The translations under genes and the position numbers were made by a program. Below, in pieces: positions 1 to 64,000 of a DNA stretch of 64,000 nucleotides. Below the pieces are notes generated by a model. That model saw nothing but the letters and a program-made list of their open reading frames with translations, was not told the DNA's origin and did no database searches. This stretch comes from an uncultured Poribacteria bacterium (GTDB lineage: Bacteria; Poribacteria; WGA-4E; WGA-3G). Positions within the stretch are counted from its first letter, which is position 1. Every line of letters starts with the position of its first letter. The stretch is taken from assembly GCA_951813545.1 (NCBI GenBank), contig OX638352.1, forward strand, positions 4,736,835-4,800,834. Reading direction: 5' to 3'.

Positions 1-101
1 CCACCGGTGTTTCATAATTGTAATTGTAATACATTTTTAACACCTTGTCAAGAAAATAGACGAGATTTCCAACCGCACCGAGAACTGGAAGATTCTCCTC
101 C

Positions 102-836
102 TCAATACTGCCAATCTTCATGTGCCAAGGGGGCGCGATTGAGTTCATCGCGATAGGCGCGCCATTGTGGTAGAAACCCGTCCATCAGTGCATGAAACCG
201 ATCGTTATGCCTACGCTCCAGGAGATGCACCATCTCATGCACCAAGATATACACCAGACATAATTCCGGCTTCTTTGCGAGTTCGAGATTGAGCCAGATA
301 CGTTTTGCTTCAATATTGCAAGACCCCCAGAGCGTTTTCATCTTCTTAATCCGTACTTCATTGACCGATACGCCTATTTTCGCCTCCCATTTCTCAAGGA
401 GCGGTGGTAGCTGCGCCCGGAGATGCTGGCGATACCAGCGATGCATCACCGCCTCCCGTGTGTCCCGATCGGAGCTGGGACGGACACTGAGCGCGATCTT
501 TGTGTTGTTGGGTAGCCAGACCTTCGGTGGAACGTCGCGTTCTATGACATCGAGTCGGTAGCGTCGTCCTGAAAGATAGTGGCTCTCGCCTGTTACGAAC
601 TCACGTTGCGATTGCCGATCCTGCTTTGTGAAGTTTGCCTGTTGCCGTTGGATCCAGCCGAGCCGTGAAATGACTGCCATCCGAACGGCGGTGTCGTCAA
701 ATGCTAAAGGTGCTGCTACCCGTACCCGACCGCTCGGTGGATAGACCCCGATGTGTAGGTTCTTGATGTCCTTGCGGATGACCTCTACGGTGATCCCGCG
801 GATGTTGATGTGGGACCTGTCGGTTTTAGTAGTCAT
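102..836 (-). CDS. M48-family / YgjP-like (DUF45) zinc metallopeptidase, commonly linked to type I R-M operons
   Basis: 244-aa ORF with an HExxH motif (VHEMVHL). It overlaps the hsdR stop codon on the same strand. Confidence 0.65.
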   Translation of the reverse strand: MTTKTDRSHINIRGITVEVIRKDIKNLHIGVYPPSGRVRVAAPLAFDDTAVRMAVISRLGWIQRQQANFTKQDRQSQREFVTGESHYLSGRRYRLDVIERDVPPKVWLPNNTKIALSVRPSSDRDTREAVMHRWYRQHLRAQLPPLLEKWEAKIGVSVNEVRIKKMKTLWGSCNIEAKRIWLNLELAKKPELCLVYILVHEMVHLLERRHNDRFHALMDGFLPQWRAYRDELNRAPLAHEDWQY

Positions 837-3800
837 TCTGATTCATCACAAGCTGAAAGATGGCATTGATGTTAAGGTCATCGTAATCACTGAATTCTTC
901 ATCAATCAACCTCGCAATGGCATTACGGACCTCGCGTCGCCTGAACCTGTTGTTTCTCCAGTCGGCTCTTCTCGTTCTGCGGACGGTGTCATCAATTGCA
1001 CGTGCTACCGTCTCTCTACTATCTTCGGGGAGTGTGTCTAAGTTGTCGAAGAGTGCGCGTAATGCGTCTGTATTGATATTGGAGGGGTACCGCTCTTGGT
1101 TTTCTGGCTCGGTGAGCTGCCAGCTGAGTCCTTCGATTTCGGAGAGGTATGCGCGATAATCCAGTCTCTCGTCTCGTCGTCTGCGGATAATGTCATCCAA
1201 CAGACGTGAGATGTGTTCGTAATACCTCGGATTGACCTCAGACCTGTCGACGATGAGCCTACGGATATTGTTTTCTATAGTTGCGGCTGTCGCTGCTTCA
1301 TTGCTGCGAATGCCTTCAGGGAGCAGATCCATCGCTTCAGGACCGTTTTCAACGATCAGTTGGATTAAGGGCGTATCGCCGAGTGTTGAGAGGGTTTCGC
1401 TCTCCTCAGCGCGGATGTATGTATCGATGAGATGCCGCATATCGGGTTCGTATGCCTTCAGGTCGACGTAATCGCCGCTGGCGAGTTTGATCTCTTGGCT
1501 GACGTTTTGGTAGTGCCTGACCTCTTCTTTGATTTCCTGTGCCTCGGCATCGCTATAACCTGCTTCGTTCATTTCGTTGGCGAGGTTGGCGTAAGCCCGC
1601 ACGAATGCGGCTGTGAATTTGTAGAGATTGACGCGTTTCTGCTCGCTGGCTTTGAGTTGTTCGAGATTCCCGTCTTCTCGCGCACAGAAGAAACGGATGT
1701 AAGCGGCGGAATCGCGCGGTGGCTCAACGGGTTCGCACAACGCTTTAACCTTCTCGCGTGTCTCCTCTAAGCGTTCTCTCCCTTTTTCGAGTCTATCCTT
1801 CAACAATCCTTGGACATCCTCGGCATCGAAGTTTTCAAAGGCTTCACCCGTATAGTCGGTAATCGCTTGCTCCAGGGACCGGAAGAGATCTTGATAATCG
1901 ACGATGTAGCCAAATTCCTTGTCCTCCGTGTCGAGGCGATTGACGCGGCAGATGGCTTGGAAAAGCCCGTGATCTTGCATGTGCTTGTCGATGTAGAGAT
2001 AGGTCGCCGGTGGCGCGTCGAAACCCGTGAGGAGCTTATCGACGACAATGAGGAGCTTCATTTCCGCTGGCTGGTTAATAAATTTGTCCTTGGCTTCCCT
2101 CTCAAACTGATCGACTCTATAAATCGCTGTGTTTTCAGGTTCGTCGAAGTAGTCGCCGAGCATCTGGCGGTAGACGTTATATTCTGTTTGTCTGTCGGTG
2201 AGTCCTTCCCCGGTTTCCTCTCTTGCGATGGATTCTGTAGTGGGTCTATAGGAGGTGATGATGGCGCATTTGCCTTTGAGGGGTGTTTCCTGAAAGAGTT
2301 GATAATACCGGCAGGCGGAAAAGATGCTATCGGCGACGAGCATGGCGTTGCCGTTTCCGCTTTTAAGTCTGTCGCGGTTCTCCATGTCAAGGACAATATC
2401 GGCGACGATTTTATCCAAGCGTTCGCGTGAGCTGAGCACATTCTGCATCGTGCTCCACCGCTGTCGGAGCTGTGCTCTTGCGGTGTCGGTGAGTCCCCTG
2501 GTCCTGCTCTCGAACCAGTCGTCGACCTGTTCCTGAGAGGCGAGATCTTGGTTAACGTCGCGTGCCTCGTAACGGAGGTCTAACACGACATCGTCTTCAA
2601 CGGCTTCGTTATACTTGTAGGTGTGGATGTAGGGACCGAAGGTTTCGATGCTGCGTTGCTTGTCGCCTTTCAACAACGGTGTACCTGTGAAACCGATCAG
2701 CATGGCATCAGGGATCAGTTTCTTCATCGCTCTGTGGAGTTTGCCGGATTGGGTGCGGTGGCATTCGTCGACAAAGACGAAAAAATCTCCCCTCGCTTGG
2801 AAGCCGTCGGGTAGATGTTGCTGGATGTCGTCAACGTAGTCGTCATAGCCGTCAATATCGGCATCTTCGTCTGTTATCTCACCTGATCTGCCGAATTTGT
2901 GGACGAGTGAACAGATTAATCGCTCGGCGGTATTCGTGAGGACTTGCAGGAGATGCGCGCCGCTCTGTGTGCGCGTGATGTTTTCGTTGGCACCACTGAA
3001 AACCCCCTCAATTTGTTCGTCGAGTTCGGTGCGGTCAGTGATGATGAGCACGCGTGCACGCGGGTTGGTTTCGAGGATCGATTTTGCGAGCCAGACCATC
3101 GTGAGACTTTTCCCACTGCCCTGGGTGTGCCAGATGATGCCGCCTTCCCTGCGGTCTACGCGTTCTTGCGCTGCTTTCACACCGAAGAATTGGTTGTGTC
3201 GGCAGATTTTCTTGACGTGTCCGTCGAAGACGATGAAGTTGTGTAAGAGATCGAGCATCCGCGCCTTATCGCAGACTTGACTGAGTTCTCGGAGCAGGAA
3301 GCTATCGCCTGCATCGGGGTGGGCATTCGCTTCTTTCCAGCGCAACCAGTGTTTCTCTGGCGTTTTGATGACGCCGTAGTGTAGTCCTTGGCTTTCGCTG
3401 CCCGCCATGACGAGTTGCACGGTGGCGAAAAACCATTCGATGAAGTCTTTGTCTTGGTTGGTAAGGTTCTGGCGGATGCCTGTGGAAACGGAGGTCGTGG
3501 AACGTTTTAGTTCAAGGACGCCGACGGCGATTCCGTTGATGTAGAGGACTAAATCGGGGCGTTTGTTGCCGTACTCGCCTTCGAGGGTCACCTCTTCGGC
3601 GATACTAAAATCGTTATTTTCCGGATTTTTCCAGTCGATCAACTTGACGGTGACCCGGTGTTCACCGGTGCTCGGTTGGACGTTGACACCGTAGCGTAGG
3701 AGTCTGTAGACCTCTCGGTTTGCGTCAATGAGGGTCTTGGTGCCACCGATTGCGGCGGCTTTTTGGAGTGCCTCCACTGCCTTTCTGATGACCTGATCGT

Positions 3801-4158
3801 CGCGCTCTCTGACCCGCAACCAATCGGCAAGCATACGGGTTTCAATGTTGCTATTTCCTTCTCGATCTTGCCAGCGTCCGAGGTAGAGATAGCCGAGTGT
3901 CTCACGGAAGAAGTTGATGACGCGTGCTTGTGTTTGTTTTTCTCTTTCGCCTACGGTGTTCATAGTAGATTTTACAATTAACATTACATCACTGCCCCTG
4001 ATAAGAGGGTAATCTTTGTACCGCAAACTTTCCAGTTCGCGCTCTAAGCCGGTCAATGTTTCTTTATGCCCTCCTGATAAGGGGGTTGGGGGGTTATCCT
4101 GATTCTGACAGAAAACGCGACACACACCAAACACCCTAATCCGCGTCATCAGCGTCAA
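826..4158 (-). CDS. hsdR: Type I restriction enzyme R subunit (HsdR)
   Basis: 1110 aa. Helicase motif I (TQGSGKSLTMV) and DEAD/H-box motif II (VDECHRTQSG). It sits in an operon with hsdS and hsdM. Confidence 0.9.
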   Translation of the reverse strand: MTLMTRIRVFGVCRVFCQNQDNPPTPLSGGHKETLTGLERELESLRYKDYPLIRGSDVMLIVKSTMNTVGEREKQTQARVINFFRETLGYLYLGRWQDREGNSNIETRMLADWLRVRERDDQVIRKAVEALQKAAAIGGTKTLIDANREVYRLLRYGVNVQPSTGEHRVTVKLIDWKNPENNDFSIAEEVTLEGEYGNKRPDLVLYINGIAVGVLELKRSTTSVSTGIRQNLTNQDKDFIEWFFATVQLVMAGSESQGLHYGVIKTPEKHWLRWKEANAHPDAGDSFLLRELSQVCDKARMLDLLHNFIVFDGHVKKICRHNQFFGVKAAQERVDRREGGIIWHTQGSGKSLTMVWLAKSILETNPRARVLIITDRTELDEQIEGVFSGANENITRTQSGAHLLQVLTNTAERLICSLVHKFGRSGEITDEDADIDGYDDYVDDIQQHLPDGFQARGDFFVFVDECHRTQSGKLHRAMKKLIPDAMLIGFTGTPLLKGDKQRSIETFGPYIHTYKYNEAVEDDVVLDLRYEARDVNQDLASQEQVDDWFESRTRGLTDTARAQLRQRWSTMQNVLSSRERLDKIVADIVLDMENRDRLKSGNGNAMLVADSIFSACRYYQLFQETPLKGKCAIITSYRPTTESIAREETGEGLTDRQTEYNVYRQMLGDYFDEPENTAIYRVDQFEREAKDKFINQPAEMKLLIVVDKLLTGFDAPPATYLYIDKHMQDHGLFQAICRVNRLDTEDKEFGYIVDYQDLFRSLEQAITDYTGEAFENFDAEDVQGLLKDRLEKGRERLEETREKVKALCEPVEPPRDSAAYIRFFCAREDGNLEQLKASEQKRVNLYKFTAAFVRAYANLANEMNEAGYSDAEAQEIKEEVRHYQNVSQEIKLASGDYVDLKAYEPDMRHLIDTYIRAEESETLSTLGDTPLIQLIVENGPEAMDLLPEGIRSNEAATAATIENNIRRLIVDRSEVNPRYYEHISRLLDDIIRRRRDERLDYRAYLSEIEGLSWQLTEPENQERYPSNINTDALRALFDNLDTLPEDSRETVARAIDDTVRRTRRADWRNNRFRRREVRNAIARLIDEEFSDYDDLNINAIFQLVMNQNDY

Positions 4159-5374
4159 TCCGCGACTCAGACAACCGCACCCGCCCCGTGAGGAGCTGCT
4201 GCATCATTCCCTGTTTGATGGAAATGGTTTTGTCCCGACGCTGCTCCAACGCCGCAATCTCGGCATCCATATCGGAAAGAATGCGAACGATAGCGTTCTG
4301 TTCTTTGACGCTCGGCATAAGGAAAGTAAAGTTTGCCATGTCCCGTCCATATAAGTGATAGACAGTTGTTCCTGATACAAGTTGCATCACCTGACTATGA
4401 TTTATCTTGATTACGTATGCGAGGAATGTTCCATTGAGGACATCAGCTGGAACGCGAATCACTAAGATATCGCCTCCAAGGATGACATTGGACATTGATA
4501 TACAACTTGCTGTTGCAAGACCATTAGGAGTTACATCCGATCCTGGCATCAGGACATCATTGGAGAGAGAAAGAAAAAACGTTCCTTCTCGATCAGTTCC
4601 ATGTAGAACTTTGGTGATACATTCGTCATAAGTTGTGAATAATTCTCCATAGTGGATACATCGCCTTTTCCCGTCAGGTGATAGGTCCGCTTTCGATAGA
4701 CCTGAGCCTTTAAAAAAAGATGAAATCTCGCCCAATCGCTTCACCTCCCACGCCCCGCTGAACCTAGGCAGGCGCGTCTGACCCGTCAGCAGTTGCTGCA
4801 TGGTGGCTTGCTTGATTGCCTGCTTCTTAGCGATGAGTGCGTCCAAGGCGTTGAGCAACCCATCCACATCCGACAATGCCTCGGCGATGGCGTGTTGTTC
4901 TGAAAGAGGAGGAAGAGGAATCTCAATATTCAGTAGGGTTCCCTTTGTAATTTCCTTAAATGTACTACCACTTGCAAGATCATTTAACTTCTCTTTTATA
5001 TATCTCAAATAGTAGGCGAGAAAGACATTTAATAGCGTCTCATGGCAAATAAAGTTAGCAAACCCTTGATTTGTCGCTATTGGAACGGTAGCGATTGCAG
5101 TTTCGCCAATTGTTGCTCGGCTAGTTAATAAAACTGTTCCCGCTGGTAGTAGTTTTGCAGCACTTTTACCTAATGCTTCTTCTGAAATATGTGTTGCTGT
5201 GTCATCAATGTACAAGGCGGAATCCAAAGCGGTAATGTCAGAAGGGATTGCCCAAGGAATATTGCCTCGAAAATATTTCACCACATCACGCTTTGGTGTT
5301 CCGCCTTTGGCAATCTCTGTTACCTCTCCTAATCTTACTACTTTCCAATGATCCTGTTTTGATTTTGCGCTCAT
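4136..5374 (-). CDS. hsdS: Type I restriction-modification specificity subunit (HsdS)
   Basis: 412 aa with two target-recognition-domain-like halves separated by conserved helical repeats (LLTGQTRLP / LLTGRVRL). It lies between hsdM and hsdR. Confidence 0.8.
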   Translation of the reverse strand: MSAKSKQDHWKVVRLGEVTEIAKGGTPKRDVVKYFRGNIPWAIPSDITALDSALYIDDTATHISEEALGKSAAKLLPAGTVLLTSRATIGETAIATVPIATNQGFANFICHETLLNVFLAYYLRYIKEKLNDLASGSTFKEITKGTLLNIEIPLPPLSEQHAIAEALSDVDGLLNALDALIAKKQAIKQATMQQLLTGQTRLPRFSGAWEVKRLGEISSFFKGSGLSKADLSPDGKRRCIHYGELFTTYDECITKVLHGTDREGTFFLSLSNDVLMPGSDVTPNGLATASCISMSNVILGGDILVIRVPADVLNGTFLAYVIKINHSQVMQLVSGTTVYHLYGRDMANFTFLMPSVKEQNAIVRILSDMDAEIAALEQRRDKTISIKQGMMQQLLTGRVRLSESRIDADDAD

Positions 5375-5429
5375 TAGAGTTCTTCTCCATTGGACTTTAT
5401 GGAAATATGAAAGCGGTAAATTCTTACAC

Positions 5430-7877
5430 TTAGATAGCCCCTATCTTTCTTATATGTTCCAGAACTTTCATGCTATATCCATCCACCTCACGCGACAACG
5501 CTGGCAATGGACTCGCGTAACGCTCCTCTAGTTCTTGGACACGCCCCGTCAGTTCCTGCGTCCCGCGTTGGACTTCACCCTCAATTGCCGATCCGATACT
5601 GGCGAGCCACTTATTCCCAACCACAAGTGTCTTGACTTCGTCCTCAGTAAGCGTCGCATAGCGAGCCAACACCTGTGTATCCAACGCGAGTTGGGCATCT
5701 TTGACTGCCTTGTCCGCTTTCGACTTCATCTCAAGCAGGGATAGGCAGTGTTCAAGGGCATCCTGTTCATCGTCGTTGTCTTGTGTCTCATGTAGCGTTG
5801 TGAGTGCCTTGAGTCGTGCTTTCACACTGCTGGCGGTAATGTTGCCGCTGTCGTTGGTAGCATCGGCGAGCAATCCGTTCTCGCTGGCGTGTTCCTCGAT
5901 GTATTCCTCTAAGGTTTGCACGGCAACTGCCTGTTTCGCTTGCAAGGCTTCAATCGCACCCTGCGCATCTACGAAATAGCGCGCGACGATCAACACCGGT
6001 GGAATCAGATCCATCTTGTATTTGCTTTTTTTGATAACGAGGTCGGGTGTCTCCTTCATCTGCCTATCCTGGATAACCTCACGCGGTTTTGCGGCTTCCA
6101 CCCATCCATCCGTGCCGATGAGATAAACATCGTCCTGCATGACCTCGTCCCAGTAGTCCATGAGTTTCTGATAGACATCATACCGATCAAGTAGAAGCAG
6201 ATCTCTGAAACGGGTGAGGAGGTCTTCCGATAACGTCTCAACGATGTTTCTGGGAACCGTGCCGACATCAATACCGAGCAAGCGTGGTTCGTGTGCCTCG
6301 CGCCATTCGGTAAAGACGGCATCGACGTGATGCTGGTAAACCTTGAATTCGGGATGCGTGAGGATCGTCGTTTTGACATGCTGTGTCTCCACGAGCGGAT
6401 CGCTGTATCCCGGTCTACCGTTGGCTGTGAACAGAGCGTTACGGAGTGTCGGGAAGACCGTCCAATATTTGTCAAGTGCGTCGATATCGGTGTCAGGGAT
6501 GCCTCCGTTGAGGTGTGCGCCGAGGTCGTGGAGATCTTCGGGTTCGCTCGCATCGATATAGCGCGGGATATTGAGATTATAGTCGTTGGCAGGATCGTCA
6601 ATCTCAGAGATGGGTACCATGCGCGAGTAGCACTGCAGTTCTGCGTGCGCATTGAAAACCGATACAATTTTGTGAATATCTTGGGCGCGGAGACGGTTTT
6701 TGTTGCCATCCTTGAGGAACCCTTTGCTGGCGTCTATCATGAAGATACCACTGCGGATGTGAGCGTTCTCTTTGTCAATCACGATAATACAGGCAGGGAT
6801 ACCCGTGCCGTAGAAGAGATTTGCAGGTAGACCGATGATGCCCTTGATATAACGGCGACGGATCAGTTCCCTGCGGATGTCTGCCTCTTTGTTGCCACGG
6901 AAGAGCACACCGTGTGGCAGAATGATCGCGCCTTTGCCTCTGCTTTTCAGGGACGCAACGAAGTGGAGTAAGAAGGCGTAATCGCCATTTTTCGCTGGCG
7001 GGGTACCGTATTCAAAGCGGTCGTAGGTGTCGTTACCGGGATCAGAGTCGAATCCGTTGGTCCAGGCTTTATCGGAGAATGGCGGGTTGGCGACAGCGAA
7101 ATCGAAGGTTTGGAGCCTGTCATCGTCCGTGAAAGCGGGTGCGACAAGCGTGTTACCGTGCTTTATGTCCGCACCGGCGTTGTCATGGAGGATCATGTTC
7201 ATGGACGCCAGGGCGAAGGTGGCATTGTCCTTTTCCTGTCCGTAAATACTCAACCCGTCCGGTGCTTCGTCGTCGGTTCGCAGTAGGAGTGAACCCGAAC
7301 CGCACGTCGGGTCATAGATCGTTTTATCCCGCCGGGTATCGGGACCGATACCGATCACTTTCGCCATGACGCGCGAGACTTCCGCGGGCGTGTAAAATTG
7401 TCCTTTGCTTTTGCCGGATTCAGTGGCGAAGTGGCGCATGAGGTATTCGTAAGCGTCACCTAAGAGGTCGTCGCCTTCCACTCGGTTGGCTCGGAAATCG
7501 AGGCTCTCAAAGATGGCGACCAGTTTCGAGAGCCGATCCTGCATTTCTTTGCCTCTGCCGAGTTTGCTGTCGTCGTTGAAATCAGCCTGATCGATGATGC
7601 CTTTGAGATCATTATTTTCTTCCGCGAGTCTCCCGATGATCTTGTTGATTTTGTCGCCGATCTCCTTGTCGCCGAGGCATGCAACCATATCCGCGAATCC
7701 GCCGCCTTCCGGAACAACGATTTCTGTGTAGTGATTATTGTCGGCTTTGTCGGAGACGTATTTCATGAAAAGGAGCGTTAGGATGTAGTCTTTGTATTGC
7801 GAGGCATCCATCCCGCCGCGGAGTTCGTCGCAGCTTTGCCACAGCGAAGCGTAAAGTTGCGATTTCTTTATTGCCAT
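5430..7877 (-). CDS. hsdM: Type I R-M N6-adenine DNA methyltransferase (HsdM), long form with a ~300-aa C-terminal extension
   Basis: N-terminal HsdM_N-like region, a GSGS SAM-binding motif and an NPPF catalytic motif (VANPPFSDKAW). At 815 aa it is longer than the ~500-aa canonical form. Confidence 0.88.
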   Translation of the reverse strand: MAIKKSQLYASLWQSCDELRGGMDASQYKDYILTLLFMKYVSDKADNNHYTEIVVPEGGGFADMVACLGDKEIGDKINKIIGRLAEENNDLKGIIDQADFNDDSKLGRGKEMQDRLSKLVAIFESLDFRANRVEGDDLLGDAYEYLMRHFATESGKSKGQFYTPAEVSRVMAKVIGIGPDTRRDKTIYDPTCGSGSLLLRTDDEAPDGLSIYGQEKDNATFALASMNMILHDNAGADIKHGNTLVAPAFTDDDRLQTFDFAVANPPFSDKAWTNGFDSDPGNDTYDRFEYGTPPAKNGDYAFLLHFVASLKSRGKGAIILPHGVLFRGNKEADIRRELIRRRYIKGIIGLPANLFYGTGIPACIIVIDKENAHIRSGIFMIDASKGFLKDGNKNRLRAQDIHKIVSVFNAHAELQCYSRMVPISEIDDPANDYNLNIPRYIDASEPEDLHDLGAHLNGGIPDTDIDALDKYWTVFPTLRNALFTANGRPGYSDPLVETQHVKTTILTHPEFKVYQHHVDAVFTEWREAHEPRLLGIDVGTVPRNIVETLSEDLLTRFRDLLLLDRYDVYQKLMDYWDEVMQDDVYLIGTDGWVEAAKPREVIQDRQMKETPDLVIKKSKYKMDLIPPVLIVARYFVDAQGAIEALQAKQAVAVQTLEEYIEEHASENGLLADATNDSGNITASSVKARLKALTTLHETQDNDDEQDALEHCLSLLEMKSKADKAVKDAQLALDTQVLARYATLTEDEVKTLVVGNKWLASIGSAIEGEVQRGTQELTGRVQELEERYASPLPALSREVDGYSMKVLEHIRKIGAI

Positions 7878-8107
7878 ACCTGAATCCTTTCTTGTGATAT
7901 TGACAGCAATATACCAAAGGCGGCCGATTAAGTCAACAGGTTCCTGCTTTATACCGGAGCCGTTCAGTTTTTAGTTTTTTGTCGGTTATACGGGGAACTA
8001 AGTTGAAATCGGAGTGTTTTGCTTGGGTGTTTCTGCGGATTTCCGCCCCTCTTACAGAACGCGGAGGGCGAGGTTCCAAACCTCGTCAGCGGCAAGCAAG
8101 TGCCGAG

Positions 8108-8144
8108 ATGAGAAAGAAATAGGGCGGGCACGGAACCCGCCCCT
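8108..8144 (-). terminator. Rho-independent terminator downstream of the KamA-like gene
   Basis: GC hairpin AGGGCGGGCACGGAACCCGCCCCT (8121..8144), followed on the minus strand by the T-rich tract ATTTCTTTCT. Confidence 0.5.
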
Positions 8145-8169
8145 ACAATAGATATAGATTTTCCTGAAT

Positions 8170-9225
8170 CTACCAATCCTCATCAAAGAACGGTGTGCTT
8201 GGGTAACTGTAGACGTTGCCCTCGTAATTGCGGAGTTGAATTTCATCATCGTCGAAGGTGACAACTGGATCGGGGATCAGTGCGATTTTTCCACCACCAC
8301 CGGGAGCATCGACGACATAATGCGGCACACCAAGCCCAGATATGTGTCCACGCAACGCTTCGACAATGTCTAATCCCGTCTTTACTGCTGTTCGGAAATG
8401 GTCGGTTCCTACGACGAGATCTGCTTGATAGATGTAGTAGGGCTTAACCCGGATTCGTAACAACCCTTTCATTAGTTCCACCATTACAGCGGGATCGTCG
8501 TTCACACCTTTCAGGAGGACGGTCTGATTACCGAGCGGTATGCCTGCATCGGCTAACATGCCACATGCCTTTTCAGTCTCAGGTGTGATTTCGCGTGGAT
8601 GGTTGAAGTGGGTGTTGATGTAAAAAGGGTGGTTCCGTTTCAAAATTGCACACAACTCTGGGGTAATGCGTTGGGGCAACGTTACTGGGACGCGTGAACC
8701 GATTCGGATGATTTCTAAATGTTCAATTGCCCGTAATCCGCCGACAATCATCTCGATTTTTTTATCCGTTAGCATGAGCGGATCGCCACCTGAGATAATG
8801 ACATCACGGATCTCTGAATGTGCTTGGATGTAGGCAAGCCCTCTCTCAATGTTATTTTCAGAGATCGAATGCGGGTCGCCAACTTTCCGTTTGCGGGTAC
8901 AGAAGCGACAATAGATTGGGCACATATAGTTGACATAAAAGAGTGCCCGATCTGGGTATCGGTGCGTAACGTTTGGTACTTCGCTATCGTCTTCTTCGTG
9001 GAGTGGGTCCTCTACACCGGTGCTAATCAACTCTTTTGGGTCGGGAACGACCTGTTTCCAAATCGCGTCGCCCGGTTTTTCTATGAGACTAAGATAATAC
9101 GGGTTGATGCGGATCGGAAATTCTTTATGAATGCGCCGCATCTCTTCTAAGTCAACATCAAATGCAGCGGCAAGTTTTTCTGGCGTGTTGACAGTATCTC
9201 TAACAAGACGTTTCCATTCTTCCAT
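8170..9225 (-). CDS. KamA-family radical SAM protein (lysine 2,3-aminomutase / EpmB-like)
   Basis: 351 aa. CxxxCxxC cluster CPIYCRFCTRKRKVG, typical of the KamA family. Confidence 0.75.
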   Translation of the reverse strand: MEEWKRLVRDTVNTPEKLAAAFDVDLEEMRRIHKEFPIRINPYYLSLIEKPGDAIWKQVVPDPKELISTGVEDPLHEEDDSEVPNVTHRYPDRALFYVNYMCPIYCRFCTRKRKVGDPHSISENNIERGLAYIQAHSEIRDVIISGGDPLMLTDKKIEMIVGGLRAIEHLEIIRIGSRVPVTLPQRITPELCAILKRNHPFYINTHFNHPREITPETEKACGMLADAGIPLGNQTVLLKGVNDDPAVMVELMKGLLRIRVKPYYIYQADLVVGTDHFRTAVKTGLDIVEALRGHISGLGVPHYVVDAPGGGGKIALIPDPVVTFDDDEIQLRNYEGNVYSYPSTPFFDEDW

Positions 9226-9318
9226 CGATTATGTCCATCCTTTCCAAATTTCCGCTGTTATGCTTGTTGCTCCGTAGGCGCGGTGCAACGTGAGAAACTC
9301 GTGAGCACTGCTTTGTTT

Positions 9319-9435
9319 TATAGTAAAGCCCATAATTATCTATCCATCAACCAAAGGGCGAGGATACAATCCTCGCCAGCGGTGGTGAGGGTTTTTTGTT
9401 TCCCAAATGTTAACTTATTTTCAGACTTTACTATA
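9319..9435. mobile_element. MITE-like ~117-bp element, copy A
   Basis: 11-bp terminal inverted repeats (TATAGTAAAG ... CTTTACTATA). Internal perfect 9-bp GC hairpin GGCGAGGAT-ACA-ATCCTCGCC followed by a T-run. It is near-identical to the copy at 44346..44463. Confidence 0.45.
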
Positions 9436-9466
9436 AGACTGTGGTGCGCGGAATTGATGAGATGTG

Positions 9467-10000
9467 CTACGGTGCTTCCGTGTAGTTCTCAATTGTTACC
9501 TTGTTCATTACATCACGTTCGCGTAGGGCATCTACTACATCCATTCCTTCAATAACCTTTCCGAATGTGGTATAGCTGCCGTTAAGATGTGCGTAAGGGC
9601 TTGGATCTGAACTGATACAGATATAAAACTGGCTTCCAGCGGAGTCAGGGTTCTGTGTCCGTGCCATAGCGACGACACCTTTTTCATGAGCTGGCATCTT
9701 TTCACGAAGGTCGGGGTCTTGGAATTCTCCCGGAATTGTCCATCCCGGTCCGCCTCTACCTGTCCCTTGTGGGTCGCCCCCTTGAATAACAAAACCGGGG
9801 ACATGCCGGTGAAAAATCACGCCATCATAATATCCGGTTTGGATCAACTGCGCGAAGTTTGCCACTGTGGCTGGAGCGGCTTCCGGATAAAGTTCAATAA
9901 TAATGTTTCCTTTTTCGGTTTCAATCGTTACATTGGGTAATTGATCAGTATTGCATGAGACAATCGCCGCGAAACACGCGCCTAATAAGCTAAATCGCAT
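9467..10000 (-). CDS. Peptidyl-prolyl cis-trans isomerase, cyclophilin type (PpiB-like), lipoprotein/secreted
   Basis: 177 aa. N-terminal signal with Cys (LLGACFAAIVSC). Cyclophilin motifs HRHVPGFVIQGGDP and FGKVIEGMDVV. Confidence 0.85.
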   Translation of the reverse strand: MRFSLLGACFAAIVSCNTDQLPNVTIETEKGNIIIELYPEAAPATVANFAQLIQTGYYDGVIFHRHVPGFVIQGGDPQGTGRGGPGWTIPGEFQDPDLREKMPAHEKGVVAMARTQNPDSAGSQFYICISSDPSPYAHLNGSYTTFGKVIEGMDVVDALRERDVMNKVTIENYTEAP

Positions 10001-10451
10001 AGATTTTGGTGTGAAAATTTGTGAATCTTCACGAATTCCTTTTTGGGTTTATCTTAATGTCACAAGGTTTACGCGAAATTAATTTTGTTCAGTAAATTCT
10101 CAACGTCAGCCTTATGTGGATTATATCAGAAATCTTCGAGGAGCGTCCTCATTCATACATAAATTCAGAAATGACGCTCTTAGCCAAGGCAAAAAGTTGA
10201 TATACATTATACACTTATTTGTGCGTGAAGTCAAGCAAAATTTTGAAGGCACTCTGTTTTCAGGTTTCTGTAAACCTCGCGTTTTTTGAAGAAAAGTAAA
10301 GCGATTAGCAATAATCATAACGAATTGAGTTGACATTATAAAATTCATTATATTGCCCAGGGAACCTGTATTCCAAAACAGGGTGTTTCTGACTCCGGGA
10401 GAATTCGCCTTGACGCTGCAAGTTTGGACATGGTACCCTATTAATTAGGAG

Positions 10452-11597
10452 GTGGTTGCAGTGCCAAACATCTCGATGGAAAATCAGAAAACACGCGAAT
10501 TATTTGCGACGCTGAAGTTGCTGTCACCAGGTACTTATCTGAGGGAAGGTATTGATTATATCATCCAAGGCAAAACGGGCGGACTCATTGTGATTGGTGA
10601 TACGCCAGAGATCCTGGATTTGACAGAAGGTGGCTTCCGGATTAATTGCCCATATACACCGACACGCTTATATGAGTTATCAAAAATGGATGGCGCAATT
10701 ATACTTTCTGAAGATATAAAGCGCATCGTGCGTGCCAATGTGACGCTGCGAACAAGCTCCTCTGTTCCTTCTACTGAGACAGGACTTCGCCATCGCTCGG
10801 CGGATAAGTTTGCTAAAGAGATTGAGCATATCGTTCTTGCTGTATCACAGAGTCGTAATACTCTCACCTTGTATCTCAAAAATCAGCATTATATCTTCCG
10901 GGAATGTCCGACGTTGCTTTCCGGTGCGAACCAAACAATGCTTGCACTCACACAGCACCTCAAGGCACTGCAAAGTGCCATTGCGATTCTCAATTGGGCA
11001 GAGTTACGTGGGAATGCCACCTTAGCGGATGTTATCACTGCTATCCAATTGTGTGAACGGGTTCGCCGCGCTGAGCGGGAGCTGATCCGCTACAGAATTG
11101 AACTGGGGACGCAGGCGGAATCGCTACAACACATTCCCGAACTTACAACCGAGATTGAAAGTGGACTTCTGATTACAAAAGATTACTATCATGAAAGTCT
11201 GCGCGACGCATCTGAAGCGTTTAAGAAGATTCTGGGACTTGACGCAAACAGTCTCGCAAGTCAGGGTAATATTAGTGAAGCTTTGGGATATCCAAGTGAT
11301 ATTCCGAACACTTTTGATGTTCTTAAACCGCGTGGCTACCGGATGTTGAGTCAAGTGCCTTGCATTCCATTCACTACAATTGAAAACATCGTTCACAAGT
11401 TCAAAACGTTGGACGAAATTTACACAGCTGCTGTTGACGAACTTCAGGCGGTTGATGGGGTAGGAAAGGCGGAAGCAGCAACTATCAAAGACACACTCGC
11501 ACAAATGAAAACAACGAGTGTCCATCCTCATGTTCTTGCTTTGTCAGTGCCAAATGGTGAAAAGAGAAACCAACCCTTGAAGGATTGTGTTTTTTAG
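10452..11597 (+). CDS. disA: DNA integrity scanning protein DisA (diadenylate cyclase DAC domain plus C-terminal HhH)
   Basis: 381 aa. DAC motifs DGAIIL and GLRHRSA. C-terminal helix-hairpin-helix (LQAVDGVGKAEAATIKD). Confidence 0.7.
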   Translation: MVAVPNISMENQKTRELFATLKLLSPGTYLREGIDYIIQGKTGGLIVIGDTPEILDLTEGGFRINCPYTPTRLYELSKMDGAIILSEDIKRIVRANVTLRTSSSVPSTETGLRHRSADKFAKEIEHIVLAVSQSRNTLTLYLKNQHYIFRECPTLLSGANQTMLALTQHLKALQSAIAILNWAELRGNATLADVITAIQLCERVRRAERELIRYRIELGTQAESLQHIPELTTEIESGLLITKDYYHESLRDASEAFKKILGLDANSLASQGNISEALGYPSDIPNTFDVLKPRGYRMLSQVPCIPFTTIENIVHKFKTLDEIYTAAVDELQAVDGVGKAEAATIKDTLAQMKTTSVHPHVLALSVPNGEKRNQPLKDCVF

Positions 11598-11715
11598 AAA
11601 CTCGTAACAAATCGGAGACACGCGGCGCACGTCTATTTTCGTGTATTGTGGTGTTTCCGCTTAGAAACTTCAGAAGAAGGACAACGTAATCCTTCTTCTC
11701 CCTTACATTATAGCG

Positions 11716-13116
11716 ATGCTATACAGAGAAAAAATTGACAATTCGACTGGAACCATGCACACACAAACAGATAAAAGGAGTCAGAAAATGAAAGGGTTCA
11801 TCGCTTTATCGCGGAAGGGCAATATTGCACTGGGTAGAATTCTACTCATCGCTCTGATTCTCGCTGCGTTCGGTTTGACAGGATGCGGTGGGAAACTCGG
11901 AAAGATTGAAACATCGACGGTTGACACGGCGATTGCGGACGCTGACACGGCGATTGCAGCAGCACAAGCCGTTGATGCACCTTCGCTTGCGTCCGATTTG
12001 TTTGAAGCCGCGAAAGCCAATCTTGAAGCTGCCAGAACAGCACTCACGGAAAAAAGAGGCAACGATGCACTTCGCCTTGCATATCAAGCGACTGCTGATG
12101 CTACAGTCGCAAGAATGAATTCCGTCAACACCACCAAAAACTCGGAATTGAATGCGTCTATACTTCAGAGGGAAGCTGAGGCAGAAGCACTTCGCCATAC
12201 GCTCGGAAATAAAGAGCGGAAACTCGCAAGGGTTGAATCTGAAATTAAGGACATTCACAAAGAGGAAGAGCAACTGAACCAGAAAGTTCGGAACCTCCAG
12301 AAAGATAACCGTCAGTTGAGAAATTCACGGGAAACTTTTGGAAAACAGGTGGCGCAGCTTTCTGAAACTTTGGAAGAAATTCAGGGACGTGCCCAACGTG
12401 CAGAAGTCGAGATCGGTAATTACGGCAAGGAGATTGCAGCACTCCGCCGGAAACTCGAAGTCGCCGAAAGACGGGTGAAAGAAGAAGGGCATCAGAAACG
12501 AGCGGTTGTTTCTGAAATAGATTCTCTGAGGAGGCAACTCCGCGAACAAGCACAAATCTATACTGAGAAACTCGCTCAGGCAAATCAGCAGAGCTCAGAC
12601 GCGGTGCATGCAGAATATCTCAAACAGAAGGCACAAGAGGCGCGCTCCTTTGTTGACAGTCAACCGCCACTTCACCCTGCTAAAACAGGACGTATTTCTC
12701 TCTCTGCAGAACAGATCGCAACTGGTAAGGCTGCGCTTGGTAATTGGGAACGCGCATGGCATGCGAAAAACCTCAGCGGACATCTTGCGTATTATGAACC
12801 CAATGTTATTGCCGACAAGGTCGTGATCCGCGAAAGCAAAGAGCAGCGGAGCAAAATTGATCTGCAGCAATTGGAATCCGAACTTCATCAAATGAGTGCT
12901 AACGGTTGGGGCAAAGCGAAAACTGACACCGAGGTTGAAGGTGAAAGCGTCATAGGTATCCACCGGCTGACCCAATTGGCTACGCCCGCAGCAGACGAAA
13001 ACGCTACGGCACTCTACAATATCTGGATTCGTGAAGTTTGGATGCATCAAGTCGGTAACGACTGGAAAATCCATCATGAAATCTGGCAAATCTATGAGAA
13101 CGTGCCGAATTTCTAA
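11716..13116 (+). CDS. Lipoprotein with a long coiled coil and a C-terminal NTF2/SnoaL(DUF4440)-like domain
   Basis: Lipobox-like LTGCGG. An approximately 250-aa E/K/R/Q-rich coiled coil. C-terminal W-x2-AW...Y..Y pattern, paralogous to the domains of the next gene, with conserved C-termini WKIHHEIWQIYENVPNF and WRIYSETWSRYEDVPDF. Confidence 0.5.
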   Translation: MLYREKIDNSTGTMHTQTDKRSQKMKGFIALSRKGNIALGRILLIALILAAFGLTGCGGKLGKIETSTVDTAIADADTAIAAAQAVDAPSLASDLFEAAKANLEAARTALTEKRGNDALRLAYQATADATVARMNSVNTTKNSELNASILQREAEAEALRHTLGNKERKLARVESEIKDIHKEEEQLNQKVRNLQKDNRQLRNSRETFGKQVAQLSETLEEIQGRAQRAEVEIGNYGKEIAALRRKLEVAERRVKEEGHQKRAVVSEIDSLRRQLREQAQIYTEKLAQANQQSSDAVHAEYLKQKAQEARSFVDSQPPLHPAKTGRISLSAEQIATGKAALGNWERAWHAKNLSGHLAYYEPNVIADKVVIRESKEQRSKIDLQQLESELHQMSANGWGKAKTDTEVEGESVIGIHRLTQLATPAADENATALYNIWIREVWMHQVGNDWKIHHEIWQIYENVPNF

Positions 13117-13149
13117 GCACCAATCTCAACCAAGAACGGAGGTTAAATT

Positions 13150-14556
13150 GTGAACGACGCACAGAACCGGCAAGACAGCCAAAAGAAATTCACTATGCCC
13201 CGGAGTTTGATTTGGGGTGGTGCCGTTGCGGCAATCGTTATCGCTTTTGTATTATTTCTTGTGGTCTTCATGAGTTCCACTGAGATGCCTGCTGCCTTTT
13301 TAGCGAAATGGAAAAGTTCGCTTGAAACTGGTGATGTTAAAAGATATGAATCACTCTGGGTGAAAAGTGCGCGACAGCGCGCCAGTAGCGGTTATCAAGA
13401 TACAGCGAGACTCCTTAGAGATAAAGTAGACATCGAGGTTAACCTTGGAGGTGCTAGCCAACCGTACCGAGTGCCACGTTACACGAATCGTTTCCGGATT
13501 GAAGCGATTCCACTCATTGTCTCTTTCCCCGGCGAAACGCAACAGCAGATGCGAAATCTCGTCATTGAAAAGAGGGGTATTATCCAACAACGGTGGAAAA
13601 TTGTCATGGATGAGATAGTTGGCAGCGAATTGACCGCGACACTTCCAACTTCTGATTTCACACAGGAGACCGAAATTTCAGAACAGCCAAACAGCCCTGT
13701 AGTTCCGTTGGTTATGGCTTGGAAAGGCGCAGTAGAATCCCAAGATTTAAAGCAGTATACCGACTTGTGGGATAAATCCGCCCGAAAAAAGCGAGCAGCA
13801 AGTTTTGGACGTGCCACGGAACTGATGTCGCAAATCCATGTAATAGATCTCGCTGGAGCTATGTACACCGCTGTCCCACGGCATAAAAACCGGCACGTGG
13901 TTGACAACATTCACGTAACTCTGCAAGATGGCGGCGATATTATTGAGACACACATCCGCACACTTACTATTGAGAAAAAAGGGTTTTTCAGAAGAAAATG
14001 GAAACTCATTAACGATCAGATTGGTGTCGTGTCTGATTCTATTGCTCTTGCATCAGATGTATCAGGCGCAGACACTGTCTCCGGTGAGGAGTCGGGTGGT
14101 GCTTTCGATGGAAACGCCCCACTTGATACACACCTCAAAGTGAGGCAGGTCTTAGGGAAATGGCAGACAGCTTGGGAAGAGAAGGACCTGCAAACTTACA
14201 TGTCCATCTATTCAGAGAGATCTCGAATTACCCGTGTCAATGTGCGTGGTGGAAAGGAAACTAAGGTTCATCTCTCGAAAGGGCAGCTCCGCAGCAAGAT
14301 GAGAAAACTGAATACCATGTACGCTGATATCCAGGTCTCCATCTCTAATTTACAGGTTAACGGAGATCGGGCAGTGGCAGATGTCAAGTTTTTACAAAAA
14401 TTCAGTGGTACACCTGCGAGCGGTAGCCGTCCCGCCTACTCCGATTACGGCACCAAAAAGCTGAATCTCATGGTAGATCCGGCAGATGGACATTGGCGAA
14501 TCTACTCCGAGACATGGAGCCGCTACGAGGATGTACCTGATTTTCCAAAGATGTAG
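13150..14556 (+). CDS. Membrane-anchored protein with three tandem NTF2/SnoaL-like repeats
   Basis: N-terminal TM helix (GGAVAAIVIAFVLFLVVFM). Three repeats of the W-x3-(L/W)-x4-D(V/L)-x2-Y-x2-(L/I)(W/Y) pattern. Paralogous to the C-terminal domain of 11716..13116. Confidence 0.5.
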   Translation: MNDAQNRQDSQKKFTMPRSLIWGGAVAAIVIAFVLFLVVFMSSTEMPAAFLAKWKSSLETGDVKRYESLWVKSARQRASSGYQDTARLLRDKVDIEVNLGGASQPYRVPRYTNRFRIEAIPLIVSFPGETQQQMRNLVIEKRGIIQQRWKIVMDEIVGSELTATLPTSDFTQETEISEQPNSPVVPLVMAWKGAVESQDLKQYTDLWDKSARKKRAASFGRATELMSQIHVIDLAGAMYTAVPRHKNRHVVDNIHVTLQDGGDIIETHIRTLTIEKKGFFRRKWKLINDQIGVVSDSIALASDVSGADTVSGEESGGAFDGNAPLDTHLKVRQVLGKWQTAWEEKDLQTYMSIYSERSRITRVNVRGGKETKVHLSKGQLRSKMRKLNTMYADIQVSISNLQVNGDRAVADVKFLQKFSGTPASGSRPAYSDYGTKKLNLMVDPADGHWRIYSETWSRYEDVPDFPKM

Positions 14557-14574
14557 TCATGTGAACATTTTGCG

Positions 14575-14608
14575 GTTGGCGCGCTTGCAAGGCGCGCCAA
14601 CTTGTATT
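14575..14608 (+). terminator. Rho-independent terminator after 13150..14556
   Basis: Perfect 10-bp stem GTTGGCGCGC / GCGCGCCAAC with a 7-nt loop, followed by TTGTATT. Confidence 0.55.
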
Positions 14609-14622
14609 AAAGATAACCGAAC

Positions 14623-15039
14623 ATGTCCACCGAGTACCGAACCAAGCGTAGAATCGAGTTTACTGATACCGATATGGCAGGTATCGTCCATTTTACGCGA
14701 TTTTTTGTCTTTATGGAGACTGCGGAGCATGAATTCCTCCGCAGTTTAGGGACGAGCGTTGCCACCGAATGGAACGGCGATAAAATCGGATGGCCCCGAC
14801 TTGCTGCCTCTTGCGAATATTTAAGCCCGCTCCGGTTTGAAGACGAGGTGGATATTCATCTTGTGGTCTCCAAAAAAGGGACGAAATCGCTTACCTATCA
14901 ATTCCACTTCACACATCACGGAGAGGACATCGCACGTGGGCAACTCACAACAGTCTGTTGTGTGACAAATCCGGGTGAAAAACTACGTGCAATTCCTATC
15001 CCCGATTTCATTGCTAACCAGATACACTGTTCACCGTAG
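14623..15039 (+). CDS. Acyl-CoA thioesterase, hotdog fold (YbgC/FadM 4HBT family)
   Basis: 138 aa. N-terminal IEFTDTDMAGIVHFTRFFVFME, typical of 4HBT thioesterases. Confidence 0.8.
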   Translation: MSTEYRTKRRIEFTDTDMAGIVHFTRFFVFMETAEHEFLRSLGTSVATEWNGDKIGWPRLAASCEYLSPLRFEDEVDIHLVVSKKGTKSLTYQFHFTHHGEDIARGQLTTVCCVTNPGEKLRAIPIPDFIANQIHCSP

Positions 15040-15080
15040 ATGAGCCTTCCCACCTCACCTCACAGGAGATTACGAAGATC

Positions 15081-15776
15081 ATGAGACAATCGCTTACTGG
15101 CACTTTCTCGCTTAAAGTATCCAATCTATCTAAAGACTTCGGGACAGTTCAGGTATTACGAGATATTTCATTTGACTTCACAGACGATGTATCTGTCGCT
15201 ATCACCGGTCCCTCCGGCTCCGGTAAAAGTACACTTTTACATATCATTGGCACTTTAGAGAAACCCTCTAACGGACAGGTTAGGATTAACAACACGGATC
15301 CGTTTGCGCTTTCTGAACCTGAATTGGCACGATATCGGAATTCCGTGATAGGGTTTGTGTTTCAGGACCATCACTTGCTCCCGCAATATTCCGTGCTTGA
15401 AAATGTCCTCGTGCCTACACTCGCCTTTAAACAGGAACCTGACGCTACCGAACGGGCGCATGAACTCCTTGATCGGGTCGGGCTTACGGATCGTATATGG
15501 CATCGACCTGCTGAGCTTTCAGGTGGCGAACGGCAACGCGTCGCTATCGCGCGTGCACTTATCAACCAACCGGATATTCTCCTTTGCGATGAGCCGACAG
15601 GTAACCTCGATACTGCTACTACTGAAACTATCGCCAACCTGCTCTTTGAACTACATCAAGCCGAAAAAAACATATTGATTGTCGTTACACATAATCTTAC
15701 GCTCGCTTTGCGTTTTCAGGAACACCTCCAGCTTGTGGAAGGCAGGTGCAGCATCGAGGGCAATTCCGAATCGTAA
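15081..15776 (+). CDS. ABC transporter ATP-binding protein (LolD/MacB-type)
   Basis: Walker [10 protein letters not shown]. Signature [15 protein letters not shown]. Walker [13 protein letters not shown]. Confidence 0.85.
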
Positions 15777-15864
15777 TGTGAAAAAGAGTATTAAAGAGAT
15801 ATTAGCAAACCGATAAAGGAGGTTTGCGGTCTGAACCAAAGAGCGTTTAGAACCAATTTTTTCA

Positions 15865-18800
15865 ATGTGCTTGCGTCAATTTAAAAAATCCTTTAGATAC
15901 TTTTGGCAAATACATCTTACTGTTGCACTCTGTACTGCTGTAGCAACAGGCGTACTTGCTGGCGCATTAATTGTCGGGGATTCCGTGCGTGGGAGTCTAC
16001 GGAGTCTCACAACTGAACGACTCGGCACAATTCAACATGCCCTCCTCGCAGACCACTTTTTTCAACCCAACCTATTAAATCGACAGGATAAGGTATCAGC
16101 GATTCTATTGAATGGGACAATCGTTGCACCACAGAAGCAGACGCGGGCATCAAAGGTGAACATCCTCGGTATAACGGAAAGTTTCTTTACGTTCTGGGAT
16201 GCGGACACTGCGCCAAATCTAAACAAAGCAGCTGGACAACCCTTCAATGCGATTGTCATTAACGAGGCACTCCAAAGTGAACTGAACGCCCAAGTCGGCG
16301 ATACGCTTCTGGTGAATATACCGCAAGTGGCTGACATCCATCCAGAATTCATCCTCGGTGAGCGCGATGCGTCTGAGGCTATCCAAAGCCTTCGTTTGGT
16401 TATCGGCGACGTTGTTCCCGCTGAAAACGTCGGTAGATTCAGTTTGCGAGTACATCAAAGCCTTCCGCTAAATGCCTTTATCGCACTTCCAGTTTTACAA
16501 AAAGCACTTGGACAGGAAAATAAAGTAAACGCCCTTTTTACAAAGCAAACGGCTCCGATTTCATCTGACGAGCTTGTATTAACGCTTGAAGCACTCGGAT
16601 TGAATATTCAGGAGCATGAAACCCATTTCGATCTCCAAAGTCAAGAGTATCTTCTTAAGCCGATCTTTTCAGAGGCTGCGTTGACGGTTGCAGTGCGGAA
16701 CCAGATTCCAACCTTTTCGACGCTCACCTATCTCGCGAATACGATTTCTGCGAATGGCAAAACCGTTCCATACTCCACAATTGTTGCACTCCCGACTGAC
16801 CAAGGAACGTTTGCGGAATATCTCGACAGGCACGTGACTGAAACAGATATGTGGGCGTATGGACAGGCATACGATCAGGAAATCAAACGGCGAGAACCGG
16901 AAATCTCTGAAGAAAATAAAAAACTGGACGAAAAGATAGACAGAATAACAAAAGAAGTGAACACGTTAGCGGAAACAGGGTCGAAACTGAGCAAAACAGA
17001 ATACAAGCAACGACTCGACGAAGCTGATATTGCCTCGACAGAAGTTCAAAACGCATTAAAAGCACATCGCGCTCGGAGGAAGCCTGGTGAGATCGTCCTG
17101 AATACATGGACGGCAGCGGATCTTGGGGTGAAAGTCGGCGACGGAATCAATATCACATATTATCGTGTCGGGGCGAGTGAGGAATACATCATAGAAACGG
17201 CATCTTTTCTGCTGAAGGGAATTCTACCGATTGAAGGCATCGCTGCGGATAGAGGTATCATCCCCACCTTTCCCGGTATCCATAATACTGCCGATATGTC
17301 CGAATGGGAATCGCCTTTTCCAATTGATTACGCCCTTATTCGCGACAAGGACGAGGCGTATTGGGATGAATACGGTGCGACACCGAAAGCGTTTATCTCG
17401 CTGGAAACCGGTCAGCGGTTGTGGCAGAATCGATTCGGCACCCTCACAAGTATTCGGATGACCACCGCACCGGACACAGACATTCGTGAAACGCTCACCC
17501 GTTTTGAAACCGAATTCCTCAAAAAGATTCAGCCAGAGGAGGTTGGATTTCAATTCTTATCGCTTCAGGCAGATGGACTTCAAGCCTCTACGGGCGCGAC
17601 GGACTTCGGGATGCTCTTTGGCAGTCTGAGTGCCTTTATCATTATTGCGGTTGCCTTGCTGGTGGGGATGCTTTTCCGAATCGGTGTAGAGCAAAGATCG
17701 CGTGAAATAGGTATCCTACAGGCTATTGGTTACCCGCTTGTCAAGATCCGCCGTCGTTTCCTATATGAGGGGGGCATCATCGCTGGTATCGGTAGTCTCA
17801 TCGGGTGTCTGCTCGCTGTAGGTTACGCACAGCTGATGATATTTGGGCTACAGACGTGGTGGTTGCCTGCCATTGGGACTCCGTTTATGGAACTTCACGC
17901 CAGTCCGTGGAGTCTACTGAGTGGCGTGCTTATCTCACTGGCTGTTGTGATGATTTCTATCCGTGTGACTGTCCACAAATTGGGGAAAACTTCGGTTGTA
18001 TCGCTCCTCGCCGGTGGAACCGATTTTGTTGATGCAACGACAACAAGCAAGCCCAAAACTCGGAAAGCAGGACCCTTTCTCTTTTTTGTCGCCTTGGTTG
18101 GTATAGGTGTAGGCATATTAGTGGGGAATCCTATAGTTCGTTTGCTATGTGTTGCACTTACTATTATTGCTATAGGGGCGGAGGCATTCGATAGATGGTT
18201 AAAATCACAGAATGCATCAAAACGGTTGAGTAGGATGCGATTTGCCGTCAAAAATGCTGGGCGGCAGCCCGGACGGAGCACAACCTGTGTTATAACAGTC
18301 GGGATCGCGTGCTGTATCATCGTCGCTGTAGGCGCGAATCGACACGACGCACCGCCAGAGACAGAATATGCTTTTGTTGCTGAGTCCTCGCTCCCGTTAC
18401 ATCACAGCCTCAATACACCGGACGGCAGATTTGAACTCGGCTTTTCTGAGAACGCCTCCGAACTCCTCAGTGCGTCAGAAATAATTCCGTTTCGTGTTTT
18501 GCCGGGCGAAGATGTGAGCTGCCTCAACCTCTATCAGCCCCAGAAACCACAAATTTTGGGTGCCTCTGACACCATGTTAGATGAATTCCCTTGGCGCAAA
18601 CTCAAACTAAAACTCAGCGAAATCGGTAGAGTCCTTGCTATCGGGGACGAGAAGTCGCTTCGTTGGATTTTACACCATGACCCGAAAGACGATTTTCTCG
18701 TCCAAGATGAATTTGGAAAAGCACTCCGTCTCGAACTTGAGACGGTTGAGAACAGCATTTTCCAAAGCCAATTGATTATCTCTGAGTCGAATTTCACGAA

Positions 18801-19338
18801 ATACTTTCCGAGCCAAAGCGGATACCAGTTTTTTCTCATCAAAACGCCGCCCGCGCTGCGGGAGGAAACCGCACAGATTTTAGAGAAAACACTGAGTGAT
18901 TACGGGTTTGATCTTACGTCAGCAGCGGCGCGGTTGGCAAGTTATCGAGCGGTTGAAAACACCTATATTTCCACTTTCCAGAGTCTTGGTGGTTTAGGGG
19001 TGCTCCTCGGTACATTCGGGCTGGCACTGGTACTGTTTAGGAATATCATTGAGCGTCGCGGGGAATTGGCGACCCTACGCGCCTTCGGTTTCCAACGACG
19101 ATTACTCTCGCGGATGTTGTTTCTTGAAAACTGCTTTCTTCTTGTAATCGGGATGTTCATCGGAATTGCCGCTGGGCTTGCCGCAATTCTCGCTTCGCAA
19201 GGACATCTCCCTTCCTTTCCATGGTTTTCCCTCACAATTACCTTGCTTTTCATCTTCGGTTTTGGTATAATTGCAAATGCAGTTGCTGTTGCCGTGGCAC
19301 TCCGAAGTCCGCTCCTGTCAACGCTTAAATCGGAGTAA
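15865..19338 (+). CDS. ABC transporter permease, FtsX-like (MacB/LolE family), duplicated domains
   Basis: 1157 aa. Two FtsX-type four-helix membrane domains (around residues 580-700 and 1040-1150), each preceded by a large periplasmic domain. It is immediately downstream of the LolD-like ATPase. Confidence 0.8.
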   Translation: MCLRQFKKSFRYFWQIHLTVALCTAVATGVLAGALIVGDSVRGSLRSLTTERLGTIQHALLADHFFQPNLLNRQDKVSAILLNGTIVAPQKQTRASKVNILGITESFFTFWDADTAPNLNKAAGQPFNAIVINEALQSELNAQVGDTLLVNIPQVADIHPEFILGERDASEAIQSLRLVIGDVVPAENVGRFSLRVHQSLPLNAFIALPVLQKALGQENKVNALFTKQTAPISSDELVLTLEALGLNIQEHETHFDLQSQEYLLKPIFSEAALTVAVRNQIPTFSTLTYLANTISANGKTVPYSTIVALPTDQGTFAEYLDRHVTETDMWAYGQAYDQEIKRREPEISEENKKLDEKIDRITKEVNTLAETGSKLSKTEYKQRLDEADIASTEVQNALKAHRARRKPGEIVLNTWTAADLGVKVGDGINITYYRVGASEEYIIETASFLLKGILPIEGIAADRGIIPTFPGIHNTADMSEWESPFPIDYALIRDKDEAYWDEYGATPKAFISLETGQRLWQNRFGTLTSIRMTTAPDTDIRETLTRFETEFLKKIQPEEVGFQFLSLQADGLQASTGATDFGMLFGSLSAFIIIAVALLVGMLFRIGVEQRSREIGILQAIGYPLVKIRRRFLYEGGIIAGIGSLIGCLLAVGYAQLMIFGLQTWWLPAIGTPFMELHASPWSLLSGVLISLAVVMISIRVTVHKLGKTSVVSLLAGGTDFVDATTTSKPKTRKAGPFLFFVALVGIGVGILVGNPIVRLLCVALTIIAIGAEAFDRWLKSQNASKRLSRMRFAVKNAGRQPGRSTTCVITVGIACCIIVAVGANRHDAPPETEYAFVAESSLPLHHSLNTPDGRFELGFSENASELLSASEIIPFRVLPGEDVSCLNLYQPQKPQILGASDTMLDEFPWRKLKLKLSEIGRVLAIGDEKSLRWILHHDPKDDFLVQDEFGKALRLELETVENSIFQSQLIISESNFTKYFPSQSGYQFFLIKTPPALREETAQILEKTLSDYGFDLTSAAARLASYRAVENTYISTFQSLGGLGVLLGTFGLALVLFRNIIERRGELATLRAFGFQRRLLSRMLFLENCFLLVIGMFIGIAAGLAAILASQGHLPSFPWFSLTITLLFIFGFGIIANAVAVAVALRSPLLSTLKSE

Positions 19339-19427
19339 AATCTCTGTATACGTGTTTTTTAGCGTAGGTAAACTCTCAAACCTGTTTGTTTGAAGTCTTG
19401 CTGCGTGAGGTTTCCAATTAGGGACAC

Positions 19428-20045
19428 ATGATGCATCCTATTACATTCAGAACTGCGCCTCATATCATCTGTGCAGCGATGCTCGTTTCCTGCTTTTTGA
19501 TGCAGAGCGGGTGTTCCAGTGATTCAGACCCAAATACGCCAAGCGCACTGGGGCACATGGAACGCGGATGGAGTGCCTACGAGTCGGGTAACTATGCGCA
19601 AGCATTGCTCAATTTTGAGCGGGCGATCAACTTTGATGAGGAACTTGCCGATGCGCACAACGGAGTGGGATGGAGTCATCTCAGCCTATCGCTGAATCCG
19701 CCGTTGGCACAGGAGGCATTCCAAAACGCCGTACAACTTGATGCCTCAAATGCGGACGCATGGGTTGGGCTAGCGAACGTACTCTACTTACGGCACAAAG
19801 ATGCCAAAGATGCCACTGATTTCAGGTCTGCTATCCGAGCGATTGATAACGCCTTACAGGGGGACGCGCAATACCTCTTTCGGCATGACTATCATTCCAA
19901 TGCGGAACTCTATGCGCTTAAGGCGGCGTGCTACTATTATATCGGTGAGAACCAATCCGCGAGGCAGGAGGCTAACAAGGCACTCCAAATTGATACGACA
20001 AATAGGACTGCTATTGTCCTACAAAATCTACTGAAGGAAGAATAG
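19428..20045 (+). CDS. TPR-repeat lipoprotein
   Basis: Signal plus lipobox (LMQSGCSS). TPR-like repeats (YAQALLNFERAINFDEELADAHNGVGW...). Confidence 0.6.
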   Translation: MMHPITFRTAPHIICAAMLVSCFLMQSGCSSDSDPNTPSALGHMERGWSAYESGNYAQALLNFERAINFDEELADAHNGVGWSHLSLSLNPPLAQEAFQNAVQLDASNADAWVGLANVLYLRHKDAKDATDFRSAIRAIDNALQGDAQYLFRHDYHSNAELYALKAACYYYIGENQSARQEANKALQIDTTNRTAIVLQNLLKEE

Positions 20046-20129
20046 CATCCGCATTTCTTGCTTTCAAATCACCCAATTTTCACATTTCTATCTTCATTAT
20101 CTCAAATTTTGAATTTAGGAGAAAAGAGT

Positions 20130-21023
20130 ATGTCTCAAAACGTTATTACATCTACACAATTAACTAACTTAACCCCGGCGCACAGCGGTAAAGTGCGCGA
20201 TCTCTATGACCTCGGTGATGAACTCCTGATCATCTCCACGGATCGGATTTCTGCCTTTGATGTCGTTTTACCAAACGGTATCCCAGATAAAGGTAGCGTT
20301 TTAACCGGTTTGTCCAAATTCTGGTTTAACTACACCGAATCTGTCGCCGAAAATCACCTTATTACGACTGAGGTTGAAGATTACCCCGATACGTTACACC
20401 CCGATGCGGAACTCTTAAAAGGACGCTCTATGCTCGTTCACAAAGCGGATCGGGTTGATATTGAGTGCGTTGTCCGTGGTTATCTCGCAGGATCTGGCTG
20501 GTCCTCATACCAGAAGACAGGCGAAATCTGTGGGCAGAAACTTCCCGATGGGCTACGCGAATCTGAACGGCTCCCTGAGCTTCTATTCACGCCCACAACC
20601 AAAGCTGAACACGGTGCGCATGACGAACCGATCTCTATTGAAGAGATGAAGAACCAAGTCGGTGGCGAACTTACAGATCGATTGATTGATGCCAGTTTCG
20701 AGCTTTTCAAAGCTGCGAGTCAGCACGCGGAAAGTGCCGGTATTATCCTCTGTGATACCAAGTTTGAGTTCGGGCAACGCGATGGCAAACTGATTGTTAT
20801 TGATGAAGTCTTTACACCTGATTCATCTCGCTTCTGGCCCGCTGATCTTTACGAACCCGGTAAGCCTCAGCAGAGTTTCGATAAGCAGTTCGTACGGGAT
20901 TATCTCTCTGAAATTCGTTGGAACAAAGAACCCCCCGCGCCTGAGTTACCAGAGACGGTTATCTCCAAAACGAGTGAGAAGTACCGCGAGGCGTATCGTC
21001 TCATCGTTGGTGAAGAGTTGTAG
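20130..21023 (+). CDS. purC: Phosphoribosylaminoimidazole-succinocarboxamide synthase (SAICAR synthetase)
   Basis: SGKVRDLYDLGDELLIISTDRISAFDVVLPNGIPDKG. Start refined to ATG 20130, which is preceded by a GGAG RBS. The ORF-track start at 20058 is an upstream extension. Confidence 0.85.
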   Translation: MSQNVITSTQLTNLTPAHSGKVRDLYDLGDELLIISTDRISAFDVVLPNGIPDKGSVLTGLSKFWFNYTESVAENHLITTEVEDYPDTLHPDAELLKGRSMLVHKADRVDIECVVRGYLAGSGWSSYQKTGEICGQKLPDGLRESERLPELLFTPTTKAEHGAHDEPISIEEMKNQVGGELTDRLIDASFELFKAASQHAESAGIILCDTKFEFGQRDGKLIVIDEVFTPDSSRFWPADLYEPGKPQQSFDKQFVRDYLSEIRWNKEPPAPELPETVISKTSEKYREAYRLIVGEEL

Positions 21024-21068
21024 AATCGGACTGCGTTCACGATTTCCGTTAGACCGAGGAGATGACGG

Positions 21069-22256
21069 ATGGCAAGCCCACTTGACGGTATAAAGGTTTT
21101 GGACCTCACGCGTGTTCTCGCCGGTCCGTATACAACCATGCTCCTTGGCGATCTTGGGGCAGAGGTCATCAAGGTTGAGCAGCCCGGTACGGGGGACGAA
21201 TCTCGCAATTTTGGTCCCTTTAAAAACGGGTTCAGTCTCTATTTCATGAGTGTGAATCGCGGAAAACGGAGCGTGACGCTCGACCTTAAAACCGAACGTG
21301 GGCATGCAATCTTCAAGCAGTTGTTGGAGCACGCTGACATCCTCGTCGAGAATTTCCGTCCGGGAACGATGAAAAATTTTGGCTTGGATTACGAGACACT
21401 GAAAACGGAGCATCCATCGCTCATTTATGCAGCGTGTTCCGGCTTTGGACAGACCGGTCCCTATGCACAGCAAGGCGCGTACGACATGATTATCCAAGGC
21501 ATGGGGGGTATCATCAGCATTACCGGTGAACCGGAAGGACCCCCAGTGCGTGTCGGCACCTCTATCAGCGACATCACCGCTGCCCTCTTCACCACGATCG
21601 GCATCCTCTCCGCACTGCATCATCGCAACCAAACAGGGAAGGGACAGTTTGTCGATGTCGCTATGTTGGACAGTCTTGTTGCTGTCTTGGAGAACGCCGT
21701 TGTCCGATATTTCGCTACTGGTGAGGCACCCAAACCCCTTGGTGCAAGACATCCAGCGATTACACCCTTTGAAGCGTTTGCATCTGCGGATGGACACGTT
21801 ATTATTGCGCTTGGAAATGATACACTCTGGGCAAAGTTCTGTGAACATGTTGGTCGGCAGGAACTCATCTCAGATGAACGGTTCCAGACGAACGCAGACC
21901 GAACAGAAAATCATAGTGATTTGTTTCCTATCCTCTCGGAGATTATGTCGCAACGGACGACTGATGATTGGATTGATTCGCTTGGAAATATCGGTGTGCC
22001 GTGCGGTCCTATCAATACGATGGATAAGGTCGTCAGTCACCCACAGGTGCAAGCACGCGAGATGATTACACGCGTTGCACACCACATCACAGGTGAAGTA
22101 GAGGTGCCGGGGGTGCCGATTAAACTTTCAGAAACGCCTGGAAACGTGGACGCACCTGCACCGAGTCTCGGTGAACATACAACTGAGATTCTAACCGATG
22201 TGTTAAAAATGGATCCAGATGAAGTGGAAAAGTTAAGGCGAGACGGAGTTGTTTAA
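21069..22256 (+). CDS. CoA-transferase family III (CaiB/BaiF) protein
   Basis: N-terminal LDGIKVLDLTRVLAGPYTTMLLGDLGAEVIKVE, typical of CaiB/BaiF; 395 aa. Confidence 0.85.
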   Translation: MASPLDGIKVLDLTRVLAGPYTTMLLGDLGAEVIKVEQPGTGDESRNFGPFKNGFSLYFMSVNRGKRSVTLDLKTERGHAIFKQLLEHADILVENFRPGTMKNFGLDYETLKTEHPSLIYAACSGFGQTGPYAQQGAYDMIIQGMGGIISITGEPEGPPVRVGTSISDITAALFTTIGILSALHHRNQTGKGQFVDVAMLDSLVAVLENAVVRYFATGEAPKPLGARHPAITPFEAFASADGHVIIALGNDTLWAKFCEHVGRQELISDERFQTNADRTENHSDLFPILSEIMSQRTTDDWIDSLGNIGVPCGPINTMDKVVSHPQVQAREMITRVAHHITGEVEVPGVPIKLSETPGNVDAPAPSLGEHTTEILTDVLKMDPDEVEKLRRDGVV

Positions 22257-22423
22257 TTATACCTTGCGGATAAGTATCGCTTGCTTGGGTATTGGTGTTC
22301 TACGTGTTCGAGTCGCCTGCGCCGTTTTTGCTGGCTTGGTTTAAGTTCATTCTTTACAAGAAACCTGCGTGTAATGGAGCGCAGTCCAGGTGCCCATAAA
22401 TTAAAAACCTGAAAGGAGTTCGC

Positions 22424-24691
22424 ATGTCAGATAAAACCGCAGAAACGTTACATGGAACAACCGCTTTGACGTTAGAAGGCGATCTTGCTGCACAGATGGT
22501 TGAGGTTCTTGACGGTTATGTTACCGACGCGGTGGCGAATTCCGTCGAGAAACGGGAAACGTTGTGGCATCGCGATTATAGTTCTCATGAGGCGTATACT
22601 GAGTCTGTAGAATCGAACCGCGCACGGCTTAGGAAACAGATCGGGTGCTTCGATCCGCGTCTGCCAATTGAGGAACTCGCTTACGTCGCTACTACAAAAG
22701 CCGCCGTGCAGATCACAGAGGATGAGAATTACACCGTATCTCGCGTTCGTTGGCAGGTTTTCGATGAGGTGGAAGGTGAGGGGCTTTTATTGGAGCCGAT
22801 GCACAACGTGCCGGTTATTGCCCAAGTCGTTGCCCTACCCGATGCTGATTGGACACCGGAAATGGTAGCAGGGATAACAGATGCGTTGCCACCGAGTGCT
22901 CAGTTTGCAAGGCGTTTGGCAAGAGCAGGGTGTCGCGTCGTTGTTCCACTCCTCATTAACCGTGACGATACCTATTCGGGCAATTCAACCATCGGTGCAA
23001 TGACGAACCAACCACATCGTGAATTCATCTATCGGATGGCGTATCAGCTCGGTAGGCATATCATCGGGTATGAGGTGCAAAAGGTGTTGTCGTTGGTGGA
23101 CTGGATGGCTTCCGCTGAAGCACCAATCGGTGTTATCGGCTACGGTGAAGGTGGGTTGATTGCCCTTCATAGTGCAGCGGTTGATACACGGATTCAAGCC
23201 GCGGCTGTCAGTGGATATTTCCAATCGCGGCAAGAGGTATGGCGAGAACCGATCTACCGGAACGTTTGGGGGCTGCTACACGAATTTGGCGATGCTGAAG
23301 TTGCGAGCCTCATTGCTCCACGTTTATTGATTATTGAAGCAAGTCGTGGACCTGAAGTTGCCGGTCCGCCAGCGGTTCGTGATGGACGTGGCGGTGCTGC
23401 ACCGGGACAACTCGTGTCCCCACCCGTCGATTCTGTTGAGACGGAATTCGACCGTGCACACGATTACTATCATCAGCTCGGCAATGAAGATGCTTTGCAC
23501 CTTGTCTCTCCGGCAGATGGATTGCCGGGTTCCGAAGAAACATTAGCAACTCTTCTTACCGGACTCGGTGTTGAAGATGCGCGCGTTGATGGATATCGTC
23601 CTCTTTCATCACGTAGCATTGACGATTTTGATTACGAGGCGAGGCAGAAACGGCAGTTTACGCAATTGGTGAATCAGACGCAACGTTTCTTGCGGGAAGC
23701 AGCATCGCGGCGGCAAGAATTTTTCTGGAACAAGACCGATACCTCTTCGCTTACAAAGTGGGAAGAAACATGTACAGATGCCAAAGCCTATTTCTGGGAC
23801 GAAGTTATCGGTAGATGTCCGGCACCCGATGTGCCTGCTAATCCGAGGACAAGGCTCATCTATGACGAACCTCGATGGAAAGGCTATGAGGTCGTCCTTG
23901 ATGTGTGGGACGGTGTTTTCGCTTATGGTATCTTGCTGCTCCCAAATGATCTCCAACCGGGCGAACAGCGTCCTGTTGTCGTCTGTCAGCACGGTTTAGA
24001 AGGGAGACCACAGGATACTGCGGATCCGAAAATAGAATCGGTTTATCACTCTTACGCCGCAAGTTTGGCGGACAGAGGGTTTATCACCTATGCACCACAG
24101 AATCCGTATATCGGTGTTGATGCCTTCCGCGTCATTCAACGCAAAGCAAATCCGATAAAGTGGTCGCTCTTTTCGTTGATTATTCGTCAGCATGAACGGA
24201 CGCTCGACTGGCTCGCGGAGCAACCTTTCGTCGATGCGGATCGAATCGGTTTTTATGGGTTATCTTATGGCGGTAAAACGGCAATGCGCGTCCCGGCGGT
24301 GCTTGAAAGATACGCCTGCTCAATTTGTTCCGCCGATTTCAACGAATGGATCGTCAAAAATGCGACGTTTGACTCTCGCTACAGCTATATGTTCACCGGT
24401 GAGTATGAGATGCCGGAGTTCGATTTGGGGAATACATTCAACTACGGCGAGATGGCGGGATTGATTGCGCCGCGTCCGTTCATGGTGGAACGTGGGCATG
24501 ACGACGGTGTTGCGCCCGATGAATGGGTTGCGCATGAATTCGCTGTCGTCCGGCGGCTTTACGTTCGACTGGGGATCGCTGATAGAACGGAGATCGAGTT
24601 CTTTGATGGAGGGCACCAGATTAATTCTGCGGAGACGTTCCGGTTCCTGCATCGGCATCTCAATTGGCCCGAACCTTCTTCTTCTGTCTGA
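22424..24691 (+). CDS. Tandem alpha/beta-hydrolase-like protein (dienelactone hydrolase / acetyl-xylan-esterase-like C-terminal domain)
   Basis: 755 aa. C-terminal half has a GxSxG nucleophile elbow (GLSYGG) with downstream D and H. The N-terminal half has a degenerate GYGEGG, so it looks like a pseudo-esterase domain. Confidence 0.5.
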   Translation: MSDKTAETLHGTTALTLEGDLAAQMVEVLDGYVTDAVANSVEKRETLWHRDYSSHEAYTESVESNRARLRKQIGCFDPRLPIEELAYVATTKAAVQITEDENYTVSRVRWQVFDEVEGEGLLLEPMHNVPVIAQVVALPDADWTPEMVAGITDALPPSAQFARRLARAGCRVVVPLLINRDDTYSGNSTIGAMTNQPHREFIYRMAYQLGRHIIGYEVQKVLSLVDWMASAEAPIGVIGYGEGGLIALHSAAVDTRIQAAAVSGYFQSRQEVWREPIYRNVWGLLHEFGDAEVASLIAPRLLIIEASRGPEVAGPPAVRDGRGGAAPGQLVSPPVDSVETEFDRAHDYYHQLGNEDALHLVSPADGLPGSEETLATLLTGLGVEDARVDGYRPLSSRSIDDFDYEARQKRQFTQLVNQTQRFLREAASRRQEFFWNKTDTSSLTKWEETCTDAKAYFWDEVIGRCPAPDVPANPRTRLIYDEPRWKGYEVVLDVWDGVFAYGILLLPNDLQPGEQRPVVVCQHGLEGRPQDTADPKIESVYHSYAASLADRGFITYAPQNPYIGVDAFRVIQRKANPIKWSLFSLIIRQHERTLDWLAEQPFVDADRIGFYGLSYGGKTAMRVPAVLERYACSICSADFNEWIVKNATFDSRYSYMFTGEYEMPEFDLGNTFNYGEMAGLIAPRPFMVERGHDDGVAPDEWVAHEFAVVRRLYVRLGIADRTEIEFFDGGHQINSAETFRFLHRHLNWPEPSSSV

Positions 24692-24813
24692 ACCAGGATT
24701 TACAAGATTCACAGATTTTCAGGATTACGTTGGTGTCCCGTTTTTTACTAAGAAGGCGGAAACGGATACCTACTGACTACTGATAACTGACTGCTGATAC
24801 CTATTAAAAAAAT

Positions 24814-25866
24814 ATGCTTTATTCTATCATTGTCAGCGCGGGGTTAGAGACCATCGCGCGCGAGGAGTTATCAGAACGCTTTGCGGACACAGGACATCTG
24901 AAGATCCTGGAACGTAAACCGCAACGAATCCTCTTTCAGTATACGGGTAACCCGCGTGAATTGTTATCACTACGAACAGCCGAGCATCTCTTTCTCGTTC
25001 TAAAGCGGATGCCGAAGATGACCCGTTCACGCAGCTCGTTGGCGGCGTTGAGTGGTTCGCTCTCACGCATGGGTTTCAAAGAGGTGTTTGCGTGCTGTCG
25101 GCAGGCGGGCATTAGCGTGCGGAGACGGGTGCCGTTTCGGGTGACAAGTCGGCTGTCCGGAAAACGTAACTTCCGACGATTGGACCTGCAACGCGTAATT
25201 GAGCGTGCTTTATCGGAACGGGGATGGTATTTGGCATCGTCTAACGCTGCACTGGATGTTTGGGCAGAGGTGCATGGCGACGATGGTTATATCAGCCTCA
25301 AACTTTCCGCAAACGATATGGCGCAGCGTCCGTATAAACAAGCACATATCCCTGCATCGCTCAAACCGACGTTGGCTTATAGCATGGTGCGTCTCTCGCG
25401 ACCCCATCCAGACGATGTCTTTTTAGATGCGATGTGTGGTGCTGGTACGATCCTCTTGGAACGTGCGTTTATTGGTCGCTACCGTTACCTCATCGGTGGT
25501 GATGTCTCCACTGAAGCGTTAGATGCGACCGTGACGAATTTCGGTAGGAAACATCAACCGCGCCAATTTTTTCATTGGGATGCGCGAACTTTGCCGTTAC
25601 GATCAAACACTGTTGATAAGATCGTCTGTAATCTTCCGTTCGGTGAGACAATAGGGAATGTCCCTCAACTTACGAATCTATATCGGCACTGCCTCAAAGA
25701 GTATGCGCGCGTCCTCAATCCGAGGGGGAGGATGGTGCTGCTCACTTCACAAGACACGCTTTTCAATAGCGAACTGAAACAGCGACGTTCTCTTAGGACA
25801 ACACAACAACTGACAGTGGATGTGCGTGGGATGCGGGCAAAGATGTATGTTGTTCGTTTCGCGTAG
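24814..25866 (+). CDS. THUMP-domain class I SAM-dependent RNA methyltransferase (RlmL/Trm14-like)
   Basis: Motif I DAMCGAGTILLE and motif IV CNLPFGE; N-terminal THUMP-like region. Confidence 0.7.
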   Translation: MLYSIIVSAGLETIAREELSERFADTGHLKILERKPQRILFQYTGNPRELLSLRTAEHLFLVLKRMPKMTRSRSSLAALSGSLSRMGFKEVFACCRQAGISVRRRVPFRVTSRLSGKRNFRRLDLQRVIERALSERGWYLASSNAALDVWAEVHGDDGYISLKLSANDMAQRPYKQAHIPASLKPTLAYSMVRLSRPHPDDVFLDAMCGAGTILLERAFIGRYRYLIGGDVSTEALDATVTNFGRKHQPRQFFHWDARTLPLRSNTVDKIVCNLPFGETIGNVPQLTNLYRHCLKEYARVLNPRGRMVLLTSQDTLFNSELKQRRSLRTTQQLTVDVRGMRAKMYVVRFA

Positions 25867-26139
25867 CGCGTTTGCATAACACATAGGTTGGGTTGAACGG
25901 GGTTGAGAAATACGGTGCTAAGTTCTCAAATGCACCTGAAATTCAATATCGCATCGTCTCTCATCAAGGACCTAGTGAAACTCAACTCCGTATTATCATA
26001 TCCCAGAGAAAGCATTGGGTTTCACTACATATCCTTGGAATGGTGAATGTATAGACCAAGTATCAGTTTTTTTGAACGGTTAGCACTCTAGTACTATCCG
26101 TTCAACCCAACCTACAATGACTTTCAATGAGAAATAATG

Positions 26140-26175
26140 AAAAAAGGCGGGGTTAGAAACCCCGCCAGTAAAAAA
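26140..26175 (-). terminator. Rho-independent terminator after the Gfo/Idh gene at 26209..27294
   Basis: GGCGGGGTT-AGA-AACCCCGCC hairpin (26146..26166), flanked on the minus strand by TTTTTTC. Confidence 0.6.
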
Positions 26176-26208
26176 CACATTATCACCCGTGTCGTTTTCT
26201 AACCGCTT

Positions 26209-27294
26209 CTAAATCTCAGGCACTCTCACCGCAATCTCTTTACCGGCTGCATGCGAACGGAAAATACCGTCCATAATCACGTTCGTGAGAAGCACACCCT
26301 CCGGCGGTATTGGGGACGGAGCATCCGCTTTAACCGCTTCACGGAACGCTGTCATCTGGGCTGCCCAGTTATCTTCTTGTGGGAATCCTGAGAACTGGAT
26401 CGTCGTCATCCCTTCCGGTGGGTTTGGTTCCGCTGTTAATCCCTCGGATTCGACAAACTTTTTGAGATCACCATCATACGCATCGGCATAGACAACCGGT
26501 CCATTCAATGAGAAACCCGCTTTCGTCCCAAGATGGAAGTTGCCACCGAGGGAGTCCTGATGCACTGCCCAAGAGATTTTGAACACCATCACACCACCAT
26601 TTTCAAACCGCACCCACGCCGCACCGAACTCCTCAACATCCATGATACCACGGAACCTCGGATCCTGCTGCGAGATGTAATCCTCAGTGATAGCGGAGAC
26701 ACGCACTGGTTTTGGATACCCCATCGCATACAGCGAAGCATGCATATTATAGACACCGATATCGACGGTTGCACCAGCACCTGCTGTCTTCTTATAGATG
26801 AACGTATGTCCTGGGTTCCCGCGCCGCCTGCACCCTGCAGATTCAGAGTAGTAGATATCGCCGAATAACCCGGCATCAAACGCCTTTCTTATGAATTGGA
26901 GTCTCGGGCTAAATGTCGGATTGAGACCGATTTGTAAGATTTTGCCCGATGCTTTCGCCGCTCGGGTCATCGCGGTCGCATCTGGAAGTGTCGCCGCCAT
27001 CGGTTTTTCACAGAGGACGTGTTTACCGGCGTTCAATGCTGCCACTGTCGGTCGCCGATGCCCCTGATTGTAAGTGCAGACACTCACTGCATCAAGTTCG
27101 TCCATTTCGAGCATCTTGTTGTAGCTTGAAAAAGCGTTCTGTTTCGGGACACCCCACTCTTTAGCGGCTTGATTTGCCTTACTTTTGATGATGTCACAGA
27201 CCGCAATGATCTCAAAACCGCCTACTTTCTCGTAGGTGCTCTGGTGCGCACGTGAAATGCCACCTGTACCAATAATACCAACCTTGACAGTCAT
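26209..27294 (-). CDS. Gfo/Idh/MocA-family NAD(P)-dependent oxidoreductase
   Basis: N-terminal Rossmann VGIIGTGGISRAH; 361 aa. Confidence 0.85.
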   Translation of the reverse strand: MTVKVGIIGTGGISRAHQSTYEKVGGFEIIAVCDIIKSKANQAAKEWGVPKQNAFSSYNKMLEMDELDAVSVCTYNQGHRRPTVAALNAGKHVLCEKPMAATLPDATAMTRAAKASGKILQIGLNPTFSPRLQFIRKAFDAGLFGDIYYSESAGCRRRGNPGHTFIYKKTAGAGATVDIGVYNMHASLYAMGYPKPVRVSAITEDYISQQDPRFRGIMDVEEFGAAWVRFENGGVMVFKISWAVHQDSLGGNFHLGTKAGFSLNGPVVYADAYDGDLKKFVESEGLTAEPNPPEGMTTIQFSGFPQEDNWAAQMTAFREAVKADAPSPIPPEGVLLTNVIMDGIFRSHAAGKEIAVRVPEI

Positions 27295-27342
27295 AGTGTT
27301 CTCTCCTTATAACAAATCTTGTATAGAAACAGACGCGATTCG

Positions 27343-28428
27343 CTAAATTTCCGGCACTCTCACCGCAACCTCTTTTCCAGTCTCATGCGAACGGAATATG
27401 CCTTCCATAATTACATTTGTGAGAAGTACACCTTCGGGAGGTATCGGCGATGGTGCATCTGCCTTAACGGCTTCACGGAACGCGGTCATCTGTGCTTCCC
27501 AGACATTGACCGCTGGGAATCCTGAGAACCGGATCGTCGTCATTCCATCCGGCGGGTTCGGCTCTGCTGTCAATCCTTCCGATTTAACCAGTTTCTTGAG
27601 GTCATCCGTATAGGCATCGGCATAGACGACTGGTCCATCCAAGGAGATACCCATTTCTTTACCGAGACAGAAACTGGGACCGAGCGAATCCTGATGAATC
27701 GCCCAAGAGATTTTGAACACCATCACGCCACCGTCTTCAAACCGCACCCACGCGACACCGAACTCTTCAACATCCATAATCCCTCGAAATTGTGGATCTT
27801 GCTGCGAGATGTAGTCTTCAGTAATAGCAGAGACACGCACGGGTTTTGGATACCCCATCGCATACAGCGAGTTGTGCATATTGTAGACACCGATGTCTAC
27901 AATCGCACCAGCGCCCGCCGTCTTTTTGTAGATGAACGTGCGTCCCGGATTTCCACGCCGTCTGCCACCTGAAGACTCGGAGTAGTAGATGTCGCCGAGC
28001 AGTCCTTCATCGATTACCTTCTTCGCAAATTGGAGTCCCGGATTAAACGTGCTGTGGATACCGATCTGCAGGATTTTGCCCGACGCTTTTGCTGCCCGGA
28101 CCATCGCGGTCGCATCTGGGAGCGTCGCTGCCATCGGTTTCTCACAGAAGACATGTTTGCCAGCATTCAACGCTGCCACTGTCGGTCGCCGGTGTCCTTG
28201 GTTGTAAGTACAAACACTCACCGTGTCGATTTCGTCCATCTCAAGCATCTTGTTGTAACTGGTGAAGACGTGCTTTCTCGGTACACCCCACTGATCGGCG
28301 GCTTCGTTTGCCTTGCTTTTGATGATGTCGCAGACTGCAACGATCTCGAAACCGCCTACTGCCGTGTAAGATCGCTGGTGCGCCCGTGAGATACCGCCTG
28401 TACCCACAATACCGACTCGAATCGTCAT
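27343..28428 (-). CDS. Gfo/Idh/MocA-family oxidoreductase, tandem paralog
   Basis: 361 aa, co-linear with 26209..27294 and about 80-85% identical by eye. It carries the same motifs. Confidence 0.85.
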   Translation of the reverse strand: MTIRVGIVGTGGISRAHQRSYTAVGGFEIVAVCDIIKSKANEAADQWGVPRKHVFTSYNKMLEMDEIDTVSVCTYNQGHRRPTVAALNAGKHVFCEKPMAATLPDATAMVRAAKASGKILQIGIHSTFNPGLQFAKKVIDEGLLGDIYYSESSGGRRRGNPGRTFIYKKTAGAGAIVDIGVYNMHNSLYAMGYPKPVRVSAITEDYISQQDPQFRGIMDVEEFGVAWVRFEDGGVMVFKISWAIHQDSLGPSFCLGKEMGISLDGPVVYADAYTDDLKKLVKSEGLTAEPNPPDGMTTIRFSGFPAVNVWEAQMTAFREAVKADAPSPIPPEGVLLTNVIMEGIFRSHETGKEVAVRVPEI

Positions 28429-28556
28429 GTTACTATCTCCTCATGTGTAGAATAGAATTGCTATACGAGTTTAGACGAAATCGGTTTGTAATGCAAGGGG
28501 AAAATGTGATATACTTCAAGGTACATATTCTATATGCTGACAGAAAGGAGAACATC

Positions 28557-29276
28557 GTGAGTATTGATACAGATAAAAGACGACTTTCACAAGTACAGAC
28601 CCCACAAAATATGCGCGGCAATCTGAGCCCGGAACATATATTTAATCAGCTTTATGATGATTTACAAAACGCGAGTCAAGCACAACTGGGTTGGCAGTGG
28701 TTGTTACCATTGCGTTCTGCTGACGTACATCATTTACAATCCTTGGGAATCCCTGCTACTAACGCACAGCAAGATTTTGATGGTTTGGTGCTAAGCCTTG
28801 CCAAGATACTCATTGATTCTCTGAATGAAGAGTCACTGAAAAAGTTGATTCCTTGTGAGAAATGGGAAGCATTTAAAGATAAAAGAGGCATTGCCCTGCT
28901 TGAAGCTGCCTTATCTTTGAATGAACTTAAAGGTGCTGATGTTCACGTTGCCTTTCTACGGAAACTCCAGAGTTTTCGCGCAAGTGGGAGTGTTCATCAG
29001 AAAGAACACAACTATTTAAAAGTCGCTAAGTATTTTGACTTTGGAAGCCAGAGTCCACGGAATGTTTTTGCCAATATACTAAACAGTGCCTCAGATACAC
29101 TGGATTACTTCATTGCTCTTGTAAATAGTGGACGCATACGTGACATTTTTGAAAAGAACCAAATAGCGATCGGATATGCTGGTTTTAGCGATATGATTGG
29201 TATTGCAGATTTTGGCACATCTGATGCCTCTGTCAACCACGACGAAGCCATCTACGAATTACAATCGAAATCATGA
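28557..29276 (+). CDS. Hypothetical protein, upstream partner of the PIN-domain gene
   Basis: Start refined to GTG 28557, preceded by an AAAGGAG RBS. The ORF-track start at 28386 would overlap the divergent gene. Its stop overlaps the PIN gene start (ATGA). No recognisable domain. Confidence 0.45.
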   Translation: MSIDTDKRRLSQVQTPQNMRGNLSPEHIFNQLYDDLQNASQAQLGWQWLLPLRSADVHHLQSLGIPATNAQQDFDGLVLSLAKILIDSLNEESLKKLIPCEKWEAFKDKRGIALLEAALSLNELKGADVHVAFLRKLQSFRASGSVHQKEHNYLKVAKYFDFGSQSPRNVFANILNSASDTLDYFIALVNSGRIRDIFEKNQIAIGYAGFSDMIGIADFGTSDASVNHDEAIYELQSKS

Positions 29277-29683
29277 TTTTTGTTGATACTGGTGGTTGGA
29301 TCGCTATTTTAAATAGGAGAGATCAACACCATCAAGAAGCTGTGGCGATATTCAACAAACTGCAACAGCAGCACATGCGTCTCCTAACTACAGATTATGT
29401 AATTGATGAAACCGTTACTCGTCTCAGATACGACACTAACCACTCACTGGCAGTCATGTTCTTAAACCGTATCGAACTACTTGTGGAAACAGGTGTTTTA
29501 ATCATTGCAGAAATTGATAAGGACATGTTTGAGAAAGCAATAGCACTTTTTCGTCAGTATGACTCGGCACGGTTATCTTTTACGGATTGCACAAGTTTTG
29601 TAGTGTGTCACGAGAATAACATCCGCGAGGCTTTTGCATTTGATCAGCATTTCCCAATAATGGGAATTAACTTGCGCCGATAA
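29273..29683 (+). CDS. PIN-domain ribonuclease (VapC-like toxin)
   Basis: 136 aa. MIFVDTGGWIAI places the first acidic residue. TDYVIDETVT and SFTDCTSF supply further conserved D/E/D residues. Confidence 0.7.
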   Translation: MIFVDTGGWIAILNRRDQHHQEAVAIFNKLQQQHMRLLTTDYVIDETVTRLRYDTNHSLAVMFLNRIELLVETGVLIIAEIDKDMFEKAIALFRQYDSARLSFTDCTSFVVCHENNIREAFAFDQHFPIMGINLRR

Positions 29684-29817
29684 TCTGCCTCGCTTCCCAT
29701 TATCACTTCACCAGTTATTCTATTTTCTTTTAAATTAAACCTAAATTTTGGATAATTTTGGCGATATTTATGTGGTCTTCTCATGCATATCTTGTGAACC
29801 ATTGGAATCATGCCAGA

Positions 29818-30771
29818 CTATCGCCTCAAAATTTCCTCACGATGCCATGCCAAAGCATCTTGAGCAGGATAGAATTCGTCGTGCTCCGGCAGTAGTATCG
29901 GCTTATCGCGCAAGGTCGTTAGCGTCCACTCTGTAGGTCCACGCTCCAACATAAGTTCTGAAACAATAACCTTGTAGTTTCTATCGACGGAAATTAAGCC
30001 TCTATCAAAAGACCAGTGATGCAGTTGACAAAGGGAAATCCCATTCCGCACATCGTTATTTCCTGAAACCTTGAACGGAATGATATGGGCAGCTTCAGTT
30101 ATACTTTCGCCGTCCAGTGTTAGAACATACAATTGACAAACTGCACAGGTATAGTTGTAGATTCTCATGATTGCTCGGCGGAAACCAGCAGTCCGAATTG
30201 GCTTTTCTGTTTTGATTTGTGCCAACGGTTGTAAGGATGAAAATGTGTGTTTAACTTGCCGTAGTAGTGAACGTCTGTACTTATCAATCTGTTGTTTTTC
30301 AGTTATTAGGCTTTCAATTACTTGCTTAAAATCTGCGAAATAGGTATTGACAAGGGTTTGACGGATTACCTCTCTATCATGAGTATCAGTAAGTAAAAGA
30401 AATAATTCATCATCAAAACTCGCGTACGCAATCACCTCACGAATACGAGAAGCCGTTTTAAGTTGAGATGCAACGCCTAATGCTGTTTCATATCCAGGGT
30501 TTGGGTGGAGATGCCAGAATCCTTCGCTCTTTAAATGGAAAAATGGCATGGCAATATTAGGTTTCCTATCCGTTAGCTTAGACCAATATTTCAGAAAAGC
30601 CTCCGCCAACTCCGGGGAAAGGACTATTTTATTTTCGGGAATCTGTCCTTGTTCAATGCGTTCAATAACTGCTAACAGCAGGAGAGGTTTATTAGGTGCT
30701 GCGCCACGTGCTCTATCTATTCGCAATTTCTCCATCTTTCGGATATATTTTTGGAGGATGTTGGTAGACAT
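29818..30771 (-). CDS. HNH endonuclease with an uncharacterised N-terminal domain (candidate restriction/defence nuclease)
   Basis: C-terminal HNH motif HIIPFKVSGNNDVRNGISLCQLHHWSFD. The N-terminal ~200 aa (APNKPLLLLAVIERIEQG ... SEGFWHLHP) were not assigned to a family. Confidence 0.65.
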   Translation of the reverse strand: MSTNILQKYIRKMEKLRIDRARGAAPNKPLLLLAVIERIEQGQIPENKIVLSPELAEAFLKYWSKLTDRKPNIAMPFFHLKSEGFWHLHPNPGYETALGVASQLKTASRIREVIAYASFDDELFLLLTDTHDREVIRQTLVNTYFADFKQVIESLITEKQQIDKYRRSLLRQVKHTFSSLQPLAQIKTEKPIRTAGFRRAIMRIYNYTCAVCQLYVLTLDGESITEAAHIIPFKVSGNNDVRNGISLCQLHHWSFDRGLISVDRNYKVIVSELMLERGPTEWTLTTLRDKPILLPEHDEFYPAQDALAWHREEILRR

Positions 30772-30950
30772 TTTTTTTCGTGATACCCTCTGGTGTTTGG
30801 CAGAGAAATTTCGTAAAAATTAACTGTTCTCTAATACAGAATTTTATCATATATCACGAAAAAGTCAATTTTTGTTTGAAGAAGTAAGATAGACGGTATT
30901 AACCGATGCCCACAGGCAAAACGAAGTTCTATAATCCAGTTAAGTTTTTC

Positions 30951-30979
30951 TTGACATTTCTGTTTAACCGTGTTATGCT
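30951..30979 (+). promoter_or_regulatory. Sigma70-like promoter upstream of the FGE/CCP cluster
   Basis: TTGACA (30951..30956), a 17-bp spacer, then TATGCT (30974..30979). It lies about 70 bp upstream of the ATG at 31047. Confidence 0.45.
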
Positions 30980-31046
30980 GAATCAGACGATGCAGGTTAG
31001 ATAACATTACAATCGATTTGAAATTGCAGGCGAGGAGGAAAGGAAA

Positions 31047-31844
31047 ATGAAAAGGGTATTTTGTTTTGCTTGTGCCTTGGTGCTAATTTTCACAGGGCAC
31101 ACATTTGGACAGGATGTCGCTGTTTTTTATGACGCAGCGGTTGAAAATGGTGGCGGCTTAGCCGTTCCGAACCCGAAGCAGTTAGCAGAAATGATGGTAG
31201 AGGAGCTTGAGGCAAAAAAACTAACTGCTGAAATTGTGGATAGCGACGAGTTAGCGGAGTATATGAAGGCGAACCCCAAGGGTATCTATATCATCACGCA
31301 AGGGAATACCCCTGGCACGATATTTAAAAAAGAAGGCAAGAAAGACCTTGTTTATACATGGCTAAGAGAAGGCGGGATCGGCGGATTCATCGGCGATTAC
31401 GCGTTCTACTATTATTGGGATAAGGGAGCGCGTGTTACTGCTGCCGGTGCCGGGCAACAAAGCGTGTTTGGTGCTACAATCACAAACGGCACAGTCTCGC
31501 AAGTCAGCCCAACGGATCTTGGGAAGGAGCTCATCCCTTCTCTCAAGAAGTGGAGTTCAAATCGCGCATCAGGTCTTGCTGTTTTGAAGCAAAACGATTT
31601 TGAGTATGAAAGTTATGCCGATGACGGTGTAAACGCAGATCCAATCGCTTACCGCACAAAAGACATGGAGGGATGGTTTATCAACTTCCATACTTCATGT
31701 TGTGGAACAGTCATACCACCGAATGATCAGATCGCTACCGAGTACGCAGAACTGATTTCAAATCGTTTTGCAACTGCAAAAGCAGTAGATCCAACTGGTA
31801 AAGTGAGTGTCGTCTGGGGACGGCTCAAAAAATCACGACAGTAG
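31047..31844 (+). CDS. Secreted protein of unknown family, paralog 1 of 3
   Basis: Signal peptide MKRVFCFACALVLIFTGHTFGQ. Shares VA(I/V)F, (E/Y)GG, DY(I/A)FY and C-terminal D-P-x-G-K-x-x-V-x-W-G-x-(L/I)-K motifs with 35391..36197 and 36303..37124. Confidence 0.5.
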   Translation: MKRVFCFACALVLIFTGHTFGQDVAVFYDAAVENGGGLAVPNPKQLAEMMVEELEAKKLTAEIVDSDELAEYMKANPKGIYIITQGNTPGTIFKKEGKKDLVYTWLREGGIGGFIGDYAFYYYWDKGARVTAAGAGQQSVFGATITNGTVSQVSPTDLGKELIPSLKKWSSNRASGLAVLKQNDFEYESYADDGVNADPIAYRTKDMEGWFINFHTSCCGTVIPPNDQIATEYAELISNRFATAKAVDPTGKVSVVWGRLKKSRQ

Positions 31845-31969
31845 CACCTCGTCATTGGAACTATTTGTTAACCTGTAGCCCCAATCCCCATATTGGGGCT
31901 ACAACCAATTTGTACCGACAGAAACTGTGATGACGGAATACCGACCGTTGACAGTTTAGACCATACACC

Positions 31970-32839
31970 ATGCCACGAAAAATTATGTTCCTCCCACTAT
32001 TAACTAACTTTGGTATCAAAGCAACAGTGAAACATTGCGCCATCTTATGTTTCTTTATTGGCTTAAGCGTTAACCTGACTTCATGCGGTGACGATGAGAG
32101 TCCAGAGGAGCTGACGGATTCGCAAACATCTCTGGAGGCTTCCGACACCCGAATTGATGTTGAAGAGATGGTTTTGATTCCAGCAGGAGAGGTTCGGCTC
32201 GGCACGGATAGCAAGACCAACTTGACGTTCGGAACAGAAGCCGACCTTCGGACAGTTTTTGTCGCAGCGTTCCACATCGATAAATATGAGGTTACAAACA
32301 AACAGTACGCAAAATTCCTCTTGGAGACTGGACATCGGAAACCGAAGTTCTGGGATGATCCAAGGTTGAACACTCCAGATCAACCGGTTGTGGGAGTCAA
32401 TTGGGAAGACGCTGAGGCTTACGCTGTATGGGCTGGCAAACGGCTACCTACCGCGAGTGAATGGGAGAAGGCGGCGCGTGGTATAGATGGTAGACTTTAT
32501 CCGTGGGGAAATGATTATGATGCGACGCGCGGCAATTTCGACGATGGTGGAAGGATGGACGGTAGCACGGATGGCTATGCAATGACTTCTGCACCTATCG
32601 GGAATTTTATAGAGGGTATAAGTCCGTATGGACTCCATGATATGGCAGGAAATGTTTGGGAATGGATAATGGAAGACCCAGGACAGTCGAAAGCGACAGA
32701 TGAGAAAACCTATGCAATTCGTGGGGGATCATGGACGAACGGCGCGGGGGATACACGAACAACGGTCGCTTATATCTACCCAGCACAATGTAGCGATCAT
32801 AGCAGTTCCGTTGGATTCCGTTGTGCAAGGACACCTTAA
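31970..32839 (+). CDS. Formylglycine-generating enzyme (FGE/SUMF1) family protein, lipoprotein
   Basis: GVNWEDAEAYAVWAGKRLPTASEWEKAARG and RGGSW motifs. N-terminal signal with Cys (NLTSCGDD). Confidence 0.8.
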   Translation: MPRKIMFLPLLTNFGIKATVKHCAILCFFIGLSVNLTSCGDDESPEELTDSQTSLEASDTRIDVEEMVLIPAGEVRLGTDSKTNLTFGTEADLRTVFVAAFHIDKYEVTNKQYAKFLLETGHRKPKFWDDPRLNTPDQPVVGVNWEDAEAYAVWAGKRLPTASEWEKAARGIDGRLYPWGNDYDATRGNFDDGGRMDGSTDGYAMTSAPIGNFIEGISPYGLHDMAGNVWEWIMEDPGQSKATDEKTYAIRGGSWTNGAGDTRTTVAYIYPAQCSDHSSSVGFRCARTP

Positions 32840-32948
32840 ACCTCTGATGCAATCTTTCATAGTAGTAGACGCACGCTGCGTGCACTAACAGAGCAATTAA
32901 AAATCGACGAATGTGGTTACTGAACTGAATTCCTAAAAGATAACACTT

Positions 32949-33857
32949 ATGCGAGATACATTGAAATCCGTAATCTGTTTCCTGATGTTGTTAGGCGTGA
33001 TCCTGATGGGTTGTGGCAGTGATGAACAGATGCTGGTTGAAGAAGAAACGGAAGAAATTCAAATCATTGAGATGCCAGTGGTAGAAGTCGTACCTGAACC
33101 GATACCGATAGACGTACCAGCAGGTATGGTATACGTCCCCACTGGGGAATTTATCATGGGCAGCGATCCGGATGTTGATCCAATGACGGATGCGCTCGAT
33201 GAACTCCCGCAGCACAAGGTGTTTTTGGATGCCTATTTTATTGATAAACATGAAGTGTCGAACGCCGACTACACCAAATTTGTTGAAGCCACCGGACACC
33301 GGAATTCAATCTTCTGGGATAACCCGAAGTTTAATCACCCTGACCAGCCGGTTGTGGGTGTGACCTGGGGCGATGCAGCCGCTTATGCAGCGTGGGTTGG
33401 GAAACGCCTGCCTACTGAAGCGGAATGGGAGAAGGCAGCACGCGGCACCGACGCACGCATTTGGCCCTGGGGCAATGAATTCGATCCGACGAAATGCAAC
33501 TTCGATGATGAGGGAAAATTTGACGGACATCTTGACGGTTTTGCGATGGCAGCACCGGTAGAGAGTTTCGAGGGGGGTGCGAGTCCGTATGGTGCATTCA
33601 ACATGGCAGGGAATGTCGCAGAATGGGTTGCAGATTGGTTTGACGCAGAATACTACGCTGTCAGTCCTGCGGAAAACCCGAAAGGTCCTCCAACGAGTGG
33701 GATGGGGAAAAAATCGTGGCGGGGTGCAAGTTGGTTCGCCGGTCCAGATCAGATGCGGTGTGCATTCCGAGAATATGACGACATTGTCGCGAGTGGACAG
33801 ATAATCGGATTTCGGTGCGCGAAAGATGCGATGCAAGATGCACCGAGAGTCGAGTGA
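32949..33857 (+). CDS. Formylglycine-generating enzyme (FGE/SUMF1) family protein, lipoprotein, tandem paralog
   Basis: GVTWGDAAAYAAWVGKRLPTEAEWEKAARG and WRGASW motifs. Lipobox LMGCGSD. Confidence 0.8.
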   Translation: MRDTLKSVICFLMLLGVILMGCGSDEQMLVEEETEEIQIIEMPVVEVVPEPIPIDVPAGMVYVPTGEFIMGSDPDVDPMTDALDELPQHKVFLDAYFIDKHEVSNADYTKFVEATGHRNSIFWDNPKFNHPDQPVVGVTWGDAAAYAAWVGKRLPTEAEWEKAARGTDARIWPWGNEFDPTKCNFDDEGKFDGHLDGFAMAAPVESFEGGASPYGAFNMAGNVAEWVADWFDAEYYAVSPAENPKGPPTSGMGKKSWRGASWFAGPDQMRCAFREYDDIVASGQIIGFRCAKDAMQDAPRVE

Positions 33858-33896
33858 ACCAACCAGCCCCTTAGCCAGCCGACCTAAATCGAGAAC

Positions 33897-35186
33897 TTGA
33901 CTTTACAATTTGGGAATATTAATTTGATGATGCGTTTCATAACGATTTGGATAATATCCAGCTGCGCGTTATTGCTCTTCGGGTGCGGTGAGGAAGAACT
34001 TCCAGAAATGACAGCGATGCCTGAAGAAAAGGATGATATATTCACGGAACGCGAGTGGGCGGTTATTCAACGTTTATCTCCGCTGCCTGACACACCACCG
34101 CCTAACCCTACGAATCGTGTTGCCGATAATCCAGATGCCGCTCGGTTAGGGCAAATGTTTTTCTTCGACGAGCGATTTTCAAAGGACGGAACGGTTGCTT
34201 GTGCAACATGCCATTCACCATTTCATGGGTTCGCTGATGTTGAGGCGACTTCATTGGGCGCGGGGAGAGGAACGAGAAACGCACCAACACTGCTCAATGC
34301 TGCCTATAACAAATGGCAGTTTTGGGACGGTCGCGCAGATACACTGTGGTCGCAAGCACTAAGTGCGCTTGAAGGTGAGGTGGAACAAGCCGGCACAAGA
34401 CTCCAGTATGCACATCTCATCAATAAGCACTATGAAGTCGATTATGAAACCGTATTCGGTGCACTTCCGGATCTTGAGGATGCAACACGTTTCCCACTTG
34501 ATGGAAAACCGGGAGACTCAGATTTCGATAACATGTCCGAAGCGGACCGGCGAGCGGTTAACACCGTCTTTGCAAATATCGGTAAGGCAATTGAGGCTTA
34601 CGAACGTCTCTTGATTAGCCGGAATGCACCGTTTGACCGGTATGTAGCAGGCGAGGCAGAGGCGATCACACTTGAAGCGAAGCGTGGGTTAAAAACATTC
34701 ATCGGTAAAGGTGTTTGTATCCTCTGTCACGATACGCCAACTTTTACAGACAACGATTTCCATAATTTGGGTATCCCGCAAGGTGCGTTGCCAGAGGACA
34801 CTGGGCGTTATGCCGGAATCTCTTTGCTCTTAGCAGATCCGTTTAACGGTGGCGGCATCTATAGTGATAATACCGCAGTTCCTACACGGATTTTAAACTT
34901 TTTGGAGCCAATACCGCAACATCAAGGTGAGTTCAAGACACCAACGCTTCGTAATGTGGCACTAACGGCACCCTACTTTCATACGGGTGAATTTCCGACG
35001 CTCGAATCCGTTATTGAATTCAATAATGTCGGTGGCACGGGTGGTAATTTTGCCGGTAGACGAGAAGGGACACTGGAACCGCTTCATCTCAATCAACAGG
35101 AAAAAGAAGATTTGGTCGAGTTTTTAGAAACATTGACAGGCGAATTACCGTCTACCCATTTGTTAAGGAAGCCCGCTCTGCCATAG
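33897..35186 (+). CDS. Di-haem cytochrome c peroxidase (CCP/MauG family)
   Basis: Two CxxCH haem-binding motifs (CATCHSP, CILCHDT). N-terminal signal with Cys. Conserved CCP block PTLRNVALTAPYFHTGEFPTLE. Confidence 0.85.
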   Translation: MTLQFGNINLMMRFITIWIISSCALLLFGCGEEELPEMTAMPEEKDDIFTEREWAVIQRLSPLPDTPPPNPTNRVADNPDAARLGQMFFFDERFSKDGTVACATCHSPFHGFADVEATSLGAGRGTRNAPTLLNAAYNKWQFWDGRADTLWSQALSALEGEVEQAGTRLQYAHLINKHYEVDYETVFGALPDLEDATRFPLDGKPGDSDFDNMSEADRRAVNTVFANIGKAIEAYERLLISRNAPFDRYVAGEAEAITLEAKRGLKTFIGKGVCILCHDTPTFTDNDFHNLGIPQGALPEDTGRYAGISLLLADPFNGGGIYSDNTAVPTRILNFLEPIPQHQGEFKTPTLRNVALTAPYFHTGEFPTLESVIEFNNVGGTGGNFAGRREGTLEPLHLNQQEKEDLVEFLETLTGELPSTHLLRKPALP

Positions 35187-35390
35187 ACACAATCAGGAAC
35201 GTGATTCTGAAACTTAGGGCTGCTGGGGAAATAAATTAATTTGACTTCAATTAAGGAATCGGGTATAATAACTGAGTTAGGGATATAGACAATTCTTCGT
35301 TTTTTGGAAAAATTATGGAATTCAGTCTGTGAATGCTCTAATAGTATGAGACGAGAGCATTCACTTTGCCGATTAACAAGAGGAAATTAC

Positions 35391-36197
35391 GTGAAAAAAT
35401 TGATAATCATTGCCATGTTTATAATGTGCTACTTCGCTTTGCCGAGCATCGGTATATCTGCTCCGATGGGAGAGGTGGCAATCTTTACAGAGCAAGCCGG
35501 ATGGATGGGGCAGCCTACTGCCGTTGAGGAAGGGAAGGAAATGCTAAACATGCTCAAAACCCCGGCGGATGTTGTGGTATTAACCGATAAAGAGATTGGC
35601 AAATGGGCAGAGGACCACACCGATAATGGCGTTTCTGATATTATCGTAACATTCGGTTGGTTCCCGACAACCTTATATACCCCCGGTAATGTTGATCCTG
35701 ACGGTTCAATCGCTGAAGAATTCCTTGAAGGCGGAAATGTTTTCCTTAATACTGCGGATTATATTTTCTACGTCACACAAGGCGGCGGTGCCAACGGTGA
35801 ACAGGGCTTGAAGAATATGATGGATATCAACGCCGATATGTGGTCCGATGGTACAGCTATCAAACCCACTAATGATGGTAAGAAGTATACCCCTACCCTT
35901 AAAGCCTTTACCTCAGCGCGGACTTTCAAGGAAAAACAGATTGTTGATCCTTGGGAAGTTGAGGTAGTTTTTGGTGATAATGGGGCAGGATTCTTGGATC
36001 CCGCGATTGTCCATGATACCGAAACCGACGGTCGTATCGGAATTGCCTATCAAGTACCAGGTGACGATGGGCTCCCACGGGGCGAACTTTTCACCGAAAT
36101 GATTGATAACTACCTGTTTGAAGTGCTCGGTCCCCAATCAGTTGACCCAAATCAAAAGGTTGCTACGACCTGGGGACATCTTAAATCAAGTTTTTAA
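35391..36197 (+). CDS. Secreted protein of unknown family, paralog 2 of 3
   Basis: Start refined to GTG 35391, after an AAGAGGA RBS. Signal peptide KKLIIIAMFIMCYFALPSIGISA. Long stretches shared with 36303..37124 (FGWFPTTLYTPGN, ADYIFYVT(Q/E)GGGANGE, NADMW(S/G)DGTAI, KYTPTL). Confidence 0.5.
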   Translation: MKKLIIIAMFIMCYFALPSIGISAPMGEVAIFTEQAGWMGQPTAVEEGKEMLNMLKTPADVVVLTDKEIGKWAEDHTDNGVSDIIVTFGWFPTTLYTPGNVDPDGSIAEEFLEGGNVFLNTADYIFYVTQGGGANGEQGLKNMMDINADMWSDGTAIKPTNDGKKYTPTLKAFTSARTFKEKQIVDPWEVEVVFGDNGAGFLDPAIVHDTETDGRIGIAYQVPGDDGLPRGELFTEMIDNYLFEVLGPQSVDPNQKVATTWGHLKSSF

Positions 36198-36302
36198 CCC
36201 ACTATTGTTGGAAACCACTATAGTAACTCAGGTTCTATAACCTATTGCTCCAGCAATATCTTTAGTATAGTTGGAGCAAACTCAAAAAGAAAGGAAAAAC
36301 TA

Positions 36303-37124
36303 ATGACACGCAGTGTATTAACACTATTTGTAGTTCTGTTAATGGTTACATGTACTATTTCAAGTTGGGCTTTAGGTGATGTCGCTATCTTCAGCGAAAA
36401 TACTGGCTGGATTTCCAAAGAAAACGCGGATATTCAACGCGCTATAGTCTTTGACAACCTTAAAGGCACTGTTGGTTCCGTTGGTGACATTGTTTATGCA
36501 ACCGATGCAGAAATCGGGCCGTGGGCAGAAGAACGCATTGATGACGGCAAGGCAGATATCCTCATCATTTTTGGTTGGTTCCCAACAACCCTCTATACCC
36601 CGGGAAACTCGCAGGTAGATGACTCCATCGCCGAACGATTCCTCTACGGTGGAAATATCATCCTCAATTGCGCCGATTATATCTTCTACGTTACTGAAGG
36701 TGGTGGTGCTAATGGTGAAAACGGTTTGAAGACCATCATCAACATCAACGCCGATATGTGGGGCGACGGGACAGCGATTACGCCGACAGCCGATGGCGAA
36801 AAGTATACGCCAACACTTGAAGCGTATACTTCCAATAGACCTTTCAAAAGTGAACAGATCGTTGATCCCTGGAGCGTTGAAGCCGCTTTCGGTGATAACG
36901 GTGCTGGATTCTTTGACCCTGGTATTATCAAATTGAACGATAGTAGCGGACGGGTCGGTATCTGCATGCAAGAAGGAAATAACGGTGAATTGCCACGCGG
37001 ACAGATACTTATCGAAATGATTGATTTCATTTCACAACAACCTGATGTGGCTGGTGCGACGACACCTGTTGAACCAACTGGGAAAGCAGCTGTTATTTGG
37101 GGCAATATCAAAGCCACACGTTAG
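36303..37124 (+). CDS. Secreted protein of unknown family, paralog 3 of 3
   Basis: Signal peptide. About 55-60% identical by eye to paralog 2. Conserved C-terminus VIWGNIKATR. Confidence 0.5.
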   Translation: MTRSVLTLFVVLLMVTCTISSWALGDVAIFSENTGWISKENADIQRAIVFDNLKGTVGSVGDIVYATDAEIGPWAEERIDDGKADILIIFGWFPTTLYTPGNSQVDDSIAERFLYGGNIILNCADYIFYVTEGGGANGENGLKTIININADMWGDGTAITPTADGEKYTPTLEAYTSNRPFKSEQIVDPWSVEAAFGDNGAGFFDPGIIKLNDSSGRVGICMQEGNNGELPRGQILIEMIDFISQQPDVAGATTPVEPTGKAAVIWGNIKATR

Positions 37125-37436
37125 TCTGACCGTAAAGCCAAAACATTCCGCTCTTATGTTCTCGCCTTTAAGGTGCGAATATAAGAGCGTTTTTTATGGA
37201 TGAATAGCATCTGCCTATAGTGCTCAAGAATGGCAAATCAAGTCGGGAATCGGAGTTCCCTCCTACGGGTGTGTAAATATTTTGGCAGCGTTCCCTTATA
37301 GAGCGGTTTTACGCCGACAGCCCCTCGTCAACGTACATAGCACTCCGCTGGAGTGCTATGTAAACAAACCGGTCCTATCAAAAAAATTAAGGAAACCGTG
37401 ACAAAAACTTTACACACTTCCCTCCTACAGAGGTTC

Positions 37437-37465
37437 TTGACAAGCCGCCGCAAATTCTGTATAAT
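37437..37465 (+). promoter_or_regulatory. Consensus sigma70 promoter for the 37490 operon
   Basis: Perfect TTGACA (37437..37442), a 17-bp spacer, then perfect TATAAT (37460..37465). GGAGG follows at 37476..37480, then a TTG start at 37490. Confidence 0.55.
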
Positions 37466-37489
37466 AGATAAGCGTGGAGGAAATATACT

Positions 37490-37963
37490 TTGAAACAGAT
37501 TATCACACACGCAGACCCAGACCTCGATGCTATTGTCAGCGCATGGATCGCTCAAGATTTTCTTTTCCGACAGACCGCATCAGAGGTACTGTTTGTGAGT
37601 CGCAAAGTACCCGAAAGGCTTATGTTACATGCCGACTGTGTGGTAGATGTTGGGAACACATATTCTCCTGAGAATTACCGGTTCGATCACAAGCCTCCGG
37701 CATTTCGGAATAGAAATGGCACCTGTGCAACTCGGCTTATCTGGGAATATCTGATCAATATTGGTGTTGATGTCGCGTATCTTGAGCCTTTGGTACAGAT
37801 AACATATCAAGGGGATACACACCGGAATTCGGAGGCACTTAAACAGAGCCGAATCGATGGACCACATGCCGAATTAGCCAGACTCAAAGCAGAATATAAA
37901 GAGACGACAGAGGTCTATCGAGAGATGGTTCTCTGGCTGAGGAGTTATACAAAAAACTTATGA
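37490..37963 (+). CDS. Small hypothetical protein with DHH-phosphoesterase-like N-terminal motifs
   Basis: 157 aa. HADPDLDAIVSAW resembles DHH motif I. VVDVG and FDHK are possible motifs II/III. It is far shorter than canonical DHH proteins. TTG start with a GGAGG RBS. Its stop overlaps the next gene start. Confidence 0.4.
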   Translation: MKQIITHADPDLDAIVSAWIAQDFLFRQTASEVLFVSRKVPERLMLHADCVVDVGNTYSPENYRFDHKPPAFRNRNGTCATRLIWEYLINIGVDVAYLEPLVQITYQGDTHRNSEALKQSRIDGPHAELARLKAEYKETTEVYREMVLWLRSYTKNL

Positions 37964-39270
37964 AGCAGCTTACATGTTTATTTATTGCCCTATTTGCTAT
38001 AGCAGTCGTGCAGGCGCAATTCGCAAGTGCCGATGAATGGCACCAGTGGCGTGGTGAAAACCGGGAAGGCGTTTGGAACGAAACAGGTATCATCGAAAAA
38101 TTTGAAGGTGAGGAGATTCCACTTCGGTGGCGCGTTCCTATCGGAAGTGGCTATAGCGGACCGAGTGTTGCTGATGGACGCGTGTACGTCACAGACAGGC
38201 TCACAAAGCCAAAACAGGTTGAACGCGTTCACTGCTTCGATTGGGAAACAGGCGAATCACTCTGGTCTTACACCTACGATTGTGTCTATAAAATAGACTA
38301 TACAGCGGGACCGCGTGCAAATGTTACCATTCATGATGGACTCGCTTACGCTTTAGGGTCGATGGGACATCTACACTGTTTCGATGCCGTTACTGGAGAC
38401 ATCATCTGGAAAAGAGATCTCAATGCCGAATATAACATTAATATGCCGATTTGGGGCATCGCGTGCGCACCTATTGTTGAGGGTGAAAACCTGATCGTTC
38501 AAATCGGCGGAAAGCCGAACGCTTGTATCGTTGCATTTGATCGGAAAACGGGTGAGGAGAAGTGGAAAGCGTTAGACGACAACGCCTCTTATTCGGCACC
38601 GATTGTCATTACGCAAGCGGGTGAACGCGTCTTAATTTGCTGGACGGGTGCTAACATCACCGGACTTAATCCGCAAACTGGAAAAGTACACTGGCTTTAT
38701 CCGTTTCCACCGGAAAGTTTTGAGATCGCTATTGCGACACCTATTTTCAATCAGAATGAATTGTTTGTCACAGAATTCCGTCAAGGATCTCTTCTCCTGA
38801 AGCTGCCACCGGATAAGTTGGCTGCAGAACTCGGCTGGCACCGTAAGGGAAAAAACGAACAGAATACCGACGCCCTTCAGACGACAATGGCGACACCTGT
38901 CCGTTTGGGGGATTACATCTATGGGGTGGATAGTTATGGAGAACTCCGCTGTTTAGATGCAGGAAACGGGGATCGGATTTGGGAAGACCTCACCGCTGTG
39001 CGGAAAGCACGCTGGAGCAATATCCATTTCGTCAGTCATCCAGTGGCATCGGATAACAGAGTATGGATGTTTAACGAACATGGCGAACTTCTCATCACGG
39101 AACTCTCTCCCGACGGACTAAATATTATCAGTCGCGCCAAACTAATCGAACCGACGCGCGACCAATTGAACCGAAGGGGCGGCGTTACGTGGGCGCATCC
39201 TGCGTTTGCCTATAAGCACGTCTTCGCACGAAACGACAAAGAACTCGTTTGTGCCAATTTAGAAAAATAG
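37960..39270 (+). CDS. PQQ-like beta-propeller repeat protein (BamB-like fold), secreted
   Basis: Signal peptide. WHQWRGENREGVWNE N-terminus and repeated hydrophobic-W/G-x-D propeller blades. Confidence 0.7.
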   Translation: MKQLTCLFIALFAIAVVQAQFASADEWHQWRGENREGVWNETGIIEKFEGEEIPLRWRVPIGSGYSGPSVADGRVYVTDRLTKPKQVERVHCFDWETGESLWSYTYDCVYKIDYTAGPRANVTIHDGLAYALGSMGHLHCFDAVTGDIIWKRDLNAEYNINMPIWGIACAPIVEGENLIVQIGGKPNACIVAFDRKTGEEKWKALDDNASYSAPIVITQAGERVLICWTGANITGLNPQTGKVHWLYPFPPESFEIAIATPIFNQNELFVTEFRQGSLLLKLPPDKLAAELGWHRKGKNEQNTDALQTTMATPVRLGDYIYGVDSYGELRCLDAGNGDRIWEDLTAVRKARWSNIHFVSHPVASDNRVWMFNEHGELLITELSPDGLNIISRAKLIEPTRDQLNRRGGVTWAHPAFAYKHVFARNDKELVCANLEK

Positions 39271-39888
39271 TGGGTTTCTTCTTTTTAGCCAAAGATCGAG
39301 AGCCTGAAACGAAGTGAAAGGGTTTTTGCTTGGGGGTTTCTTCAGATCTACGTAAAAGAATGTTAAATCCCAAACTATACTAACCGAACCACAAGGAATA
39401 ATTAAGAATAGCGGGTTTCTTTTTTTTACCCAAAGATCGTGAGCCTGAAACGAAGTGGAGGGCGGATCTACGTAAAAGAACGTTAAATCCCAAACCATAC
39501 TAACCGAACCGCAAGGAACAATTAAGAATAGCGGGTTTCTTCTTTTTAGCCAAAGATCGCGAGCCTGAAACGAAGTGGAGGGCGGATCTACGTAAAAGAA
39601 CGTTAAATCCCAAACCATACTAACCGAACCGCAAGGAACAATTAAGAATAGCGGGTTTCTTCTTTTTAGCCAAAGATCGCGAGCCTGAAACGAAGTGGAG
39701 GGCGGATCTACGTAAAAGAACGTTAAATCCCAAACCATACTAACCGAACCGCAAGGAATAATTAAGAATAGCGGGTTTCTTCTTTTTAGCCAAAGATCGC
39801 GAGCCTGAAACGAAGTGGAGGGCGGATCTACGTAAAAGAACGTTAAATCCCAAACTATACTAACCGAACCGCAAGGAATAATTAAAAT
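39269..39888. repeat. Tandem repeat, 5 units of ~120 bp (first unit 141 bp), filling the whole PQQ-M16 intergenic region
   Basis: Unit AGCGGGTTTCTTCTTTTTAGCCAAAGATCGCGAGCCTGAAACGAAGTGGAGGGCGGATCTACGTAAAAGAACGTTAAATCCCAAACCATACTAACCGAACCGCAAGGAACAATTAAGAAT. Unit boundaries at 39410, 39530, 39650 and 39770. Units 3 and 4 are identical. The array ends 1 nt before the ATG at 39889. Confidence 0.9.
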
Positions 39889-42882
39889 ATGGAAACAACT
39901 CGGACACCAGAGGTAAACTTACGTCCCGGCGAACAACTTCACGGCTTTGAGGTGAAAGCCGTTACACCGATCGACGAATTGCGAGCAGTGACAATTGAAT
40001 TGGCACACCAACATAGCGGTGCCCGCCTGCTACATCTCTATACAAACGATACGGAAAATCTCTTCTCCATTAATTTCCCGACCCCGCCATCAGACGATAC
40101 CGGCGTACCCCATATTCTTGAACATGCTGTTTTGGCAGGCTCACACAAATTTCCGGTTAAAGAGCCCTTCTTTGAAATGATTAAAATGAGCATGGCAACA
40201 TTTATTAACGCCATGACAAGTGCCGATTTTACATGCTATCCGGTATCAAGCAACGTAAAAAAAGACCTTTTCAACTTGGCAGAAGTTTACTTTGACGCGG
40301 TCTTCCATCCACTACTGACCGAAAATACTTTCAAGCGTGAAGGACATCATCTCGCACCCGTCGATCCGGATGACCCTACAGGCGATTTAAAGATAACGGG
40401 TATCGTCTATAATGAGATGAAAGGCGCATTCTCAGATCCTGAAGCTCGGTTATATCGATCAATGACATGTCAACTCCTTCCAGATACGCTTTACGCATGT
40501 GAATCCGGCGGCGATCCAGATGCCATTCCGGATTTGACCTACGCGCAGCTCAAAGGATTTCATGAAACCTATTATCACCCAAGCAACGGCTATTTCGTTC
40601 TGTACGGGGACATTCCGACGAGCGACTATCTCACGTTCCTCGCCGATAAGTTAGATAAAATCCCAAAGAATGCTGCGAGTGCCTCTCTACGACCGCTAAG
40701 CCCGGAGGTCACACACCAACCGAAGTGGGATGCGCCACGGGCTGTAACGGATACCTACCCTGTCGGCGCAGATGAAGCACTCACAGAAAAAACATATATG
40801 ATGCTCAGTTGGTACATCGGAGAAGCGACCAAACCGGAAGCAGTTGTTTTAGGACGCATTTTGAGCCTTATACTGCTTGGCAATGAAGCCGCACCGCTCC
40901 GTAAAGCGATAATCGATTCCAAACTCGGTGCAGACCTCATCTATTCCGGTGCCAGTTCCATCGGACCCGCAGCTACTTTTCACGTTTCCCTCAAAGGGAG
41001 CGAAGTCGATCGCGTTGAAGCCTTCACACAACTCGTCACCGATACCCTAACAGCGATTGCGAATTCAGAGATTAATAACGAAAAGGTGGAAGCAGCGTTC
41101 CAACAAGCGACATACTATTACCAAGAAGTCGCTTCAATGTTCCCGCTCCGCATGCTCTACCGTGTCATTGAAGGCTGGATATATGAAAAAGATTCGGACA
41201 CCTTCCTAAAGATGGGAAAAACGCTGACTGATGTTCGTCAGCAGTGGCTGGAAAATCCATCAATTTTCAACGACTTCATCCGCGAGCATCTCATTGAGAA
41301 TCCACATCGTCTGACAAGTGTGTTGTCTCCTGATCAGGACATGCAGGCGAAAATGGATGCTGAACTCGCCGAACGGATGAAAGAGACACGGACACAACTC
41401 ACTGATGAAGAGGTACGGCAAATCGCCGCTGATGCTGCGGAACTCGAACGCCTCAACGGCGTCCCCAATTCGCCGGAAGCACTCGCAAATCTGCCACAAC
41501 TCCAAGTCAGCGATCTTCCCGATAAACCGAAACATTTTCCGAGAACAGTCGAAAATGTCGGTGGTCGGGATCTGCTCCGCAGCGATGTTTTTGCCAATGG
41601 TGTTAACTACCTTGTGCTCAACTTCAATTTACACGGGTTACCACAGCACCTCTGGACCTATCTACCCAGATATGCTGACGCTATTAGCAAACTCGGTGCC
41701 GCTGATATGAGTTATGAAGAGATGGCACAGCGGACATCTGCCGTCACCGGTGGTATTGGATGCTCACCGTGGTTTTCTACACACACACTCGATGCCAATC
41801 GTTCCATGCAGAGTATATCCTTTCACCTCAAAGCACTCGATGGGAAAATGGATGCCGCGCTCGATGTCTTGCACGATTTACTGTTTGCTGTGAACCCACG
41901 CGATACGGAACGCCTCCGGGACGTACTGGTTCAAGCGGTTGCAGAATATCAGACAGAAATGATCCACGACGGCTCAAGTACTGCGGTTCATCACGCTTCA
42001 CGTGGACTTTCGTCGAATGCGCATCTCGCCGAAATCATCTATGGTCTACCCCAACTCCGCAACAGCGAAACGCTCTTCAACGATTTTGACGAACTTCATA
42101 CCGACCTTATGGGTCATATAGAAGGAGTTCGCGATTTCCTGCTAACCCGTGAACGGGTGACCGCCAGCTTCACCGGTTCGGATACCGCTTTTGAAACGAC
42201 GCGAACCAAACTCGGTGAGTGGCTTGACGCGATGCGGAACGAGCCTGTTATTTCAGAACCGATTGCGTTCCAGCAGTTTGATACACCACCGAGAGAGGGA
42301 TTAGCCGGTCCCATTCAGATTGCGCATTGTGCGCATGTAATGCCGGCACCGCACTACTCCGATCCGGATTCAACGCTGCTGACGATCGGGGCGCATCTCA
42401 TTCGACTGGATTACATACTGAGTGAAATCCGCTTTAAAGGCAACGCTTATGGTGCCAGATTCAGCTATAGTCCTTATGACGCAGTCCTGTGTCAATCCTC
42501 GTATCGCGACCCACACGTCGCACGCACGATCAACGTCTTCGAGCAAACCGTTGATTACGTTAAACAGGTGGAATGGACACAAACAGACATAGACCGCGCG
42601 ATTATTGCTACGGCAAAAGATGGTGAGAAACCGATGCGTCCAGGTTTAGCTGCGAGAGAGGCACTGAGTCAACATCTTGTGGGGCAGACGCGCGAGATGC
42701 GAGAGGAACGCTACGCGCAACTCCGACGTGCCACCCCTGCTGAGGTGAAACGCGCGCTCCTTCAACTTTTAGAGGGAAACCGAGATAAAGCCGCGGTGTG
42801 TGCCGTTTCCAGTCGTGAAAAACTGGAAGCCGCAAACAGTGAATTAGCACAACCGCTTGTCATTGAGGATATTTTATCCTAA
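39889..42882 (+). CDS. M16C-family zinc metallopeptidase (PreP/pitrilysin-like)
   Basis: 997 aa. Inverted zinc motif HILEHAVLAGS (HxxEH) and downstream NEMKG glutamate. Length is typical of M16C. Confidence 0.8.
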   Translation: METTRTPEVNLRPGEQLHGFEVKAVTPIDELRAVTIELAHQHSGARLLHLYTNDTENLFSINFPTPPSDDTGVPHILEHAVLAGSHKFPVKEPFFEMIKMSMATFINAMTSADFTCYPVSSNVKKDLFNLAEVYFDAVFHPLLTENTFKREGHHLAPVDPDDPTGDLKITGIVYNEMKGAFSDPEARLYRSMTCQLLPDTLYACESGGDPDAIPDLTYAQLKGFHETYYHPSNGYFVLYGDIPTSDYLTFLADKLDKIPKNAASASLRPLSPEVTHQPKWDAPRAVTDTYPVGADEALTEKTYMMLSWYIGEATKPEAVVLGRILSLILLGNEAAPLRKAIIDSKLGADLIYSGASSIGPAATFHVSLKGSEVDRVEAFTQLVTDTLTAIANSEINNEKVEAAFQQATYYYQEVASMFPLRMLYRVIEGWIYEKDSDTFLKMGKTLTDVRQQWLENPSIFNDFIREHLIENPHRLTSVLSPDQDMQAKMDAELAERMKETRTQLTDEEVRQIAADAAELERLNGVPNSPEALANLPQLQVSDLPDKPKHFPRTVENVGGRDLLRSDVFANGVNYLVLNFNLHGLPQHLWTYLPRYADAISKLGAADMSYEEMAQRTSAVTGGIGCSPWFSTHTLDANRSMQSISFHLKALDGKMDAALDVLHDLLFAVNPRDTERLRDVLVQAVAEYQTEMIHDGSSTAVHHASRGLSSNAHLAEIIYGLPQLRNSETLFNDFDELHTDLMGHIEGVRDFLLTRERVTASFTGSDTAFETTRTKLGEWLDAMRNEPVISEPIAFQQFDTPPREGLAGPIQIAHCAHVMPAPHYSDPDSTLLTIGAHLIRLDYILSEIRFKGNAYGARFSYSPYDAVLCQSSYRDPHVARTINVFEQTVDYVKQVEWTQTDIDRAIIATAKDGEKPMRPGLAAREALSQHLVGQTREMREERYAQLRRATPAEVKRALLQLLEGNRDKAAVCAVSSREKLEAANSELAQPLVIEDILS

Positions 42883-42991
42883 CCTTGTTGCAGGCATGAT
42901 CTCTTTGTGCATAGACGCGCCTGCAAAGTACAACTGAAAGAAAAGGTAATTATAGAAATCCACGCTTACAACGAACACGAGAGGAATTAAA

Positions 42992-44344
42992 ATGATAAAA
43001 AAAATCGCAATTTTGACAATCTGTATCTTTGCTTTAGTGGCGGTTGCAACAATGGCATCACAGCCGGTCGGTTTTGAGAAGAACTGGCATCATTGGCGCG
43101 GACCGCATGCTACGGGTGCCGCAGCCGAAGCCAATCCGCCTACTACATGGAGCGAAACCGAGAACGTCCGCTGGAAAGTGGCTATCCCCGGCACGGGACA
43201 TGCCGCTCCAATTATCTGGGAGGACAAGATCTTCATCCAGACAGCAGTTAAGGGTGAAGCTGCCAAAGCGGAAGCCGAAGAATCAGATGATGATAATCCG
43301 TTCGGTGGCTTCTTTCAACAAAGGCGTGGGCGAGATGCAATTGAAAACTCTTATAAGTTTGACCTTCTCGCTATCAATCGAAATGACGGCAGTATTCTCT
43401 GGCAGAAGACACTGCGAGAGATAAACCCACATGAAGGCACACATCAAGATGCTACGTTCGCTTCAAACTCGCCGGTCACCGACGGTGAGCACATCTATGC
43501 CTATTTTGGTTCACGCGGGCTTTACTGTGTAGATATGATGGGCAATGTGAAGTGGGAAAAGGACATCGGCACGATGTATAAACGGAATACCTTCGGTGAA
43601 GGGAGTTCGCCTGTTCTTCACGGAAACACGCTTGTTATTGTACAGGACCATGAAGGTGATTCCTTTATCACGGCTCTTGACAAACGGACAGGCGATGTCT
43701 TGTGGAAGACCGCTCGCGATGAAAGAACGACTTGGTTTTCACCTATCGTTGTTGAACAGAATGGAAAAGCGCAGGTAATTACGACAGGCACCAATCGTGT
43801 TCGTAGTTACGATTTGGAGACTGGCGAACTTTTATGGGATGGCGACGGATTGACTGCGAATAGTATTCCTTCCCCTGTTGCTGCTGATGGGTTCGTTTAC
43901 CTGATGAGTGGCTTCCGGGGCAGTGAATTGCTGGCAGTTCAACTTGAAAAGGCGATGGGTGATATTACCGATTCCAGTGCCGTTGTCTGGGAACATAATC
44001 GTGATACACCCTATGTTCCTTCACCCCTCCTCTATGGGAATACACTCTATTTCTTGAAAAGCAATGATGGTATCCTCACTGCCTTCAATGTTGAGACAGG
44101 ACAAGCATATTATGGACCAGTACGGTTACAAGGCGTTTCTGGTGTCTACGCTTCAATTGTTGGGGCATCAGATCGCATCTACATCGCCGGACGGAACGGG
44201 ACGATCAACGTTCTCCAACACGGTCCCGAATTTAGTGTCATAGCGGAAAACACTCTGGATGATAGTTTCAACGCATCGCCCGCGATTGTCGGTTCAGAGT
44301 TATATCTCCGTGGCGGTCAGTATCTTTACTGCATTGCAGAGTAA
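42992..44344 (+). CDS. PQQ-like beta-propeller repeat protein, paralog
   Basis: Signal peptide. NWHHWRGPHATGAA N-terminus. Architecture parallels 37960..39270. Confidence 0.7.
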   Translation: MIKKIAILTICIFALVAVATMASQPVGFEKNWHHWRGPHATGAAAEANPPTTWSETENVRWKVAIPGTGHAAPIIWEDKIFIQTAVKGEAAKAEAEESDDDNPFGGFFQQRRGRDAIENSYKFDLLAINRNDGSILWQKTLREINPHEGTHQDATFASNSPVTDGEHIYAYFGSRGLYCVDMMGNVKWEKDIGTMYKRNTFGEGSSPVLHGNTLVIVQDHEGDSFITALDKRTGDVLWKTARDERTTWFSPIVVEQNGKAQVITTGTNRVRSYDLETGELLWDGDGLTANSIPSPVAADGFVYLMSGFRGSELLAVQLEKAMGDITDSSAVVWEHNRDTPYVPSPLLYGNTLYFLKSNDGILTAFNVETGQAYYGPVRLQGVSGVYASIVGASDRIYIAGRNGTINVLQHGPEFSVIAENTLDDSFNASPAIVGSELYLRGGQYLYCIAE

Positions 44345-44345
44345 T

Positions 44346-44463
44346 TATAGTAAAACCTACAATTAATTAGACATTGTAGAAGGGCGAGGATACAATCCTC
44401 GCCAGCGGTGGTGCGGTGTTTTGTGTTTTCCAAAGTGCCCTCTTATTTTCGGGTTTTACTATA
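44346..44463. mobile_element. MITE-like ~118-bp element, copy B
   Basis: Perfect 11-bp TIRs TATAGTAAAAC (44346..44356) and GTTTTACTATA (44453..44463). Same internal hairpin GGCGAGGATACAATCCTCGCC and following AGCGGTGGTG..GTTTT tract as copy A. It is inserted 1 nt after the stop codon at 44342..44344. Confidence 0.45.
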
Positions 44464-44469
44464 GTTATC

Positions 44470-44556
44470 AGTCGTCAGTTGTCAGTTATCAGTTACAAGA
44501 GAACTTTGTTAAACGAAAATCTCTTAACTGAAGACTGACAACTGACAGCCAATTAT
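44470..44556. repeat. Long imperfect inverted repeat (ACTGAC-type motifs) between convergent genes
   Basis: Arms TCAGTCGTCAGTTGTCAGTTATCAGTTA and TAACTGAAGACTGACAACTGACAG around a ~35-nt loop. A related CTGACTACTGATAACTGACTGCTGATA tract lies at 24773..24800. Confidence 0.4.
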
Positions 44557-45303
44557 CTAATATGTTGCTCTTCCACCGCTGACATCGTAGCACTGTCCCG
44601 TCACAAAGCTTGCCTCATCCGATGCCAAGAAATTCACGACCGCAGCAACTTCCTCTGGTTTCCCAACGCGTCCCAACGGAATCTTACCCACCATATAATC
44701 GATGGTTGATTGTGCCATACCTTCCAATATCGGTGTTTCGATGACCGCTGGAGACACTGCATTCACGCGGATGTTATAGTCCGTTACCTCTTTGGCGAGT
44801 GCCTTCGTTAGGCAGATAACCCCTGCTTTAGATACAGAATACGGGATGAGTGTCGGATTTCCCTCCTTGCCAGCGATTGAGGCGATGTTCACAATCCTGC
44901 CATAGTCCTGTGCGATCATGGGAGCGATCACCGCCTTACAACAGAGAAAAACACCTGTCAGGTTTACGCCTATCACGGTGTCCCAATCCGATTCTTCTAA
45001 GTCTGTCAATGGAAGCGTGCGTCCTGCAATTCCAGCGTTGTTGACGAGAATATCAACACGGCCGAAGGTGGAAATAACATTTTCGACAGCAGCGTTGACA
45101 TCGGTGGATACCGAAACATCTGCCTGAACGGGCAGTGCTTTGCGTCCCGTAGATTCAATCTCCTGCGCGACCGCTTCAGCTGCTGCTGCATTTAAATCCA
45201 TAATGGCGACATTCGCGCCTGCGTTCGCAAGTCTGATAGCAATCGCTTTACCGATACCCTGCCCCGCGCCTGTCACAATCGCAATTTTATCCGTTAGATT
45301 CAT
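44557..45303 (-). CDS. SDR-family oxidoreductase (FabG-like 3-oxoacyl reductase)
   Basis: Start refined to ATG 45303, with an AGGAGGG RBS 6 nt upstream. TGAGQGIGKAIAIRLANAGANV Rossmann motif. NNAG and catalytic SxnYxxxK (SKAGV) motifs. Confidence 0.85.
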   Translation of the reverse strand: MNLTDKIAIVTGAGQGIGKAIAIRLANAGANVAIMDLNAAAAEAVAQEIESTGRKALPVQADVSVSTDVNAAVENVISTFGRVDILVNNAGIAGRTLPLTDLEESDWDTVIGVNLTGVFLCCKAVIAPMIAQDYGRIVNIASIAGKEGNPTLIPYSVSKAGVICLTKALAKEVTDYNIRVNAVSPAVIETPILEGMAQSTIDYMVGKIPLGRVGKPEEVAAVVNFLASDEASFVTGQCYDVSGGRATY

Positions 45304-45859
45304 TAAAATCCCTCCTGAGTTCCAAAAAATCGTCCAGTTCAACGCCGAACGCGTCCGCGATCCGATTGATGTAGCTGAAAAAGCCAACGACCTCCACGAT
45401 AGCGAAGAGTGCTTCGTCGGTGAGTCCGTAGCTGCGAAGGTGTTCAAGGTCTGCTGGTGTAACAGTAGATGCTGCTTCTGTTACTTTAACGGCAAATTCA
45501 AGGATCGCTTTTGTGGTTTCGTCAATATCAGCCTTGTGAAAGTCAGTTACAATCTGGGCAATCTGCCCATCTGTGAGTTGTGCCCGCAACTCATCAGCAT
45601 GTGCGATTATTCAGTAGTGGCATTCGTTCACTTTCGAGACAACAGTTGCAATCATTTCACGCTGCATTCGGCTCAACGGGGAGTCCTCGTCAAACATTAT
45701 CGCTATGTAGAGTTCAATGAAAGGACGCATGCTTTTTGGTCGTACGCTGAGGAGTCTGACGATATTGTAAACTTGTCCCGCCCGCGCAATTGCCGCGTCG
45801 TATTCTTCTTTCACGATACCGGTTGCTTCGGCTTCGTCTACAGTGCGAATCCACGCCAT
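45287..45859 (-). CDS. AhpD/carboxymuconolactone-decarboxylase-family peroxidase-related protein with an in-frame TGA (candidate selenocysteine) at 45611..45613
   Basis: The ORF-track ORFs 45611..45859 and 45287..45589 are in the same frame and separated only by TGA. Read-through gives SKVNECHY-[TGA]-IIAHADE, which matches the AhpD catalytic N-x-C-x-x-C-x-x-x-H motif with TGA in place of the second Cys. Without read-through, the downstream half needs a TTG start and has no RBS. Confidence 0.6.
45571..45597 (-). other. Candidate bacterial SECIS-like hairpin 13 nt downstream of the in-frame UGA
   Basis: On the mRNA, CUGAUGAGUUG-CGGGCA-CAACUCACAG forms a 10-bp stem with a single U bulge and a 6-nt G-rich apical loop. 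Confidence 0.35.
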
Positions 45860-45862
45860 TTT

Positions 45863-47092
45863 TTACTCTCCAATTACGACACCGTATTCACCGACAACTG
45901 CGCCTTTGTGTCCGGTCTGGTAGTGTAGGTGTCTTTCACCGACGATAGGTTGTGTGCTTTGTACTTCTACTGTGCCGCGAACTTTCCCCATCGCTCCTTC
46001 ATCCATATCAACACAGCAGAACGGTTTAATTTGGCGATGCACTTGCTGCTTAATGTCCCCTTGTCGGTTGCGGACGATAACGTTGACAAAAGCATCTGCT
46101 TCTCCAACGTTAAGAAATCGGAACCAGTCCCAGGCACCCCCGGCAATTTCAGGGAAAAAGAGCCGGAGCCCAACTTGTCCTCCCTCAACCGATGCACCGG
46201 GTAGATCGATAATGGCTGTCCCACTATGCATGTGTCGTTCCGCGACAACCGGTTGATCGCTGCGTACCTCTACGGAGGATTTCACTTTAATGTCATCCAT
46301 AGGTGGTGTCCAGCACTCAAAAGGTCTCAGTTGATCGCGTTTTTTTGTCCACGTTGCTTGCGCATTGTCATCTTTACGTGCGATCATCGTTACTTCTGCA
46401 TCTTCTCTCCCGACGTTGACGATTACAACCCAATCTTGCCATGCAGGTCCGACTTCTGGCAAAAAGAGTGTGCGCGGCGCATCCGAAATCAACTGCCCAA
46501 ATTGCCCAACGGATGTCTTCCCTCCCTGATAGTGGAGATGGCGCTCTCCCACAATCGGTTGTGAACTTTGCATCTCAACCGTGCCGGTGACGTTCCCCAT
46601 AACACCTTCGTTGAGATCCCAACAGCAGAGGGGCTCAATAACGTGGTGTCGTTGCCTGATTACATCGCCGTTTCTGTTTCGGACGGTAATGTTGACGTGC
46701 GCATCCGCTTCACCGACGTTTAGGACCCGAAACCAATCGTGGGCACCGGAGACCAGTTCCGGAAAGAAGAGCCGCTGCCCGACTGTTCCATATTCCTCCG
46801 CTGCACCAATGAAATCAAGCACGTTCGTGTCCTTGTGCATGTGCCGTTCCGCCACAATCGGTTGATCTGCAGTGAACTGCATTGAGGAGTTCTCTTTAAT
46901 CTCTTCGACGTTCGGTATCCAGGACTCGAAGGAGCTTATTGTTTTCTCCGCAGACCAAGTCGGTTGTCCGTTACGGGCATGTCTCGCTATCGCAGTTACA
47001 CGGGTATCTTCAGGTCCCACATTCGTAACTTGGACCCAGTCTTGCCATTGGGGTCCCACTTCTGGAAAATAAAGGGTTGTTGCTCCTGGCAT
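45863..47092 (-). CDS. Hypothetical protein made of four tandem ~100-aa repeats of an unrecognised domain
   Basis: Each repeat carries LF(F/L)PE(V/L/I)..G..DW..(V/F)LNVGE.DA.V, (E/K)P(L/F)(C/E)C(W/V)D and Q(P)(I/V)(V)(G/A)ERH(L/M)H motifs. No signal peptide. 4-bp gap to the downstream AhpD-like gene. Confidence 0.5.
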   Translation of the reverse strand: MPGATTLYFPEVGPQWQDWVQVTNVGPEDTRVTAIARHARNGQPTWSAEKTISSFESWIPNVEEIKENSSMQFTADQPIVAERHMHKDTNVLDFIGAAEEYGTVGQRLFFPELVSGAHDWFRVLNVGEADAHVNITVRNRNGDVIRQRHHVIEPLCCWDLNEGVMGNVTGTVEMQSSQPIVGERHLHYQGGKTSVGQFGQLISDAPRTLFLPEVGPAWQDWVVIVNVGREDAEVTMIARKDDNAQATWTKKRDQLRPFECWTPPMDDIKVKSSVEVRSDQPVVAERHMHSGTAIIDLPGASVEGGQVGLRLFFPEIAGGAWDWFRFLNVGEADAFVNVIVRNRQGDIKQQVHRQIKPFCCVDMDEGAMGKVRGTVEVQSTQPIVGERHLHYQTGHKGAVVGEYGVVIGE

Positions 47093-47299
47093 TGGTGCCT
47101 CCTATTTAAAGCCTTTTTTATACCGATATATACTCGCAACGTGTGATTACGAGAAAATTAAGAACGTCATAATGAATATTGCTGTTACTATTTTAACTTG
47201 CACTTATTTATATTTTCCACTATAATTTCGGTCAATGCCATTTAGTTCACACCCAGCCATTCAGTTATCAGTTTTCTACCCGTTTTGTGTCGGGTGTCG

Positions 47300-47580
47300 T
47301 GGTTTGGGGATCCCTTCTACAGAAGGGATCGGGAATTGGAGTTCCTTCCTACAGAAGAGTCGGGAATCGGAGTTCCCTCCTACAGAAGAGTCGGGAATCG
47401 GAGTTCCCTCCTACAGAAGGGATCGGGAATTGGAGTTCCTTCCTACAGAAGAGTCGGGAATCGGAGTTCCCTCCTACAGAAGAGTCGGGAATCGGAGTTC
47501 CTTCCTACAGAAGAGTCGGGAATCGGAGTTCCCTCCTACAGAAGAGTCGGGAATCGGAGTTCCCTCCTACAGAAGAGATG
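47300..47580. repeat. Tandem array of about nine 31-bp repeats in a divergent promoter region
   Basis: Unit GGGAATCGGAGTTCCCTCCTACAGAAGAGTC, with variants GGGAATTGGAGTTCCTTCCTACAGAAGGGATC. Each unit has an internal dyad GGGAA-N6-TTCCC. A solo copy lies at 37241..37266. Confidence 0.85.
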
Positions 47581-47605
47581 GCTTTCATAATTTGAGGAGA
47601 AAACA

Positions 47606-47893
47606 ATGGCTGCGAAAAAACTTTCAGACGCTGAAATTCAGGAAAACCTTGAACAACTCAACGGTTGGACAGTGGAAGACGGTAAACTGCACAAGGAATA
47701 TCAGTTTGACACCTTTGTTACAGCCTTCGGTTTTATGACACAACTCGCCCTAATCGCGGAATCCATGAATCACCACCCCGAATGGTTTAACGTCTATAAC
47801 CGTGTGACAATTGATTTGATGACACACGATGCAGGTGGCATCAGTGAATTGGATTTTCAATGGGCAAAGCACGCGGATTCGATTAGTGGATAA
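47606..47893 (+). CDS. Pterin-4a-carbinolamine dehydratase (PCD/DCoH)
   Basis: 95 aa. EYQFDTFVTAFGFMTQLALIAESMNHHPEW is the classical PCD core. Confidence 0.85.
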   Translation: MAAKKLSDAEIQENLEQLNGWTVEDGKLHKEYQFDTFVTAFGFMTQLALIAESMNHHPEWFNVYNRVTIDLMTHDAGGISELDFQWAKHADSISG

Positions 47894-47941
47894 ACCGGTT
47901 TCTTGTAGATGGGGACGACATAATCCGCACTGGAGAGACGC

Positions 47942-48889
47942 ATGGATAAACTGAAAGTCTTAATTGGAAGTCGACAGGCACCAGAAATTGAGGGTATGCT
48001 GTCGGATGTCCCACCGGGTGTTGAGGTACGCTTTTTGCCACACGGTGAATCCTTGCGCGAACATATTGCTGACGTTGACATTTTGTTTGGACACCTTGGC
48101 GAAGATGCAATACCGGAAGCGACTGCGCTGCGTTGGGTGCACCAACCACACGCCGGTGTTGAAGGATTTATGTATCCTGCTTTCAAAGCGAGCGAGGTTA
48201 TACTCACCAACTGTCGTGGCTTGTACGGCACACAGATTGCAGAACACGCCTTCGCCCTACTTTTGTCCATCACCCGACGGATTCCTGACCAATTAGAATT
48301 TATGAAGACAAAGCATTGGGAGCGCGTTCCGTGTGTTGAAGTAGCGGGTATGACAATGGGCATCCTCGGATTAGGGGGCATCGGACGGGCGATTGCAGCA
48401 CGCGCACAGACGTTTGAATTTAATGTTATTGCTGCTGATGTAGAGCCGATTGACAAACCTGATACCGTGTCGGAACTCTTCGGTTTGGATGAATTAATGG
48501 CGTTTCTGGCGAAGTCGAACATCCTCATGGTATGTTGTCCGAGCACGCCTGAAACACATAAACTTCTATCACACGCACAGTTCAATCAGATGCCTGATGC
48601 CAGTTATGTCGTGAACGTCAGTCGTGGCAAGGTGATTGACGAAGAGGCGTTGATAGAAGCACTTCAGCGAGCGAAATTAGCAGGTGCGGGGTTGGACGTA
48701 ACGTATACGGAACCGTGTCCACCGGAAAGCCCGTTGTGGGAACAGCAGAATGTGATTTTAACTTCGCACAGCGCAGGTTCTTCGCAGCACATTCGGAGGC
48801 GTGCCATGCAACTTTTTATTGATAATCTGCATCTCTACGTGGAAGGTAAGCCTTTAGTCAATGTCGTTGATAAACAGAAGGGATACTAA
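47942..48889 (+). CDS. D-isomer-specific 2-hydroxyacid dehydrogenase family protein
   Basis: NAD-binding GILGLGGIGRAIAARA. Catalytic R/E/H context (NVSRG...HSAGSS). Confidence 0.8.
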   Translation: MDKLKVLIGSRQAPEIEGMLSDVPPGVEVRFLPHGESLREHIADVDILFGHLGEDAIPEATALRWVHQPHAGVEGFMYPAFKASEVILTNCRGLYGTQIAEHAFALLLSITRRIPDQLEFMKTKHWERVPCVEVAGMTMGILGLGGIGRAIAARAQTFEFNVIAADVEPIDKPDTVSELFGLDELMAFLAKSNILMVCCPSTPETHKLLSHAQFNQMPDASYVVNVSRGKVIDEEALIEALQRAKLAGAGLDVTYTEPCPPESPLWEQQNVILTSHSAGSSQHIRRRAMQLFIDNLHLYVEGKPLVNVVDKQKGY

Positions 48890-48914
48890 ATCACAACACA
48901 GAAATGGAGAGAAA

Positions 48915-49988
48915 ATGAGTCAGAAAACATATCGCGCCGCTGCCATCGGACATACCGGTGCCGGCAACTTTGGACATGGACTCCATACCCCATATAAAGA
49001 TATAGAGAACGTCGAATTTATCGCTGTCTCTGATCCGGATGAGGCTGGCAGAGAGAAGGCGGCAGCAGAAGCAGGAGCCTCGCGCAGCTACACCGATTAT
49101 CGGGATATGCTTGAGAAAGAGACGCTTGATCTTGTGAGTGTCTGCCCCCGCTGGACCTCGGAACATGTCGCTATGATAACCGCCTGTCTTGAGGCGGGAT
49201 GCAGCGTCTATTCCGAGAAACCGATGACGAGTACACTCGCAGACGGTGATAAGATTGTTGAGACAGCGGAAGCGCACGGTGTAAAGGTTGCTGTGGCGCA
49301 TCAGGCGGTCTATCTTCCTGCAACACACGCCATCAAGCAGATGCTTGACGATGGGAAAATTGGCACTATCCAAGCCATCTATGCCAGTGGTAAGCAAGAT
49401 AGGCGCGGCGGTGGTGAGGATATGATTGTCCTTGGCACGCACACGTTTAATATGATGCGTTTCTTCGTGGGTGATGTCGCATGGATGCAGTCACACGTCA
49501 CAACAAACGGCAAAGAGATTGCGTACGGTGACGACCATGAACCGACAGAACCTGTTGGACCGGTCGCGGGTGATTGCATTAACAGTTACTTCGCTTTCAA
49601 AAGCGGTGTCTCTGGATTTTTTCAGTCCCGGAGAGATCAGGCTGGCTCCGGCAGATACGGCATGGAAATTGTCGGTAGTGAAGGGACTTTCTCGCTCCGC
49701 GGTGATGTTGCGAACCGACTGATGGTCTATCCCTATCCGGTACTGGTGCCTGCAAATTCAGACCAAGAATGGGAAGCGATCGACTTAGACCAAACGCCTT
49801 TCTCCAGCGGCAATGAACTTGCTATCCGAGACCTTATCGACGCGATTGAGAATGACCGGAAACCGATTTCTGCTGCTGAAGACGCTGTCGCTGCATTAGA
49901 GATGATTCTCGGTGCTTATGAATCTCAATTGTCTGGCGGACGTGTCCCCTTCCCGATTGCGAACCGCGAGCACCCGTTAAGCAGATAA
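48915..49988 (+). CDS. Gfo/Idh/MocA-family oxidoreductase
   Basis: Start refined to ATG 48915, with a GGAGAG RBS. AAAIGHTGAGNFGHG Rossmann motif. The GFO_IDH_MocA C-terminal region follows. Confidence 0.8.
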   Translation: MSQKTYRAAAIGHTGAGNFGHGLHTPYKDIENVEFIAVSDPDEAGREKAAAEAGASRSYTDYRDMLEKETLDLVSVCPRWTSEHVAMITACLEAGCSVYSEKPMTSTLADGDKIVETAEAHGVKVAVAHQAVYLPATHAIKQMLDDGKIGTIQAIYASGKQDRRGGGEDMIVLGTHTFNMMRFFVGDVAWMQSHVTTNGKEIAYGDDHEPTEPVGPVAGDCINSYFAFKSGVSGFFQSRRDQAGSGRYGMEIVGSEGTFSLRGDVANRLMVYPYPVLVPANSDQEWEAIDLDQTPFSSGNELAIRDLIDAIENDRKPISAAEDAVAALEMILGAYESQLSGGRVPFPIANREHPLSR

Positions 49989-50005
49989 CCCTACATCCCT
50001 CCGTT

Positions 50006-50026
50006 GGCGGGGTTTTTAACCCCGCC
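50006..50026. terminator. GC hairpin between convergent genes; weak terminator
   Basis: GGCGGGGTT-TTT-AACCCCGCC. The stem is identical to the terminator at 26146..26166. There is no strong T-run on either side. Confidence 0.4.
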
Positions 50027-50091
50027 ATTCCAAGAACACCTTAATCGAAAACTAAAATATGTAGAGCGAGGTCTCCGTGCCTCGCGACTTC

Positions 50092-50808
50092 CTATGCCGG
50101 TATCATTTTCCGAACGCCATTTTCATAGCGGACCTGATAATCGGTACCCGGCACGTCCATTGCCCGGACGGCAAGCTCGCCGAATGTAATCAGTGGCTCA
50201 GAAAGTAGTAGCAGTTCATCGAGCGATTCGGTCGGTGTTTTGTCCGTTGTGTCCAGCACAATTTTGCGTCCACTCTGCGTAAACAGAGATTTGTCGATCT
50301 CCTCCTGAAACAGGCGATTAAGCGTCGGAATATCGGCTTCCTTGATAATCTGGTATTCGTGCGGATCTGTTTTCATCCGTTCCTTAATTGCCGCGTCACT
50401 GGCGGTGACGTGGATCATCACGACATCCGGCAATCGTGCTTCGATAACCTGCGTTTCATAGCCGCGCTGTGCATTGACGTGGTATCTGGGGTAATATGTG
50501 CTTTCTGGGTCATCCCCATAGAAGGACGAGTAAACGAGTTCCTCAATGTGCCACCCTGCGATCATAGTATTCGGATAGTTTTTTATCACCTCAACGTGAT
50601 ACTGGAGCTGCATCCTTTGCATCCGTTCTTTCACGTCGTCCGGGAAATTTATGTACGCCGCTCTTGATTCTGGGCTGAGCGTTGAATCAGGAATCGTGAA
50701 GTGATCATCAACGTGAACCCTCAATTTCCGATGCTGGTAATAGCCAGTTAATAGGTTAACTAATGTCGATTTTCCTGCATATTCGATACCGACAAAAATA
50801 CATCTCAT
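50092..50808 (-). CDS. P-loop NTPase, (deoxy)nucleoside/nucleotide-kinase-like
   Basis: Start refined to ATG 50808. The ORF-track N-terminal extension to 51258 overlaps a plus-strand gene and looks non-coding. Walker A IFVGIEYAGKSTLVNLL resembles dNK/dTMP-kinase P-loops. 238 aa. Confidence 0.5.
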   Translation of the reverse strand: MRCIFVGIEYAGKSTLVNLLTGYYQHRKLRVHVDDHFTIPDSTLSPESRAAYINFPDDVKERMQRMQLQYHVEVIKNYPNTMIAGWHIEELVYSSFYGDDPESTYYPRYHVNAQRGYETQVIEARLPDVVMIHVTASDAAIKERMKTDPHEYQIIKEADIPTLNRLFQEEIDKSLFTQSGRKIVLDTTDKTPTESLDELLLLSEPLITFGELAVRAMDVPGTDYQVRYENGVRKMIPA

Positions 50809-50985
50809 GAAAAAGACCTCGCTATTGAATAGATAGATGGACAACTTACTACACACTATGTTATATGTATCACGAAAGTAGAAAAATGTCAAATATCTAT
50901 TCCAATTTTTCGGTCGTCTTGACAATCGGACATTTGCAAGGTATAATAACTTTAATCTCAACGGCTTTAATACACGGAGGCACAG

Positions 50986-51255
50986 ATGGAAAAAAATCAG
51001 ACCGTCAAAATCCAAAATCCGGAATACGGAGACATCTATACTGCCCACATCGAAAAAAATGGTGCAGGGTGGATAGGACAGATACAAGAGGTTCCCGAAG
51101 TGCAGTGTGAAGGAAGCACGCCGGAAGCACTGCTCGAAATTCTCAAAACCGAACTCCACGAAGTCCTCATAGCTCGTGCTGATGCCTGGGATAAACAGAT
51201 CGAGGAAGATATAAAAGCCGGGCGACTCGATCATCTTTTGGCACCTGTTGGGTAG
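50986..51255 (+). CDS. HicB-like (UPF0150) antitoxin-fold protein with a C-terminal addiction-module-like tail
   Basis: GGAGG RBS 6 nt upstream. YTAHIEKNGAGWIGQIQEVPEVQCEGSTPEALLEILKTELHEVL matches the HicB/UPF0150 fold pattern. No HicA partner is adjacent. Confidence 0.5.
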   Translation: MEKNQTVKIQNPEYGDIYTAHIEKNGAGWIGQIQEVPEVQCEGSTPEALLEILKTELHEVLIARADAWDKQIEEDIKAGRLDHLLAPVG

Positions 51256-51393
51256 CAAGAGTCGGCATTAACTACCGAACCCTAGCACGCGAAGAAGATG
51301 GGATTCTCGTCTGGTTTTGGATTGGGAAACACGACGAATACATGCGATGCATCTAATAATAAAATTTTCCAAAACACCCCAAAATAACATACC

Positions 51394-52386
51394 ATGTTAA
51401 CAATCGGCAATCTCAATATCCCAGATTTTCCACTATTGCTCGCACCGATGGAAGATGTGAGCGACCCGCCTTTCCGCGCAGTCTGCAAAGAAAACGGCGC
51501 GGATCTCATGTACACCGAATTCATCTCCTCCGAGGCACTTATTCGTGACGCTGCGCCGAGTGTTGCCAAACTGGATATTTTTGAAGCCGAAAGACCCATC
51601 GGCATCCAAATCTTTGGGCACGACATCGATTCGATGCGCGCCTCTGTCGAGATCACCGAAAAGGTCCAACCTAACATCATCGACATTAACTATGGGTGCC
51701 CTGTCAAGAAAGTTACATGCAAAGGGGCAGGTGCCGGTATCCTACAAGACATACCGAAAATGGTGAAAATGACTACCGAAATGGTCAAAGCCACGCAGTT
51801 GCCCGTCACCGTCAAAACCCGTCTCGGCTGGGACGATAAAACAAAATACATTGTTGAGGTCGCCGAGCGGTTACAGGATGTCGGTATACAGGCTATCGCT
51901 ATTCACGGCAGAACTCGCCGACAGATGTATAAGGGGGACGCGGATTGGACGCTCATCGGTAAGATTAAGGATAATCCGCGCATAACTATCCCTGTCTTTG
52001 GCAACGGTGATGTTGATAGTCCTCAGAAAGCGGCAGAGATGCGGCGGCAATACGGTGTTGACGGCATTATGATCGGGCGCGCCGCGATTGGTTACCCGTG
52101 GATTTTCAATGAGATAAAACACTATTTCGCAACCGGTGAACTGCTTCCGTCCCCTTCAATAGATGAACGAATTGCTGTTTTCAGAAAACATCTTGATTTT
52201 TCCATAAAATGGAAGGGCTTAAAACTCGGGCTCGTTGAGATGCGCCGACACTATAGCAACTATTTTAAGGGCATCCCACACGTCAAACCCTTTCGCTATC
52301 GCCTCGTCACATGCGATAGTTACGACGGTGTTTTAGACATTGTGGCAGAACTCCGTGCGCATGCTTTGATGTTAGCTGCTGCATAG
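51394..52386 (+). CDS. dus: tRNA-dihydrouridine synthase
   Basis: LLLAPMEDVSDPPFRAVCKENGADLMYTEFISSEAL. FMN-binding TIM-barrel motifs (KVTCKGAGAG, HGRTR). Confidence 0.85.
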   Translation: MLTIGNLNIPDFPLLLAPMEDVSDPPFRAVCKENGADLMYTEFISSEALIRDAAPSVAKLDIFEAERPIGIQIFGHDIDSMRASVEITEKVQPNIIDINYGCPVKKVTCKGAGAGILQDIPKMVKMTTEMVKATQLPVTVKTRLGWDDKTKYIVEVAERLQDVGIQAIAIHGRTRRQMYKGDADWTLIGKIKDNPRITIPVFGNGDVDSPQKAAEMRRQYGVDGIMIGRAAIGYPWIFNEIKHYFATGELLPSPSIDERIAVFRKHLDFSIKWKGLKLGLVEMRRHYSNYFKGIPHVKPFRYRLVTCDSYDGVLDIVAELRAHALMLAAA

Positions 52387-52455
52387 CTGGAAGTCGGGCT
52401 TCGGAAATCCTTTCTACAGGAAAACTGAATCCTCCGAAGCAGCAGACAAAAACAC

Positions 52456-52484
52456 TTGACTTGAAAGCCACATGATATTATCAT
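52456..52484 (+). promoter_or_regulatory. Candidate sigma70 promoter for dapF-dapA
   Basis: TTGACT, a 17-bp spacer, then TATCAT, about 40 bp upstream of the dapF ATG. Confidence 0.35.
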
Positions 52485-52520
52485 ATATCAAAACTATATC
52501 TCTGCAGTAAAGGACCTGGA

Positions 52521-53345
52521 ATGGAAAAAATACCCTTTATGAAACTCAGCGGTGCAGGCAACGACTTCGTCATCATTAATAATCTGGCGGAAATCGTTGA
52601 TAGCACCGACACGAATTTTGTGCAAAAACTCTGCCAGCGTCGTATGTCGGTTGGGGCTGATGGTGTGCTTCTTGTTGAAAAAGCGGACGGCGTTGATTTT
52701 CGCATGCGCTATTTCAACGCTGATGGCGGTGAAGTAGAGACGTGTGGAAATGGCGCACGCTGTATTTCCAAGTTCGCTTATCTGAATGGGATCGCGTCTG
52801 AAAAAATGCGGTTTCTGACGAACGCTGGAATTTATGAATCCGAGATAGTGGGTACAAACGTTAAAGTCCGTATGAGCGATCCGACGGACATCCGACTAAA
52901 CGTTCCGCTCCATTTAGACGATGGGATGCATACCGTTGGGTTCGCGAACAGCGGCGTACCGCACGTCGTTTTCTTTGTAGAAGATTTGGAAGAAACAGAG
53001 GTCTTTGACTTAGGACAACAAACGCGTTATCACAACGATTTCAAACCTGATGGTACCAATGCGAATTTTATCCGTGTTCAATCCTCAGGGTTAATTGACA
53101 TCCGGACGTATGAACGTGGTGTTGAAGATGAGACGCTCGCCTGTGGCACAGGATCAATCGCCTCTGCTATTGTCGCTGCGACATTAGGCAAAGTCGTCTC
53201 ACCGGTTTCCGTTAAGACAGCGAGTGGAGTCGTTTTGAAGATTCATTTTGATGTGGAGAATGGCGCAGCGCAAAACGTATACCTTGAAGGCGACGCTCGC
53301 GTTATCTACGTCGGTGAACTCACAACAGACGCATGGGATTATTAA
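52521..53345 (+). CDS. dapF: Diaminopimelate epimerase
   Basis: MKLSGAGNDFVIINN N-terminus. Active-site ETCGNGARC and second catalytic Cys (LACGTGS). Confidence 0.9.
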   Translation: MEKIPFMKLSGAGNDFVIINNLAEIVDSTDTNFVQKLCQRRMSVGADGVLLVEKADGVDFRMRYFNADGGEVETCGNGARCISKFAYLNGIASEKMRFLTNAGIYESEIVGTNVKVRMSDPTDIRLNVPLHLDDGMHTVGFANSGVPHVVFFVEDLEETEVFDLGQQTRYHNDFKPDGTNANFIRVQSSGLIDIRTYERGVEDETLACGTGSIASAIVAATLGKVVSPVSVKTASGVVLKIHFDVENGAAQNVYLEGDARVIYVGELTTDAWDY

Positions 53346-53393
53346 AAGTAGCACGCACACGCCGTTGTGCCGTAGCCAGCAAGGAGGGTTTAC

Positions 53394-54269
53394 ATGTTTC
53401 AAGGCTCTTATGTTGCACTGGTCACACCATTTAAGGACGATGAATCGCTTGACGAAGCGAAACTCAAGGAACTGATTCAATTTCAGCTTGACGGCGGCAC
53501 ACATGGCATCGTCCCGTGTGGCACAACAGGTGAATCTCCTGCGCTGTCTGAGGCTGAACACGATAGGGTGATAGAACTCACAGTTGAGACTGTGAGTGGA
53601 CAGGTGCCTGTTATTGCGGGCACGGGTTCCAACTCGACGACACGCACCTTGCGCGCGACAGAACACGCTAAAGTCGCTGGTGCGGATGCCGCCCTGATTG
53701 TCACCCCCTATTACAACAAACCGACCCAAGAAGGGTTATATGCCCACTACATGAAAATCGCCGACACGGTGGACATCCCGATCGTTGTCTATAACGTTCC
53801 GGGACGGTGTGGGACTGACATCCTTTCACCTACCATCGCAAGGCTTGCAGAGCACCCAAACATCGTTGCACTTAAGGAAGCAACAGGTGAACTGAAACGC
53901 GCCAGCGAAGTCATCAACTTATGTCCCGATGACTTTGTTGTGCTTTCCGGCGATGATGTCAATACCCTACCGATTATGGCTGTCGGTGGTAAAGGTGTGA
54001 TTTCGGTTGTGGCGAACATCGCACCCGCAGATGTTGCGGAGATGTGTAATGCGTTCCACGCGGGGAATCTTGAACTCGCCCGCAAACTTCACTATAAAAC
54101 GTTGCCGCTGGCGGTTGACCTCTTTATTGAGACGAACCCAATTCCTGCGAAAACCGCGCTCCAGTTGATGGGCAAACTCAACGGGAAATTGCGACTGCCG
54201 CTTGTCCCGATGGTTCCCGCGAACCTTGAGTCCTTACGCAATACACTTTCGGAAACGGGTTTGATTTAG
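53394..54269 (+). CDS. dapA: 4-hydroxy-tetrahydrodipicolinate synthase
   Basis: VALVTPFKDDESLD ... GTHGIVPCGTTGESPALSEAEH. Schiff-base lysine context (ALKEATG). Confidence 0.9.
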   Translation: MFQGSYVALVTPFKDDESLDEAKLKELIQFQLDGGTHGIVPCGTTGESPALSEAEHDRVIELTVETVSGQVPVIAGTGSNSTTRTLRATEHAKVAGADAALIVTPYYNKPTQEGLYAHYMKIADTVDIPIVVYNVPGRCGTDILSPTIARLAEHPNIVALKEATGELKRASEVINLCPDDFVVLSGDDVNTLPIMAVGGKGVISVVANIAPADVAEMCNAFHAGNLELARKLHYKTLPLAVDLFIETNPIPAKTALQLMGKLNGKLRLPLVPMVPANLESLRNTLSETGLI

Positions 54270-54289
54270 TGAAAAAAGTGGAAGGTGCG

Positions 54290-54757
54290 ATGTTCCAATC
54301 GCTCCTTCTTCTTTTAATTGGGGGCATCAAAATGTCTGACGGTTCTATGGAACACATCCAAAACCGTGTGAATTCTGACCTGCGTCGTCAGTTTCGCTCT
54401 TTTCGTGGTTTTATAAAGAAACCTAAAAAGTCATGGTCTGCCGCTACCTTAAAGTGGTTTTCACTCTACAGCATTGGGATTTTGGCGGGCATGTGGGCTT
54501 TTATTCTTGACTGGACTAAACTGGAGCCGTGGATCGGATTCGTCGTGATTTCAGGAGTGATAGCGATTATTGTTGTGCCTATTCTATTCGTAGAGAACGC
54601 GCGTCTAATTGGTAAACCTCACAATGGACAACCCCGAATCAACAGCTATATCAATACCCTCATATTCATTGGGCTTGCTGTTGGGACCGCATTAGTAGGC
54701 TGGTTCGCAGGAACATCAGCGAGGCAGTTCATAGAGATTGTTACGTCCAGCCCGTAG
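54290..54757 (+). CDS. Small integral membrane protein (hypothetical)
   Basis: Three to four predicted TM helices. Start placed at ATG 54290, with a GGAAGG RBS. The GTG at 54269 is an alternative start. Confidence 0.4.
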   Translation: MFQSLLLLLIGGIKMSDGSMEHIQNRVNSDLRRQFRSFRGFIKKPKKSWSAATLKWFSLYSIGILAGMWAFILDWTKLEPWIGFVVISGVIAIIVVPILFVENARLIGKPHNGQPRINSYINTLIFIGLAVGTALVGWFAGTSARQFIEIVTSSP

Positions 54758-54802
54758 AATAATTGATCTTGTGAAATCCAACGAAAAGAATGGAGTCTAC
54801 TC

Positions 54803-55822
54803 ATGAGTGATTGGCAGTGGAAAAATCAAATAAAAAAGCGTGATGGTTATGTTTGTCGTCGATGTGGATTTGACAAAAATTTGCATGTCCATCACATTTT
54901 GCCTAAAGACAAATATCCTTACGAACAGGATTATCCTCCGAACGGACTTACGCTTTGTGGAAATTGTCATTCACTCCTGAAGGACAAAGAAGAGCAAACT
55001 GATCTCCGAGGGTTCTTCCCAGATGACCAAGAAATTGATGAACAACTAAAATATTTAAGCGAAAATGTGTCAATGAATGAAAGTCAGCGGGTACTTCTTG
55101 AAGGGAAAGAGGCACAAAGAATAAATAGGTCGGTGAAGTGTGAATTTCGATTAGGAAAGAAAAGATCCAAGCAGAAACAGTATGAATTAGCAATTTTTGC
55201 TTATGATAATGTTATCCATTTAAAATCAGATTTCGTTGAAGCGTACTATTATCGGGGAAAAGCAAAATATGAACTGAAACGGTATAAAGCTGCAATTTAT
55301 GATTATGACAACGCACTCCGGCTAAGACCTGATAATGTCAGTGTTTACTTCAATCGGGGTTTGGCGAAGTACGCCCTTGGACAATATAAGTCTGTGATTA
55401 CCGACTACAACATGGTCATCCGATTCACTCCGGATAATGTCAGTGCTTACTTCAATCGGGGTTTGGCGAAGTACAAATTAGGGCGACATGATACTGCGAT
55501 TATTGACTTTGACGAGGCGATTTCCCTCAAACCTGATTTTGCAAAAGCCTACTACTATCGCGGAAAAGCGAAGTATAAACAAGAATCACATGACGCTGCT
55601 ATTACTGACTTTGACGAAGTGATTCGTCTCAACACAGATTTTGCTGAAGCCTACCACTATCGTGGACTAGGGAAGTGCAAATTGGGGCAACATGATGCTG
55701 CTATAACCGACTATGATACCGCTAACAGACTCAACCCTGAAATCTGTTATTATGTCTTGCTTCAGAAGATATTCGGTTTGGATAGCTCTGTTATAAGGGA
55801 ACTTGCAGGCAATCCCAGTTAA
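54803..55822 (+). CDS. HNH endonuclease domain fused to about seven TPR repeats
   Basis: N-terminal CRRCGFDKNLHVHHILPKD...NGLTLCGNCH (HNH with a zinc ribbon). Repeated AYYYRGKAKYELKRYKAAIYDYDNALRLRPD-type TPR units. Confidence 0.65.
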   Translation: MSDWQWKNQIKKRDGYVCRRCGFDKNLHVHHILPKDKYPYEQDYPPNGLTLCGNCHSLLKDKEEQTDLRGFFPDDQEIDEQLKYLSENVSMNESQRVLLEGKEAQRINRSVKCEFRLGKKRSKQKQYELAIFAYDNVIHLKSDFVEAYYYRGKAKYELKRYKAAIYDYDNALRLRPDNVSVYFNRGLAKYALGQYKSVITDYNMVIRFTPDNVSAYFNRGLAKYKLGRHDTAIIDFDEAISLKPDFAKAYYYRGKAKYKQESHDAAITDFDEVIRLNTDFAEAYHYRGLGKCKLGQHDAAITDYDTANRLNPEICYYVLLQKIFGLDSSVIRELAGNPS

Positions 55823-55868
55823 TGCCTTTATACCGTGATATTCTCCGCCAGAGAAAGGTTATGCCGTA

Positions 55869-56474
55869 ATGAGTTATAGCAATTTCACGCTGGAATCAGC
55901 GTTAGCGACGTTTCAACTGGAAAAGGTTGAATCTGCAGGTACCTTTTCTAAGATAGAGCCGATCACTCCAAGTGACTATCTCACAACCGGATTGGCGAAA
56001 AAGGTAGCTCTGGCAGCTGCCATTGGAACCGAGAAAGCACGCTCCGAGCTAATTGTTGCCGACGTCCTTGTTGAACTCCGGGAAAAGTTTGAATACCGTA
56101 TTAGTTTCTTTTCAGGAATTGATTTTAATGTTGATCCTGAAAAAGACTTAACAGGGATTTGTGATTTTTTGGTAAGTCTGTCACCAGGACAACTTTTTTT
56201 AGAAGCACCTCTCATCATTCTTGTTGAGGCGAAGAAGGACGACCCGAAACTCGGTCTGGGGCAATGTGTTGCCGAGATGCTCGCTGCCCAACGTTTTAAT
56301 GCTGAAAAAGGGAATGACCTCCCTGCCGTTTACGGTGCTACCACGACAGGCACAGAGTGGCAGTTCCTCAAATTGGCGGGAAAGAACCTACAAATTGATA
56401 TGGAAATTTATCCGATTCAGCAGTGTGACAAAATTCTCGGTATCCTTTCCAGCATGGTAAACCAAGAGGCGTGA
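55869..56474 (+). CDS. Hypothetical protein with a PD-(D/E)xK nuclease-like core
   Basis: ICDFLVSL (Asp) then IILVEAKKD (E-x-K), with spacing typical of the restriction-endonuclease-like fold; 201 aa. Confidence 0.4.
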   Translation: MSYSNFTLESALATFQLEKVESAGTFSKIEPITPSDYLTTGLAKKVALAAAIGTEKARSELIVADVLVELREKFEYRISFFSGIDFNVDPEKDLTGICDFLVSLSPGQLFLEAPLIILVEAKKDDPKLGLGQCVAEMLAAQRFNAEKGNDLPAVYGATTTGTEWQFLKLAGKNLQIDMEIYPIQQCDKILGILSSMVNQEA

Positions 56475-56501
56475 AGGACATCCCTACCGCGAATCTCGTA
56501 C

Positions 56502-57821
56502 TTACCGCCTATAATCTGCTGGCAACAGTCGATGCACAGTATCAATCACTAACTGCTCGACACCGGTGGCAAATCGCGTCGGTGGACCAAAATAAAGCAT
56601 CGCACCGCCCCCTTCATAGCCGCCTTCGGCTAACACACGTTCCGACGGGATATAGCACGGAAACGCGTTCGCATACGCACCTACCCACAGCCTTTCAACA
56701 TCCAATTCGCGCTTCAGGCGCAGTGAATAATCAACCACGACTTCACTCGCAAGGAAAACAACGGCGAGTTCATCACCGAAACTCCACGCTTGTACGGGAT
56801 AGGAGAGTTCCGTTTGTATGGGTTGTCCTTTCTGTAAACGTTCGAGGTGTTTCTGGGCATGATAGGCATCCGAACCACCTCCTGCAACTCGTGCCTCCCA
56901 TTCTTCACGGGTCGGTAGTGTATCAAACGGCAGATTAACTCTTTCAAACGCGCCGGTCGGGACCTTGGAGATTGGCTTGGTATCTCTCTTCAGCATCTGT
57001 TGAATTTCCTTTGAAAGTGCTTCCCCGTGTGTTTTCGCATAGGCAAGGCGAGTACTAAAGACTTCTTCTTGTCCATCCGGCATCGGCATCATCCGTGATT
57101 CGGGGTTCGCATCGGCACCACATCCGATTGTGATTAAAGCGGTTACACCGGGAAGTGCGTCTTGGATTGCGTCTTGTGCGTATCCTGCCCAGTCGCCACA
57201 GATGTGGTTGTCTGTGCCAGCCAACGTTGTACAGTGGCAGGCGTAACTTGCCCACACGGCGCGTAATGTACCGTCTAAACCTGCGACCTGCATACACGGC
57301 AACGAGTGATCTACCGGTCCACCTTCGGTTCGCCGATTTTTGGCGAATCCGAGTTCACCGATACTCCATGTCAACCGGGACGGTTCCCGATTCGCGAGTG
57401 CTTCCAGTGCGACGGCTTCCATCCAATCAGTGATTTGATTGGTATAGTGCTCAATCGTTTCCTGTTGTTCTGAGGGGATATCCGAGCTGAATAAAAATGG
57501 TGCAGCGTTTGTTAGACAGGGCGCGCTATGCGTGTGTGTGAAACATGCTGCAAAGTGGGCGCGGGAGATCCCCGTTTTCTGCTTGATTCGGCGCGACACC
57601 TCTTCGGTTAGTTCATCCGGTAAACCGCAATTTTCGACTGTCACTAAAACAACAGGATCATCTGCATCGCTGCCGATAGCGAGTGCCTTCGACCATATCC
57701 GCTGGATAATACCGTCAGATTCTGCGCGACGGCTTCCGTAACCGCTGAGCCGAATCGGATAATCTGGCGTAATATCTACTTCGGCGACACCAATCTGAAT
57801 AACACTATTTTTATCTGCCAT
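56502..57821 (-). CDS. Neutral/alkaline ceramidase-like hydrolase (N-terminal domain family)
   Basis: N-terminal IGVAEVDITPDYPIRLSGYG resembles the ceramidase GxAxxDITP start; 439 aa. Confidence 0.5.
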   Translation of the reverse strand: MADKNSVIQIGVAEVDITPDYPIRLSGYGSRRAESDGIIQRIWSKALAIGSDADDPVVLVTVENCGLPDELTEEVSRRIKQKTGISRAHFAACFTHTHSAPCLTNAAPFLFSSDIPSEQQETIEHYTNQITDWMEAVALEALANREPSRLTWSIGELGFAKNRRTEGGPVDHSLPCMQVAGLDGTLRAVWASYACHCTTLAGTDNHICGDWAGYAQDAIQDALPGVTALITIGCGADANPESRMMPMPDGQEEVFSTRLAYAKTHGEALSKEIQQMLKRDTKPISKVPTGAFERVNLPFDTLPTREEWEARVAGGGSDAYHAQKHLERLQKGQPIQTELSYPVQAWSFGDELAVVFLASEVVVDYSLRLKRELDVERLWVGAYANAFPCYIPSERVLAEGGYEGGGAMLYFGPPTRFATGVEQLVIDTVHRLLPADYRR

Positions 57822-57840
57822 ATCGAGTTACCTCCGTGAA

Positions 57841-59004
57841 TTAGAATCGTAGAGTGAACGCGAATAGATGTTTGTTTGATTCATCGGTGAAATTTTCGAT
57901 GTCTGTAGCGTATTCCAAATATGTGGTACCAAGCCTTAGACCGACACCAAGGTAGAGATGAAAGTCTGAATTCGCTCGTCCGGCACCGGCTCGGAGTGCC
58001 ACGGTTTTTGGAGCTGCTCCTGTCCACGTTTTGTGTAATTCACCGCCAATAGCAAAACCAATTCCTCCTTGCCCTATGTCCCGCCAGAGATCTGTCGCTA
58101 CTGTAACCCATTGCAGGGGTTCATAAGCAGCGCCGATGCCGAGGCGGAATGGGAAGGGTTCCACCAAATCTGCGCGCAGGACGTTTTCAAAAAGGATACC
58201 GATCTGCAGCGGTGGGTTCATCTGCGCTGCGTCGAACCAAATCTCTCTTTGAAAACCGATATCCAGTTCTAATCGGTTGACTGTTCTCTCAAGTGTCGGC
58301 TGTCGTTCGTGGACAATCTCCCGAATCCGATCCCCAAATTGCAATTCGTCAACGATTGCCTCAATCAGTTCTTCGGGGATTTCTACGTCTACTTCAGGTC
58401 CGTGGCGTGCAGCTAAATTTAAAGTCGAGATTGCCGTGCCTCGGTCTACAACTTGCCGCACCCATCTCAAACGCGCACCGGCTGCTGATTTTCCGAATTT
58501 GTGACTGAATCCTGTTATCCAACTTCCTTCTTGGAGCAGATTGTAGTCCGTGAATAGATCCGTTGTGGCGGTAAATTGACGAGAGTTTCGGTTATATTCG
58601 GCATAGGTTCGGTCAAATGTAAAGTTCACAAAATTCGAGGATCTCGCGGCATAGCCGACACTTATGCCCCATTTACCGAACGCGGATGAATAATAGAGTG
58701 CCGGTGAAACGTCTATGTTGACTTCAGCGACGAATTGTGTCGTTCCGTGTTTCGGTAATTCTGACCAGTGGATATTCTCAGCCGCAATGCCGAGCGCGAG
58801 GTTATGGTGTTTAACGTACACGAGCGAGGCAGGGTTCCCAAATACACCGGCATCATCTGTAAGCGTTGCGATACGGGTGCCGCCCATCCCAGTAATGCGG
58901 AGCATCTCGTTTGCTGTGCTGGATGATGGTATGATTGCGGCTAAGATACAAAATGCCAAAGAAGTGGTGAAGTATCGACATCTCGTTCTATTGTGAATCC
59001 ACAC
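57841..59004 (-). CDS. Outer-membrane beta-barrel protein (PorV/PorQ-like features, uncertain)
   Basis: Signal peptide. Alternating beta-strand pattern. C-terminal aromatic residue (…FTLRF). Confidence 0.45.
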   Translation of the reverse strand: MWIHNRTRCRYFTTSLAFCILAAIIPSSSTANEMLRITGMGGTRIATLTDDAGVFGNPASLVYVKHHNLALGIAAENIHWSELPKHGTTQFVAEVNIDVSPALYYSSAFGKWGISVGYAARSSNFVNFTFDRTYAEYNRNSRQFTATTDLFTDYNLLQEGSWITGFSHKFGKSAAGARLRWVRQVVDRGTAISTLNLAARHGPEVDVEIPEELIEAIVDELQFGDRIREIVHERQPTLERTVNRLELDIGFQREIWFDAAQMNPPLQIGILFENVLRADLVEPFPFRLGIGAAYEPLQWVTVATDLWRDIGQGGIGFAIGGELHKTWTGAAPKTVALRAGAGRANSDFHLYLGVGLRLGTTYLEYATDIENFTDESNKHLFAFTLRF

Positions 59005-59911
59005 TCATCACCTCAGCGAAAATGTCTTCCAGCGAATATTTCACCTCGCGTAATTGACGGAGTTGGACACGGGTATCATAAGCGAGTTTGAAGAAGAAAT
59101 TTGTATCTGTCTGCGACAGACTTCCGGACGTAACTCGGAGGCGTTTATCTGGACGTAGTTCAACCTGATAGTTGTGGCGTTCTAAAGCTGCAATGTAAGA
59201 TTCGCTGTCACCCACAATCTTTAGGTCGAAGGATTGTCCTTTGTTGTCTTTGAGTGCTTCTATCTGCCCGTGAATGGCAACGCTGCCGTGTGAAAGGGCA
59301 ACGATCTCTTGACATGCGAACTCCACATCGGGAAGTAGATGCGAGGACAAAATTACATTGATGCCTTTATCCGTTGCAATGTCTTTGACGAGTTCCAGCA
59401 TCTCCTCCCTGCCACTCGTATCCATCCCATTCGTTGGTTCGTCAAGGAGTAGCAACTTTGGATCGTGCGCCAGTGCTTGTGCTAACTTCACGCGCTGTTT
59501 CATACCGACTGAGTAGCCGTCTATGTTCCGATAACGCTCTTCATCCAAACCGACGTAATAAAGCACCTCATGTGCGCGTTGTAGGGCATCGCGTTTCGGC
59601 ATTCCACAGAGTTCCCCCGCATAAGAGACAAGCTGAACAGCATTCATACCCTGAATTAAACATTCATCTTCCGGCATGTACCCGATCTGTTTCCGAATCT
59701 CCAATGGATCTGTTTGCACATCCAGCCCGAACACGGCGGCTGTGCCTTGATTCGGTTGGACGAAGCCGAGCAGTGTTTTTAGCAAGGTGCTTTTTCCTGC
59801 CCCATTAGGCCCGAGTAAACCGACAGCACCGCCTTGTACCTCCAATGAGAGGTTATCCAGTGCAGTCGTTGTACCGAAAAAGAGTGAGACGTTTTTTATT
59901 TCAATAAGCAT
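58988..59911 (-). CDS. ABC transporter ATP-binding protein (ABC-2 type)
   Basis: Walker A GLLGPNGAGKSTL. Signature GMKQRVKLAQAL. Walker B LLLLDEPTNGMD. Confidence 0.8.
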   Translation of the reverse strand: MLIEIKNVSLFFGTTTALDNLSLEVQGGAVGLLGPNGAGKSTLLKTLLGFVQPNQGTAAVFGLDVQTDPLEIRKQIGYMPEDECLIQGMNAVQLVSYAGELCGMPKRDALQRAHEVLYYVGLDEERYRNIDGYSVGMKQRVKLAQALAHDPKLLLLDEPTNGMDTSGREEMLELVKDIATDKGINVILSSHLLPDVEFACQEIVALSHGSVAIHGQIEALKDNKGQSFDLKIVGDSESYIAALERHNYQVELRPDKRLRVTSGSLSQTDTNFFFKLAYDTRVQLRQLREVKYSLEDIFAEVMSVDSQ

Positions 59912-60047
59912 TTTAATTATGGTAGATTTTAGAATTACTTGTACACTTTGTATCGGCGAGGTTACAAATCTCGCTTACCGAGGGTGAAAGTGTCTCTCAC
60001 TTTACCGCGAAAGCCGTTTTCGGACATCGGACGAAAACGAATGAGGA

Positions 60048-61121
60048 TTAACAATTAAAAATTCGTTTTACGCGTGTACCTATCTGTGTTAAGATTTCAT
60101 ACGAGATTGTTCCAGCACGGTGCGCAACTTCATCGACAGTGATTTCTGCGTCCCCTTGTTTTCCTATCAGTACCACTTCATCACCGACGGATACATTATC
60201 TGAGGGGTCAAGTCGCACTACGCTTACATCCATGCAAACCCTTCCGGTAATTGGGCGGCGTGCTCCACCAATCAATACTTCGCCACTGTTGGAAAGCGCG
60301 CACGGATAGCCATCGCCGTAGCCTATCTGAACCATCGCTACGCGGGTTTGATGCCGTGCCTTATAAGTCAATCCGTAACTTACGCCTTCCGCTTCTGAGA
60401 TAGAACCTATCCAACCGACGTGTGTCTTCCATGTAAGTGCCGGTTTTAATAGGATAGGTTTTTCAGTCGCAGGGTAAACCCCGTATAGGCTCAAACCGGG
60501 ACGGACGCCATCGAAATAGGACTCAGGGACTGAAAGTGCCGCGGCACTGTTTGCCGCGTGAACCATCTTTCCATCAACATTCGCAAGGATAGACGCAAAC
60601 CGCTTTAATTGAACAGAAACAAAACTTTTATCTGCCTCATCCGCAGTAGCGAGATGTGTAAACAGTCCCTCAACCTCAAGCCGATGCAGCGTTTTCAGTT
60701 TGCTGAAAAACGTCATCGCTTCTGTATAGTACACACCGCTCCGGTTCATACCGGTGTTGATGTTGACATGCACCTTTGTAGAAGCAACCTCGTTCAATGC
60801 CTTTGAAAACTCCCAATCACCTATCGTTGGTGTCAATCCATATTCAAGTATTGGTGCTGCCTGCGTAGGTAAAGAACTAAACAGAACCAGAATCGGTTTG
60901 TGAATATCCGCTTGACGTAGTGCAATCCCTTCCTCAACCGTTGCAACTGCAAACATATCAGCGGTTGCGTCCAATACCTCTGCAACACGGACTGCACCGT
61001 GCCCGTAGGCATCCGCTTTTATAACTGCTATTAGTTTTTTGCCGGTATGCTTCTTGATGGCTTCAGCATTTTGTTGGATTGCCTGTAGATCGATTTCTGT
61101 GTATGTTCGGAGGTAATGCAT
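60048..61121 (-). CDS. alr: Alanine racemase
   Basis: PLP-lysine motif AVIKADAYGHGAV. Start taken at the internal Met (MHYLRTYTEIDL); coordinate is +/-1 nt. Confidence 0.85.
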   Translation of the reverse strand: MHYLRTYTEIDLQAIQQNAEAIKKHTGKKLIAVIKADAYGHGAVRVAEVLDATADMFAVATVEEGIALRQADIHKPILVLFSSLPTQAAPILEYGLTPTIGDWEFSKALNEVASTKVHVNINTGMNRSGVYYTEAMTFFSKLKTLHRLEVEGLFTHLATADEADKSFVSVQLKRFASILANVDGKMVHAANSAAALSVPESYFDGVRPGLSLYGVYPATEKPILLKPALTWKTHVGWIGSISEAEGVSYGLTYKARHQTRVAMVQIGYGDGYPCALSNSGEVLIGGARRPITGRVCMDVSVVRLDPSDNVSVGDEVVLIGKQGDAEITVDEVAHRAGTISYEILTQIGTRVKRIFNC

Positions 61122-61202
61122 GTCGTCTTTTAACCTTGTGGTGTCAACAGAAAAATTATACCACAACCAACACAAATTTGCGAGGATTTTCACGTAGAAA
61201 CG

Positions 61203-61991
61203 CTATTGCGCATTCTGCTTTTTGGAGGTTGTGGCACCACCTTGAAACCACAAGAACAGCAGAATAAACACGATTGAATTCGCCAATAGCATTGTTGAGA
61301 TGGCGTTGATTTTTGGCGTGATACCGAATTTCAGTAGCGAATAGATGTGCACAGACAGGGTCGTATAACCGACACCAGCGGTGAAGAATGTGATGACAAA
61401 GTCGTCTATGGAAAGCGTGAAGGCAAGCAGCGCTCCTCCGATAATTCCCGAAGCAATGAGCGGAAGTGTTATCCGCCAAAACGTCTGCCATTCATTCGCC
61501 CCAAGGTCGCGAGCTGCCTCCTCTAACGTATTATCATAGCCTTGTAGGCGCGCCCGCACGACAATGGTGACGTACGCGATATTAAAAACGCCGTGTGCAA
61601 TAATCACAGTGATTAAGCCTAAGGGAATACGGACTTGCACATAGAAAGTCAATAGCGCAATTGCCAATACGATGTCTGGAATGATAATCGGGAGGTAAAG
61701 GTACCGCACGAGGGCAGTTCGGAAACGGAACCGGTATCGCTCTATAGCGAGCGCAGCTGCTGTTCCGATAACGGTAGCGATGACGGTGGCAACGCCTGCT
61801 ACCATAAGGCTGTTTCTACAGGCGCGCCATAGTGCTTCATCTTCAAACAGTTTCGCATACCAACCGAATGTGAATCCTTCCCAAACGGAGATTTGCTCGC
61901 CGCTGTTGAATGAGAATATCACAACGGCTAAGATCGGAACGTAGAGGAAAAGAAAAACTAATCCTATGTTAACTTCAAGAATCCGTTTCAT
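61203..61991 (-). CDS. ABC transporter permease (PotC-like, spermidine/putrescine type)
   Basis: Six TM helices. EAA-like loop EAARDLGANEWQTFWRITLPL. Confidence 0.75.
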   Translation of the reverse strand: MKRILEVNIGLVFLFLYVPILAVVIFSFNSGEQISVWEGFTFGWYAKLFEDEALWRACRNSLMVAGVATVIATVIGTAAALAIERYRFRFRTALVRYLYLPIIIPDIVLAIALLTFYVQVRIPLGLITVIIAHGVFNIAYVTIVVRARLQGYDNTLEEAARDLGANEWQTFWRITLPLIASGIIGGALLAFTLSIDDFVITFFTAGVGYTTLSVHIYSLLKFGITPKINAISTMLLANSIVFILLFLWFQGGATTSKKQNAQ

Positions 61992-62000
61992 TTTTTAATT

Positions 62001-62129
62001 TTGCCCTAACGGGAGCTGTCAGGTTGCCTTAGGTAGTAGGCAATGCATTCAAGAATCCGCTTTCGCCTTCGGCTACAGGCCTTGGCTGAGTTTTTGTTTG
62101 CCCTAACTGGAGTTGTCAGGTTGCCTTAG
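62001..62129. repeat. Pair of 32-bp direct repeats in the potC/potB intergenic region
   Basis: TTGCCCTAACGGGAGCTGTCAGGTTGCCTTAG at 62001..62032 and TTGCCCTAACTGGAGTTGTCAGGTTGCCTTAG at 62098..62129. The palindrome TTGCCT-AGGTAGT-AGGCAA lies between them. Confidence 0.8.
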
Positions 62130-62964
62130 ACTCATCCTGTTGTAAGGCACGGAAGTACAGTACGGTACTGACCAGAACTATCCCCATGAGCATGAATGAG
62201 AGTGAAGAGCCGAAGGGCCAATCTCGCGCTGTTTTGAATTGCCGTTCAATAACATTACCGATATAGCTCACTTTTCCACCGCCGAGGAGGTCCGGCGTTA
62301 GGAACGCACCCACCGTCGGGATAAAAACTAACATGGATCCAGCGAGGATACCGGGGAGGCTGAGCGGCACGGTTACGTGCCAAAATGCACGTCGGGGTGA
62401 TGCGCCTAAATCTTGAGCGGCTTCAAGCAAGGACATATCTAATTGTTCCAACGCTGCATACAGTGGGAGTATCATAAAAGGTAGGTATCCGTAAACGAGT
62501 CCTATTTGCACGGCGAACGGCGTGTTTAGCAGTTCTAATGGACTCCAGTTAGGGAATACGGATCCCAAGAGACTGTTTAGGAGTCCTTCTGTGCGTAAAA
62601 TCAGTATCCATGCATAGGTTCGGATAAGGAAGTTCGTCCAGAATGGGACGACGACGAGTAGTAGTAAAATGCTTCGGTGTTTTGGTTTATAGCGTGCCAG
62701 ATAGTAGGCGAACGGATAACCAAGTAATAGGCAGATCGCGGTGCAAACTAACGCCGTTGACGCTGATCGCCAGAGGATACCGAGATATAGTCCATCAAAC
62801 AGGCGTTGGTAGTTTTCGAGTGTGAAGTTCCATTGGACTCCGCCATAAGTTCCGCGTTCCAGAAAGCTATAAATGAAGACGGATACAAGCGGGAGCAGGA
62901 AGAAACAAACAAGCCAGAATACAACGGGAAAGAGGAGTATCAAGAGGTGGTAATTACGACGCAT
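62116..62964 (-). CDS. ABC transporter permease (PotB-like)
   Basis: EAA loop EAAQDLGASPRRAFWHVTVPL. Start taken at the internal Met (MRRNYHLLILLF), because the ORF-track start overlaps the upstream gene. Confidence 0.7.
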   Translation of the reverse strand: MRRNYHLLILLFPVVFWLVCFFLLPLVSVFIYSFLERGTYGGVQWNFTLENYQRLFDGLYLGILWRSASTALVCTAICLLLGYPFAYYLARYKPKHRSILLLLVVVPFWTNFLIRTYAWILILRTEGLLNSLLGSVFPNWSPLELLNTPFAVQIGLVYGYLPFMILPLYAALEQLDMSLLEAAQDLGASPRRAFWHVTVPLSLPGILAGSMLVFIPTVGAFLTPDLLGGGKVSYIGNVIERQFKTARDWPFGSSLSFMLMGIVLVSTVLYFRALQQDESKAT

Positions 62965-62980
62965 ATTTGTTTTGGAAACG

Positions 62981-63496
62981 CTAGCTACTGTTATCACAGA
63001 TAGAATCAACGTGGACTCCATGATTTGCAAGTGCGGTATTAAATTCCTTCCAACCACTATCGTCTGCTATTAGAATCGGTGCCTCTTGTTCAGAATCGCT
63101 CTGATAGGCAAGGACAACCGCAACAAACTTTCTATCCTTCTTGTGAAAGTTTTTTAATGATGCATCATCGTTAGGAAACTCTTCAAAATCGGTACCATTT
63201 CCAGCCAACGGGGTAATATGTACCATAATAACCTTTTCTTGTTCTCCTTTCCGCCACATTCTTCTCACCAACTCTTGCCAGAACCGATCTCCAAACCCAC
63301 GTCCCTTTTCGTTTAAGTTATTCCTGTACTCTTGAATTATTCGCTTCTTATCATCAAGTAGCACTTTCTCAGAACCTCTGAGAATCTGAGCAAGTCGTGC
63401 TTGACATCGAATGACACATTCTTCGGTTGTCTGTGGAGCCGCTTCCGTCCCATTTGCGATAACCAACACGTTCGTATCAATTATGACTGCGTCCAT
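62981..63496 (-). CDS. Hypothetical small protein; possible TOPRIM-like partner of the upstream ATPase
   Basis: ATG at 63496 overlaps the upstream TGA (TGATG). An acidic residue sits near the N-terminus (VIANGTE) and an ILIADDSGW D-x-D-like motif near the C-terminus. Assignment is weak. Confidence 0.35.
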   Translation of the reverse strand: MDAVIIDTNVLVIANGTEAAPQTTEECVIRCQARLAQILRGSEKVLLDDKKRIIQEYRNNLNEKGRGFGDRFWQELVRRMWRKGEQEKVIMVHITPLAGNGTDFEEFPNDDASLKNFHKKDRKFVAVVLAYQSDSEQEAPILIADDSGWKEFNTALANHGVHVDSICDNSS

Positions 63497-64000
63497 CAAT
63501 CCTCCGGATTCTGCTCTTTCATCCGTTTAGCTTGTGCATCAGTCATGGCAAATAAGTCCCCCATCACTTCACCAAAGAAATTTTCCGGCCAGTTTTTAAT
63601 GTTACCGAGTTCATCAATTTCCAGGGTCGTAATACTAGAAACTCCATTCTCATTTTCGCAGAAATAGAGTGCTGTGTCATTCGCACAAATCTTTTCTTCC
63701 GCAATCCGCAGTTGTAAGCGGGTCAATAGATGTTCGCTGTGGCTCTCTACCAGAATCTGAAGTTTACGTTCGGTGACAACCTCTATCAGCAGGTCTGCGA
63801 GTTGGGATTGAACCTTCGGATGGAGATGGATACCGGGTTGTTCCAGAATCAGGGTTGAACCCGCTGGAGCATAGTAGCAAAGCACTAAGACCGGCAAAAA
63901 TTGCGATAATCCGTATCCCATATCCGCTAATGTTACTTTTGTCCCACTTCCATTCTTTTGGATGCGAACGTCGTAATTTTTTTCACTCCGCGAGCCAGTT
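63496..64000 (-). CDS. OLD/SMC-like ABC ATPase (AAA_21/DUF3696-like), C-terminal fragment; N-terminus lies beyond the window
   Basis: Walker B / D-loop region LILEQPGIHLHP and H-loop ILVESHSEHLL. The ORF continues to the window edge. Confidence 0.55.
   Translation of the reverse strand, partial: TGSRSEKNYDVRIQKNGSGTKVTLADMGYGLSQFLPVLVLCYYAPAGSTLILEQPGIHLHPKVQSQLADLLIEVVTERKLQILVESHSEHLLTRLQLRIAEEKICANDTALYFCENENGVSSITTLEIDELGNIKNWPENFFGEVMGDLFAMTDAQAKRMKEQNPED

Follow-up and report, generated by a model that had tools for sequence, protein, structure and literature searches.

Two repeats of about 117 bp in the window (the whole 64-kb stretch of Poribacteria DNA analysed here) are very probably copies of a MITE that inserts at TA and is dispersed in Poribacteria genomes. 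The element is of an ordinary kind, belonging to a family that is apparently undescribed. The original prediction, made from the letters of the window, had already read these repeats as a non-autonomous mobile element, and this reading is now strongly supported by an empty site with TA duplication at one locus, by a spacer that is empty in relatives at the other, and by many dispersed copies. To our knowledge, Poribacteria, which are symbionts of sponges, have not been cultured and are documented by metagenomes only.

Copies of the element in the window

The copies, their hairpins and possible remnants in the window are:

9319..9435, plus strand: MITE copy A, 117 bp including the flanking TA (9319-9320 and 9434-9435)
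44346..44463, plus strand: MITE copy B, 118 bp, consisting of a 114-bp element plus TA at 44346-44347 and 44462-44463
9357..9377, unstranded: central perfect hairpin of copy A, GGCGAGGAT-ACA-ATCCTCGCC, then AGCGG
44383..44403, unstranded: central perfect hairpin of copy B, with the same sequence as the hairpin of copy A
59918..~60008, plus strand: third, decayed copy, TATGGTA subfamily
3961..3990, plus strand: possible left-arm remnant (weak call), CATAGTAGATTTTACAATTAACATTACATC

Copies A and B contain the same four parts in the same order, as originally described, including the 9-bp-stem hairpin in both. They match the family profile, which was built from 28 copies, with nhmmer E-values of 8e-28 and 2e-29, respectively, and are 79-82% identical to each other when aligned over the full length. 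Their similarity ends at TATAGTAAA on the left and at TTTACTATA on the right. A 34-nt core (AAGGGCGAGGATACAATCCTCGCCAGCGGTGGTG) is identical in the two copies, and a 32-nt core pattern gave no matches in shuffled sequence. The 64 kb contain exactly four occurrences of TATAGTAAA, one at each end of copies A and B; the chance expectation is 0.17, and none of 100 shuffles reached four.

Copy A is flanked by genes for a radical-SAM/LAM_C (lysine-aminomutase-like) protein (8170-9225, minus strand) and a cyclophilin PPIase (9467-10000, minus strand), and is antisense to both. Copy B is located between convergent genes encoding a PQQ_2 beta-propeller (plus strand) and a short-chain dehydrogenase (SDR, minus strand). 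It starts 1 nt after the TAA stop of the PQQ_2 beta-propeller ORF (42992-44344), the position that had been predicted.

The original count of two full copies holds, with the addition of the third, decayed copy at 59918-~60008 (nhmmer E=6e-9, model positions 1-78; also a left-arm pattern match). It has an intact left arm, a mutated hairpin (GGCGAGGTTACAAATCTCGCT) and a shortened right arm that ends in TTTACCGCG. The remnant at 3961-3990 is a pattern match with one mismatch that adjoins the likely start codon of the 826..~3963 minus-strand gene, and a search with the family profile gave no nhmmer report for it at E<0.01.

Anatomy of the family

The family core is about 114 bp and non-coding. Copies are 115-119 bp in length, with variants of 123-137 bp, and differ from each other by single-nucleotide indels; therefore, there is no conserved reading frame. 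The TA at either extremity belongs to the duplicated target rather than to the element, and the ends with the target TA are written here as TA-TAGTAAAG...CTTTACTA-TA, where TATGGTGAA is a variant. The terminal inverted repeats, predicted to be 11 bp, are present but longer: a perfect terminal stretch of 10-13 bp is followed by an imperfect extension to ~27 bp (TAGTAAAGYCNAYAATTAC.T.GACA), and positions 20-28 form a conserved inner block in addition to the terminal one. The inner block reads TTGGACA, TTATACA or TTAGACA and changes in step at both ends (G:C vs U:A, 10 vs 8 sequences). Matched changes at both ends also separate subfamilies, TATAGTAAA...TTTACTATA versus TATGGTGAATTAT...ATAATTCACCATA.

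The centre is occupied by a perfect hairpin, GGCGAGG(A/T)T-NNN-A(T/A)CCTCGCC, followed by AGCGG and a G-rich run. Pair 8 of the hairpin switches between A:T and T:A (15 vs 12 sequences). One copy (L013:1374-1492) keeps both arms of the TATAGTAAA MITE around an unrelated centre.

Copy number and distribution

A scan of one genome per species with the pattern GGCGAGG-N7-CCTCGYCAGCGG returned at least 106 stretches. Among the matches listed, 86 hairpin matches are in Poribacteria loci or in MAGs with the same repeats, and the other 29 are in coding-like sequence of ~70% G+C from unrelated genomes, as expected by chance; ~53 of the 86 listed Poribacteria matches lie inside the TATAGTAAA...TTTACTATA element. 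A profile search of the fetched loci identified full-length copies in at least 18 species-representative Poribacteria genomes. At least 22 copies are present in the 152 kb sampled from CBDFHD01, including copies that were not selected by the hairpin pattern. Copies at distant loci of one genome share 94-100% identity (the copy at L039 equals that at L082, and the copy at L072 equals that at L090, ~3.8 Mb apart), and these near-identical copies are the mark of recent activity. A left-arm scan of viral contigs gave 24 matches, all of which are chance matches by profile score.

Insertion sites and decay

The copy B locus was compared with five independent assemblies of relatives (L200, L201, L202, L203 and L205, one of them a 6-Mb contig), which were found via orthologues of the PQQ protein with 97, 91, 88 and 87% identity. 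Alignment shows that the element is absent from all five. The relatives read GCAGAGTAAT-TA-GTTATCAGTCG (...GAGTAAT-TA-GTTATC...), whereas the window reads GCAGAGTAAT-TA-(TAGTAAAACC...GGTTTTACTA)-TA-GTTATCAGTCG, and the filled and empty sites align exactly. Thus, copy B corresponds to a 116-bp insertion with a duplicated TA. The spacer between the PQQ and SDR genes is 96-103 nt in the five relatives, compared to 212 nt in the window. The insertion of copy B is recent and lineage-specific.

These empty sites came from more distant orthologues rather than from exact-protein matches. Exact-protein look-ups of the flanking genes retrieved only near-identical strains, all of which carry the elements. 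At least six assemblies with an identical flanking SDR protein have the spacer length of the window, and five of these span the site and give a full-length family match there. Proteins identical to the flanking ones are found in ENA and Logan metagenome assemblies, and those homologues that come with a source name are assigned to Candidatus Poribacteria.

At the copy A locus, the synteny of the PPIase and radical-SAM genes is kept in relatives (radical-SAM protein 94-96% identical). The spacer between the two genes measures 110 nt in L112, 63 nt in L114, and 277 nt in L115/L116, where it contains a different repeat; none of these spacers matches the family profile. Conversely, a truncated copy is found upstream of the PPIase gene in L112, at a spacer that holds no copy in the window. 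The TA duplication is defined by filled/empty comparison at one locus, copy B, the copy A spacers being too diverged for base-level junctions.

Both the target-site duplication and the empty sites in related strains that the original prediction had proposed looking for are therefore found at copy B. The same prediction held that a conserved regulatory element would be indicated if only these two copies existed and orthologous loci in relatives carried the same sequence; instead, copies are numerous and the orthologous loci differ.

All 32 copies analysed in this respect have TA at both ends (about 32-50 copies overall). Insertions are in AT-rich intergenic sites, and the preferred target is WWT-TA-AWW, with T at -1 in 27 of the 32, A at +1 in 25, and A/T at the second and third positions of either flank. 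Direct repeats exceeding the TA in length were not found beyond chance in the flanks of these copies.

Signs of decay include truncated copies, internal tandem duplications and one copy into which an IS3 has inserted. In the last case (L085 2592-3900), an IS3-family element (orfA plus an rve-type orfB) lies inside a MITE copy and separates its left portion (3903-3980) from its right portion (2616-2672). MITE copies with internal tandem duplications were observed at L027 7127-7301, L093 5440-5617 and L076 ~5543-5639; these duplications have a 58-60-nt period comprising the hairpin and the adjacent arm, and form arrays of 2-3 hairpins.

Transposition and the search for a transposase

The MITE would be mobilized in trans: a DDE transposase would bind the two inverted repeats, cut at TA with a 2-nt stagger and thereby duplicate the TA. 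The enzyme would most likely be of the IS630/Tc1-mariner type, because of the TA duplication, which is the sole basis for this assignment. Insertion at TA with TA duplication, at a symmetric TTAA-like target, is the classical IS630/Tc1-mariner signature. The end-matched changes of the subfamilies suggest co-evolving transposase specificities.

An autonomous IS with matching terminal inverted repeats, which the original prediction had envisaged, was not found in the ~1.4 Mb of fetched DNA, where all fetched loci were searched for TIR-like end pairs 600-3000 bp apart enclosing a transposase. The candidates that emerged were rejected as parent elements. One consists of two adjacent MITEs, that in L080 encloses a NIPSNAP-like gene, that in L021 comprises duplicated secreted-protein genes, and that in L085 is the IS3 located inside a MITE copy. 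Also rejected was the 680-bp repeat of OX639992 (see below), with inverted repeats of its own and no ORF.

Six-frame translations of the fetched loci and the window contain no IS630-type motifs (YSPxxNxxE, DNxxxH), in a sample that is small and biased to MITE neighbourhoods. A somewhat unlikely alternative is that the MITE is mobilized by a TA-duplicating transposase outside the IS630/Tc1-mariner group, for example of the IS5 family (IS427/ISL2 subgroup) or the IS30 family. The missing IS630-type signature in all fetched loci speaks for such an enzyme, as does a second MITE family (see below) that derives from an IS701-family IS, which implies that IS4/IS5/IS701-like enzymes are present in the lineage. 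The IS5 subgroups IS427 and ISL2, as well as IS30, make 2-3-bp duplications. However, all of the about 32-50 copies have TA at either end, their target is symmetric and TTAA-like, and the absence of the enzyme from a small sample biased to MITE surroundings is weak evidence. The family points to an active TA-specific transposase yet to be found.

The central hairpin as a separate module

The central hairpin is, judging from its occurrences, a module separate from the MITE. Hairpins of the form GGCGRGG-N5-9-CCYCGYC occur five times in the window, compared to 0.01 expected. Those without the rest of the element are:

8067..8092, plus strand: solo hairpin module, GGCGAGGTTCCAAACCTCGTCAGCGG, without inverted-repeat arms
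26146..26166, unstranded: variant solo hairpin, GGCGGGGTTAGAAACCCCGCC, whose stem carries a compensatory A:T to G:C change
50006..50026, unstranded: variant solo hairpin, GGCGGGGTTTTTAACCCCGCC, between convergent genes

The first of these had been taken for a degenerate relative of the element at 8065..8092; the hairpin is real, but it starts at 8067 and is a free-standing module rather than a decayed element. The hairpin at 50006, like that at 26146, displays a compensatory A:T to G:C change. On the minus strand, the hairpin at 26146..26166 is followed by TTTTTT and lies downstream of the gene at 26209-27294 (minus strand), an arrangement that resembles a terminator. The hairpin at 50006..50026 is followed on the minus strand by AACGGAGGG (compare AGCGGTGG in the MITE).

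The 26-nt unit consisting of the hairpin and AGCGG is solo in ~10-12 of the 86 Poribacteria matches listed, and is also found in tandem. In ~11 of the matches listed, the hairpin is at the centre of members of a second MITE family, which are ~95 bp long and whose ends are unrelated (AGGACTTACGCA...TGCGTAAGTCCT). The ends of this second family match an IS701-family IS on L001 (18273-19364, contig end), which has a 337-aa transposase (NF049921, 378 bits) and the ends TAGGACTTACGCA / TGCGTAAGTCCTA; no GGCGAGG-type hairpin is found near the ends of this parent. The hairpin cassette is also internal to a non-coding repeat of OX639992 (~680-790 bp), which has 38-nt terminal inverted repeats (GGTGCGGTTAGGAAACCGCACCATAGGTGTCAATTTAG), contains no transposase-like ORF, and is present in at least three copies with 98% identity (L038 1803-2591, L073, and L087 5802-6488). 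The repeat in the PPIase-rSAM spacer of L115/L116 (~2272-2415) is a different MITE, a longer hairpin-less element of ~145 bp whose AGGACTTAC ends match these in diverged form.

The cassette is unusually conserved across species and common to unrelated repeats, which a purely selfish-element view does not explain. Its sharing by two MITE families may be due to recombination, REP-like capture or selection for hairpin function. One reading, which we consider doubtful, is that the hairpin with AGCGG is an independent REP-like unit, recognized by a protein of the host or by a transposase (possibly of the RAYT type), that propagated by itself before it ended up in several MITE families through capture or insertion, making the 117-bp element a composite. 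The four settings of the 26-nt unit (solo, in the TATAGTAAA MITE, in the second, IS701-ended MITE, and in the 680-bp repeat) would fit such an origin, as would the L013 copy, with the same arms and a different centre, and the IS701 parent, with no such hairpin near its ends. Recombination between MITEs could, however, also give the sharing, and the conserved tag of the hairpin is AGCGG (CCGCT on the other strand), rather than the GTAG or CGTC tag of known REP superfamilies (PMC3733652). It is more doubtful still that the hairpin-AGCGG cassette is a functional unit (for protein binding, termination/processing, or REP-like) that is perfectly conserved and was captured independently by at least two MITE families whose transposases are unrelated, the present TA-type and the IS701-derived type. 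If true, Poribacteria MITEs would be vehicles spreading one regulatory hairpin across genome and phylum. That MITE families of different parentage have one cassette in common is a modest but real curiosity as regards the assembly of bacterial MITEs.

Folding of the element and its possible effect on neighboring genes

The whole element folds with z-scores of -3.9 to -4.9, both strands equally well. Among one-sided pair changes, G:U is as frequent as A:C, and thus neither strand is favored. The orientation of 32 copies relative to neighboring genes is co-directional in 10, opposite in 9, convergent in 6 and divergent in 4, and nearly all copies are intergenic. The tail of the hairpin on the reverse strand is weakly T-rich (CTTTGGTT on the minus strand of copy A; TCTTTAG in most copies). 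A consensus scan for promoters created by the TATAGT ends, outward or inward, found none at copy A and a chance-level result at copy B.

Copy B is followed by a 93-nt near-perfect hairpin of CAGTYRT heptads (44464-44556, -40 kcal/mol, z=-8), which lies between the convergent PQQ and SDR genes and is kept in all relatives with or without the MITE. This hairpin is separate from the MITE and predates the insertion of copy B. Similar heptad-rich stretches are also found beside repeats in L081 and L112.

Co-option of the MITE, with the hairpin or the whole stem-loop transcript acting as a terminator or as an mRNA-stabilizing/processing signal for neighboring genes, is unlikely in our estimate. The hairpin is perfect (9 bp, 6 of them G:C), and the weak T-rich tail flagged by the consensus scan in copy A is on the strand of the flanking genes. 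The solo hairpin at 26146, nearly identical to it, precedes a TTTTTT run downstream of a gene and is suggestive in the same way, as are the compensatory changes in the hairpin (A:T to T:A at pair 8, 15 vs 12 sequences; A:T to G:C in solo units) and the folding of the whole element at z of about -4 to -5 on either strand. Yet there is no orientation or position bias with respect to genes, the tail is only TCTTTAG in most copies, and covariation in a palindrome is equally expected at the DNA level. Moreover, relatives do without the element at both the copy A and copy B loci, and at copy B the -40 kcal/mol hairpin is already present in MITE-less relatives. A terminator role for the MITE, which the original prediction had proposed in addition to mobility, appears unsupported as judged from these features, being neither needed nor indicated, and any effect of copies A and B on transcription would probably be a by-product.

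Rfam gave no matches at the gathering score over the whole window, and an E-value search of 9250-9500 returned only PVX_3, a chance match at 11.7 bits compared to a threshold of 42. Given this lack of an Rfam match and the absence of strand bias among wobble pairs, an RNA gene is unlikely. The suggestion that the element is a small structured RNA gene, or a cis-regulatory RNA kept for its fold rather than mobile, is largely refuted and very improbable: the stable fold (z -3.9 to -4.9) and the compensatory changes in terminal stem and hairpin would suit it, but the insertion is precise with TA duplication, the element is absent at orthologous sites, its two strands fold equally, G:U and A:C changes are equally frequent (symmetric, as for inverted repeats), its orientation is random with respect to genes, and truncated and IS-disrupted copies exist.

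Other repeats and variable regions of the window

Approximately ten tandem copies of a 31-nt unit (TCGGGAATCGGAGTTCCCTCCTACAGAAGAG) occupy 47298-47610, just upstream of a pterin-4a-dehydratase-like gene, and single units are located at 37241-37266 and 52392-52417. On the other strand (CTGTAGGA-GGGAACTCCGATTCCC), the unit is a GTAG-tagged palindrome resembling a REP/BIME array. In another Poribacteria genome (L039, L069), the unit lies directly beside MITE copies. A 120-nt repeat is present in five tandem copies (88-97% identical), which extend from 39263 to 39944 and reach over the start of a 997-aa M16 peptidase ORF at 39889. Two adjacent 361-aa ORFs on the minus strand (26209-27294 and 27343-28428), 80% identical over 300 nt, look like tandem paralogues.

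The region 826-7877, downstream of the radical-SAM gene, contains a type I restriction-modification methylase gene (hsdM, 5430-7877) and its neighbors. Over the 2.2 kb that it covers, contig L003 continues past the radical-SAM gene in the same way as the window. L001/L002 (11184-12218), with an identical radical-SAM protein, contain YgjP-like and Band_7 genes in place of the hsdM region. The region 826-7877 is a strain-variable island with a boundary near the solo hairpin at 8067.

Comparison with known systems

The MITE family marks strain-level insertion polymorphism, may partly explain breaks in short-read assemblies of these genomes, and flags intergenic sequence that is not to be mistaken for sRNA genes or regulatory motifs. 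A search for literature on Poribacteria with MITE or IS630 gave nothing relevant among the papers searched.

The RAYT-associated REP/REPIN/BIME sequences are palindromes of 20-40 bp with a GTAG or CGTC tag at one end. The hairpin resembles them as a GC-rich palindrome of 21-26 nt that is found solo, in tandem and in mosaic repeats. In contrast to these, it has no GTAG/CGTC tag, and inverted repeats and a TA duplication are features of the 117-bp element that REPINs are not known to have. The BOX elements of pneumococcus are modular, with conserved ends and an exchangeable centre, as here, and are not known to have a defined TA duplication or parent IS. The Stowaway MITEs of eukaryotes, which are derived from Tc1/mariner, are small and non-autonomous, with TA duplication, short inverted repeats and AT-rich targets; their hosts are eukaryotic, and the comparison is by mechanism only, with no homology implied. 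The inverted repeat of Correia elements also starts with TATAG.

Bacterial MITEs are shorter than 200 bp; they have inverted repeats with 5'-TA-3' termini, duplicate the target site, and give transcripts that fold into long stem-loops (PMC2229807). The Poribacteria family has the corresponding small size (<200-300 bp), non-coding character, terminal inverted repeats, target-site duplication and dispersed polymorphic copies (Delihas 2008, PMC2229807); of the features of the class, a cognate IS is the one not found in the ~1.4 Mb of fetched DNA. The Correia/NEMIS elements of Neisseria are likewise non-coding and ~100-155 bp long, with inverted repeats of ~24-26 bp, 5'-TA-3' termini, a target-site duplication, many intergenic copies, a long stem-loop transcript and no established cognate transposase (PMC2229807). 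They differ in their host phylum and in having an IHF site, whereas the Poribacteria element has a central GC hairpin, and the likeness, as with RUP and ERIC, is architectural only. RUP of pneumococcus, which is derived from IS630-Spn1, is 107 bp long, has inverted repeats, inserts at TA, and is present in ~100 intergenic copies, with inferred mobilization in trans by an IS630-family transposase (PMC2229807). In contrast to the present family, the parent IS of RUP, with matching inverted repeats, is known, and RUP is found in one species, compared to at least 18 for the Poribacteria family. The element is thus a Correia/RUP-like bacterial MITE in architecture and behavior, and represents a new family of a well-known kind.

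Follow-up and report, generated by a model that had tools for sequence, protein, structure and literature searches.

Toxin-antitoxin modules of the VapBC type, among them M. tuberculosis VapBC20 and A. fulgidus AF_1683, combine a PIN-domain toxin that has four conserved acidic residues with an antitoxin, normally of about 80 aa, whose gene lies immediately upstream and overlaps the toxin gene by 4 nt. A large protein of a defence-island family beside a PIN nuclease is also a feature of HEC-03 (ABC ATPase and PIN) and GAPS6 (TPR and PINc) (10.1101/2024.01.29.577857; 10.1101/2023.03.28.534373). Type IV restriction enzymes of the SBD-HNH family, whose biochemistry has been described (PMC7461809, PMC6224610, PMC10602919), join an N-terminal sulfur-binding domain (SBD) to a C-terminal HNH_2 nuclease domain, as in SprMcrA, EcoWI and ScoMcrA, and act alone in published assays (PMC7461809). 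ScoMcrA has in addition an SRA domain, and Hga uses a PD-(D/E)XK nuclease instead of HNH (PMC10602919).

The window studied here is a stretch of 64,000 nucleotides (64 kb) from a Candidatus Poribacteria genome. Three of its genes, situated in a low-GC patch (GC about 0.40 over positions 28500-31000 vs about 0.50 in the flanking DNA), resemble these systems: a gene for a 239-aa protein, a PIN gene and a convergent gene for a 317-aa HNH protein. The genes of the locus are conserved across dozens of relatives, and their presence is therefore not due to chance. With a rough probability of 0.7, the locus was read as a VapBC-type module with a chimeric antitoxin accompanied by an independent SBD-HNH type IV enzyme, both in a variable defence hotspot. 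The pair shares with VapBC the acidic residues of the toxin, the gene order with its 4-nt overlap and an antitoxin ending in the xHDxx[ILV]Y-type tail of the small antitoxins of this PIN subfamily. In contrast to VapB, the putative antitoxin has no RHH, AbrB, HTH or Phd domain detected, its tail is fused to a helical domain of about 170 aa, and its length is 239 aa here and about 600 aa in the ancestral form. It differs from the partners in HEC-03 and GAPS6 in being neither an ABC ATPase nor a TPR protein, and in carrying a VapB-type tail, which is unreported in those systems.

The PIN gene and its upstream partner

The PIN gene (29273-29683, + strand) encodes a 136-aa protein that matched Pfam PF01850 (E 8.9e-11, above the gathering score) and the solved VapC structures 1w8i and 5wzf (AF_1683 and VapC20; E 2e-11 and 1e-10, respectively). 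In agreement with the earlier note, which had pointed to a PIN protein with conserved acidic residues, the quartet D5, E46, D105 and D124 was invariant in 12 relatives. The score against the NCBIfam VapC equivalog NF047959 was 17.6 bits (cut-off 80 bits), and dN/dS was about 0.19. The product would be a VapC-like Mg2+-dependent RNase, presumably toxic and acting on an RNA target. The ATGA in which the stop of the partner overlaps the PIN start, also pointed out previously, was read in the sequence at 29273-29276, and of the 36 loci whose PIN gene is intact, almost all have a 4-nt overlap of the two genes. That the PIN gene and the gene upstream of it behave as a toxin-antitoxin-like, translationally coupled pair is supported.

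The partner starts at 28557 with GTG, 7 nt downstream of an AAGGAG, and its 239-aa product ends at 29276 (+ strand). The N-terminus M-[SG]-I-[DN]-x-D-[KR]-x-R-L is common to the 239-aa relatives and to full-length proteins of about 600 aa, and the GTG start is further supported because the homologous N-termini all begin alike. The leader between the oxidoreductase and partner genes (28429-28556, + strand) contains, besides the Shine-Dalgarno sequence AAGGAG, a promoter-like site at 28486-28515; matches to promoter and terminator consensus sequences were all weak and about as dense as in shuffled sequence. No operator-like inverted repeat was found upstream of the partner gene, and no RHH, AbrB, HTH or Phd DNA-binding domain was found in the partner with Pfam and NCBIfam, its AF2 model being a helical bundle. 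Since neither a DNA-binding domain nor an operator-like repeat was detected, the autoregulation typical of type II modules is left unaccounted for.

The 239-aa protein had no match in Pfam, NCBIfam, PADLOC, PHROGs or PDB sequences, and a Foldseek search of its AF2 model against the PDB gave no fold match (best E 0.3, TM 0.26). Comparison with relatives nevertheless resolved it into three parts, and the view that it was wholly unassigned had to be abandoned. Residues 1-20 (SIDTDKRRLSQVQTPQNMR; 28557-28616, + strand) are, as shown by alignment with full-length L009 and P0258 and by the N-termini of family members, an N-terminal remnant of an ancestor of about 600 aa. Residues ~25-195 (28629-29141, + strand) form an all-helical core whose homologue is the C-terminal domain in a widespread family of ~550-aa proteins. 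Residues 196-239 and the stop codon (29142-29276, + strand; …IGYAGFSDMIGIADFGTSDASVNHDEAIYELQSKS) represent a VapB-type antitoxin tail, the putative PIN-binding element. In the AF2 model, pLDDT was 80-95 across the core, residues 196-218 lay within a long helix, and the last ~21 residues (219-239) were disordered on their own. The partner had previously been described as oversized for a VapB protein and devoid of a recognisable antitoxin fold; its size was borne out (239 aa, as compared with about 82 aa for ordinary antitoxins), as was the lack of a DNA-binding fold, but a VapB-type tail can be recognised in its last ~44 residues.

The final ~44 residues of the partner, ending …TSDASVNHDEAIYELQSKS, carry the tail motif of ordinary small antitoxins. 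In a survey of PIN homologues (34-62% identity) from 80 unrelated loci of metagenomes, xHDxx[ILV]Y terminated 60 of the 78 small upstream ORFs, whose median length was 82 aa and some of which gave weak RHH or MazE/AbrB matches. Compared with the C-terminal half of a free-standing 83-aa antitoxin (locus L065, whose PIN protein is 62% identical to that of the window), the tail of the window protein was 41% identical and that of P0348 68% identical. A tail-bearing ORF preceded every intact PIN gene (36/36, or 37/37 with the Gemmatimonadetes locus L064), and no tail-less family member was accompanied by a PIN gene (Fisher's test on hand-tallied counts of 37, 13, 0 and 10, p = 1.5e-5), the tail being carried by 2/88 and 3/119 of the full-length family members (about 2-3%). 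In a Mantel test, tail-PIN co-evolution was significant but no stronger than core-PIN co-evolution, with partial correlations of PIN divergence of 0.43 for the core and 0.29 for the tail; PIN divergence follows that of the core no less closely than that of the tail, and co-evolution therefore gives no specific support. On the motif and its association with PIN genes, we infer that the C-terminal ~44 residues are a VapB-type tail through which the partner neutralises the toxin; disordered alone, this tail would fold into the active-site groove of the PIN protein.

Deletion series and the unannotated parent family

The 239-aa reading frame, whose significance the earlier note had tied to its conservation with the PIN gene, was found together with that gene in relatives. 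In 57 related loci the length of the partner was about 600, 239, 213-218, 274-292 or 66 aa, at least five different deletions underlying these variants, and variants down to 66 aa keep the tail wherever the PIN gene is intact. Relatives that encode a full protein of about 600 aa followed by the tail and the PIN protein show that the window copy bears an in-frame deletion of ~360 residues, corresponding to an N-terminal alpha/beta domain that the full-length orthologues (L009-L017 and others) retain. The deletion junction of the window recurs in L001, L007 and L019; in the last of these, the 239-aa form persists in a lineage only 58% identical. The 213-aa form was found in many genomes, without frameshifts. 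The partner in the window is an internally deleted version of the tailed ~600-aa form. The ancestral gene would have encoded the N-domain, the helical core and the tail, the last fused to the C-terminal helical domain of a defence-island family where normal relatives have an RHH or AbrB DNA-binding domain, and the ~360 N-domain residues would have been lost from the window copy by an old in-frame deletion.

Loss of the N-domain has not released the helical core from purifying selection (dN/dS 0.21 in truncated forms vs 0.15 in full-length forms), and the core therefore has some role beyond carrying the tail. Between the window and L001, identity was 79% for the whole partner, 93% for the PIN protein and 97% for the adjacent oxidoreductase.

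A profile search with the window protein and its relatives gave 941 representatives, mostly matching at residues ~380-545 of ~550-aa proteins, and at 90% identity the family falls into at least 2,519 clusters. Examples are WP_007250370.1 of P. syringae pPma4326F, and P0258, P0282 and P0281. The window protein resembles this unnamed family in residues ~25-195, related to its C-terminal domain, and in residues 1-20, related to its N-terminus, and differs from it in the absence of the ~360-aa N-domain and the presence of the rare tail. Full-length members gave no Pfam, NCBIfam or PADLOC match, save an N-terminal HTH on the outlier P0165, and a PDB profile search gave noise only. Searching the full-length model with Foldseek gave one weak match in the PDB, to Avs3 (E 0.016, prob 1.0; aligned region not reported, and hence not relied on here), and nothing in BFVD. 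For the N-domain in particular, no fold or catalytic motif was found with Pfam, NCBIfam, PADLOC, PDB profile or Foldseek searches. The full-length tailed protein with its PIN partner was found in four phyla. The family was absent from phage genomes searched by tblastn, and a scan of viral contigs yielded a single prophage copy.

Several tail-less members are embedded among defence genes. They occur inside type I R-M operons in the order hsdM-hsdS-[X]-hsdR with 4-nt overlaps (L146; also L148-L150), and one adjoins an Mrr_cat nuclease on an integrative element. Another is a moron in a P2-like prophage, flanked by genes which, from their translated N-termini, we take to be baseplate gene V and tail-completion gene S. 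The member on pPma4326F opens the cargo that follows GmtX in a GMT island; defence genes abound in the cargo of such islands (10.1101/2023.03.28.534373). Some members stand alone amid metabolic genes (L063, L147).

The SBD-HNH nuclease

The gene convergent to the pair (29818-30771, − strand) encodes a 317-aa predicted phosphorothioate-dependent type IV restriction enzyme. The C-terminal HNH domain (residues 209-263; 29983-30147, − strand) matched HNH_2 PF13391 (E 1e-12), and the protein contains the sequence HIIPF…NGISLCQLHHW by which an HNH motif had first been recognised; PADLOC also gave an HNH match (E 3.5e-21), and H229, N243 and H252 were invariant in 22 homologues. The N-terminal domain had been proposed to be a modified-DNA reader, possibly of SRA, EVE or winged-helix fold. 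Its reader character is upheld by the match of residues 6-141 (30349-30756, − strand) to the SBDHga chain of PDB 8h0l (E 2.7e-19), and the fold is that of a phosphorothioate sulfur-binding domain instead of those proposed. NF045808 of NCBIfam ('phosphorothioated DNA-binding restriction endonuclease') matched end to end (residues 12-316, E 1.7e-41) with 142.3 bits, below the curated cut-off of 180 bits, and PF26340 is recorded (precomputed annotation) on orthologues.

The sulfur-cavity motifs of these domains are HR/HK and YP (PMC10602919, PMC7461809), and the cavity positions of SBDHga are H25, K26, L75, P76 and H79 (PMC10602919). Their counterparts in the window protein, N27, K28, M75, P76 and H79, are identical or conservative in four of the five positions, with Asn replacing the first His, as in 9 of the 22 homologues. 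By its architecture, which is that of SprMcrA, EcoWI and ScoMcrA, by the end-to-end NF045808 match and by the conserved P76, H79, H229, N243 and H252, the protein is placed as a divergent, newly found member of the known SBD-HNH type IV restriction family. It departs from described members in its score below the NCBIfam cut-off, in the Asn at the first cavity position and, with respect to ScoMcrA, in having no SRA domain; Hga differs in its nuclease. The SBD would recognise the phosphorothioate (PT) links of foreign DNA, near which the HNH domain would cut.

The assignment itself is routine. A further difference from described enzymes concerns five sister genomes in which an SBD-HNH gene that looks intact lies in one island with dndCDE, an arrangement reported for <3.6% of such enzymes (PMC7461809). 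This coexistence fits uneasily with simple PT-dependent self-avoidance (PMC7461809), and a hotspot of this composition provides a natural test of the coexistence of a PT writer with a PT-dependent cutter. Which residues line the SBD cavity showed no relation to whether the island also contains dnd genes.

The variable hotspot and the rival readings

In tblastn searches with proteins of relatives, dndC, dndD and dndE were absent from the whole 64-kb window, and were found at the orthologous site in L005, L010, L015, L017, L019, L022-L024, L026, L038, L043 and L050. In L005, L015, L017, L019 and L026, 4-8 kb of dndCDE and other defence genes separate the PIN gene from the SBD-HNH gene. The direct convergent neighbourhood of the window was found in about ten relatives (L001, L007, L008, L014, L018, L020, L025, L031, L046 and L051), and the PIN pair occurs without any SBD-HNH gene in L021, L028-L042 and L064. 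Because dndCDE and other cargo lie between the pair and the SBD-HNH gene in sister genomes, the trio marks a variable defence hotspot, not one machine. The two elements of the window are independent occupants of this hotspot, and adjoin only because the defence cargo of the sister genomes is missing here. Of the three-gene defence or addiction island envisaged in the earlier note, the defence setting stands, and joint action of the three genes is not supported.

In classical dnd clusters, dndB lies directly upstream of dndC. The pair occupies this position, on the same strand, in the dnd-bearing sister genomes, where no dndB was seen, and the 239-aa protein could on this ground be a DndB-like regulator or accessory of the dnd operon, the PIN gene being incidental. 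We regard this as very improbable, since the pair is retained in the window and in many relatives where dnd genes are lacking, the tailed protein and PIN are found at unrelated dnd-free sites (L028-L042, L064), the parent family is tied to type I R-M, GMT and prophage contexts and not to dnd, and no DNA-binding or DGQHR/ParB-like domain was found with Pfam and NCBIfam. It is likewise very improbable that the three genes form one functional unit in which, for example, the SBD-HNH protein senses PT-DNA and signals to the PIN pair: their convergent adjacency and common low GC would be explained, but not the 4-8 kb of intervening genes in sister genomes, the pairs that have no SBD-HNH gene or the SBD-HNH enzymes that act alone (PMC7461809). 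That the 239-aa ORF is a decaying remnant, in which the tail alone matters and the rest is drifting to loss without a function of its own, was judged unlikely. The repeated independent truncations (down to 66 aa), the faster evolution of the core with respect to its neighbours (the identities to L001 given above) and its slightly higher dN/dS in truncated forms would suit such decay; a dN/dS of ~0.2-0.3 is, however, far from neutral, the 239-aa form with the same junction is kept in lineages as distant as L019, the 213-aa form is widespread without frameshifts, and the core model is confident. The DndB-like role, the pure pseudogene and the three-gene unit were accordingly rejected or given low weight.

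A more substantial, though still doubtful, reading sees in the pair, instead of a plain addiction module, an anti-phage system of the sensor-effector kind or a descendant of one. The ~550-aa protein would sense infection, hold the PIN protein inactive via the tail and release it, leading to abortive infection, and the window copy, its N-domain gone, would have been disabled or put to another use. The contexts of the tail-less members (type I R-M operons, Mrr_cat, GMT island, P2-like prophage) point in this direction, as embedding among defence genes predicts a defence function ('guilt by embedding', 10.1101/2024.01.29.577857), and so do the occurrence of the full-length tailed protein with PIN in four phyla and the weak Avs3 match, whose aligned region was not reported. 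Against it, the N-domain searches revealed neither fold nor catalytic motif, and some members stand alone amid metabolic genes. Moreover, the N-domain was lost repeatedly while the PIN protein and the tail persisted, and the pair is therefore maintained without the putative sensor. As a tentative extension, the ~550-aa family may be a new anti-phage defence protein which, in sponge-symbiont lineages, captured the C-terminal half of a VapB to give a sensor-tethered VapC system, the sensor itself being the antitoxin and the PIN protein being released on infection; such a system may be a case of an antitoxin that doubles as a sensor, with a naturally minimised version of it in the window, and the poribacterial deletion series would be a ready map of the parts needed for neutralisation and for sensing.

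For the preferred reading, a VapBC-type module with a chimeric antitoxin, natural variation alone would show a type II antitoxin built from a large, unrelated protein by the grafting of a tail of ~44 residues. As long as the toxin is intact this tail is indispensable, and the series of about 600, 239, 213 and 66 aa would define the minimal antitoxin. The large unannotated family, strongly associated with defence islands, is a concrete candidate in the search for new defence systems.

The left border of the hotspot is a tandem pair of Gfo/Idh/MocA-type oxidoreductase genes (26209-27294 and 27343-28428, − strand). The two copies are 83% identical, in keeping with the tandem duplication noticed earlier, their orthologues are annotated as Pfam GFO_IDH_MocA (precomputed), and one to three copies were found at the same place in relatives. 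The right border is a conserved gene (31047-31844, + strand) for a 265-aa protein, which had no Pfam match; its orthologues, 91-95% identical, bound the variable region in L001, L008, L009, L014, L015, L045 and L046. Judged by eye, the N-terminus of the 265-aa protein is signal-peptide-like.

Layout of the locus and the PIN protein

The ORF listing recovered the three open reading frames of the earlier note as it had described them. The partner gene (28557-29276, + strand, 239 aa) begins at a GTG codon with AAGGAG 7 nt 5′ of it, the start of the PIN gene (29273-29683, + strand, 136 aa) overlaps the partner stop as ATGA, and an ORF of 317 aa (29818-30771, − strand) is convergent to the pair. 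The GC content is about 0.40 across this three-gene block versus about 0.50 in the flanks. The left flank is formed by two Gfo/Idh/MocA-type genes 83% identical to each other, and the right flank by a conserved 265-aa gene showing no Pfam match. The nearest relatives of the window are Candidatus Poribacteria metagenome-assembled genomes.

The number of Gfo/Idh/MocA-type oxidoreductase genes (window 26209-28428 and orthologous sites) varies among relatives from one to three tandem copies, with three in the related loci L014 and L045 and one in L005 and L019. Further to the right, two tandem genes (31970-33857) have lipoprotein-like N-termini; Pfam assigns the product of the first (31970-32839) to FGE-sulfatase PF03781 (E 3e-53), and the second (32949-33857) resembles, by eye, a paralogue of it. 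A perfect 10-nt inverted repeat, ATAATGGGAA / TTCCCATTAT, with a 27-nt loop (29657-29703) spans the PIN stop codon (29681-29683), and could be a transcript-end hairpin common to both convergent genes.

The PIN protein scored above threshold against PF01850 in Pfam, and the closest solved structures were A. fulgidus VapC AF_1683 and M. tuberculosis VapC20. Residues D5, E46, D105 and D124 are invariant in relatives from four phyla. On these grounds the protein is a predicted VapC, which would act as a growth-arresting RNase.

The partner as a truncated chimera carrying a probable antitoxin tail

The partner alone gave no match in family libraries or among PDB sequences. Its AF2 model (mean pLDDT 78.9, pTM 0.74) showed a confident all-helical body at residues ~20-218 with the last 21 residues disordered, and a Foldseek search of PDB folds with this model returned nothing similar. 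A profile was built from the partner together with its 35 relatives; run against 1.84 billion representatives, it retrieved 941 proteins, most of them of ~530-565 aa with the match located C-terminally, at residues ~380-545. The partner core (helical residues ~25-195) thus belongs to a large family.

In many Poribacteria the same syntenic site is occupied by a protein of about 600 aa, comprising an N-domain, the core and the tail (the last ~44 residues), followed by PIN, as exemplified by locus L009. The window partner aligns to residues 1-~20 and ~383-602 of this protein, which indicates an in-frame deletion of about 360 residues in the window copy. The deletion junction is common to the window and to loci L001, L007 and L019, and since L019 is only 58% identical the deletion must be old. 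For the core, dN/dS was 0.21 where the partner is truncated and 0.15 where it is full-length; for PIN it was 0.19. Rather than a dead remnant, the truncated partner is a gene under purifying selection; the low value in truncated forms implies that the helical core retains some role, such as oligomerisation, stability or the binding of another partner.

Typical members of the parent family (proteins of ~550 aa whose C-terminal domain matches the partner core) terminate at …VRSGR, and of the full-length proteins only 2 of 88 and 3 of 119 continue for a further ~44 residues. Eighty metagenome loci with PIN homologues (34-62% identity) were fetched, and in 60 of 78 the ORF just 5′ of the PIN homologue ended with the tail motif (…DLSVNHDKYLYGK, …TDASINHDAIIYE). 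These tail-bearing upstream ORFs had a median length of 82 aa, an ordinary antitoxin size, and some of the small upstream ORFs gave weak N-terminal matches to RHH or MazE/AbrB. The C-terminal half of one free-standing antitoxin (83 aa, locus L065) shares 68% identity with the tail of P0348, a full-length protein from Gemmatimonadetes, and 41% with the window tail. From these similarities the partner tail is most probably an antitoxin tail, and the most economical history would be one in which the toxin-binding half of a vapB became fused to the large parent gene.

A natural deletion series was assembled from 57 non-redundant related loci. It includes full-length partners of ~583-608 aa (L009-L017, L021, L022, L024 and L025), the 239-aa form consisting of an N-terminal stub, core and tail (window, L001, L007 and L019), core plus tail alone (213-218 aa; L005, L018, L020 and L038), part of the N-domain joined straight to the tail (274-292 aa; L058-L060, from Latescibacterota), only ten N-terminal residues plus the tail (66 aa; L047, L048, L051 and L052), and tail-less proteins of ~550 aa (L033, L044, L049 and L053). 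An intact PIN gene was accompanied by a tail-bearing ORF in 36 of 36 loci, with a 4-nt overlap with the PIN start or within a few nt of it, and L064 makes a 37th case. No PIN gene was found beside the tail-less members among the related loci, and at several tail-bearing ORFs the PIN gene was lost or truncated. The co-occurrence of tail and PIN was significant in Fisher's test on counts tallied by hand (p = 1.5e-5). In L006/L026 (10642-10896), L045, L017 and L052 the tail-bearing partner is kept beside a PIN gene that is truncated or frameshifted, or of which only a C-terminal remnant is left; these are cases of toxin loss leaving an orphan antitoxin. The toxin is dispensable and the tail is kept whenever the toxin is present, which is the asymmetry expected from addiction logic. 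The putative neutralising element, judged from the deletion series, is the tail.

The C-terminal tail of the partner would then bind and block PIN, as VapB tails do, and the two proteins may act as an addiction or defence module. The pair is best described as a putative new variant of VapBC in which the antitoxin is chimeric and truncated; VapBC antitoxins carry a DNA-binding domain, whereas none was detected in the partner.

The parent family

The most interesting lead is the parent family itself, which lies outside the coding content of the window and is large, unannotated, associated with defence islands and the source of the partner. It comprises at least 2,519 clusters at 90% identity from many phyla, all named "hypothetical", and no match to it was found in Pfam, NCBIfam or PADLOC. 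Tail-less members were located in L146 (5001-6686), L148 (5001-6665), L151 (6977-8557, WP_007250370.1), L145 (4986-6653) and L061 (6001-7659). In L146 and L148-L150 they sit between hsdS and hsdR in type I restriction-modification operons with overlapping stop and start codons. Another adjoins an Mrr_cat nuclease in an element that also carries a serine recombinase, IS elements and TrbL, and one opens the cargo that follows GmtX in a Gamma-Mobile-Trio (GMT) island of the P. syringae plasmid pPma4326F. One more is a moron in a P2-like prophage, presumably between genes V and S as judged from translated N-termini, and two are found among housekeeping genes (L063 and L147). Both embedding within restriction-modification operons and carriage as GMT cargo have been published as predictive of a role in defence (10.1101/2024.01.29.577857; 10.1101/2023.03.28.534373). 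AF2 modelled the full-length protein with moderate confidence (pLDDT 75, pTM 0.46); with this model Foldseek gave one weak match, to Avs3, and a BFVD search gave nothing. A defence or sensor role is plausible, and the family is a candidate new defence gene.

The SBD-HNH nuclease and the defence hotspot

Pfam placed HNH_2 at residues 209-263 of the 317-aa protein. NCBIfam NF045808, "phosphorothioated DNA-binding restriction endonuclease", aligned with it end to end (E 1.7e-41), at 142 bits versus a curated cut-off of 180, and residues 6-141 matched SBDHga, a sulfur-binding domain whose crystal structure is known (PDB 8H0L, E 2.7e-19). The suggestion that the N-terminal domain could be a modified-DNA reader was right in kind, the SBDHga match making it a predicted phosphorothioate (PT) reader. 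The cavity residues of SBDHga are H25, K26, L75, P76 and H79 (PMC10602919), and the corresponding positions of the window protein are N27, K28, M75, P76 and H79. All of 22 homologues share P76, H79 and, in the HNH domain, H229, N243 and H252; position 27 is Asn in 9 and His in 11 of them. By homology the nuclease is a divergent new member of the known SBD-HNH type IV restriction family (PMC7461809, PMC6224610, PMC7470945). Its hydrophobic cavity would bind PT links and DNA nearby would be cut, so that PT-modified invaders would be restricted.

L014, L015, L018 and L031 each hold a tandem pair of divergent SBD-HNH paralogues with 48-72% identity to the window protein. In three of these four loci the more divergent paralogue has altered cavity residues, Y/K/N/P/Y (L031), Y/K/N/P/H (L014) and H/K/D/P/R (L018), which suggests diversification of PT-sequence specificity. 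In L009 (11238-13356) the SBD-HNH orthologue is in two pieces separated by about 1.1 kb, one covering residues 47-316 and the other residues 1-51, and appears to be disrupted by insertion; in L013 only residues 1-140 are left.

Sister genomes carry the genes in the order oxidoreductase(s), partner, PIN, optionally a 187-197-aa gene, the PT modification genes dndC, dndD and dndE, a variable set (SMODS + SLATT, SLFN_AlbA_2, DUF6602 and others) and SBD-HNH, followed by the 265-aa gene. PIN and SBD-HNH are adjacent in the window and in about ten relatives because this middle cargo is absent from them, and dndC, dndD and dndE were found nowhere in the 64-kb window. The tailed protein and PIN are also found in the absence of SBD-HNH, both at unrelated sites and in other phyla (L028-L042; L064). 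Gene order across sister genomes and at these other sites gave no evidence of functional coupling between the PIN pair and the nuclease. Of the three-gene defence or addiction island proposed in the earlier note, the defence setting holds, as a variable hotspot; the genes do not form one machine, since cargo separates them in sister genomes and the pair occurs without SBD-HNH.

The hotspot cargo turns over rapidly. Between dndE and SBD-HNH, L006 (15758-18527) carries a CBASS-like SMODS + SLATT_4 pair and an SLFN_AlbA_2 gene, and L005 a DUF6602 gene and an unassigned 316-aa gene. Pairing of dnd with SBD-HNH has been reported for <3.6% of SBD-HNH enzymes (PMC7461809). In L005, L015, L017, L019 and L026, dndCDE and an intact-looking SBD-HNH, with conserved catalytic and cavity residues, share an island at a distance of 2-6 kb from each other.

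Follow-up and report, generated by a model that had tools for sequence, protein, structure and literature searches.

The locus described here lies in a window of 64,000 nucleotides (the whole stretch of DNA that was analysed) whose source is Candidatus Poribacteria, and it comprises six genes, A to F, all on the plus strand, with two promoter-like sites (Table 1). All six open reading frames are real and stand at the coordinates first given for them; the start of E is probably the GTG at 35391, behind a AGAGGAAA ribosome-binding site, which makes a protein of 268 and not 297 residues. Zero Rfam matches were obtained between positions 30500 and 37600.

Table 1. Genes and promoter-like sites of the locus (positions in the window)
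Feature	Coordinates	Strand	Description
P_A, sigma70-type promoter-like	30951..30979	+	TTGACA-17-TGn-TATGCT, upstream of A; 10/12 matches, extended -10
A	31047..31844	+	Sec-secreted, 265 aa; distant member of the family with predicted ThuA-like fold; C-terminal tag nt 31776-31841
B	31970..32839	+	FGE-sulfatase-fold lipoprotein without the catalytic Cys pair; PF03781 3e-53
C	32949..33857	+	Second FGE-sulfatase-fold lipoprotein without the catalytic Cys pair; PF03781 2e-57
D	33897..35186	+	Di-haem lipoprotein of the CCP/MauG superfamily; probable start ATG 33927
P_E, sigma70-type promoter-like	35241..35269	+	TTGACT-17-TATAAT, upstream of E; 11/12 matches
E	35391..36197	+	Sec-secreted, 268 aa, predicted ThuA-like fold; C-terminal tag nt 36132-36194
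F	36303..37124	+	Sec-secreted, 273 aa, predicted ThuA-like fold; C-terminal tag nt 37059-37121

Two FGE-fold lipoproteins without FGE chemistry

B and C, which are 41% identical to each other, contain a full-length FGE-sulfatase domain (PF03781; 181 and 195 bits for a gathering cut-off of 23.3), and each has a lipobox, LTSC in B and LMGC in C, the Cys of which is kept in the orthologues (39 out of 39 in the case of B). An earlier note on this DNA had described them as two tandem lipoproteins of the FGE/SUMF1 family. The fold and the lipoprotein Cys stand, but the enzyme chemistry implied by that name does not, as a Cys of the catalytic loop is found neither in B and C nor in any of about 80 orthologous sequences. 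When C is aligned to human FGE, C336 becomes Ala and C341 is deleted, and the corresponding loop of B (RGGSWTNGxGDTR) has no Cys in any orthologue. Since both catalytic, copper-binding Cys are lost, B and C cannot make formylglycine; true FGE function is rejected on this ground, together with the lack of a sulfatase in the window and of a CxPxR target. The loops are nevertheless strongly conserved, and must therefore be under selection.

The closest solved relatives of B and C are true FGEs (about 4e-42), whereas their best NCBIfam match is GldK/PorK (1e-28 and 6e-36). Several Cys-less proteins or domains of this fold are known, namely PvdO (pyoverdine maturation), PorK/GldK and GldJ (lipoproteins of the T9SS and of gliding) and the FGE-like domain of EgtB/OvoA. 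They resemble B and C in the missing Cys and in envelope location, PorK/GldK also in being a lipoprotein, and they work only with a partner domain or protein (the FGE-like domain of EgtB with a DinB domain, for example). B and C differ from them in their low NCBIfam scores (PvdO, 62 and 76 bits for a cut-off of 500; EgtB, 95 and 105 for 360), and in that the partner in Poribacteria is a ThuA-like domain (see below). Orthology with PorK/GldK is rejected, as TIGR03525 gives 101 and 125 bits for a cut-off of 350 and the neighbouring genes are unrelated.

A secreted family with a predicted ThuA-like fold and a C-terminal tag

E and F are 51% identical, while A is only about 25% identical to either (BLAST E-value 5e-9 over the C-terminal 122 residues), so that we are dealing with two close paralogues and a distant one, where the earlier note had simply counted three. 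Its remark that they match no recognised family is borne out at the sequence level: A, E and F have no match in Pfam, NCBIfam or PDB sequences; Pfam, including PF06283, gives none for these three or for 29 diverse relatives at E-values up to 1; and a 32-sequence profile finds none among PDB sequences. The fold is predicted to be ThuA-like/class I glutamine-amidotransferase-like, as the earlier note had guessed, on the basis of a single AF2 model, for which the TM-score is moderate (about 0.5). This predicted fold is shared with ThuA-like proteins (1t0b, 4jqs) and with the middle domain of GH42 beta-galactosidase, at only 7-14% identity. Compared with the ThuA family proper (PF06283), members of the present family are secreted and C-terminally tagged and also occur in tandem arrays. 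Two further statements of the earlier note are confirmed: no sulfatase-like gene is present in the window, and a conserved CxPxR motif (C/S-x-P/A-x-R) is missing from A, E and F, mature E being without any Cys.

The family is undescribed and comprises 356 representative clusters; its domain recurs often as a building block of large surface proteins, in up to 8 copies. Its companions in these relatives include Laminin_G_3, F5_F8_type_C, PA14, fn3, GH99, cohesin, dockerin, PKD, LRR and FG-GAP domains. Around the genes of giant proteins with 4-8 tandem copies, 8 kb contain neither an FGE nor a CCP gene, which shows that the domain can do without such partners.

A, E and F all close with the tag V-[DES]-P-x-x-K-x3-[TV]-W-[GA]-x-[ILV]-K, in which one Trp and two Lys never vary and which includes no transmembrane segment. 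The region is predicted to be disordered and thus accessible. The same tag terminates unrelated poribacterial secreted proteins (LamG, PD40-propeller, discoidin-like and others), none of which adjoins D, and is thus portable between families. A tripled-tail profile brought up only 49 short fragments with E-values of 0.06-10, individually not significant, the tag being evident on inspection. Relatives such as P0048 carry a T9SS-type C-terminal domain in its place.

A di-haem enzyme outside the recognised ligand classes by sequence

D matches PF03150 (CCP_MauG) at 3e-42; its orthologues carry the two CxxCH haem motifs, CATCH and CILCH, without variation, and keep its lipoprotein Cys as well. QFWDGRAD in D aligns with 'qfwdgrae' of bacterial cytochrome c peroxidases (bCCPs), and the invariant W143 of this FWDGRA motif corresponds to the inter-haem Trp of the family. 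The N-terminal half is nearest to MacA, CcpA and other canonical bCCPs (about 1e-40), and the C-terminal half to MbnH (6e1c). In the E-haem loop, D has an invariant EFNNxGG in which Asn takes the position that Tyr has in MauG-type enzymes, and the loop is without a conserved Tyr: 'viefNnvgg' aligns with 'vidiYsegg' of MbnH 6e1c, the Tyr of which is the E-haem ligand. Where 2c1u has its Met ('avkiMss'), the alignment places a Phe of D, and between residues 366 and 396 the D orthologues share no conserved Met. The loop LGAGRGTRN has no distal His, unlike that of activatable bCCPs.

A canonical bCCP is thus rejected for want of a Met at the E-haem loop, and orthology with MauG or MbnH is rejected because there is no Tyr ligand and the bit scores are far below the cut-offs (TIGR03791 MauG, 162 for 443.85; TIGR04039 MbnH, 155 for 362.85). 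By its sequence, D belongs to neither E-haem class, canonical (His-Met) or MauG-type (His-Tyr), His-Tyr ligation of the E haem being the criterion for the latter (PMC11892367). The original description of D as a di-haem peroxidase of the CCP/MauG family therefore holds for the superfamily and the two haem motifs, but not for the qualifier "MauG-type". An AF2 model built from an alignment of 10 orthologues is too poor to use (pLDDT 43).

The situation recalls MauG/pre-methylamine dehydrogenase and MbnH/MbnP, where a periplasmic di-haem enzyme of the CCP superfamily is encoded beside secreted proteins, and D further resembles MauG and MbnH in the two CxxCH motifs, the FWDGR inter-haem Trp and the absence of distal His and Met ligand. 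It differs from them in the invariant Asn, in the sub-cut-off scores, in being a lipoprotein, and in its neighbours, which are neither MADH nor MbnP-like (no NCBIfam match).

Conservation and organisation of the cluster

The earlier note suggested looking for this neighbourhood in related genomes, and it is indeed conserved: the order B-C-D-E-F recurs in 32 of the 46 species-level loci from Poribacteria, in spite of differing flanks, and this core persists, amid unrelated flanks, down to about 70% protein identity. A is present in only 15 of the 46. Among the best 120 matches listed for D, all homologues are poribacterial orthologues, and among the matches listed the cluster is, on this genomic evidence, restricted to sponge-associated Poribacteria. 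D is absent from loci with the orders E-F-B-C and B-C-E-F and from a second, paralogous cluster, and its linkage is therefore looser. This second cluster, E'-E'-FGE', occurs in two loci (L010 and L015, 35% and 43% identity), and its FGE' is a lipoprotein, again without the Cys pair. Finally, a fusion lipoprotein, P0258, combines a ThuA-like domain (residues 51-287) with a Cys-less PF03781 domain (395-645). In limited literature searches we did not find a ThuA-like/FGE-like pairing described, and nothing relevant on FGE with CCP clusters, on ThuA with cytochrome c, or on Poribacteria with formylglycine or sorting signals.

Of the single sigma70-like promoter first proposed for all six genes, the site itself is well founded (in P_A, 14 species preserve TTGAC and TGTGTTAT). 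Its singleness is unsupported, because a second conserved promoter-like site precedes E, and we reject a single-operon organisation. P_E is the sole conserved block of the D-E spacer in the 9 species compared; the spacer is otherwise variable (177-1011 bp across species). The E leader contains a 9-bp inverted repeat whose sequence is not conserved (a weak hairpin with one compensatory pair).

Interpretation

The partnership of B, C, D, E and F is real and conserved; the protein-maturation role proposed for it in the earlier note is unproven. Our favoured explanation, to which we give a probability of roughly 0.4, is a single complex tethered to the envelope, in which ThuA-like proteins and Cys-less FGE-fold lipoproteins are each other's partner subunits. 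According to this explanation, the locus would be a Poribacteria-specific cell-envelope module, expressed from two conserved transcription units (P_A for (A)-B-C-D and P_E for E-F), in which the membrane-anchored B and C would bind and anchor a soluble ThuA-like partner, the secreted single-domain proteins E, F and A; P0258 would be the same pairing fused within a single chain, and D may play an accessory part, using peroxide, in the form of the module that is commonest. The target would probably be a glycan or glycoconjugate that belongs to the sponge matrix and is extracellular or periplasmic, since in relatives the ThuA-like domain adjoins LamG, discoidin, PA14, GH99 and cohesin/dockerin modules.

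The physical pairing of B and C with ThuA-like proteins is what we infer from three independent links between ThuA-like and Cys-less FGE-like lipoprotein sequences: the main cluster, the E'-E'-FGE' cluster and P0258. Synteny, the lipoprotein Cys of B, C and D, the conserved Cys-less loops and the domain company are in favour of the same explanation, and we also count for it the lack of a distal His ligand in the loop of D and its MbnH-like C-terminal half. Against it we count the D-less arrangements, the giant ThuA-like proteins, the dependence of the fold assignment on a single model of moderate TM-score, and the occurrence of E-F, in four species, with no B-C-D nearby (these genes could sit elsewhere in the genomes concerned). 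The giants and the solitary E-F pairs are also, in part, what the earlier note had named as evidence against its own proposal, paralogues occurring apart from FGE and CCP neighbours.

That proposal, a substrate with its maturase, seems to us, in a narrower form, the best of the alternatives, though an unlikely one. Here D would draw on H2O2 and oxidise or cross-link some residue in E, F or A, with B and C as peptide-binding chaperones; the C-terminal tail offers one candidate site in its invariant Trp, and other conserved Trp or Tyr residues are also conceivable. It draws on the fact that MauG and MbnH are encoded beside their protein substrates (PMC11892367), on the conserved synteny, on a D that lacks the distal His and Met ligand of bCCPs and aligns best with MbnH in its C-terminal half, and on an accessible tail with its invariant Trp and two Lys. 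However, D has an invariant Asn in place of the MauG-type Tyr that goes with a bis-Fe(IV) state, besides scoring far below the MauG and MbnH cut-offs; B and C are incapable of FGE chemistry; the tail is also found on LamG, PD40-propeller and discoidin-like proteins away from D; and ThuA-like/FGE-like pairs occur without D, as E-F do without B-C-D nearby. A self-modifying enzyme-substrate pair would suit the P0258 fusion too, which is a point against our favoured explanation; taken with the balanced gene numbers of the cluster (two FGE-like, two ThuA-like), the fusion is nevertheless better explained by partner subunits than by maturase and substrate.

Somewhat less probable still is an adjacency without shared mechanism, in which D would be a periplasmic peroxide-detoxifying peroxidase and B, C, A, E and F independent surface or adhesion proteins, co-inherited in a young, syntenic phylum. 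The bCCP-like N-terminal half of D, its position as the least tightly linked gene, the long, variable D-E spacer with its own promoter-like site, and the general use of the ThuA-like domain as a surface module all fit such a reading. It does not account for a five-gene core that stays together while the flanks change between lineages, for a fusion and a second cluster that tie ThuA-like to FGE-like domains independently of shared locus ancestry, or for a D without the canonical His-Met E-haem loop.

We consider it improbable that B and C form a sorting or attachment machine, recognising the C-terminal tag and holding tagged proteins at the envelope in loose analogy to PorK/GldK and GldJ. True FGE has a groove that takes up an extended peptide, GldK/PorK is the best NCBIfam match of B and C, the tag is portable, and P0048-type relatives carry what may be an alternative C-terminal signal; but the GldK scores are far too low, B and C are nearer to true FGEs, gldL/M/N-like genes are missing from the surroundings, the LamG genes with a tag (in L037, L041 and L046) have nothing FGE-like beside them, and P0258 has no tag. 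The boldest combination, in which the tag would be a new C-terminal recognition signal bound by the Cys-less lipoproteins in the FGE peptide-substrate groove, with D oxidising or cross-linking its Trp or Lys, is very improbable, although it would, if true, mean that an uncultured phylum has a new chemistry for tagging or attaching proteins.

Conclusion

Poribacteria are uncultured and abundant sponge symbionts, and it is believed that they live in the host matrix by means of their envelope and surface proteins. What is new here is an undescribed secreted domain family with a predicted ThuA-like fold, a repeated evolutionary partnership between this domain and FGE-fold lipoproteins that lost FGE chemistry, a di-haem enzyme that appears to fall outside both recognised ligand classes, and a portable C-terminal tag. 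None of these yet reveals a new mechanism; all four are handles for structural and biochemical work.

Results

The gene cluster described in the earlier note is real, and comprises six co-oriented plus-strand genes, A to F in gene order: B and C encode FGE-sulfatase-fold lipoproteins (41% identical to each other), D a di-haem lipoprotein of the CCP/MauG superfamily, and A, E and F secreted proteins with a predicted ThuA-like fold, on which ordinary signal peptides were read by eye from the translations. The lipobox cysteines of B (LTSC), C (LMGC) and D (LFGC) are retained in orthologues. E most likely starts at a GTG preceded by AGAGGAAA, and its mature form contains zero cysteines. As had been claimed from the sequence, A, E and F match no recognised family (neither Pfam nor NCBIfam) and have no conserved CxPxR, and nothing sulfatase-like was found across the window. 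The claim of three paralogues stands for E and F, which are close (51% identity), but A is related to them only distantly (about 25% identity along the whole of A; BLAST E-value 5e-9 across the C-terminal 122 residues).

Coordinates of the features discussed (window positions unless a locus from another genome, L0xx, is named)
Feature	Position	Strand	Description
P_A	30951-30979		promoter-like site upstream of A
B	31970-32839	+	PF03781 FGE-sulfatase, 3e-53
C	32949-33857	+	PF03781 FGE-sulfatase, 2e-57
D	33897-35186	+	PF03150 CCP_MauG, 3e-42; two CxxCH motifs
P_E	35241-35269		promoter-like site upstream of E
E leader	35331-35362		inverted repeat
E start	35391	+	GTG, most likely
Tail of A	31776-31841
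Tail of E	36132-36194
Tail of F	37059-37121
Oxidoreductase paralogues (two, tandem)	26209-28428	-	Gfo/Idh/MocA-like
Variable stretch	28386-30771		296-aa ORF, PIN-domain and HNH_2 genes
Tandem repeat	39345-39889		intergenic
Tail-bearing ORF	L034 16008-17198	-
Tail-bearing ORF	L037 11376-12167	-
Tail-bearing ORF	L041 11520-12308	-
Tail-bearing ORF	L046 17826-20672	-
P0121 and neighbour	L051 3394-13190		GCA_963986435.1
Second cluster	L010 11427-14037
Second cluster	L015 2020-4533
P0258	L050 4725-6674		fusion lipoprotein

A single promoter had been proposed for all six genes. P_A is indeed kept in 14 species, but a second promoter-like site, P_E (TTGAC(A/T)-17-TATAAT), is the sole conserved block of a D-E spacer whose length ranges from 177 to 1011 bp, so that two units, (A)-B-C-D and E-F, are the best reading of the cluster. 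Between P_E and the start of E lies a perfect 9-bp inverted repeat, GAATGCTCT-N14-AGAGCATTC, with no Rfam match in this region; across 8 species a hairpin here shows weak conservation, with a single compensatory pair.

Upstream, two tandem oxidoreductase paralogues (annotated by eye from their translations) are followed by a variable stretch reaching just short of P_A, with a 296-aa ORF, a PIN-domain gene and an HNH_2 endonuclease gene, the last found again upstream of A in several species. A 120 bp x 4.6 tandem repeat (97% identity), flanked by the PQQ-like propeller gene and the M16 (PreP-like) peptidase gene, yields a spurious repetitive 159-aa minus-strand ORF.

All named homologues of F belong to Candidatus Poribacteria, and so do all 46 loci from species-representative genomes over which we mapped the arrangement by tblastn. 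The neighbourhood is conserved: A-B-C-D-E-F and B-C-D-E-F were each found at 15 of the 46 loci, D-B-C-D-E-F and B-C-D-E at one each, and partial or rearranged forms at five (D-E-F, D-B-E-F, B-C-E-F and two E-F-B-C). Four loci have just E-F (at least 9 kb of sequence to each side), two only divergent tandem E-like genes, one (L046) a lone F-like gene, and two lie on contigs too short for a call. The flanks vary by lineage (the window and L001 run on into a PQQ-like propeller and an M16 peptidase; L003 has an ABC ATPase before the core and citrate synthase after it), which indicates that more than recent shared ancestry keeps the five-gene core together; that these are simply neighbouring genes without a shared mechanism is, in our opinion, distinctly unlikely. 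Linkage is strong, not obligatory: L034 and L003 share their upstream genes, but L034 lacks B-C-D.

The closest solved relatives of B and C are true FGEs (about 4e-42), and oxidative chemistry had been attributed to both proteins. However, when C is aligned to human FGE, C336 is replaced by Ala and C341 falls within a deletion, the equivalent loop of B contains no Cys, and the pair is absent from every recovered orthologue of either, in a loop otherwise strongly conserved. Formylglycine generation is thus rejected. Against the GldK, EgtB, SenA and PvdO models of NCBIfam, the scores all fall far under the cut-offs. These observations place B and C in the large Cys-less FGE-fold group, whose members serve as structural or substrate-binding partners and do not generate formylglycine.

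The E haem is ligated by His-Met in canonical bCCPs and by His-Tyr in MauG-type enzymes (PMC11892367). D, previously taken as MauG-type, appears to fit neither class: 'vidiYsegg' of MbnH aligns with 'viefNnvgg' of D, Phe occupies the position of the Paracoccus CCP Met, and the loop, with EFNNxGG invariant among orthologues, has no conserved Met or Tyr. Equivalog scores are far under the cut-offs (MauG, 162 bits against 444; MbnH, 155 against 363); the distal His of activatable bCCPs is absent and the FWDGR Trp is retained. The top PDB match is a MacA entry, 4aao; in the distal-His loop its sequence as printed shows Gly, and that of the next-best MacA entry His. The AF2 model of D (pLDDT 43) was too poor for use. 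Residues 416-429 form an extension past the usual end of the CCP domain (invariant His421, Leu422, Pro426, Leu428 and Pro429), which could be a candidate source of the missing E-haem ligand.

A 32-member paralogue set gave no Pfam match and the family profile no match among PDB sequences; at this level the family is undescribed. The profile retrieved 356 clusters from 1.84 billion representatives, many being large proteins for secretion that repeat the domain 2-8 times in tandem or carry it once, with further modules behind it (Laminin_G_3, F5/8 type C, PA14, fn3, GH99, cohesin, dockerin, PKD, Ig, LRR, FG-GAP, LDL-receptor repeats), and that often finish in a T9SS-type C-terminal domain. In L051, adjacent giant proteins carry 4 and 5 tandem copies and Cys-rich C-termini, and neither an FGE nor a CCP gene lies within 8 kb of them. 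The domain, which does occur without such neighbours, is thus an extracellular module of general use, rather than a substrate dedicated to the cluster.

A, E and F share the C-terminal pattern V-[DE]-P-x-x-K-x3-[TV]-W-G-x-[IL]-K, with a few residues after it; this stretch is predicted as disordered in the model, and no C-terminal sorting-domain model was found in them by NCBIfam scan. Across all carriers the tail reads V-[DES]-P-x-x-K-x3-[TV]-W-[GA]-x-[ILV]-K followed by 1-6 residues, with no transmembrane segment. It ends 124 ORFs in 0.96 Mb of poribacterial DNA, seven of them outside the family (single-domain LamG-like proteins and a PD40-type propeller). Short database fragments, labelled by eye except for PF13385 (LamG), place it after LamG, discoidin-like, DUF1080-like and ankyrin-like sequences, these matches being individually not significant. 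A T9SS-type domain substitutes for the tail in some relatives; P0048, 83% identical to F, has a dockerin and such a domain instead. Its presence on other proteins and its replacement in P0048 mark the tail as a portable tag that is not specific to the cluster, which weakens the idea of a private target of D.

Discussion

A second, diverged cluster, in L010 just downstream of the main one and also in L015, consists of two tagged ThuA-like genes (34-39% identical to E) and then one FGE-like lipoprotein (43-50% identical to C), also without the Cys pair and without a di-haem gene. In P0258, a 649-aa lipoprotein, a ThuA-like domain (51-287) and a PF03781 domain without the Cys pair (395-645) are joined in one chain. 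Given this fusion, the repeated adjacency and the equal gene numbers (two and two), partner subunits fit better than enzyme and substrate; D, missing from the second cluster and several rearranged loci, is the looser member.

We favour, with a probability of about 0.4, a tentative scenario in which the Cys-less FGE-fold lipoproteins and their ThuA-like secreted partners would form one envelope-tethered complex, probably acting on matrix glycans and often joined by the atypical di-haem enzyme as an accessory. The protein-maturation reading has lost its main props, since the FGE-like proteins are catalytically unfit for FGE chemistry, D falls outside the MauG type, and the domain of the paralogues is widespread as a surface module; that D matures E and F is now unlikely. 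That B and C recognise the tag, or serve attachment, is very improbable.

The superfamilies involved are known; their combination is new, and the domain family and tag are undescribed. In the Poribacteria the cluster represents an envelope module that is conserved and specific to the phylum.

Follow-up and report, generated by a model that had tools for sequence, protein, structure and literature searches.

We examined a 64-kb stretch of DNA (the window) from a Candidatus Poribacteria genome, in which three genes on the + strand encode paralogous proteins with signal peptides (P1, P2 and P3), each ending in a closely similar tail of about 20 residues, with two FGE-sulfatase-domain genes and a cytochrome c peroxidase (CCP) gene lying between P1 and P2. 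The features are as follows:

31047..31844 (+), P1, a 265-aa secreted paralog with a signal peptide, a body of predicted class I glutamine-amidotransferase (GATase1)-like fold and the C-terminal tail
31047..31109 (+), P1 signal peptide, MKRVFCFACALVLIFTGHTFG, without a lipobox
31779..31841 (+), P1 C-terminal tail, KAVDPTGKVSVVWGRLKKSRQ
31970..32839 (+), FGE-sulfatase-domain lipoprotein 1 (lipobox LTSC)
32949..33857 (+), FGE-sulfatase-domain lipoprotein 2 (lipobox LMGC)
33897..35186 (+), di-haem cytochrome c peroxidase, a MauG/MbnH-like lipoprotein (lipobox LFGC)
35391..36197 (+), P2, a 268-aa secreted paralog
36135..36194 (+), P2 C-terminal tail, QSVDPNQKVATTWGHLKSSF
36303..37124 (+), P3, a 273-aa secreted paralog
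37062..37121 (+), P3 C-terminal tail, TPVEPTGKAAVIWGNIKATR

The three ORFs described in the earlier note, which had reported a three-member family of secreted proteins of about 265 aa with a conserved C-terminus, were all recovered, and its observation is confirmed. P2 starts with GTG at 35391 behind a GAGGA-like ribosome-binding site, although a mechanical ORF list extends it to a TTG at 35304. By BLASTP, P2 and P3 are 51% identical (E = 4e-89), slightly below the 55-60% estimated by eye in the note, while P1 is more diverged, with 24% identity to P2 over the full length (E = 4e-10) and 29% to P3 over 122 aa (E = 5e-9). The blocks V-A-x-F, G-G and D-Y-x-F-Y and the tail are invariant in the three-way alignment, whereas NADMW.DGTAI, which the note had listed among the shared blocks, is common only to P2 and P3. 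All three N-termini, read from the sequence, are signal-peptide-like and lack a lipobox (MKRVFCFACALVLIFTGHTFG, (M)KKLIIIAMFIMCYFALPSIGISAP and MTRSVLTLFVVLLMVTCTISSWAL, respectively). P1 orthologs are 56-95% identical, the named ones belonging to Candidatus Poribacteria.

The three proteins end in KVSVVWGRLKKSRQ (P1), KVATTWGHLKSSF (P2) and KAAVIWGNIKATR (P3), each following the pattern V-[DE]-P-x-x-K-x4-W-G-x-[LI]-K-x3/4-stop. In a six-frame scan of the window, [TVIA]WG.[LIVM][KR] occurred only three times, each at the end of one of these ORFs. Of 240 homologs fetched, 228 keep the tail; counting from the tryptophan as position 0, V(-10) and W are invariant, K(-5) is lysine in 225/228 and K(+4) in 227/228, and exactly 3 residues follow in 208. 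Among the other 12, nine are fragments or frameshifted, two are full-length point variants (W-S and C-G in place of W-G), and one, the ortholog P0048, which is 83% identical to P3 in the body, carries a dockerin plus a type IX secretion system (T9SS)-type C-terminal domain (CTD) in place of the tail.

The body, about 225 aa, matched no sequence model, with no Pfam hit at E<=1 (including GATase, ThuA and Glyco_hydro_42M), no NCBIfam model and no PDB sequence hit better than E = 0.17, which agrees with the note's inability to place the proteins in a family. It can, however, be placed at the level of predicted fold. AlphaFold models of P1 (pLDDT 88) and P3 (pLDDT 87, pTM 0.84), compared by Foldseek, revealed a flavodoxin-like alpha/beta fold of the class I glutamine-amidotransferase-like superfamily, with P3 closest to ThuA-like 4jqs (E = 2e-5) and P1 matching the GH42 middle domain, TrpG and ThuA. 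The matches to the two models included 5xb7, a GH42 enzyme (E = 4e-5), and the GATase domains of TrpG and GMP synthase, with TM 0.4-0.5 overall. The P1 signal peptide was modelled as a separate N-terminal helix with lower pLDDT. The catalytic Cys-His-Glu triad of the amidotransferases proper is lacking: no Cys or His is invariant in a 70-sequence family alignment, and neither is among the columns conserved at 75% or more in 167 domains. Instead, the body carries its own conserved polar set (S108, E111, D125, T162, R179 and D205 in P3 numbering).

Contrary to the note, the family is not limited to three members but is a broad domain family with 411 representatives at E<=1e-3. The domain recurs one to eight times in large surface proteins next to LamG, discoidin, PA14 and cohesin/dockerin modules, one such cohesin/dockerin protein being P0253. 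Of 147 body-domain representatives, 22 end in a T9SS-type CTD and 18 in the tail described here. We infer from this context that the body is an extracellular glycan- or ligand-handling module and not an amidotransferase.

The tail, in contrast, is a separate module and not a signature of this family, as the note had framed it. We scanned 185,579 species genomes with a DNA pattern for V-x4-K-L-x-T-x-W-G-x-I-K and obtained at least 117 stretches, a lower bound given the strict pattern, which establishes neither per-genome counts nor complete absence from other phyla. By title, 105 are Poribacteria, 10 are unnamed MAGs and 2 carry other labels (stretches L028 and L071), which may or may not be misbinned. 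In 125 of 130 matches a stop follows within 8 codons, and in 77 after exactly 3. These loci hold 166 full-length tagged ORFs, of which 155 have signal-peptide-like N-termini and only 6 belong to the present family. Once the signal peptide and tail were removed, they fell into 23 BLAST clusters with no detectable sequence similarity. Pfam identified Laminin_G_3 in 70 of 149, together with PD40 and Kelch propellers, F5/8 type C (discoidin) and 3-keto-disaccharide hydrolase (DUF1080) domains. At one locus (L002), 16 of about 26 adjacent genes end in the tail, including LamG proteins. Tagged proteins are small (median 264 aa, maximum 420), lack lipoboxes and are often encoded in tandem arrays.

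Across this sample the last ~20 residues follow the consensus [LFT]-[AP]-V-[ED]-P-x-[GDN]-K-L-[AST]-T-T-W-G-x-I-K-x-x-[RYK]-COOH, behind a variable linker. Lysine is almost never replaced by arginine at the two conserved positions (225:1 and 227:1 in the set selected by body homology, and 180:2 at each position in the genome sample), and the final residue is enriched in R, Y and K. The tail is not packed against the body in either AlphaFold model (pLDDT 47-58 in P1 and 52-60 in P3), and conservation is at the peptide rather than the DNA level, with third codon positions scrambled (38% identity at identical residues). That the tail was first seen only on three paralogs in the window could have suggested an integral structural element of the family or a repeated DNA element without modular function, but this reading is refuted by its presence on unrelated folds, its unpacked state, the scrambled third codon positions and the finding that body-domain relatives match only profile positions 1-240 and lack the tail.

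No Pfam or NCBIfam model matched the tail at E<=10, and no paper containing the motif strings was found. Like the T9SS type A CTD (TIGR04183/PF18962/FlgD_ig-like), the tail is C-terminal on Sec-exported cargo, shared by many unrelated cargo families and, as far as the scan reaches, lineage-restricted, and it occupies the position that a T9SS-type CTD takes in relatives of this body domain (P0048 and the 22 representatives above). In P. gingivalis Hbp35 the last 22 residues suffice for secretion (PMC11969387). However, the tail has about 20 residues against 40-100 for CTDs, the shortest being 40-55 aa (PMC11969387), and is not a folded beta-sandwich or beta-sheet domain with motifs B, D and E, while hhalign of its profile against 14 Poribacteria-type CTDs gave a probability of only 0.14%. 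T9SS-type CTDs coexist with the tail in the same genomes on larger proteins (L060 and L122), so it is a second, distinct signal. T9SS-type CTDs have been reported in Poribacteria without T9SS structural genes, none of the machinery (PorK/L/M/N, Sov, PorV and PorU) having been found in Poribacteria single-cell genomes (Kamke et al. 2014; PMC3909097).

The tripartite sorting signals (LPXTG/sortase, PEP-CTERM/exosortase, GlyGly-CTERM/rhombosortase and MYXO-CTERM/myxosortase) are likewise short, lineage-specific C-terminal signatures on many paralogous secreted proteins, found by the same kind of comparative genomics (bioRxiv 10.1101/2023.06.07.544157), but they consist of a signature motif, a transmembrane helix and a basic cluster. 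The tail has no hydrophobic segment (maximum 10-residue hydropathy, median 0.24 and maximum 1.44), and none lies beyond the stop codon, for which all three stop codons are used; NCBIfam, which curates such signals, has no matching model. In a survey of the 117 loci, recurrent untagged neighbors were only abundant metabolic families such as GFO/IDH/MocA, PhyH, TPR and sulfatase, with no candidate receptor or processing enzyme; DUF6785/6784 membrane proteins lie near tagged genes in 8 loci but adjoin them in only 2. Tagged genes often sit co-directionally next to cytoplasmic-type enzymes, which fits a metabolic accessory role but says nothing about localization. Encapsulin cargo-loading and microcompartment encapsulation peptides are also terminal peptides of 10-20 residues behind a flexible linker on unrelated cargo, and the encapsulin motif ...G-S-L-K... 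resembles W-G-x-I-K, but those cargoes are cytoplasmic, whereas 155 of 166 tagged ORFs, like P1-P3, have signal-peptide-like N-termini.

Taken together, the note's interpretation is partly supported: the genes are secreted paralogs and the tail behaves as the tag it had proposed, but as a Poribacteria-wide module on at least 23 clusters. What the analysis shows is the two independent modules of these single-domain proteins, a body without a Pfam or NCBIfam model and a C-terminal tag that ends many small secreted proteins of unrelated folds in Poribacteria; its function is inferred from sequence and predicted structure alone. We consider it somewhat more likely than not that the tag is an undescribed, phylum-specific sorting or anchoring handle. 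In this view, after Sec export one dedicated envelope partner, not yet identified, would read the free C-terminal peptide and sort or tether this repertoire of binding modules and enzymes at the cell envelope or surface. The near-absence of K-to-R replacement, the spacing of three residues to the C-terminus and the bias of the final residue point to specific peptide recognition, possibly followed by processing or covalent chemistry on lysine, rather than unspecific membrane binding. A 20-residue peptide without a transmembrane helix or a folded domain nevertheless has no precedent among curated bacterial sorting signals on Sec substrates, and roles in oligomerization, stability or regulated proteolysis remain possible.

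An alternative, which we regard as unlikely, is a membrane-binding amphipathic helix holding the proteins on a leaflet facing the periplasm without a protein receptor, like the C-terminal anchors of low-molecular-weight penicillin-binding proteins. AlphaFold draws a low-confidence helix over the tail in both models, L(-4), W(0) and I(+3) are spaced i, i+4, i+7 and flanked by lysines in the consensus, and without lipoboxes the tagged proteins have no other anchor. However, the hydrophobic face has only three residues, hydropathy is low, T-T and G are poor helix formers, and the near-invariance of V(-10), P(-8), K, W and G, the preference for K over R and the fixed end go well beyond what unspecific membrane binding needs. 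An assembly or docking peptide is also unlikely, though it overlaps our main explanation and differs only in the nature of the partner: tagged proteins would plug into a shared extracellular scaffold or lattice, as a miniature functional analog of dockerin-cohesin, or co-assemble with each other. The cargo is a diversified repertoire of single-domain binding modules of narrow size, and Poribacteria encode cohesin and dockerin proteins; in dockerin-cohesin docking, likewise, a C-terminal module attaches varied cargo to a common partner. Yet no scaffold gene recurs next to tagged genes, and dockerins are Ca-binding duplicated EF-hand modules of about 60-70 aa, with no match between the tag and PF00404. 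A C-terminal degron or regulatory signal read by a periplasmic C-terminal-processing or PDZ protease, controlling turnover of these proteins rather than their location, is less likely still. The motif is strictly C-terminal, at a fixed distance from the free carboxylate, with the last residue biased to R, Y and K, and PDZ-type readers recognize exactly such ends, but it is hard to see why more than 20 families would keep a 20-residue degron under strong purifying selection across a phylum, and in relatives the same position is taken by secretion or anchor domains, not by degrons.

A more far-reaching reading, possible but tentative, is that Poribacteria have their own unrecognized sorting or surface-anchoring pathway, in which the peptide (...V-E-P-x-G-K-L-A-T-T-W-G-x-I-K-x3) is read by an unknown envelope machine, perhaps with cleavage or covalent attachment through one of the two near-invariant lysines. 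It would operate alongside the orphan T9SS-type CTDs of the phylum and display a large repertoire of lectin-like modules that could mediate contact with the sponge matrix. Poribacteria are dominant, uncultivated sponge symbionts whose means of exporting and displaying proteins are an open question, and this easily searchable tag marks probably tens of secreted proteins per genome, including LamG, propeller, discoidin, DUF1080 and esterase-like proteins and the present GATase1-like family. It thus offers a handle to delimit the surface or exported proteome, allows a search for the cognate receptor or enzyme by phylogenetic profiling, as for exosortases, rhombosortase and myxosortases, and improves annotation through a new short-signal model and a new domain model for the body. 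Should it prove to be a sorting signal without a transmembrane helix or a folded domain, it would widen the known kinds of bacterial sorting signals.

Finally, we examined the link to the FGE-like and CCP genes suggested in the note, which proved only partial. The two FGE proteins match PF03781 (E = 3e-53 and 2e-57) and, among NCBIfam models, score best against GldK/PorK at 101 bits for the first and reach 125 bits against GldK for the second (cutoff, 350), while the peroxidase matches Pfam CCP_MauG (E = 3e-42) and scores 162 bits against MauG and 155 against the MbnH family, both below cutoff. By analogy with MbnH, which modifies a Trp of MbnP, the peroxidase, and perhaps the FGE-like proteins, might modify the invariant Trp or Lys of the tail, but this is very unlikely and already largely refuted for the tag, which occurs on about 190 ORFs at scattered loci without these enzymes; the peroxidase also scores far below the family cutoffs. 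Of five distinct genomic contexts, the full FGE-FGE-CCP block lies directly upstream of P2-P3 in three (the window and loci L001 and L124), is absent in one (L125, which keeps P2-P3 in the same flanks) and is eroded by IS elements in one. P2 orthologs lie directly upstream of P3 orthologs in L001, L124 and L125, whereas P1 orthologs lie elsewhere in other genomes, and an FGE-like gene also adjoins two distant paralogs at locus L114.

We first asked whether the three paralogous genes could be confirmed and found all of them on the forward strand:
31047-31844 (+), P1
35391-36197 (+), P2, with a GTG start behind a GAGGA-like site
36303-37124 (+), P3
The observation in the earlier note therefore held. 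P2 and P3 were 51% identical (E 4e-89), while P1 was 24% identical to P2 over its full length (E 4e-10) and 29% identical to P3 over 122 residues (E 5e-9). Each protein has a hydrophobic N-terminal signal peptide without a lipobox and ends in V-[DE]-P-x-x-K-x4-W-G-x-[LI]-K followed by 3-4 residues and a stop. In a six-frame scan of the window, this tail pattern occurred only three times, always at the end of one of these ORFs. None of the three proteins matched any Pfam or NCBIfam model.

Homolog searches yielded 223 clusters for P3 and 158 for P1, and every named one was Candidatus Poribacteria. Of 240 sequences fetched, 228 kept the tail, with V(-10) and W(0) invariant, lysine at K(-5) in 225 of 228 and at K(+4) in 227 of 228, and exactly three residues after K(+4) in 208. 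Of the other 12, nine were fragments or frameshifted, two were full-length point variants (W-S and C-G in place of W-G) and one, the P3 ortholog P0048, had the tail replaced by other domains. The linker in front of the tail varied in both length and sequence. The earlier note had named a confident hit to a characterised enzyme family, together with loss of the motif in orthologs, as the outcome that would count against its reading, and this combination was not observed.

We next asked whether the tail is a feature of this family. In a JGI metagenome contig (L002, metagenome 3300020074, positions 1-17000), a P1 ortholog sits in a 17-kb array in which 16 of about 26 genes end in the same tail. 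These are consecutive small genes that include Laminin_G_3 (LamG) proteins and proteins with no Pfam domain as well as the P1 ortholog, and the run is interrupted by a STAS-domain gene. We then scanned one genome from each of 185,579 species with a strict DNA pattern for V-x4-K-L-x-T-x-W-G-x-I-K, for which we estimate about 26 chance matches in 596 Gb, assuming uniform base composition. The scan identified at least 117 stretches, and of these 117, 105 are labelled Poribacteria, 10 'uncultured bacterium' MAGs, one Pseudomonadota and one Deltaproteobacteria. For the two with other labels, tblastx against the other loci gave nothing. In the contig labelled Deltaproteobacteria (L071, 2627-3717), a complete tag (VHPRGKLATTWGEIKGSR) is real but lies one reading frame off the end of a 343-aa esterase-like ORF, which is a frameshift or assembly error, and this 3.7-kb contig may be misbinned.

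In 125 of the 130 pattern matches, an in-frame stop followed within 1-8 codons of the final K, and in 77 it followed after exactly three codons. With a relaxed pattern, the 117 loci held 194 tagged ORFs, of which 166 were full length, and 155 of those had signal-peptide-like N-termini. After removal of the signal peptide and tail, these fell into 23 BLAST clusters, with the family found in the window accounting for only 6 members. Pfam identified Laminin_G_3 in 70 of 149 proteins scanned, PD40 propellers in 13, F5/8 type C in 8, Kelch propellers in 5 and 3-keto-disaccharide hydrolase in 5. The consensus is [LFT]-[AP]-V-[ED]-P-x-[GDN]-K-L-[AST]-T-T-W-G-x-I-K-x-x-[RYK] (consensus peptide, LAVEPAGKLATTWGEIKSGR). 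Tagged proteins are small (median, 264 aa; maximum, 420 aa), mostly lack lipoboxes and often lie in tandem arrays. A DNA-level repeat or recombination site was also considered, but third codon positions agreed only 38% of the time at identical amino acids, so selection acts on the peptide and not on a DNA element. A protein search with a padded 42-aa profile of the tail returned only 24 short fragments and was uninformative.

Several readings of the tail could be set aside. It is not part of the predicted fold: in AlphaFold models of P3 (pLDDT 87, pTM 0.84) and P1 (pLDDT 88, pTM 0.84) the body is confident, whereas the last ~25 residues have pLDDT 47-60 and are not packed against it, and distant relatives of the body match only profile positions 1-240. 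It is not a sortase- or exosortase-type tripartite signal, because it contains no hydrophobic segment. Read-through of the stop codon into a hidden transmembrane anchor was likewise rejected, as all three stop codons are used and nothing transmembrane-like lies downstream. Finally, it is neither a T9SS CTD nor the N-terminal part or a derivative of one: no Pfam or NCBIfam model hit it, profile-profile comparison with 14 Poribacteria-type CTDs using hhalign gave 0.14% probability, and it never preceded an NPFNPETW-type CTD. The shortest CTDs described are 40-55 aa (PMC11969387).

Other features speak for a sorting or anchoring handle. Like known C-terminal sorting signals, the tag is modular, strictly C-terminal and, in the loci sampled, found largely on proteins with signal peptides and in one phylum. 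It also occupies the slot used by recognised secretion or anchor modules. For example, P0048, whose body is 83% identical to P3, carries a dockerin plus a T9SS-type CTD instead of the tag. On the contig encoding it (L122, 400-6200), its neighbours are two further proteins with T9SS-type CTDs, a 327-aa WD40 protein and a 993-aa protein, the latter with a faint dockerin hit in Pfam. Among 147 representatives of the body domain, 22 end in a T9SS-type CTD, 18 end in the tag and others end in a Cys-rich C-terminus. Both signals coexist in Poribacteria contigs (L060 and L122), and T9SS-type CTDs but no Por structural genes were previously reported in this phylum by Kamke et al. 2014 (PMC3909097).

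The near-absolute preference for Lys over Arg at two positions, the fixed three-residue end and the R/Y/K bias of the last residue suggest a specific reader of the free C-terminal peptide, possibly with processing or lysine chemistry. This last step, and with it the function of the tag, is inferred. No receptor, enzyme or other sorting machinery emerged from the gene neighbourhoods of the 117 loci (L005-L121), where the recurrent untagged neighbours were GFO/IDH/MocA, PhyH, TPR, FG-GAP/ASPIC, beta-lactamase, SDR, sulfatase and DUF6785/6784, and at least the phyH family is known to be expanded in this phylum (PMC3909097). Tagged genes were often directly adjacent to and co-directional with GFO/IDH/MocA oxidoreductase genes (13 of 30), PhyH genes (12 of 24) and Lar_N genes (5 of 6), which may only reflect the abundance of these families or may point to a metabolic accessory role.

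The interpretation in the earlier note is partly supported: its idea that the tail could be a sorting or recognition tag gains strong comparative support, but the unit of interest changes from a three-member family with its own tail to a Poribacteria-wide C-terminal tag attached to many secreted families, one of which is an unannotated GATase1-like extracellular domain. As far as Pfam (2025 copy), NCBIfam 20.0 and the searchable literature show, the tag is undescribed, and literature searches on the motif, on Poribacteria and LamG and on protein sorting found no description of it. One qualification is that precomputed annotations list PF27344.1, which is absent from the Pfam copy used, for two P1 orthologs (P0179 and P0195), and this entry may model the body, the tag or neither.

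For the body, Foldseek placed both predicted structures in the class I glutamine-amidotransferase-like fold. The best matches were the ThuA-like protein 4jqs (E 2e-5), lin1909, the GH42 middle domain (5xb7, E 4e-5), a domain of beta-1,2-glucosyltransferase, and the TrpG and GMP-synthase GATase domains, with TM scores of 0.4-0.5. There was no conserved Cys or His, and a PDB sequence search with the family profile found nothing. An exhaustive profile search revealed 411 representatives at E<=1e-3, many of them large proteins of up to 4,446 aa with one to eight copies of the domain, joined in those scanned to Laminin_G_3, F5/8 type C, PA14 or cohesin plus dockerin modules. Named examples come from Poribacteria, Sedimentisphaerales and a Promethearchaeota archaeon. 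The domain, which has no model in the Pfam copy used, occurs 8 times in tandem in P0244 (4446 aa, Promethearchaeota archaeon), an Asgard archaeal protein annotated as HYR-domain-containing, and 5 times in P0241 (1729 aa). Across 167 such domains, W36, W74, D85, G91, P94, Y98, D106, S108, E111, G117, N122, D125, T162, G165, P170, R179, W190, D205, P206 and G216 (P3 numbering) were conserved at 75% or more. We read the body as a putative extracellular glycan- or ligand-handling module.

We also examined the genes surrounding the paralogs in the window, which include the following features:
31970-35186, a block of two FGE-sulfatase-domain lipoproteins and a MauG/MbnH-like di-haem peroxidase (CCP) lipoprotein
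28000-32000, a low-GC stretch that contains P1
29273-29683, a PIN-domain gene
29818-30771 (-), an HNH_2 endonuclease gene
39345-39889, a tandem repeat
The FGE and CCP proteins all have lipoboxes and score well below the cutoffs for GldK, MauG and MbnH; their best NCBIfam similarity is to GldK/PorK but far below the cutoff. The block adjoins P2-P3 in three of five distinct genomic contexts, the order FGE-FGE-CCP-P2-P3 recurring in the contexts L001 and L124, and L001 has a second CCP copy upstream. In contrast, L125 keeps P2-P3 between the same flanking genes without the block, and L126 and L127, two assembled copies of one region, have one FGE gene, IS elements and a single P2-like gene. P1 orthologs lie elsewhere. 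The association with FGE and CCP is positional and partial and does not explain the tag, and the possibility that the tail Trp is a substrate of the MauG-like peroxidase was rejected on synteny.

The stretch holding P1, the PIN-domain gene and the HNH endonuclease gene has a GC content of 0.43 against about 0.50 in the flanks, and because P1 orthologs lie in quite different contexts in other genomes, it may be rearranged or acquired. The tandem repeat at 39345-39889 (120 bp × 4.6 copies, 97% matches) lies between the PQQ-like beta-propeller gene and the gene starting at 39889, and produces a spurious repetitive ORF on the minus strand (39259-39738).
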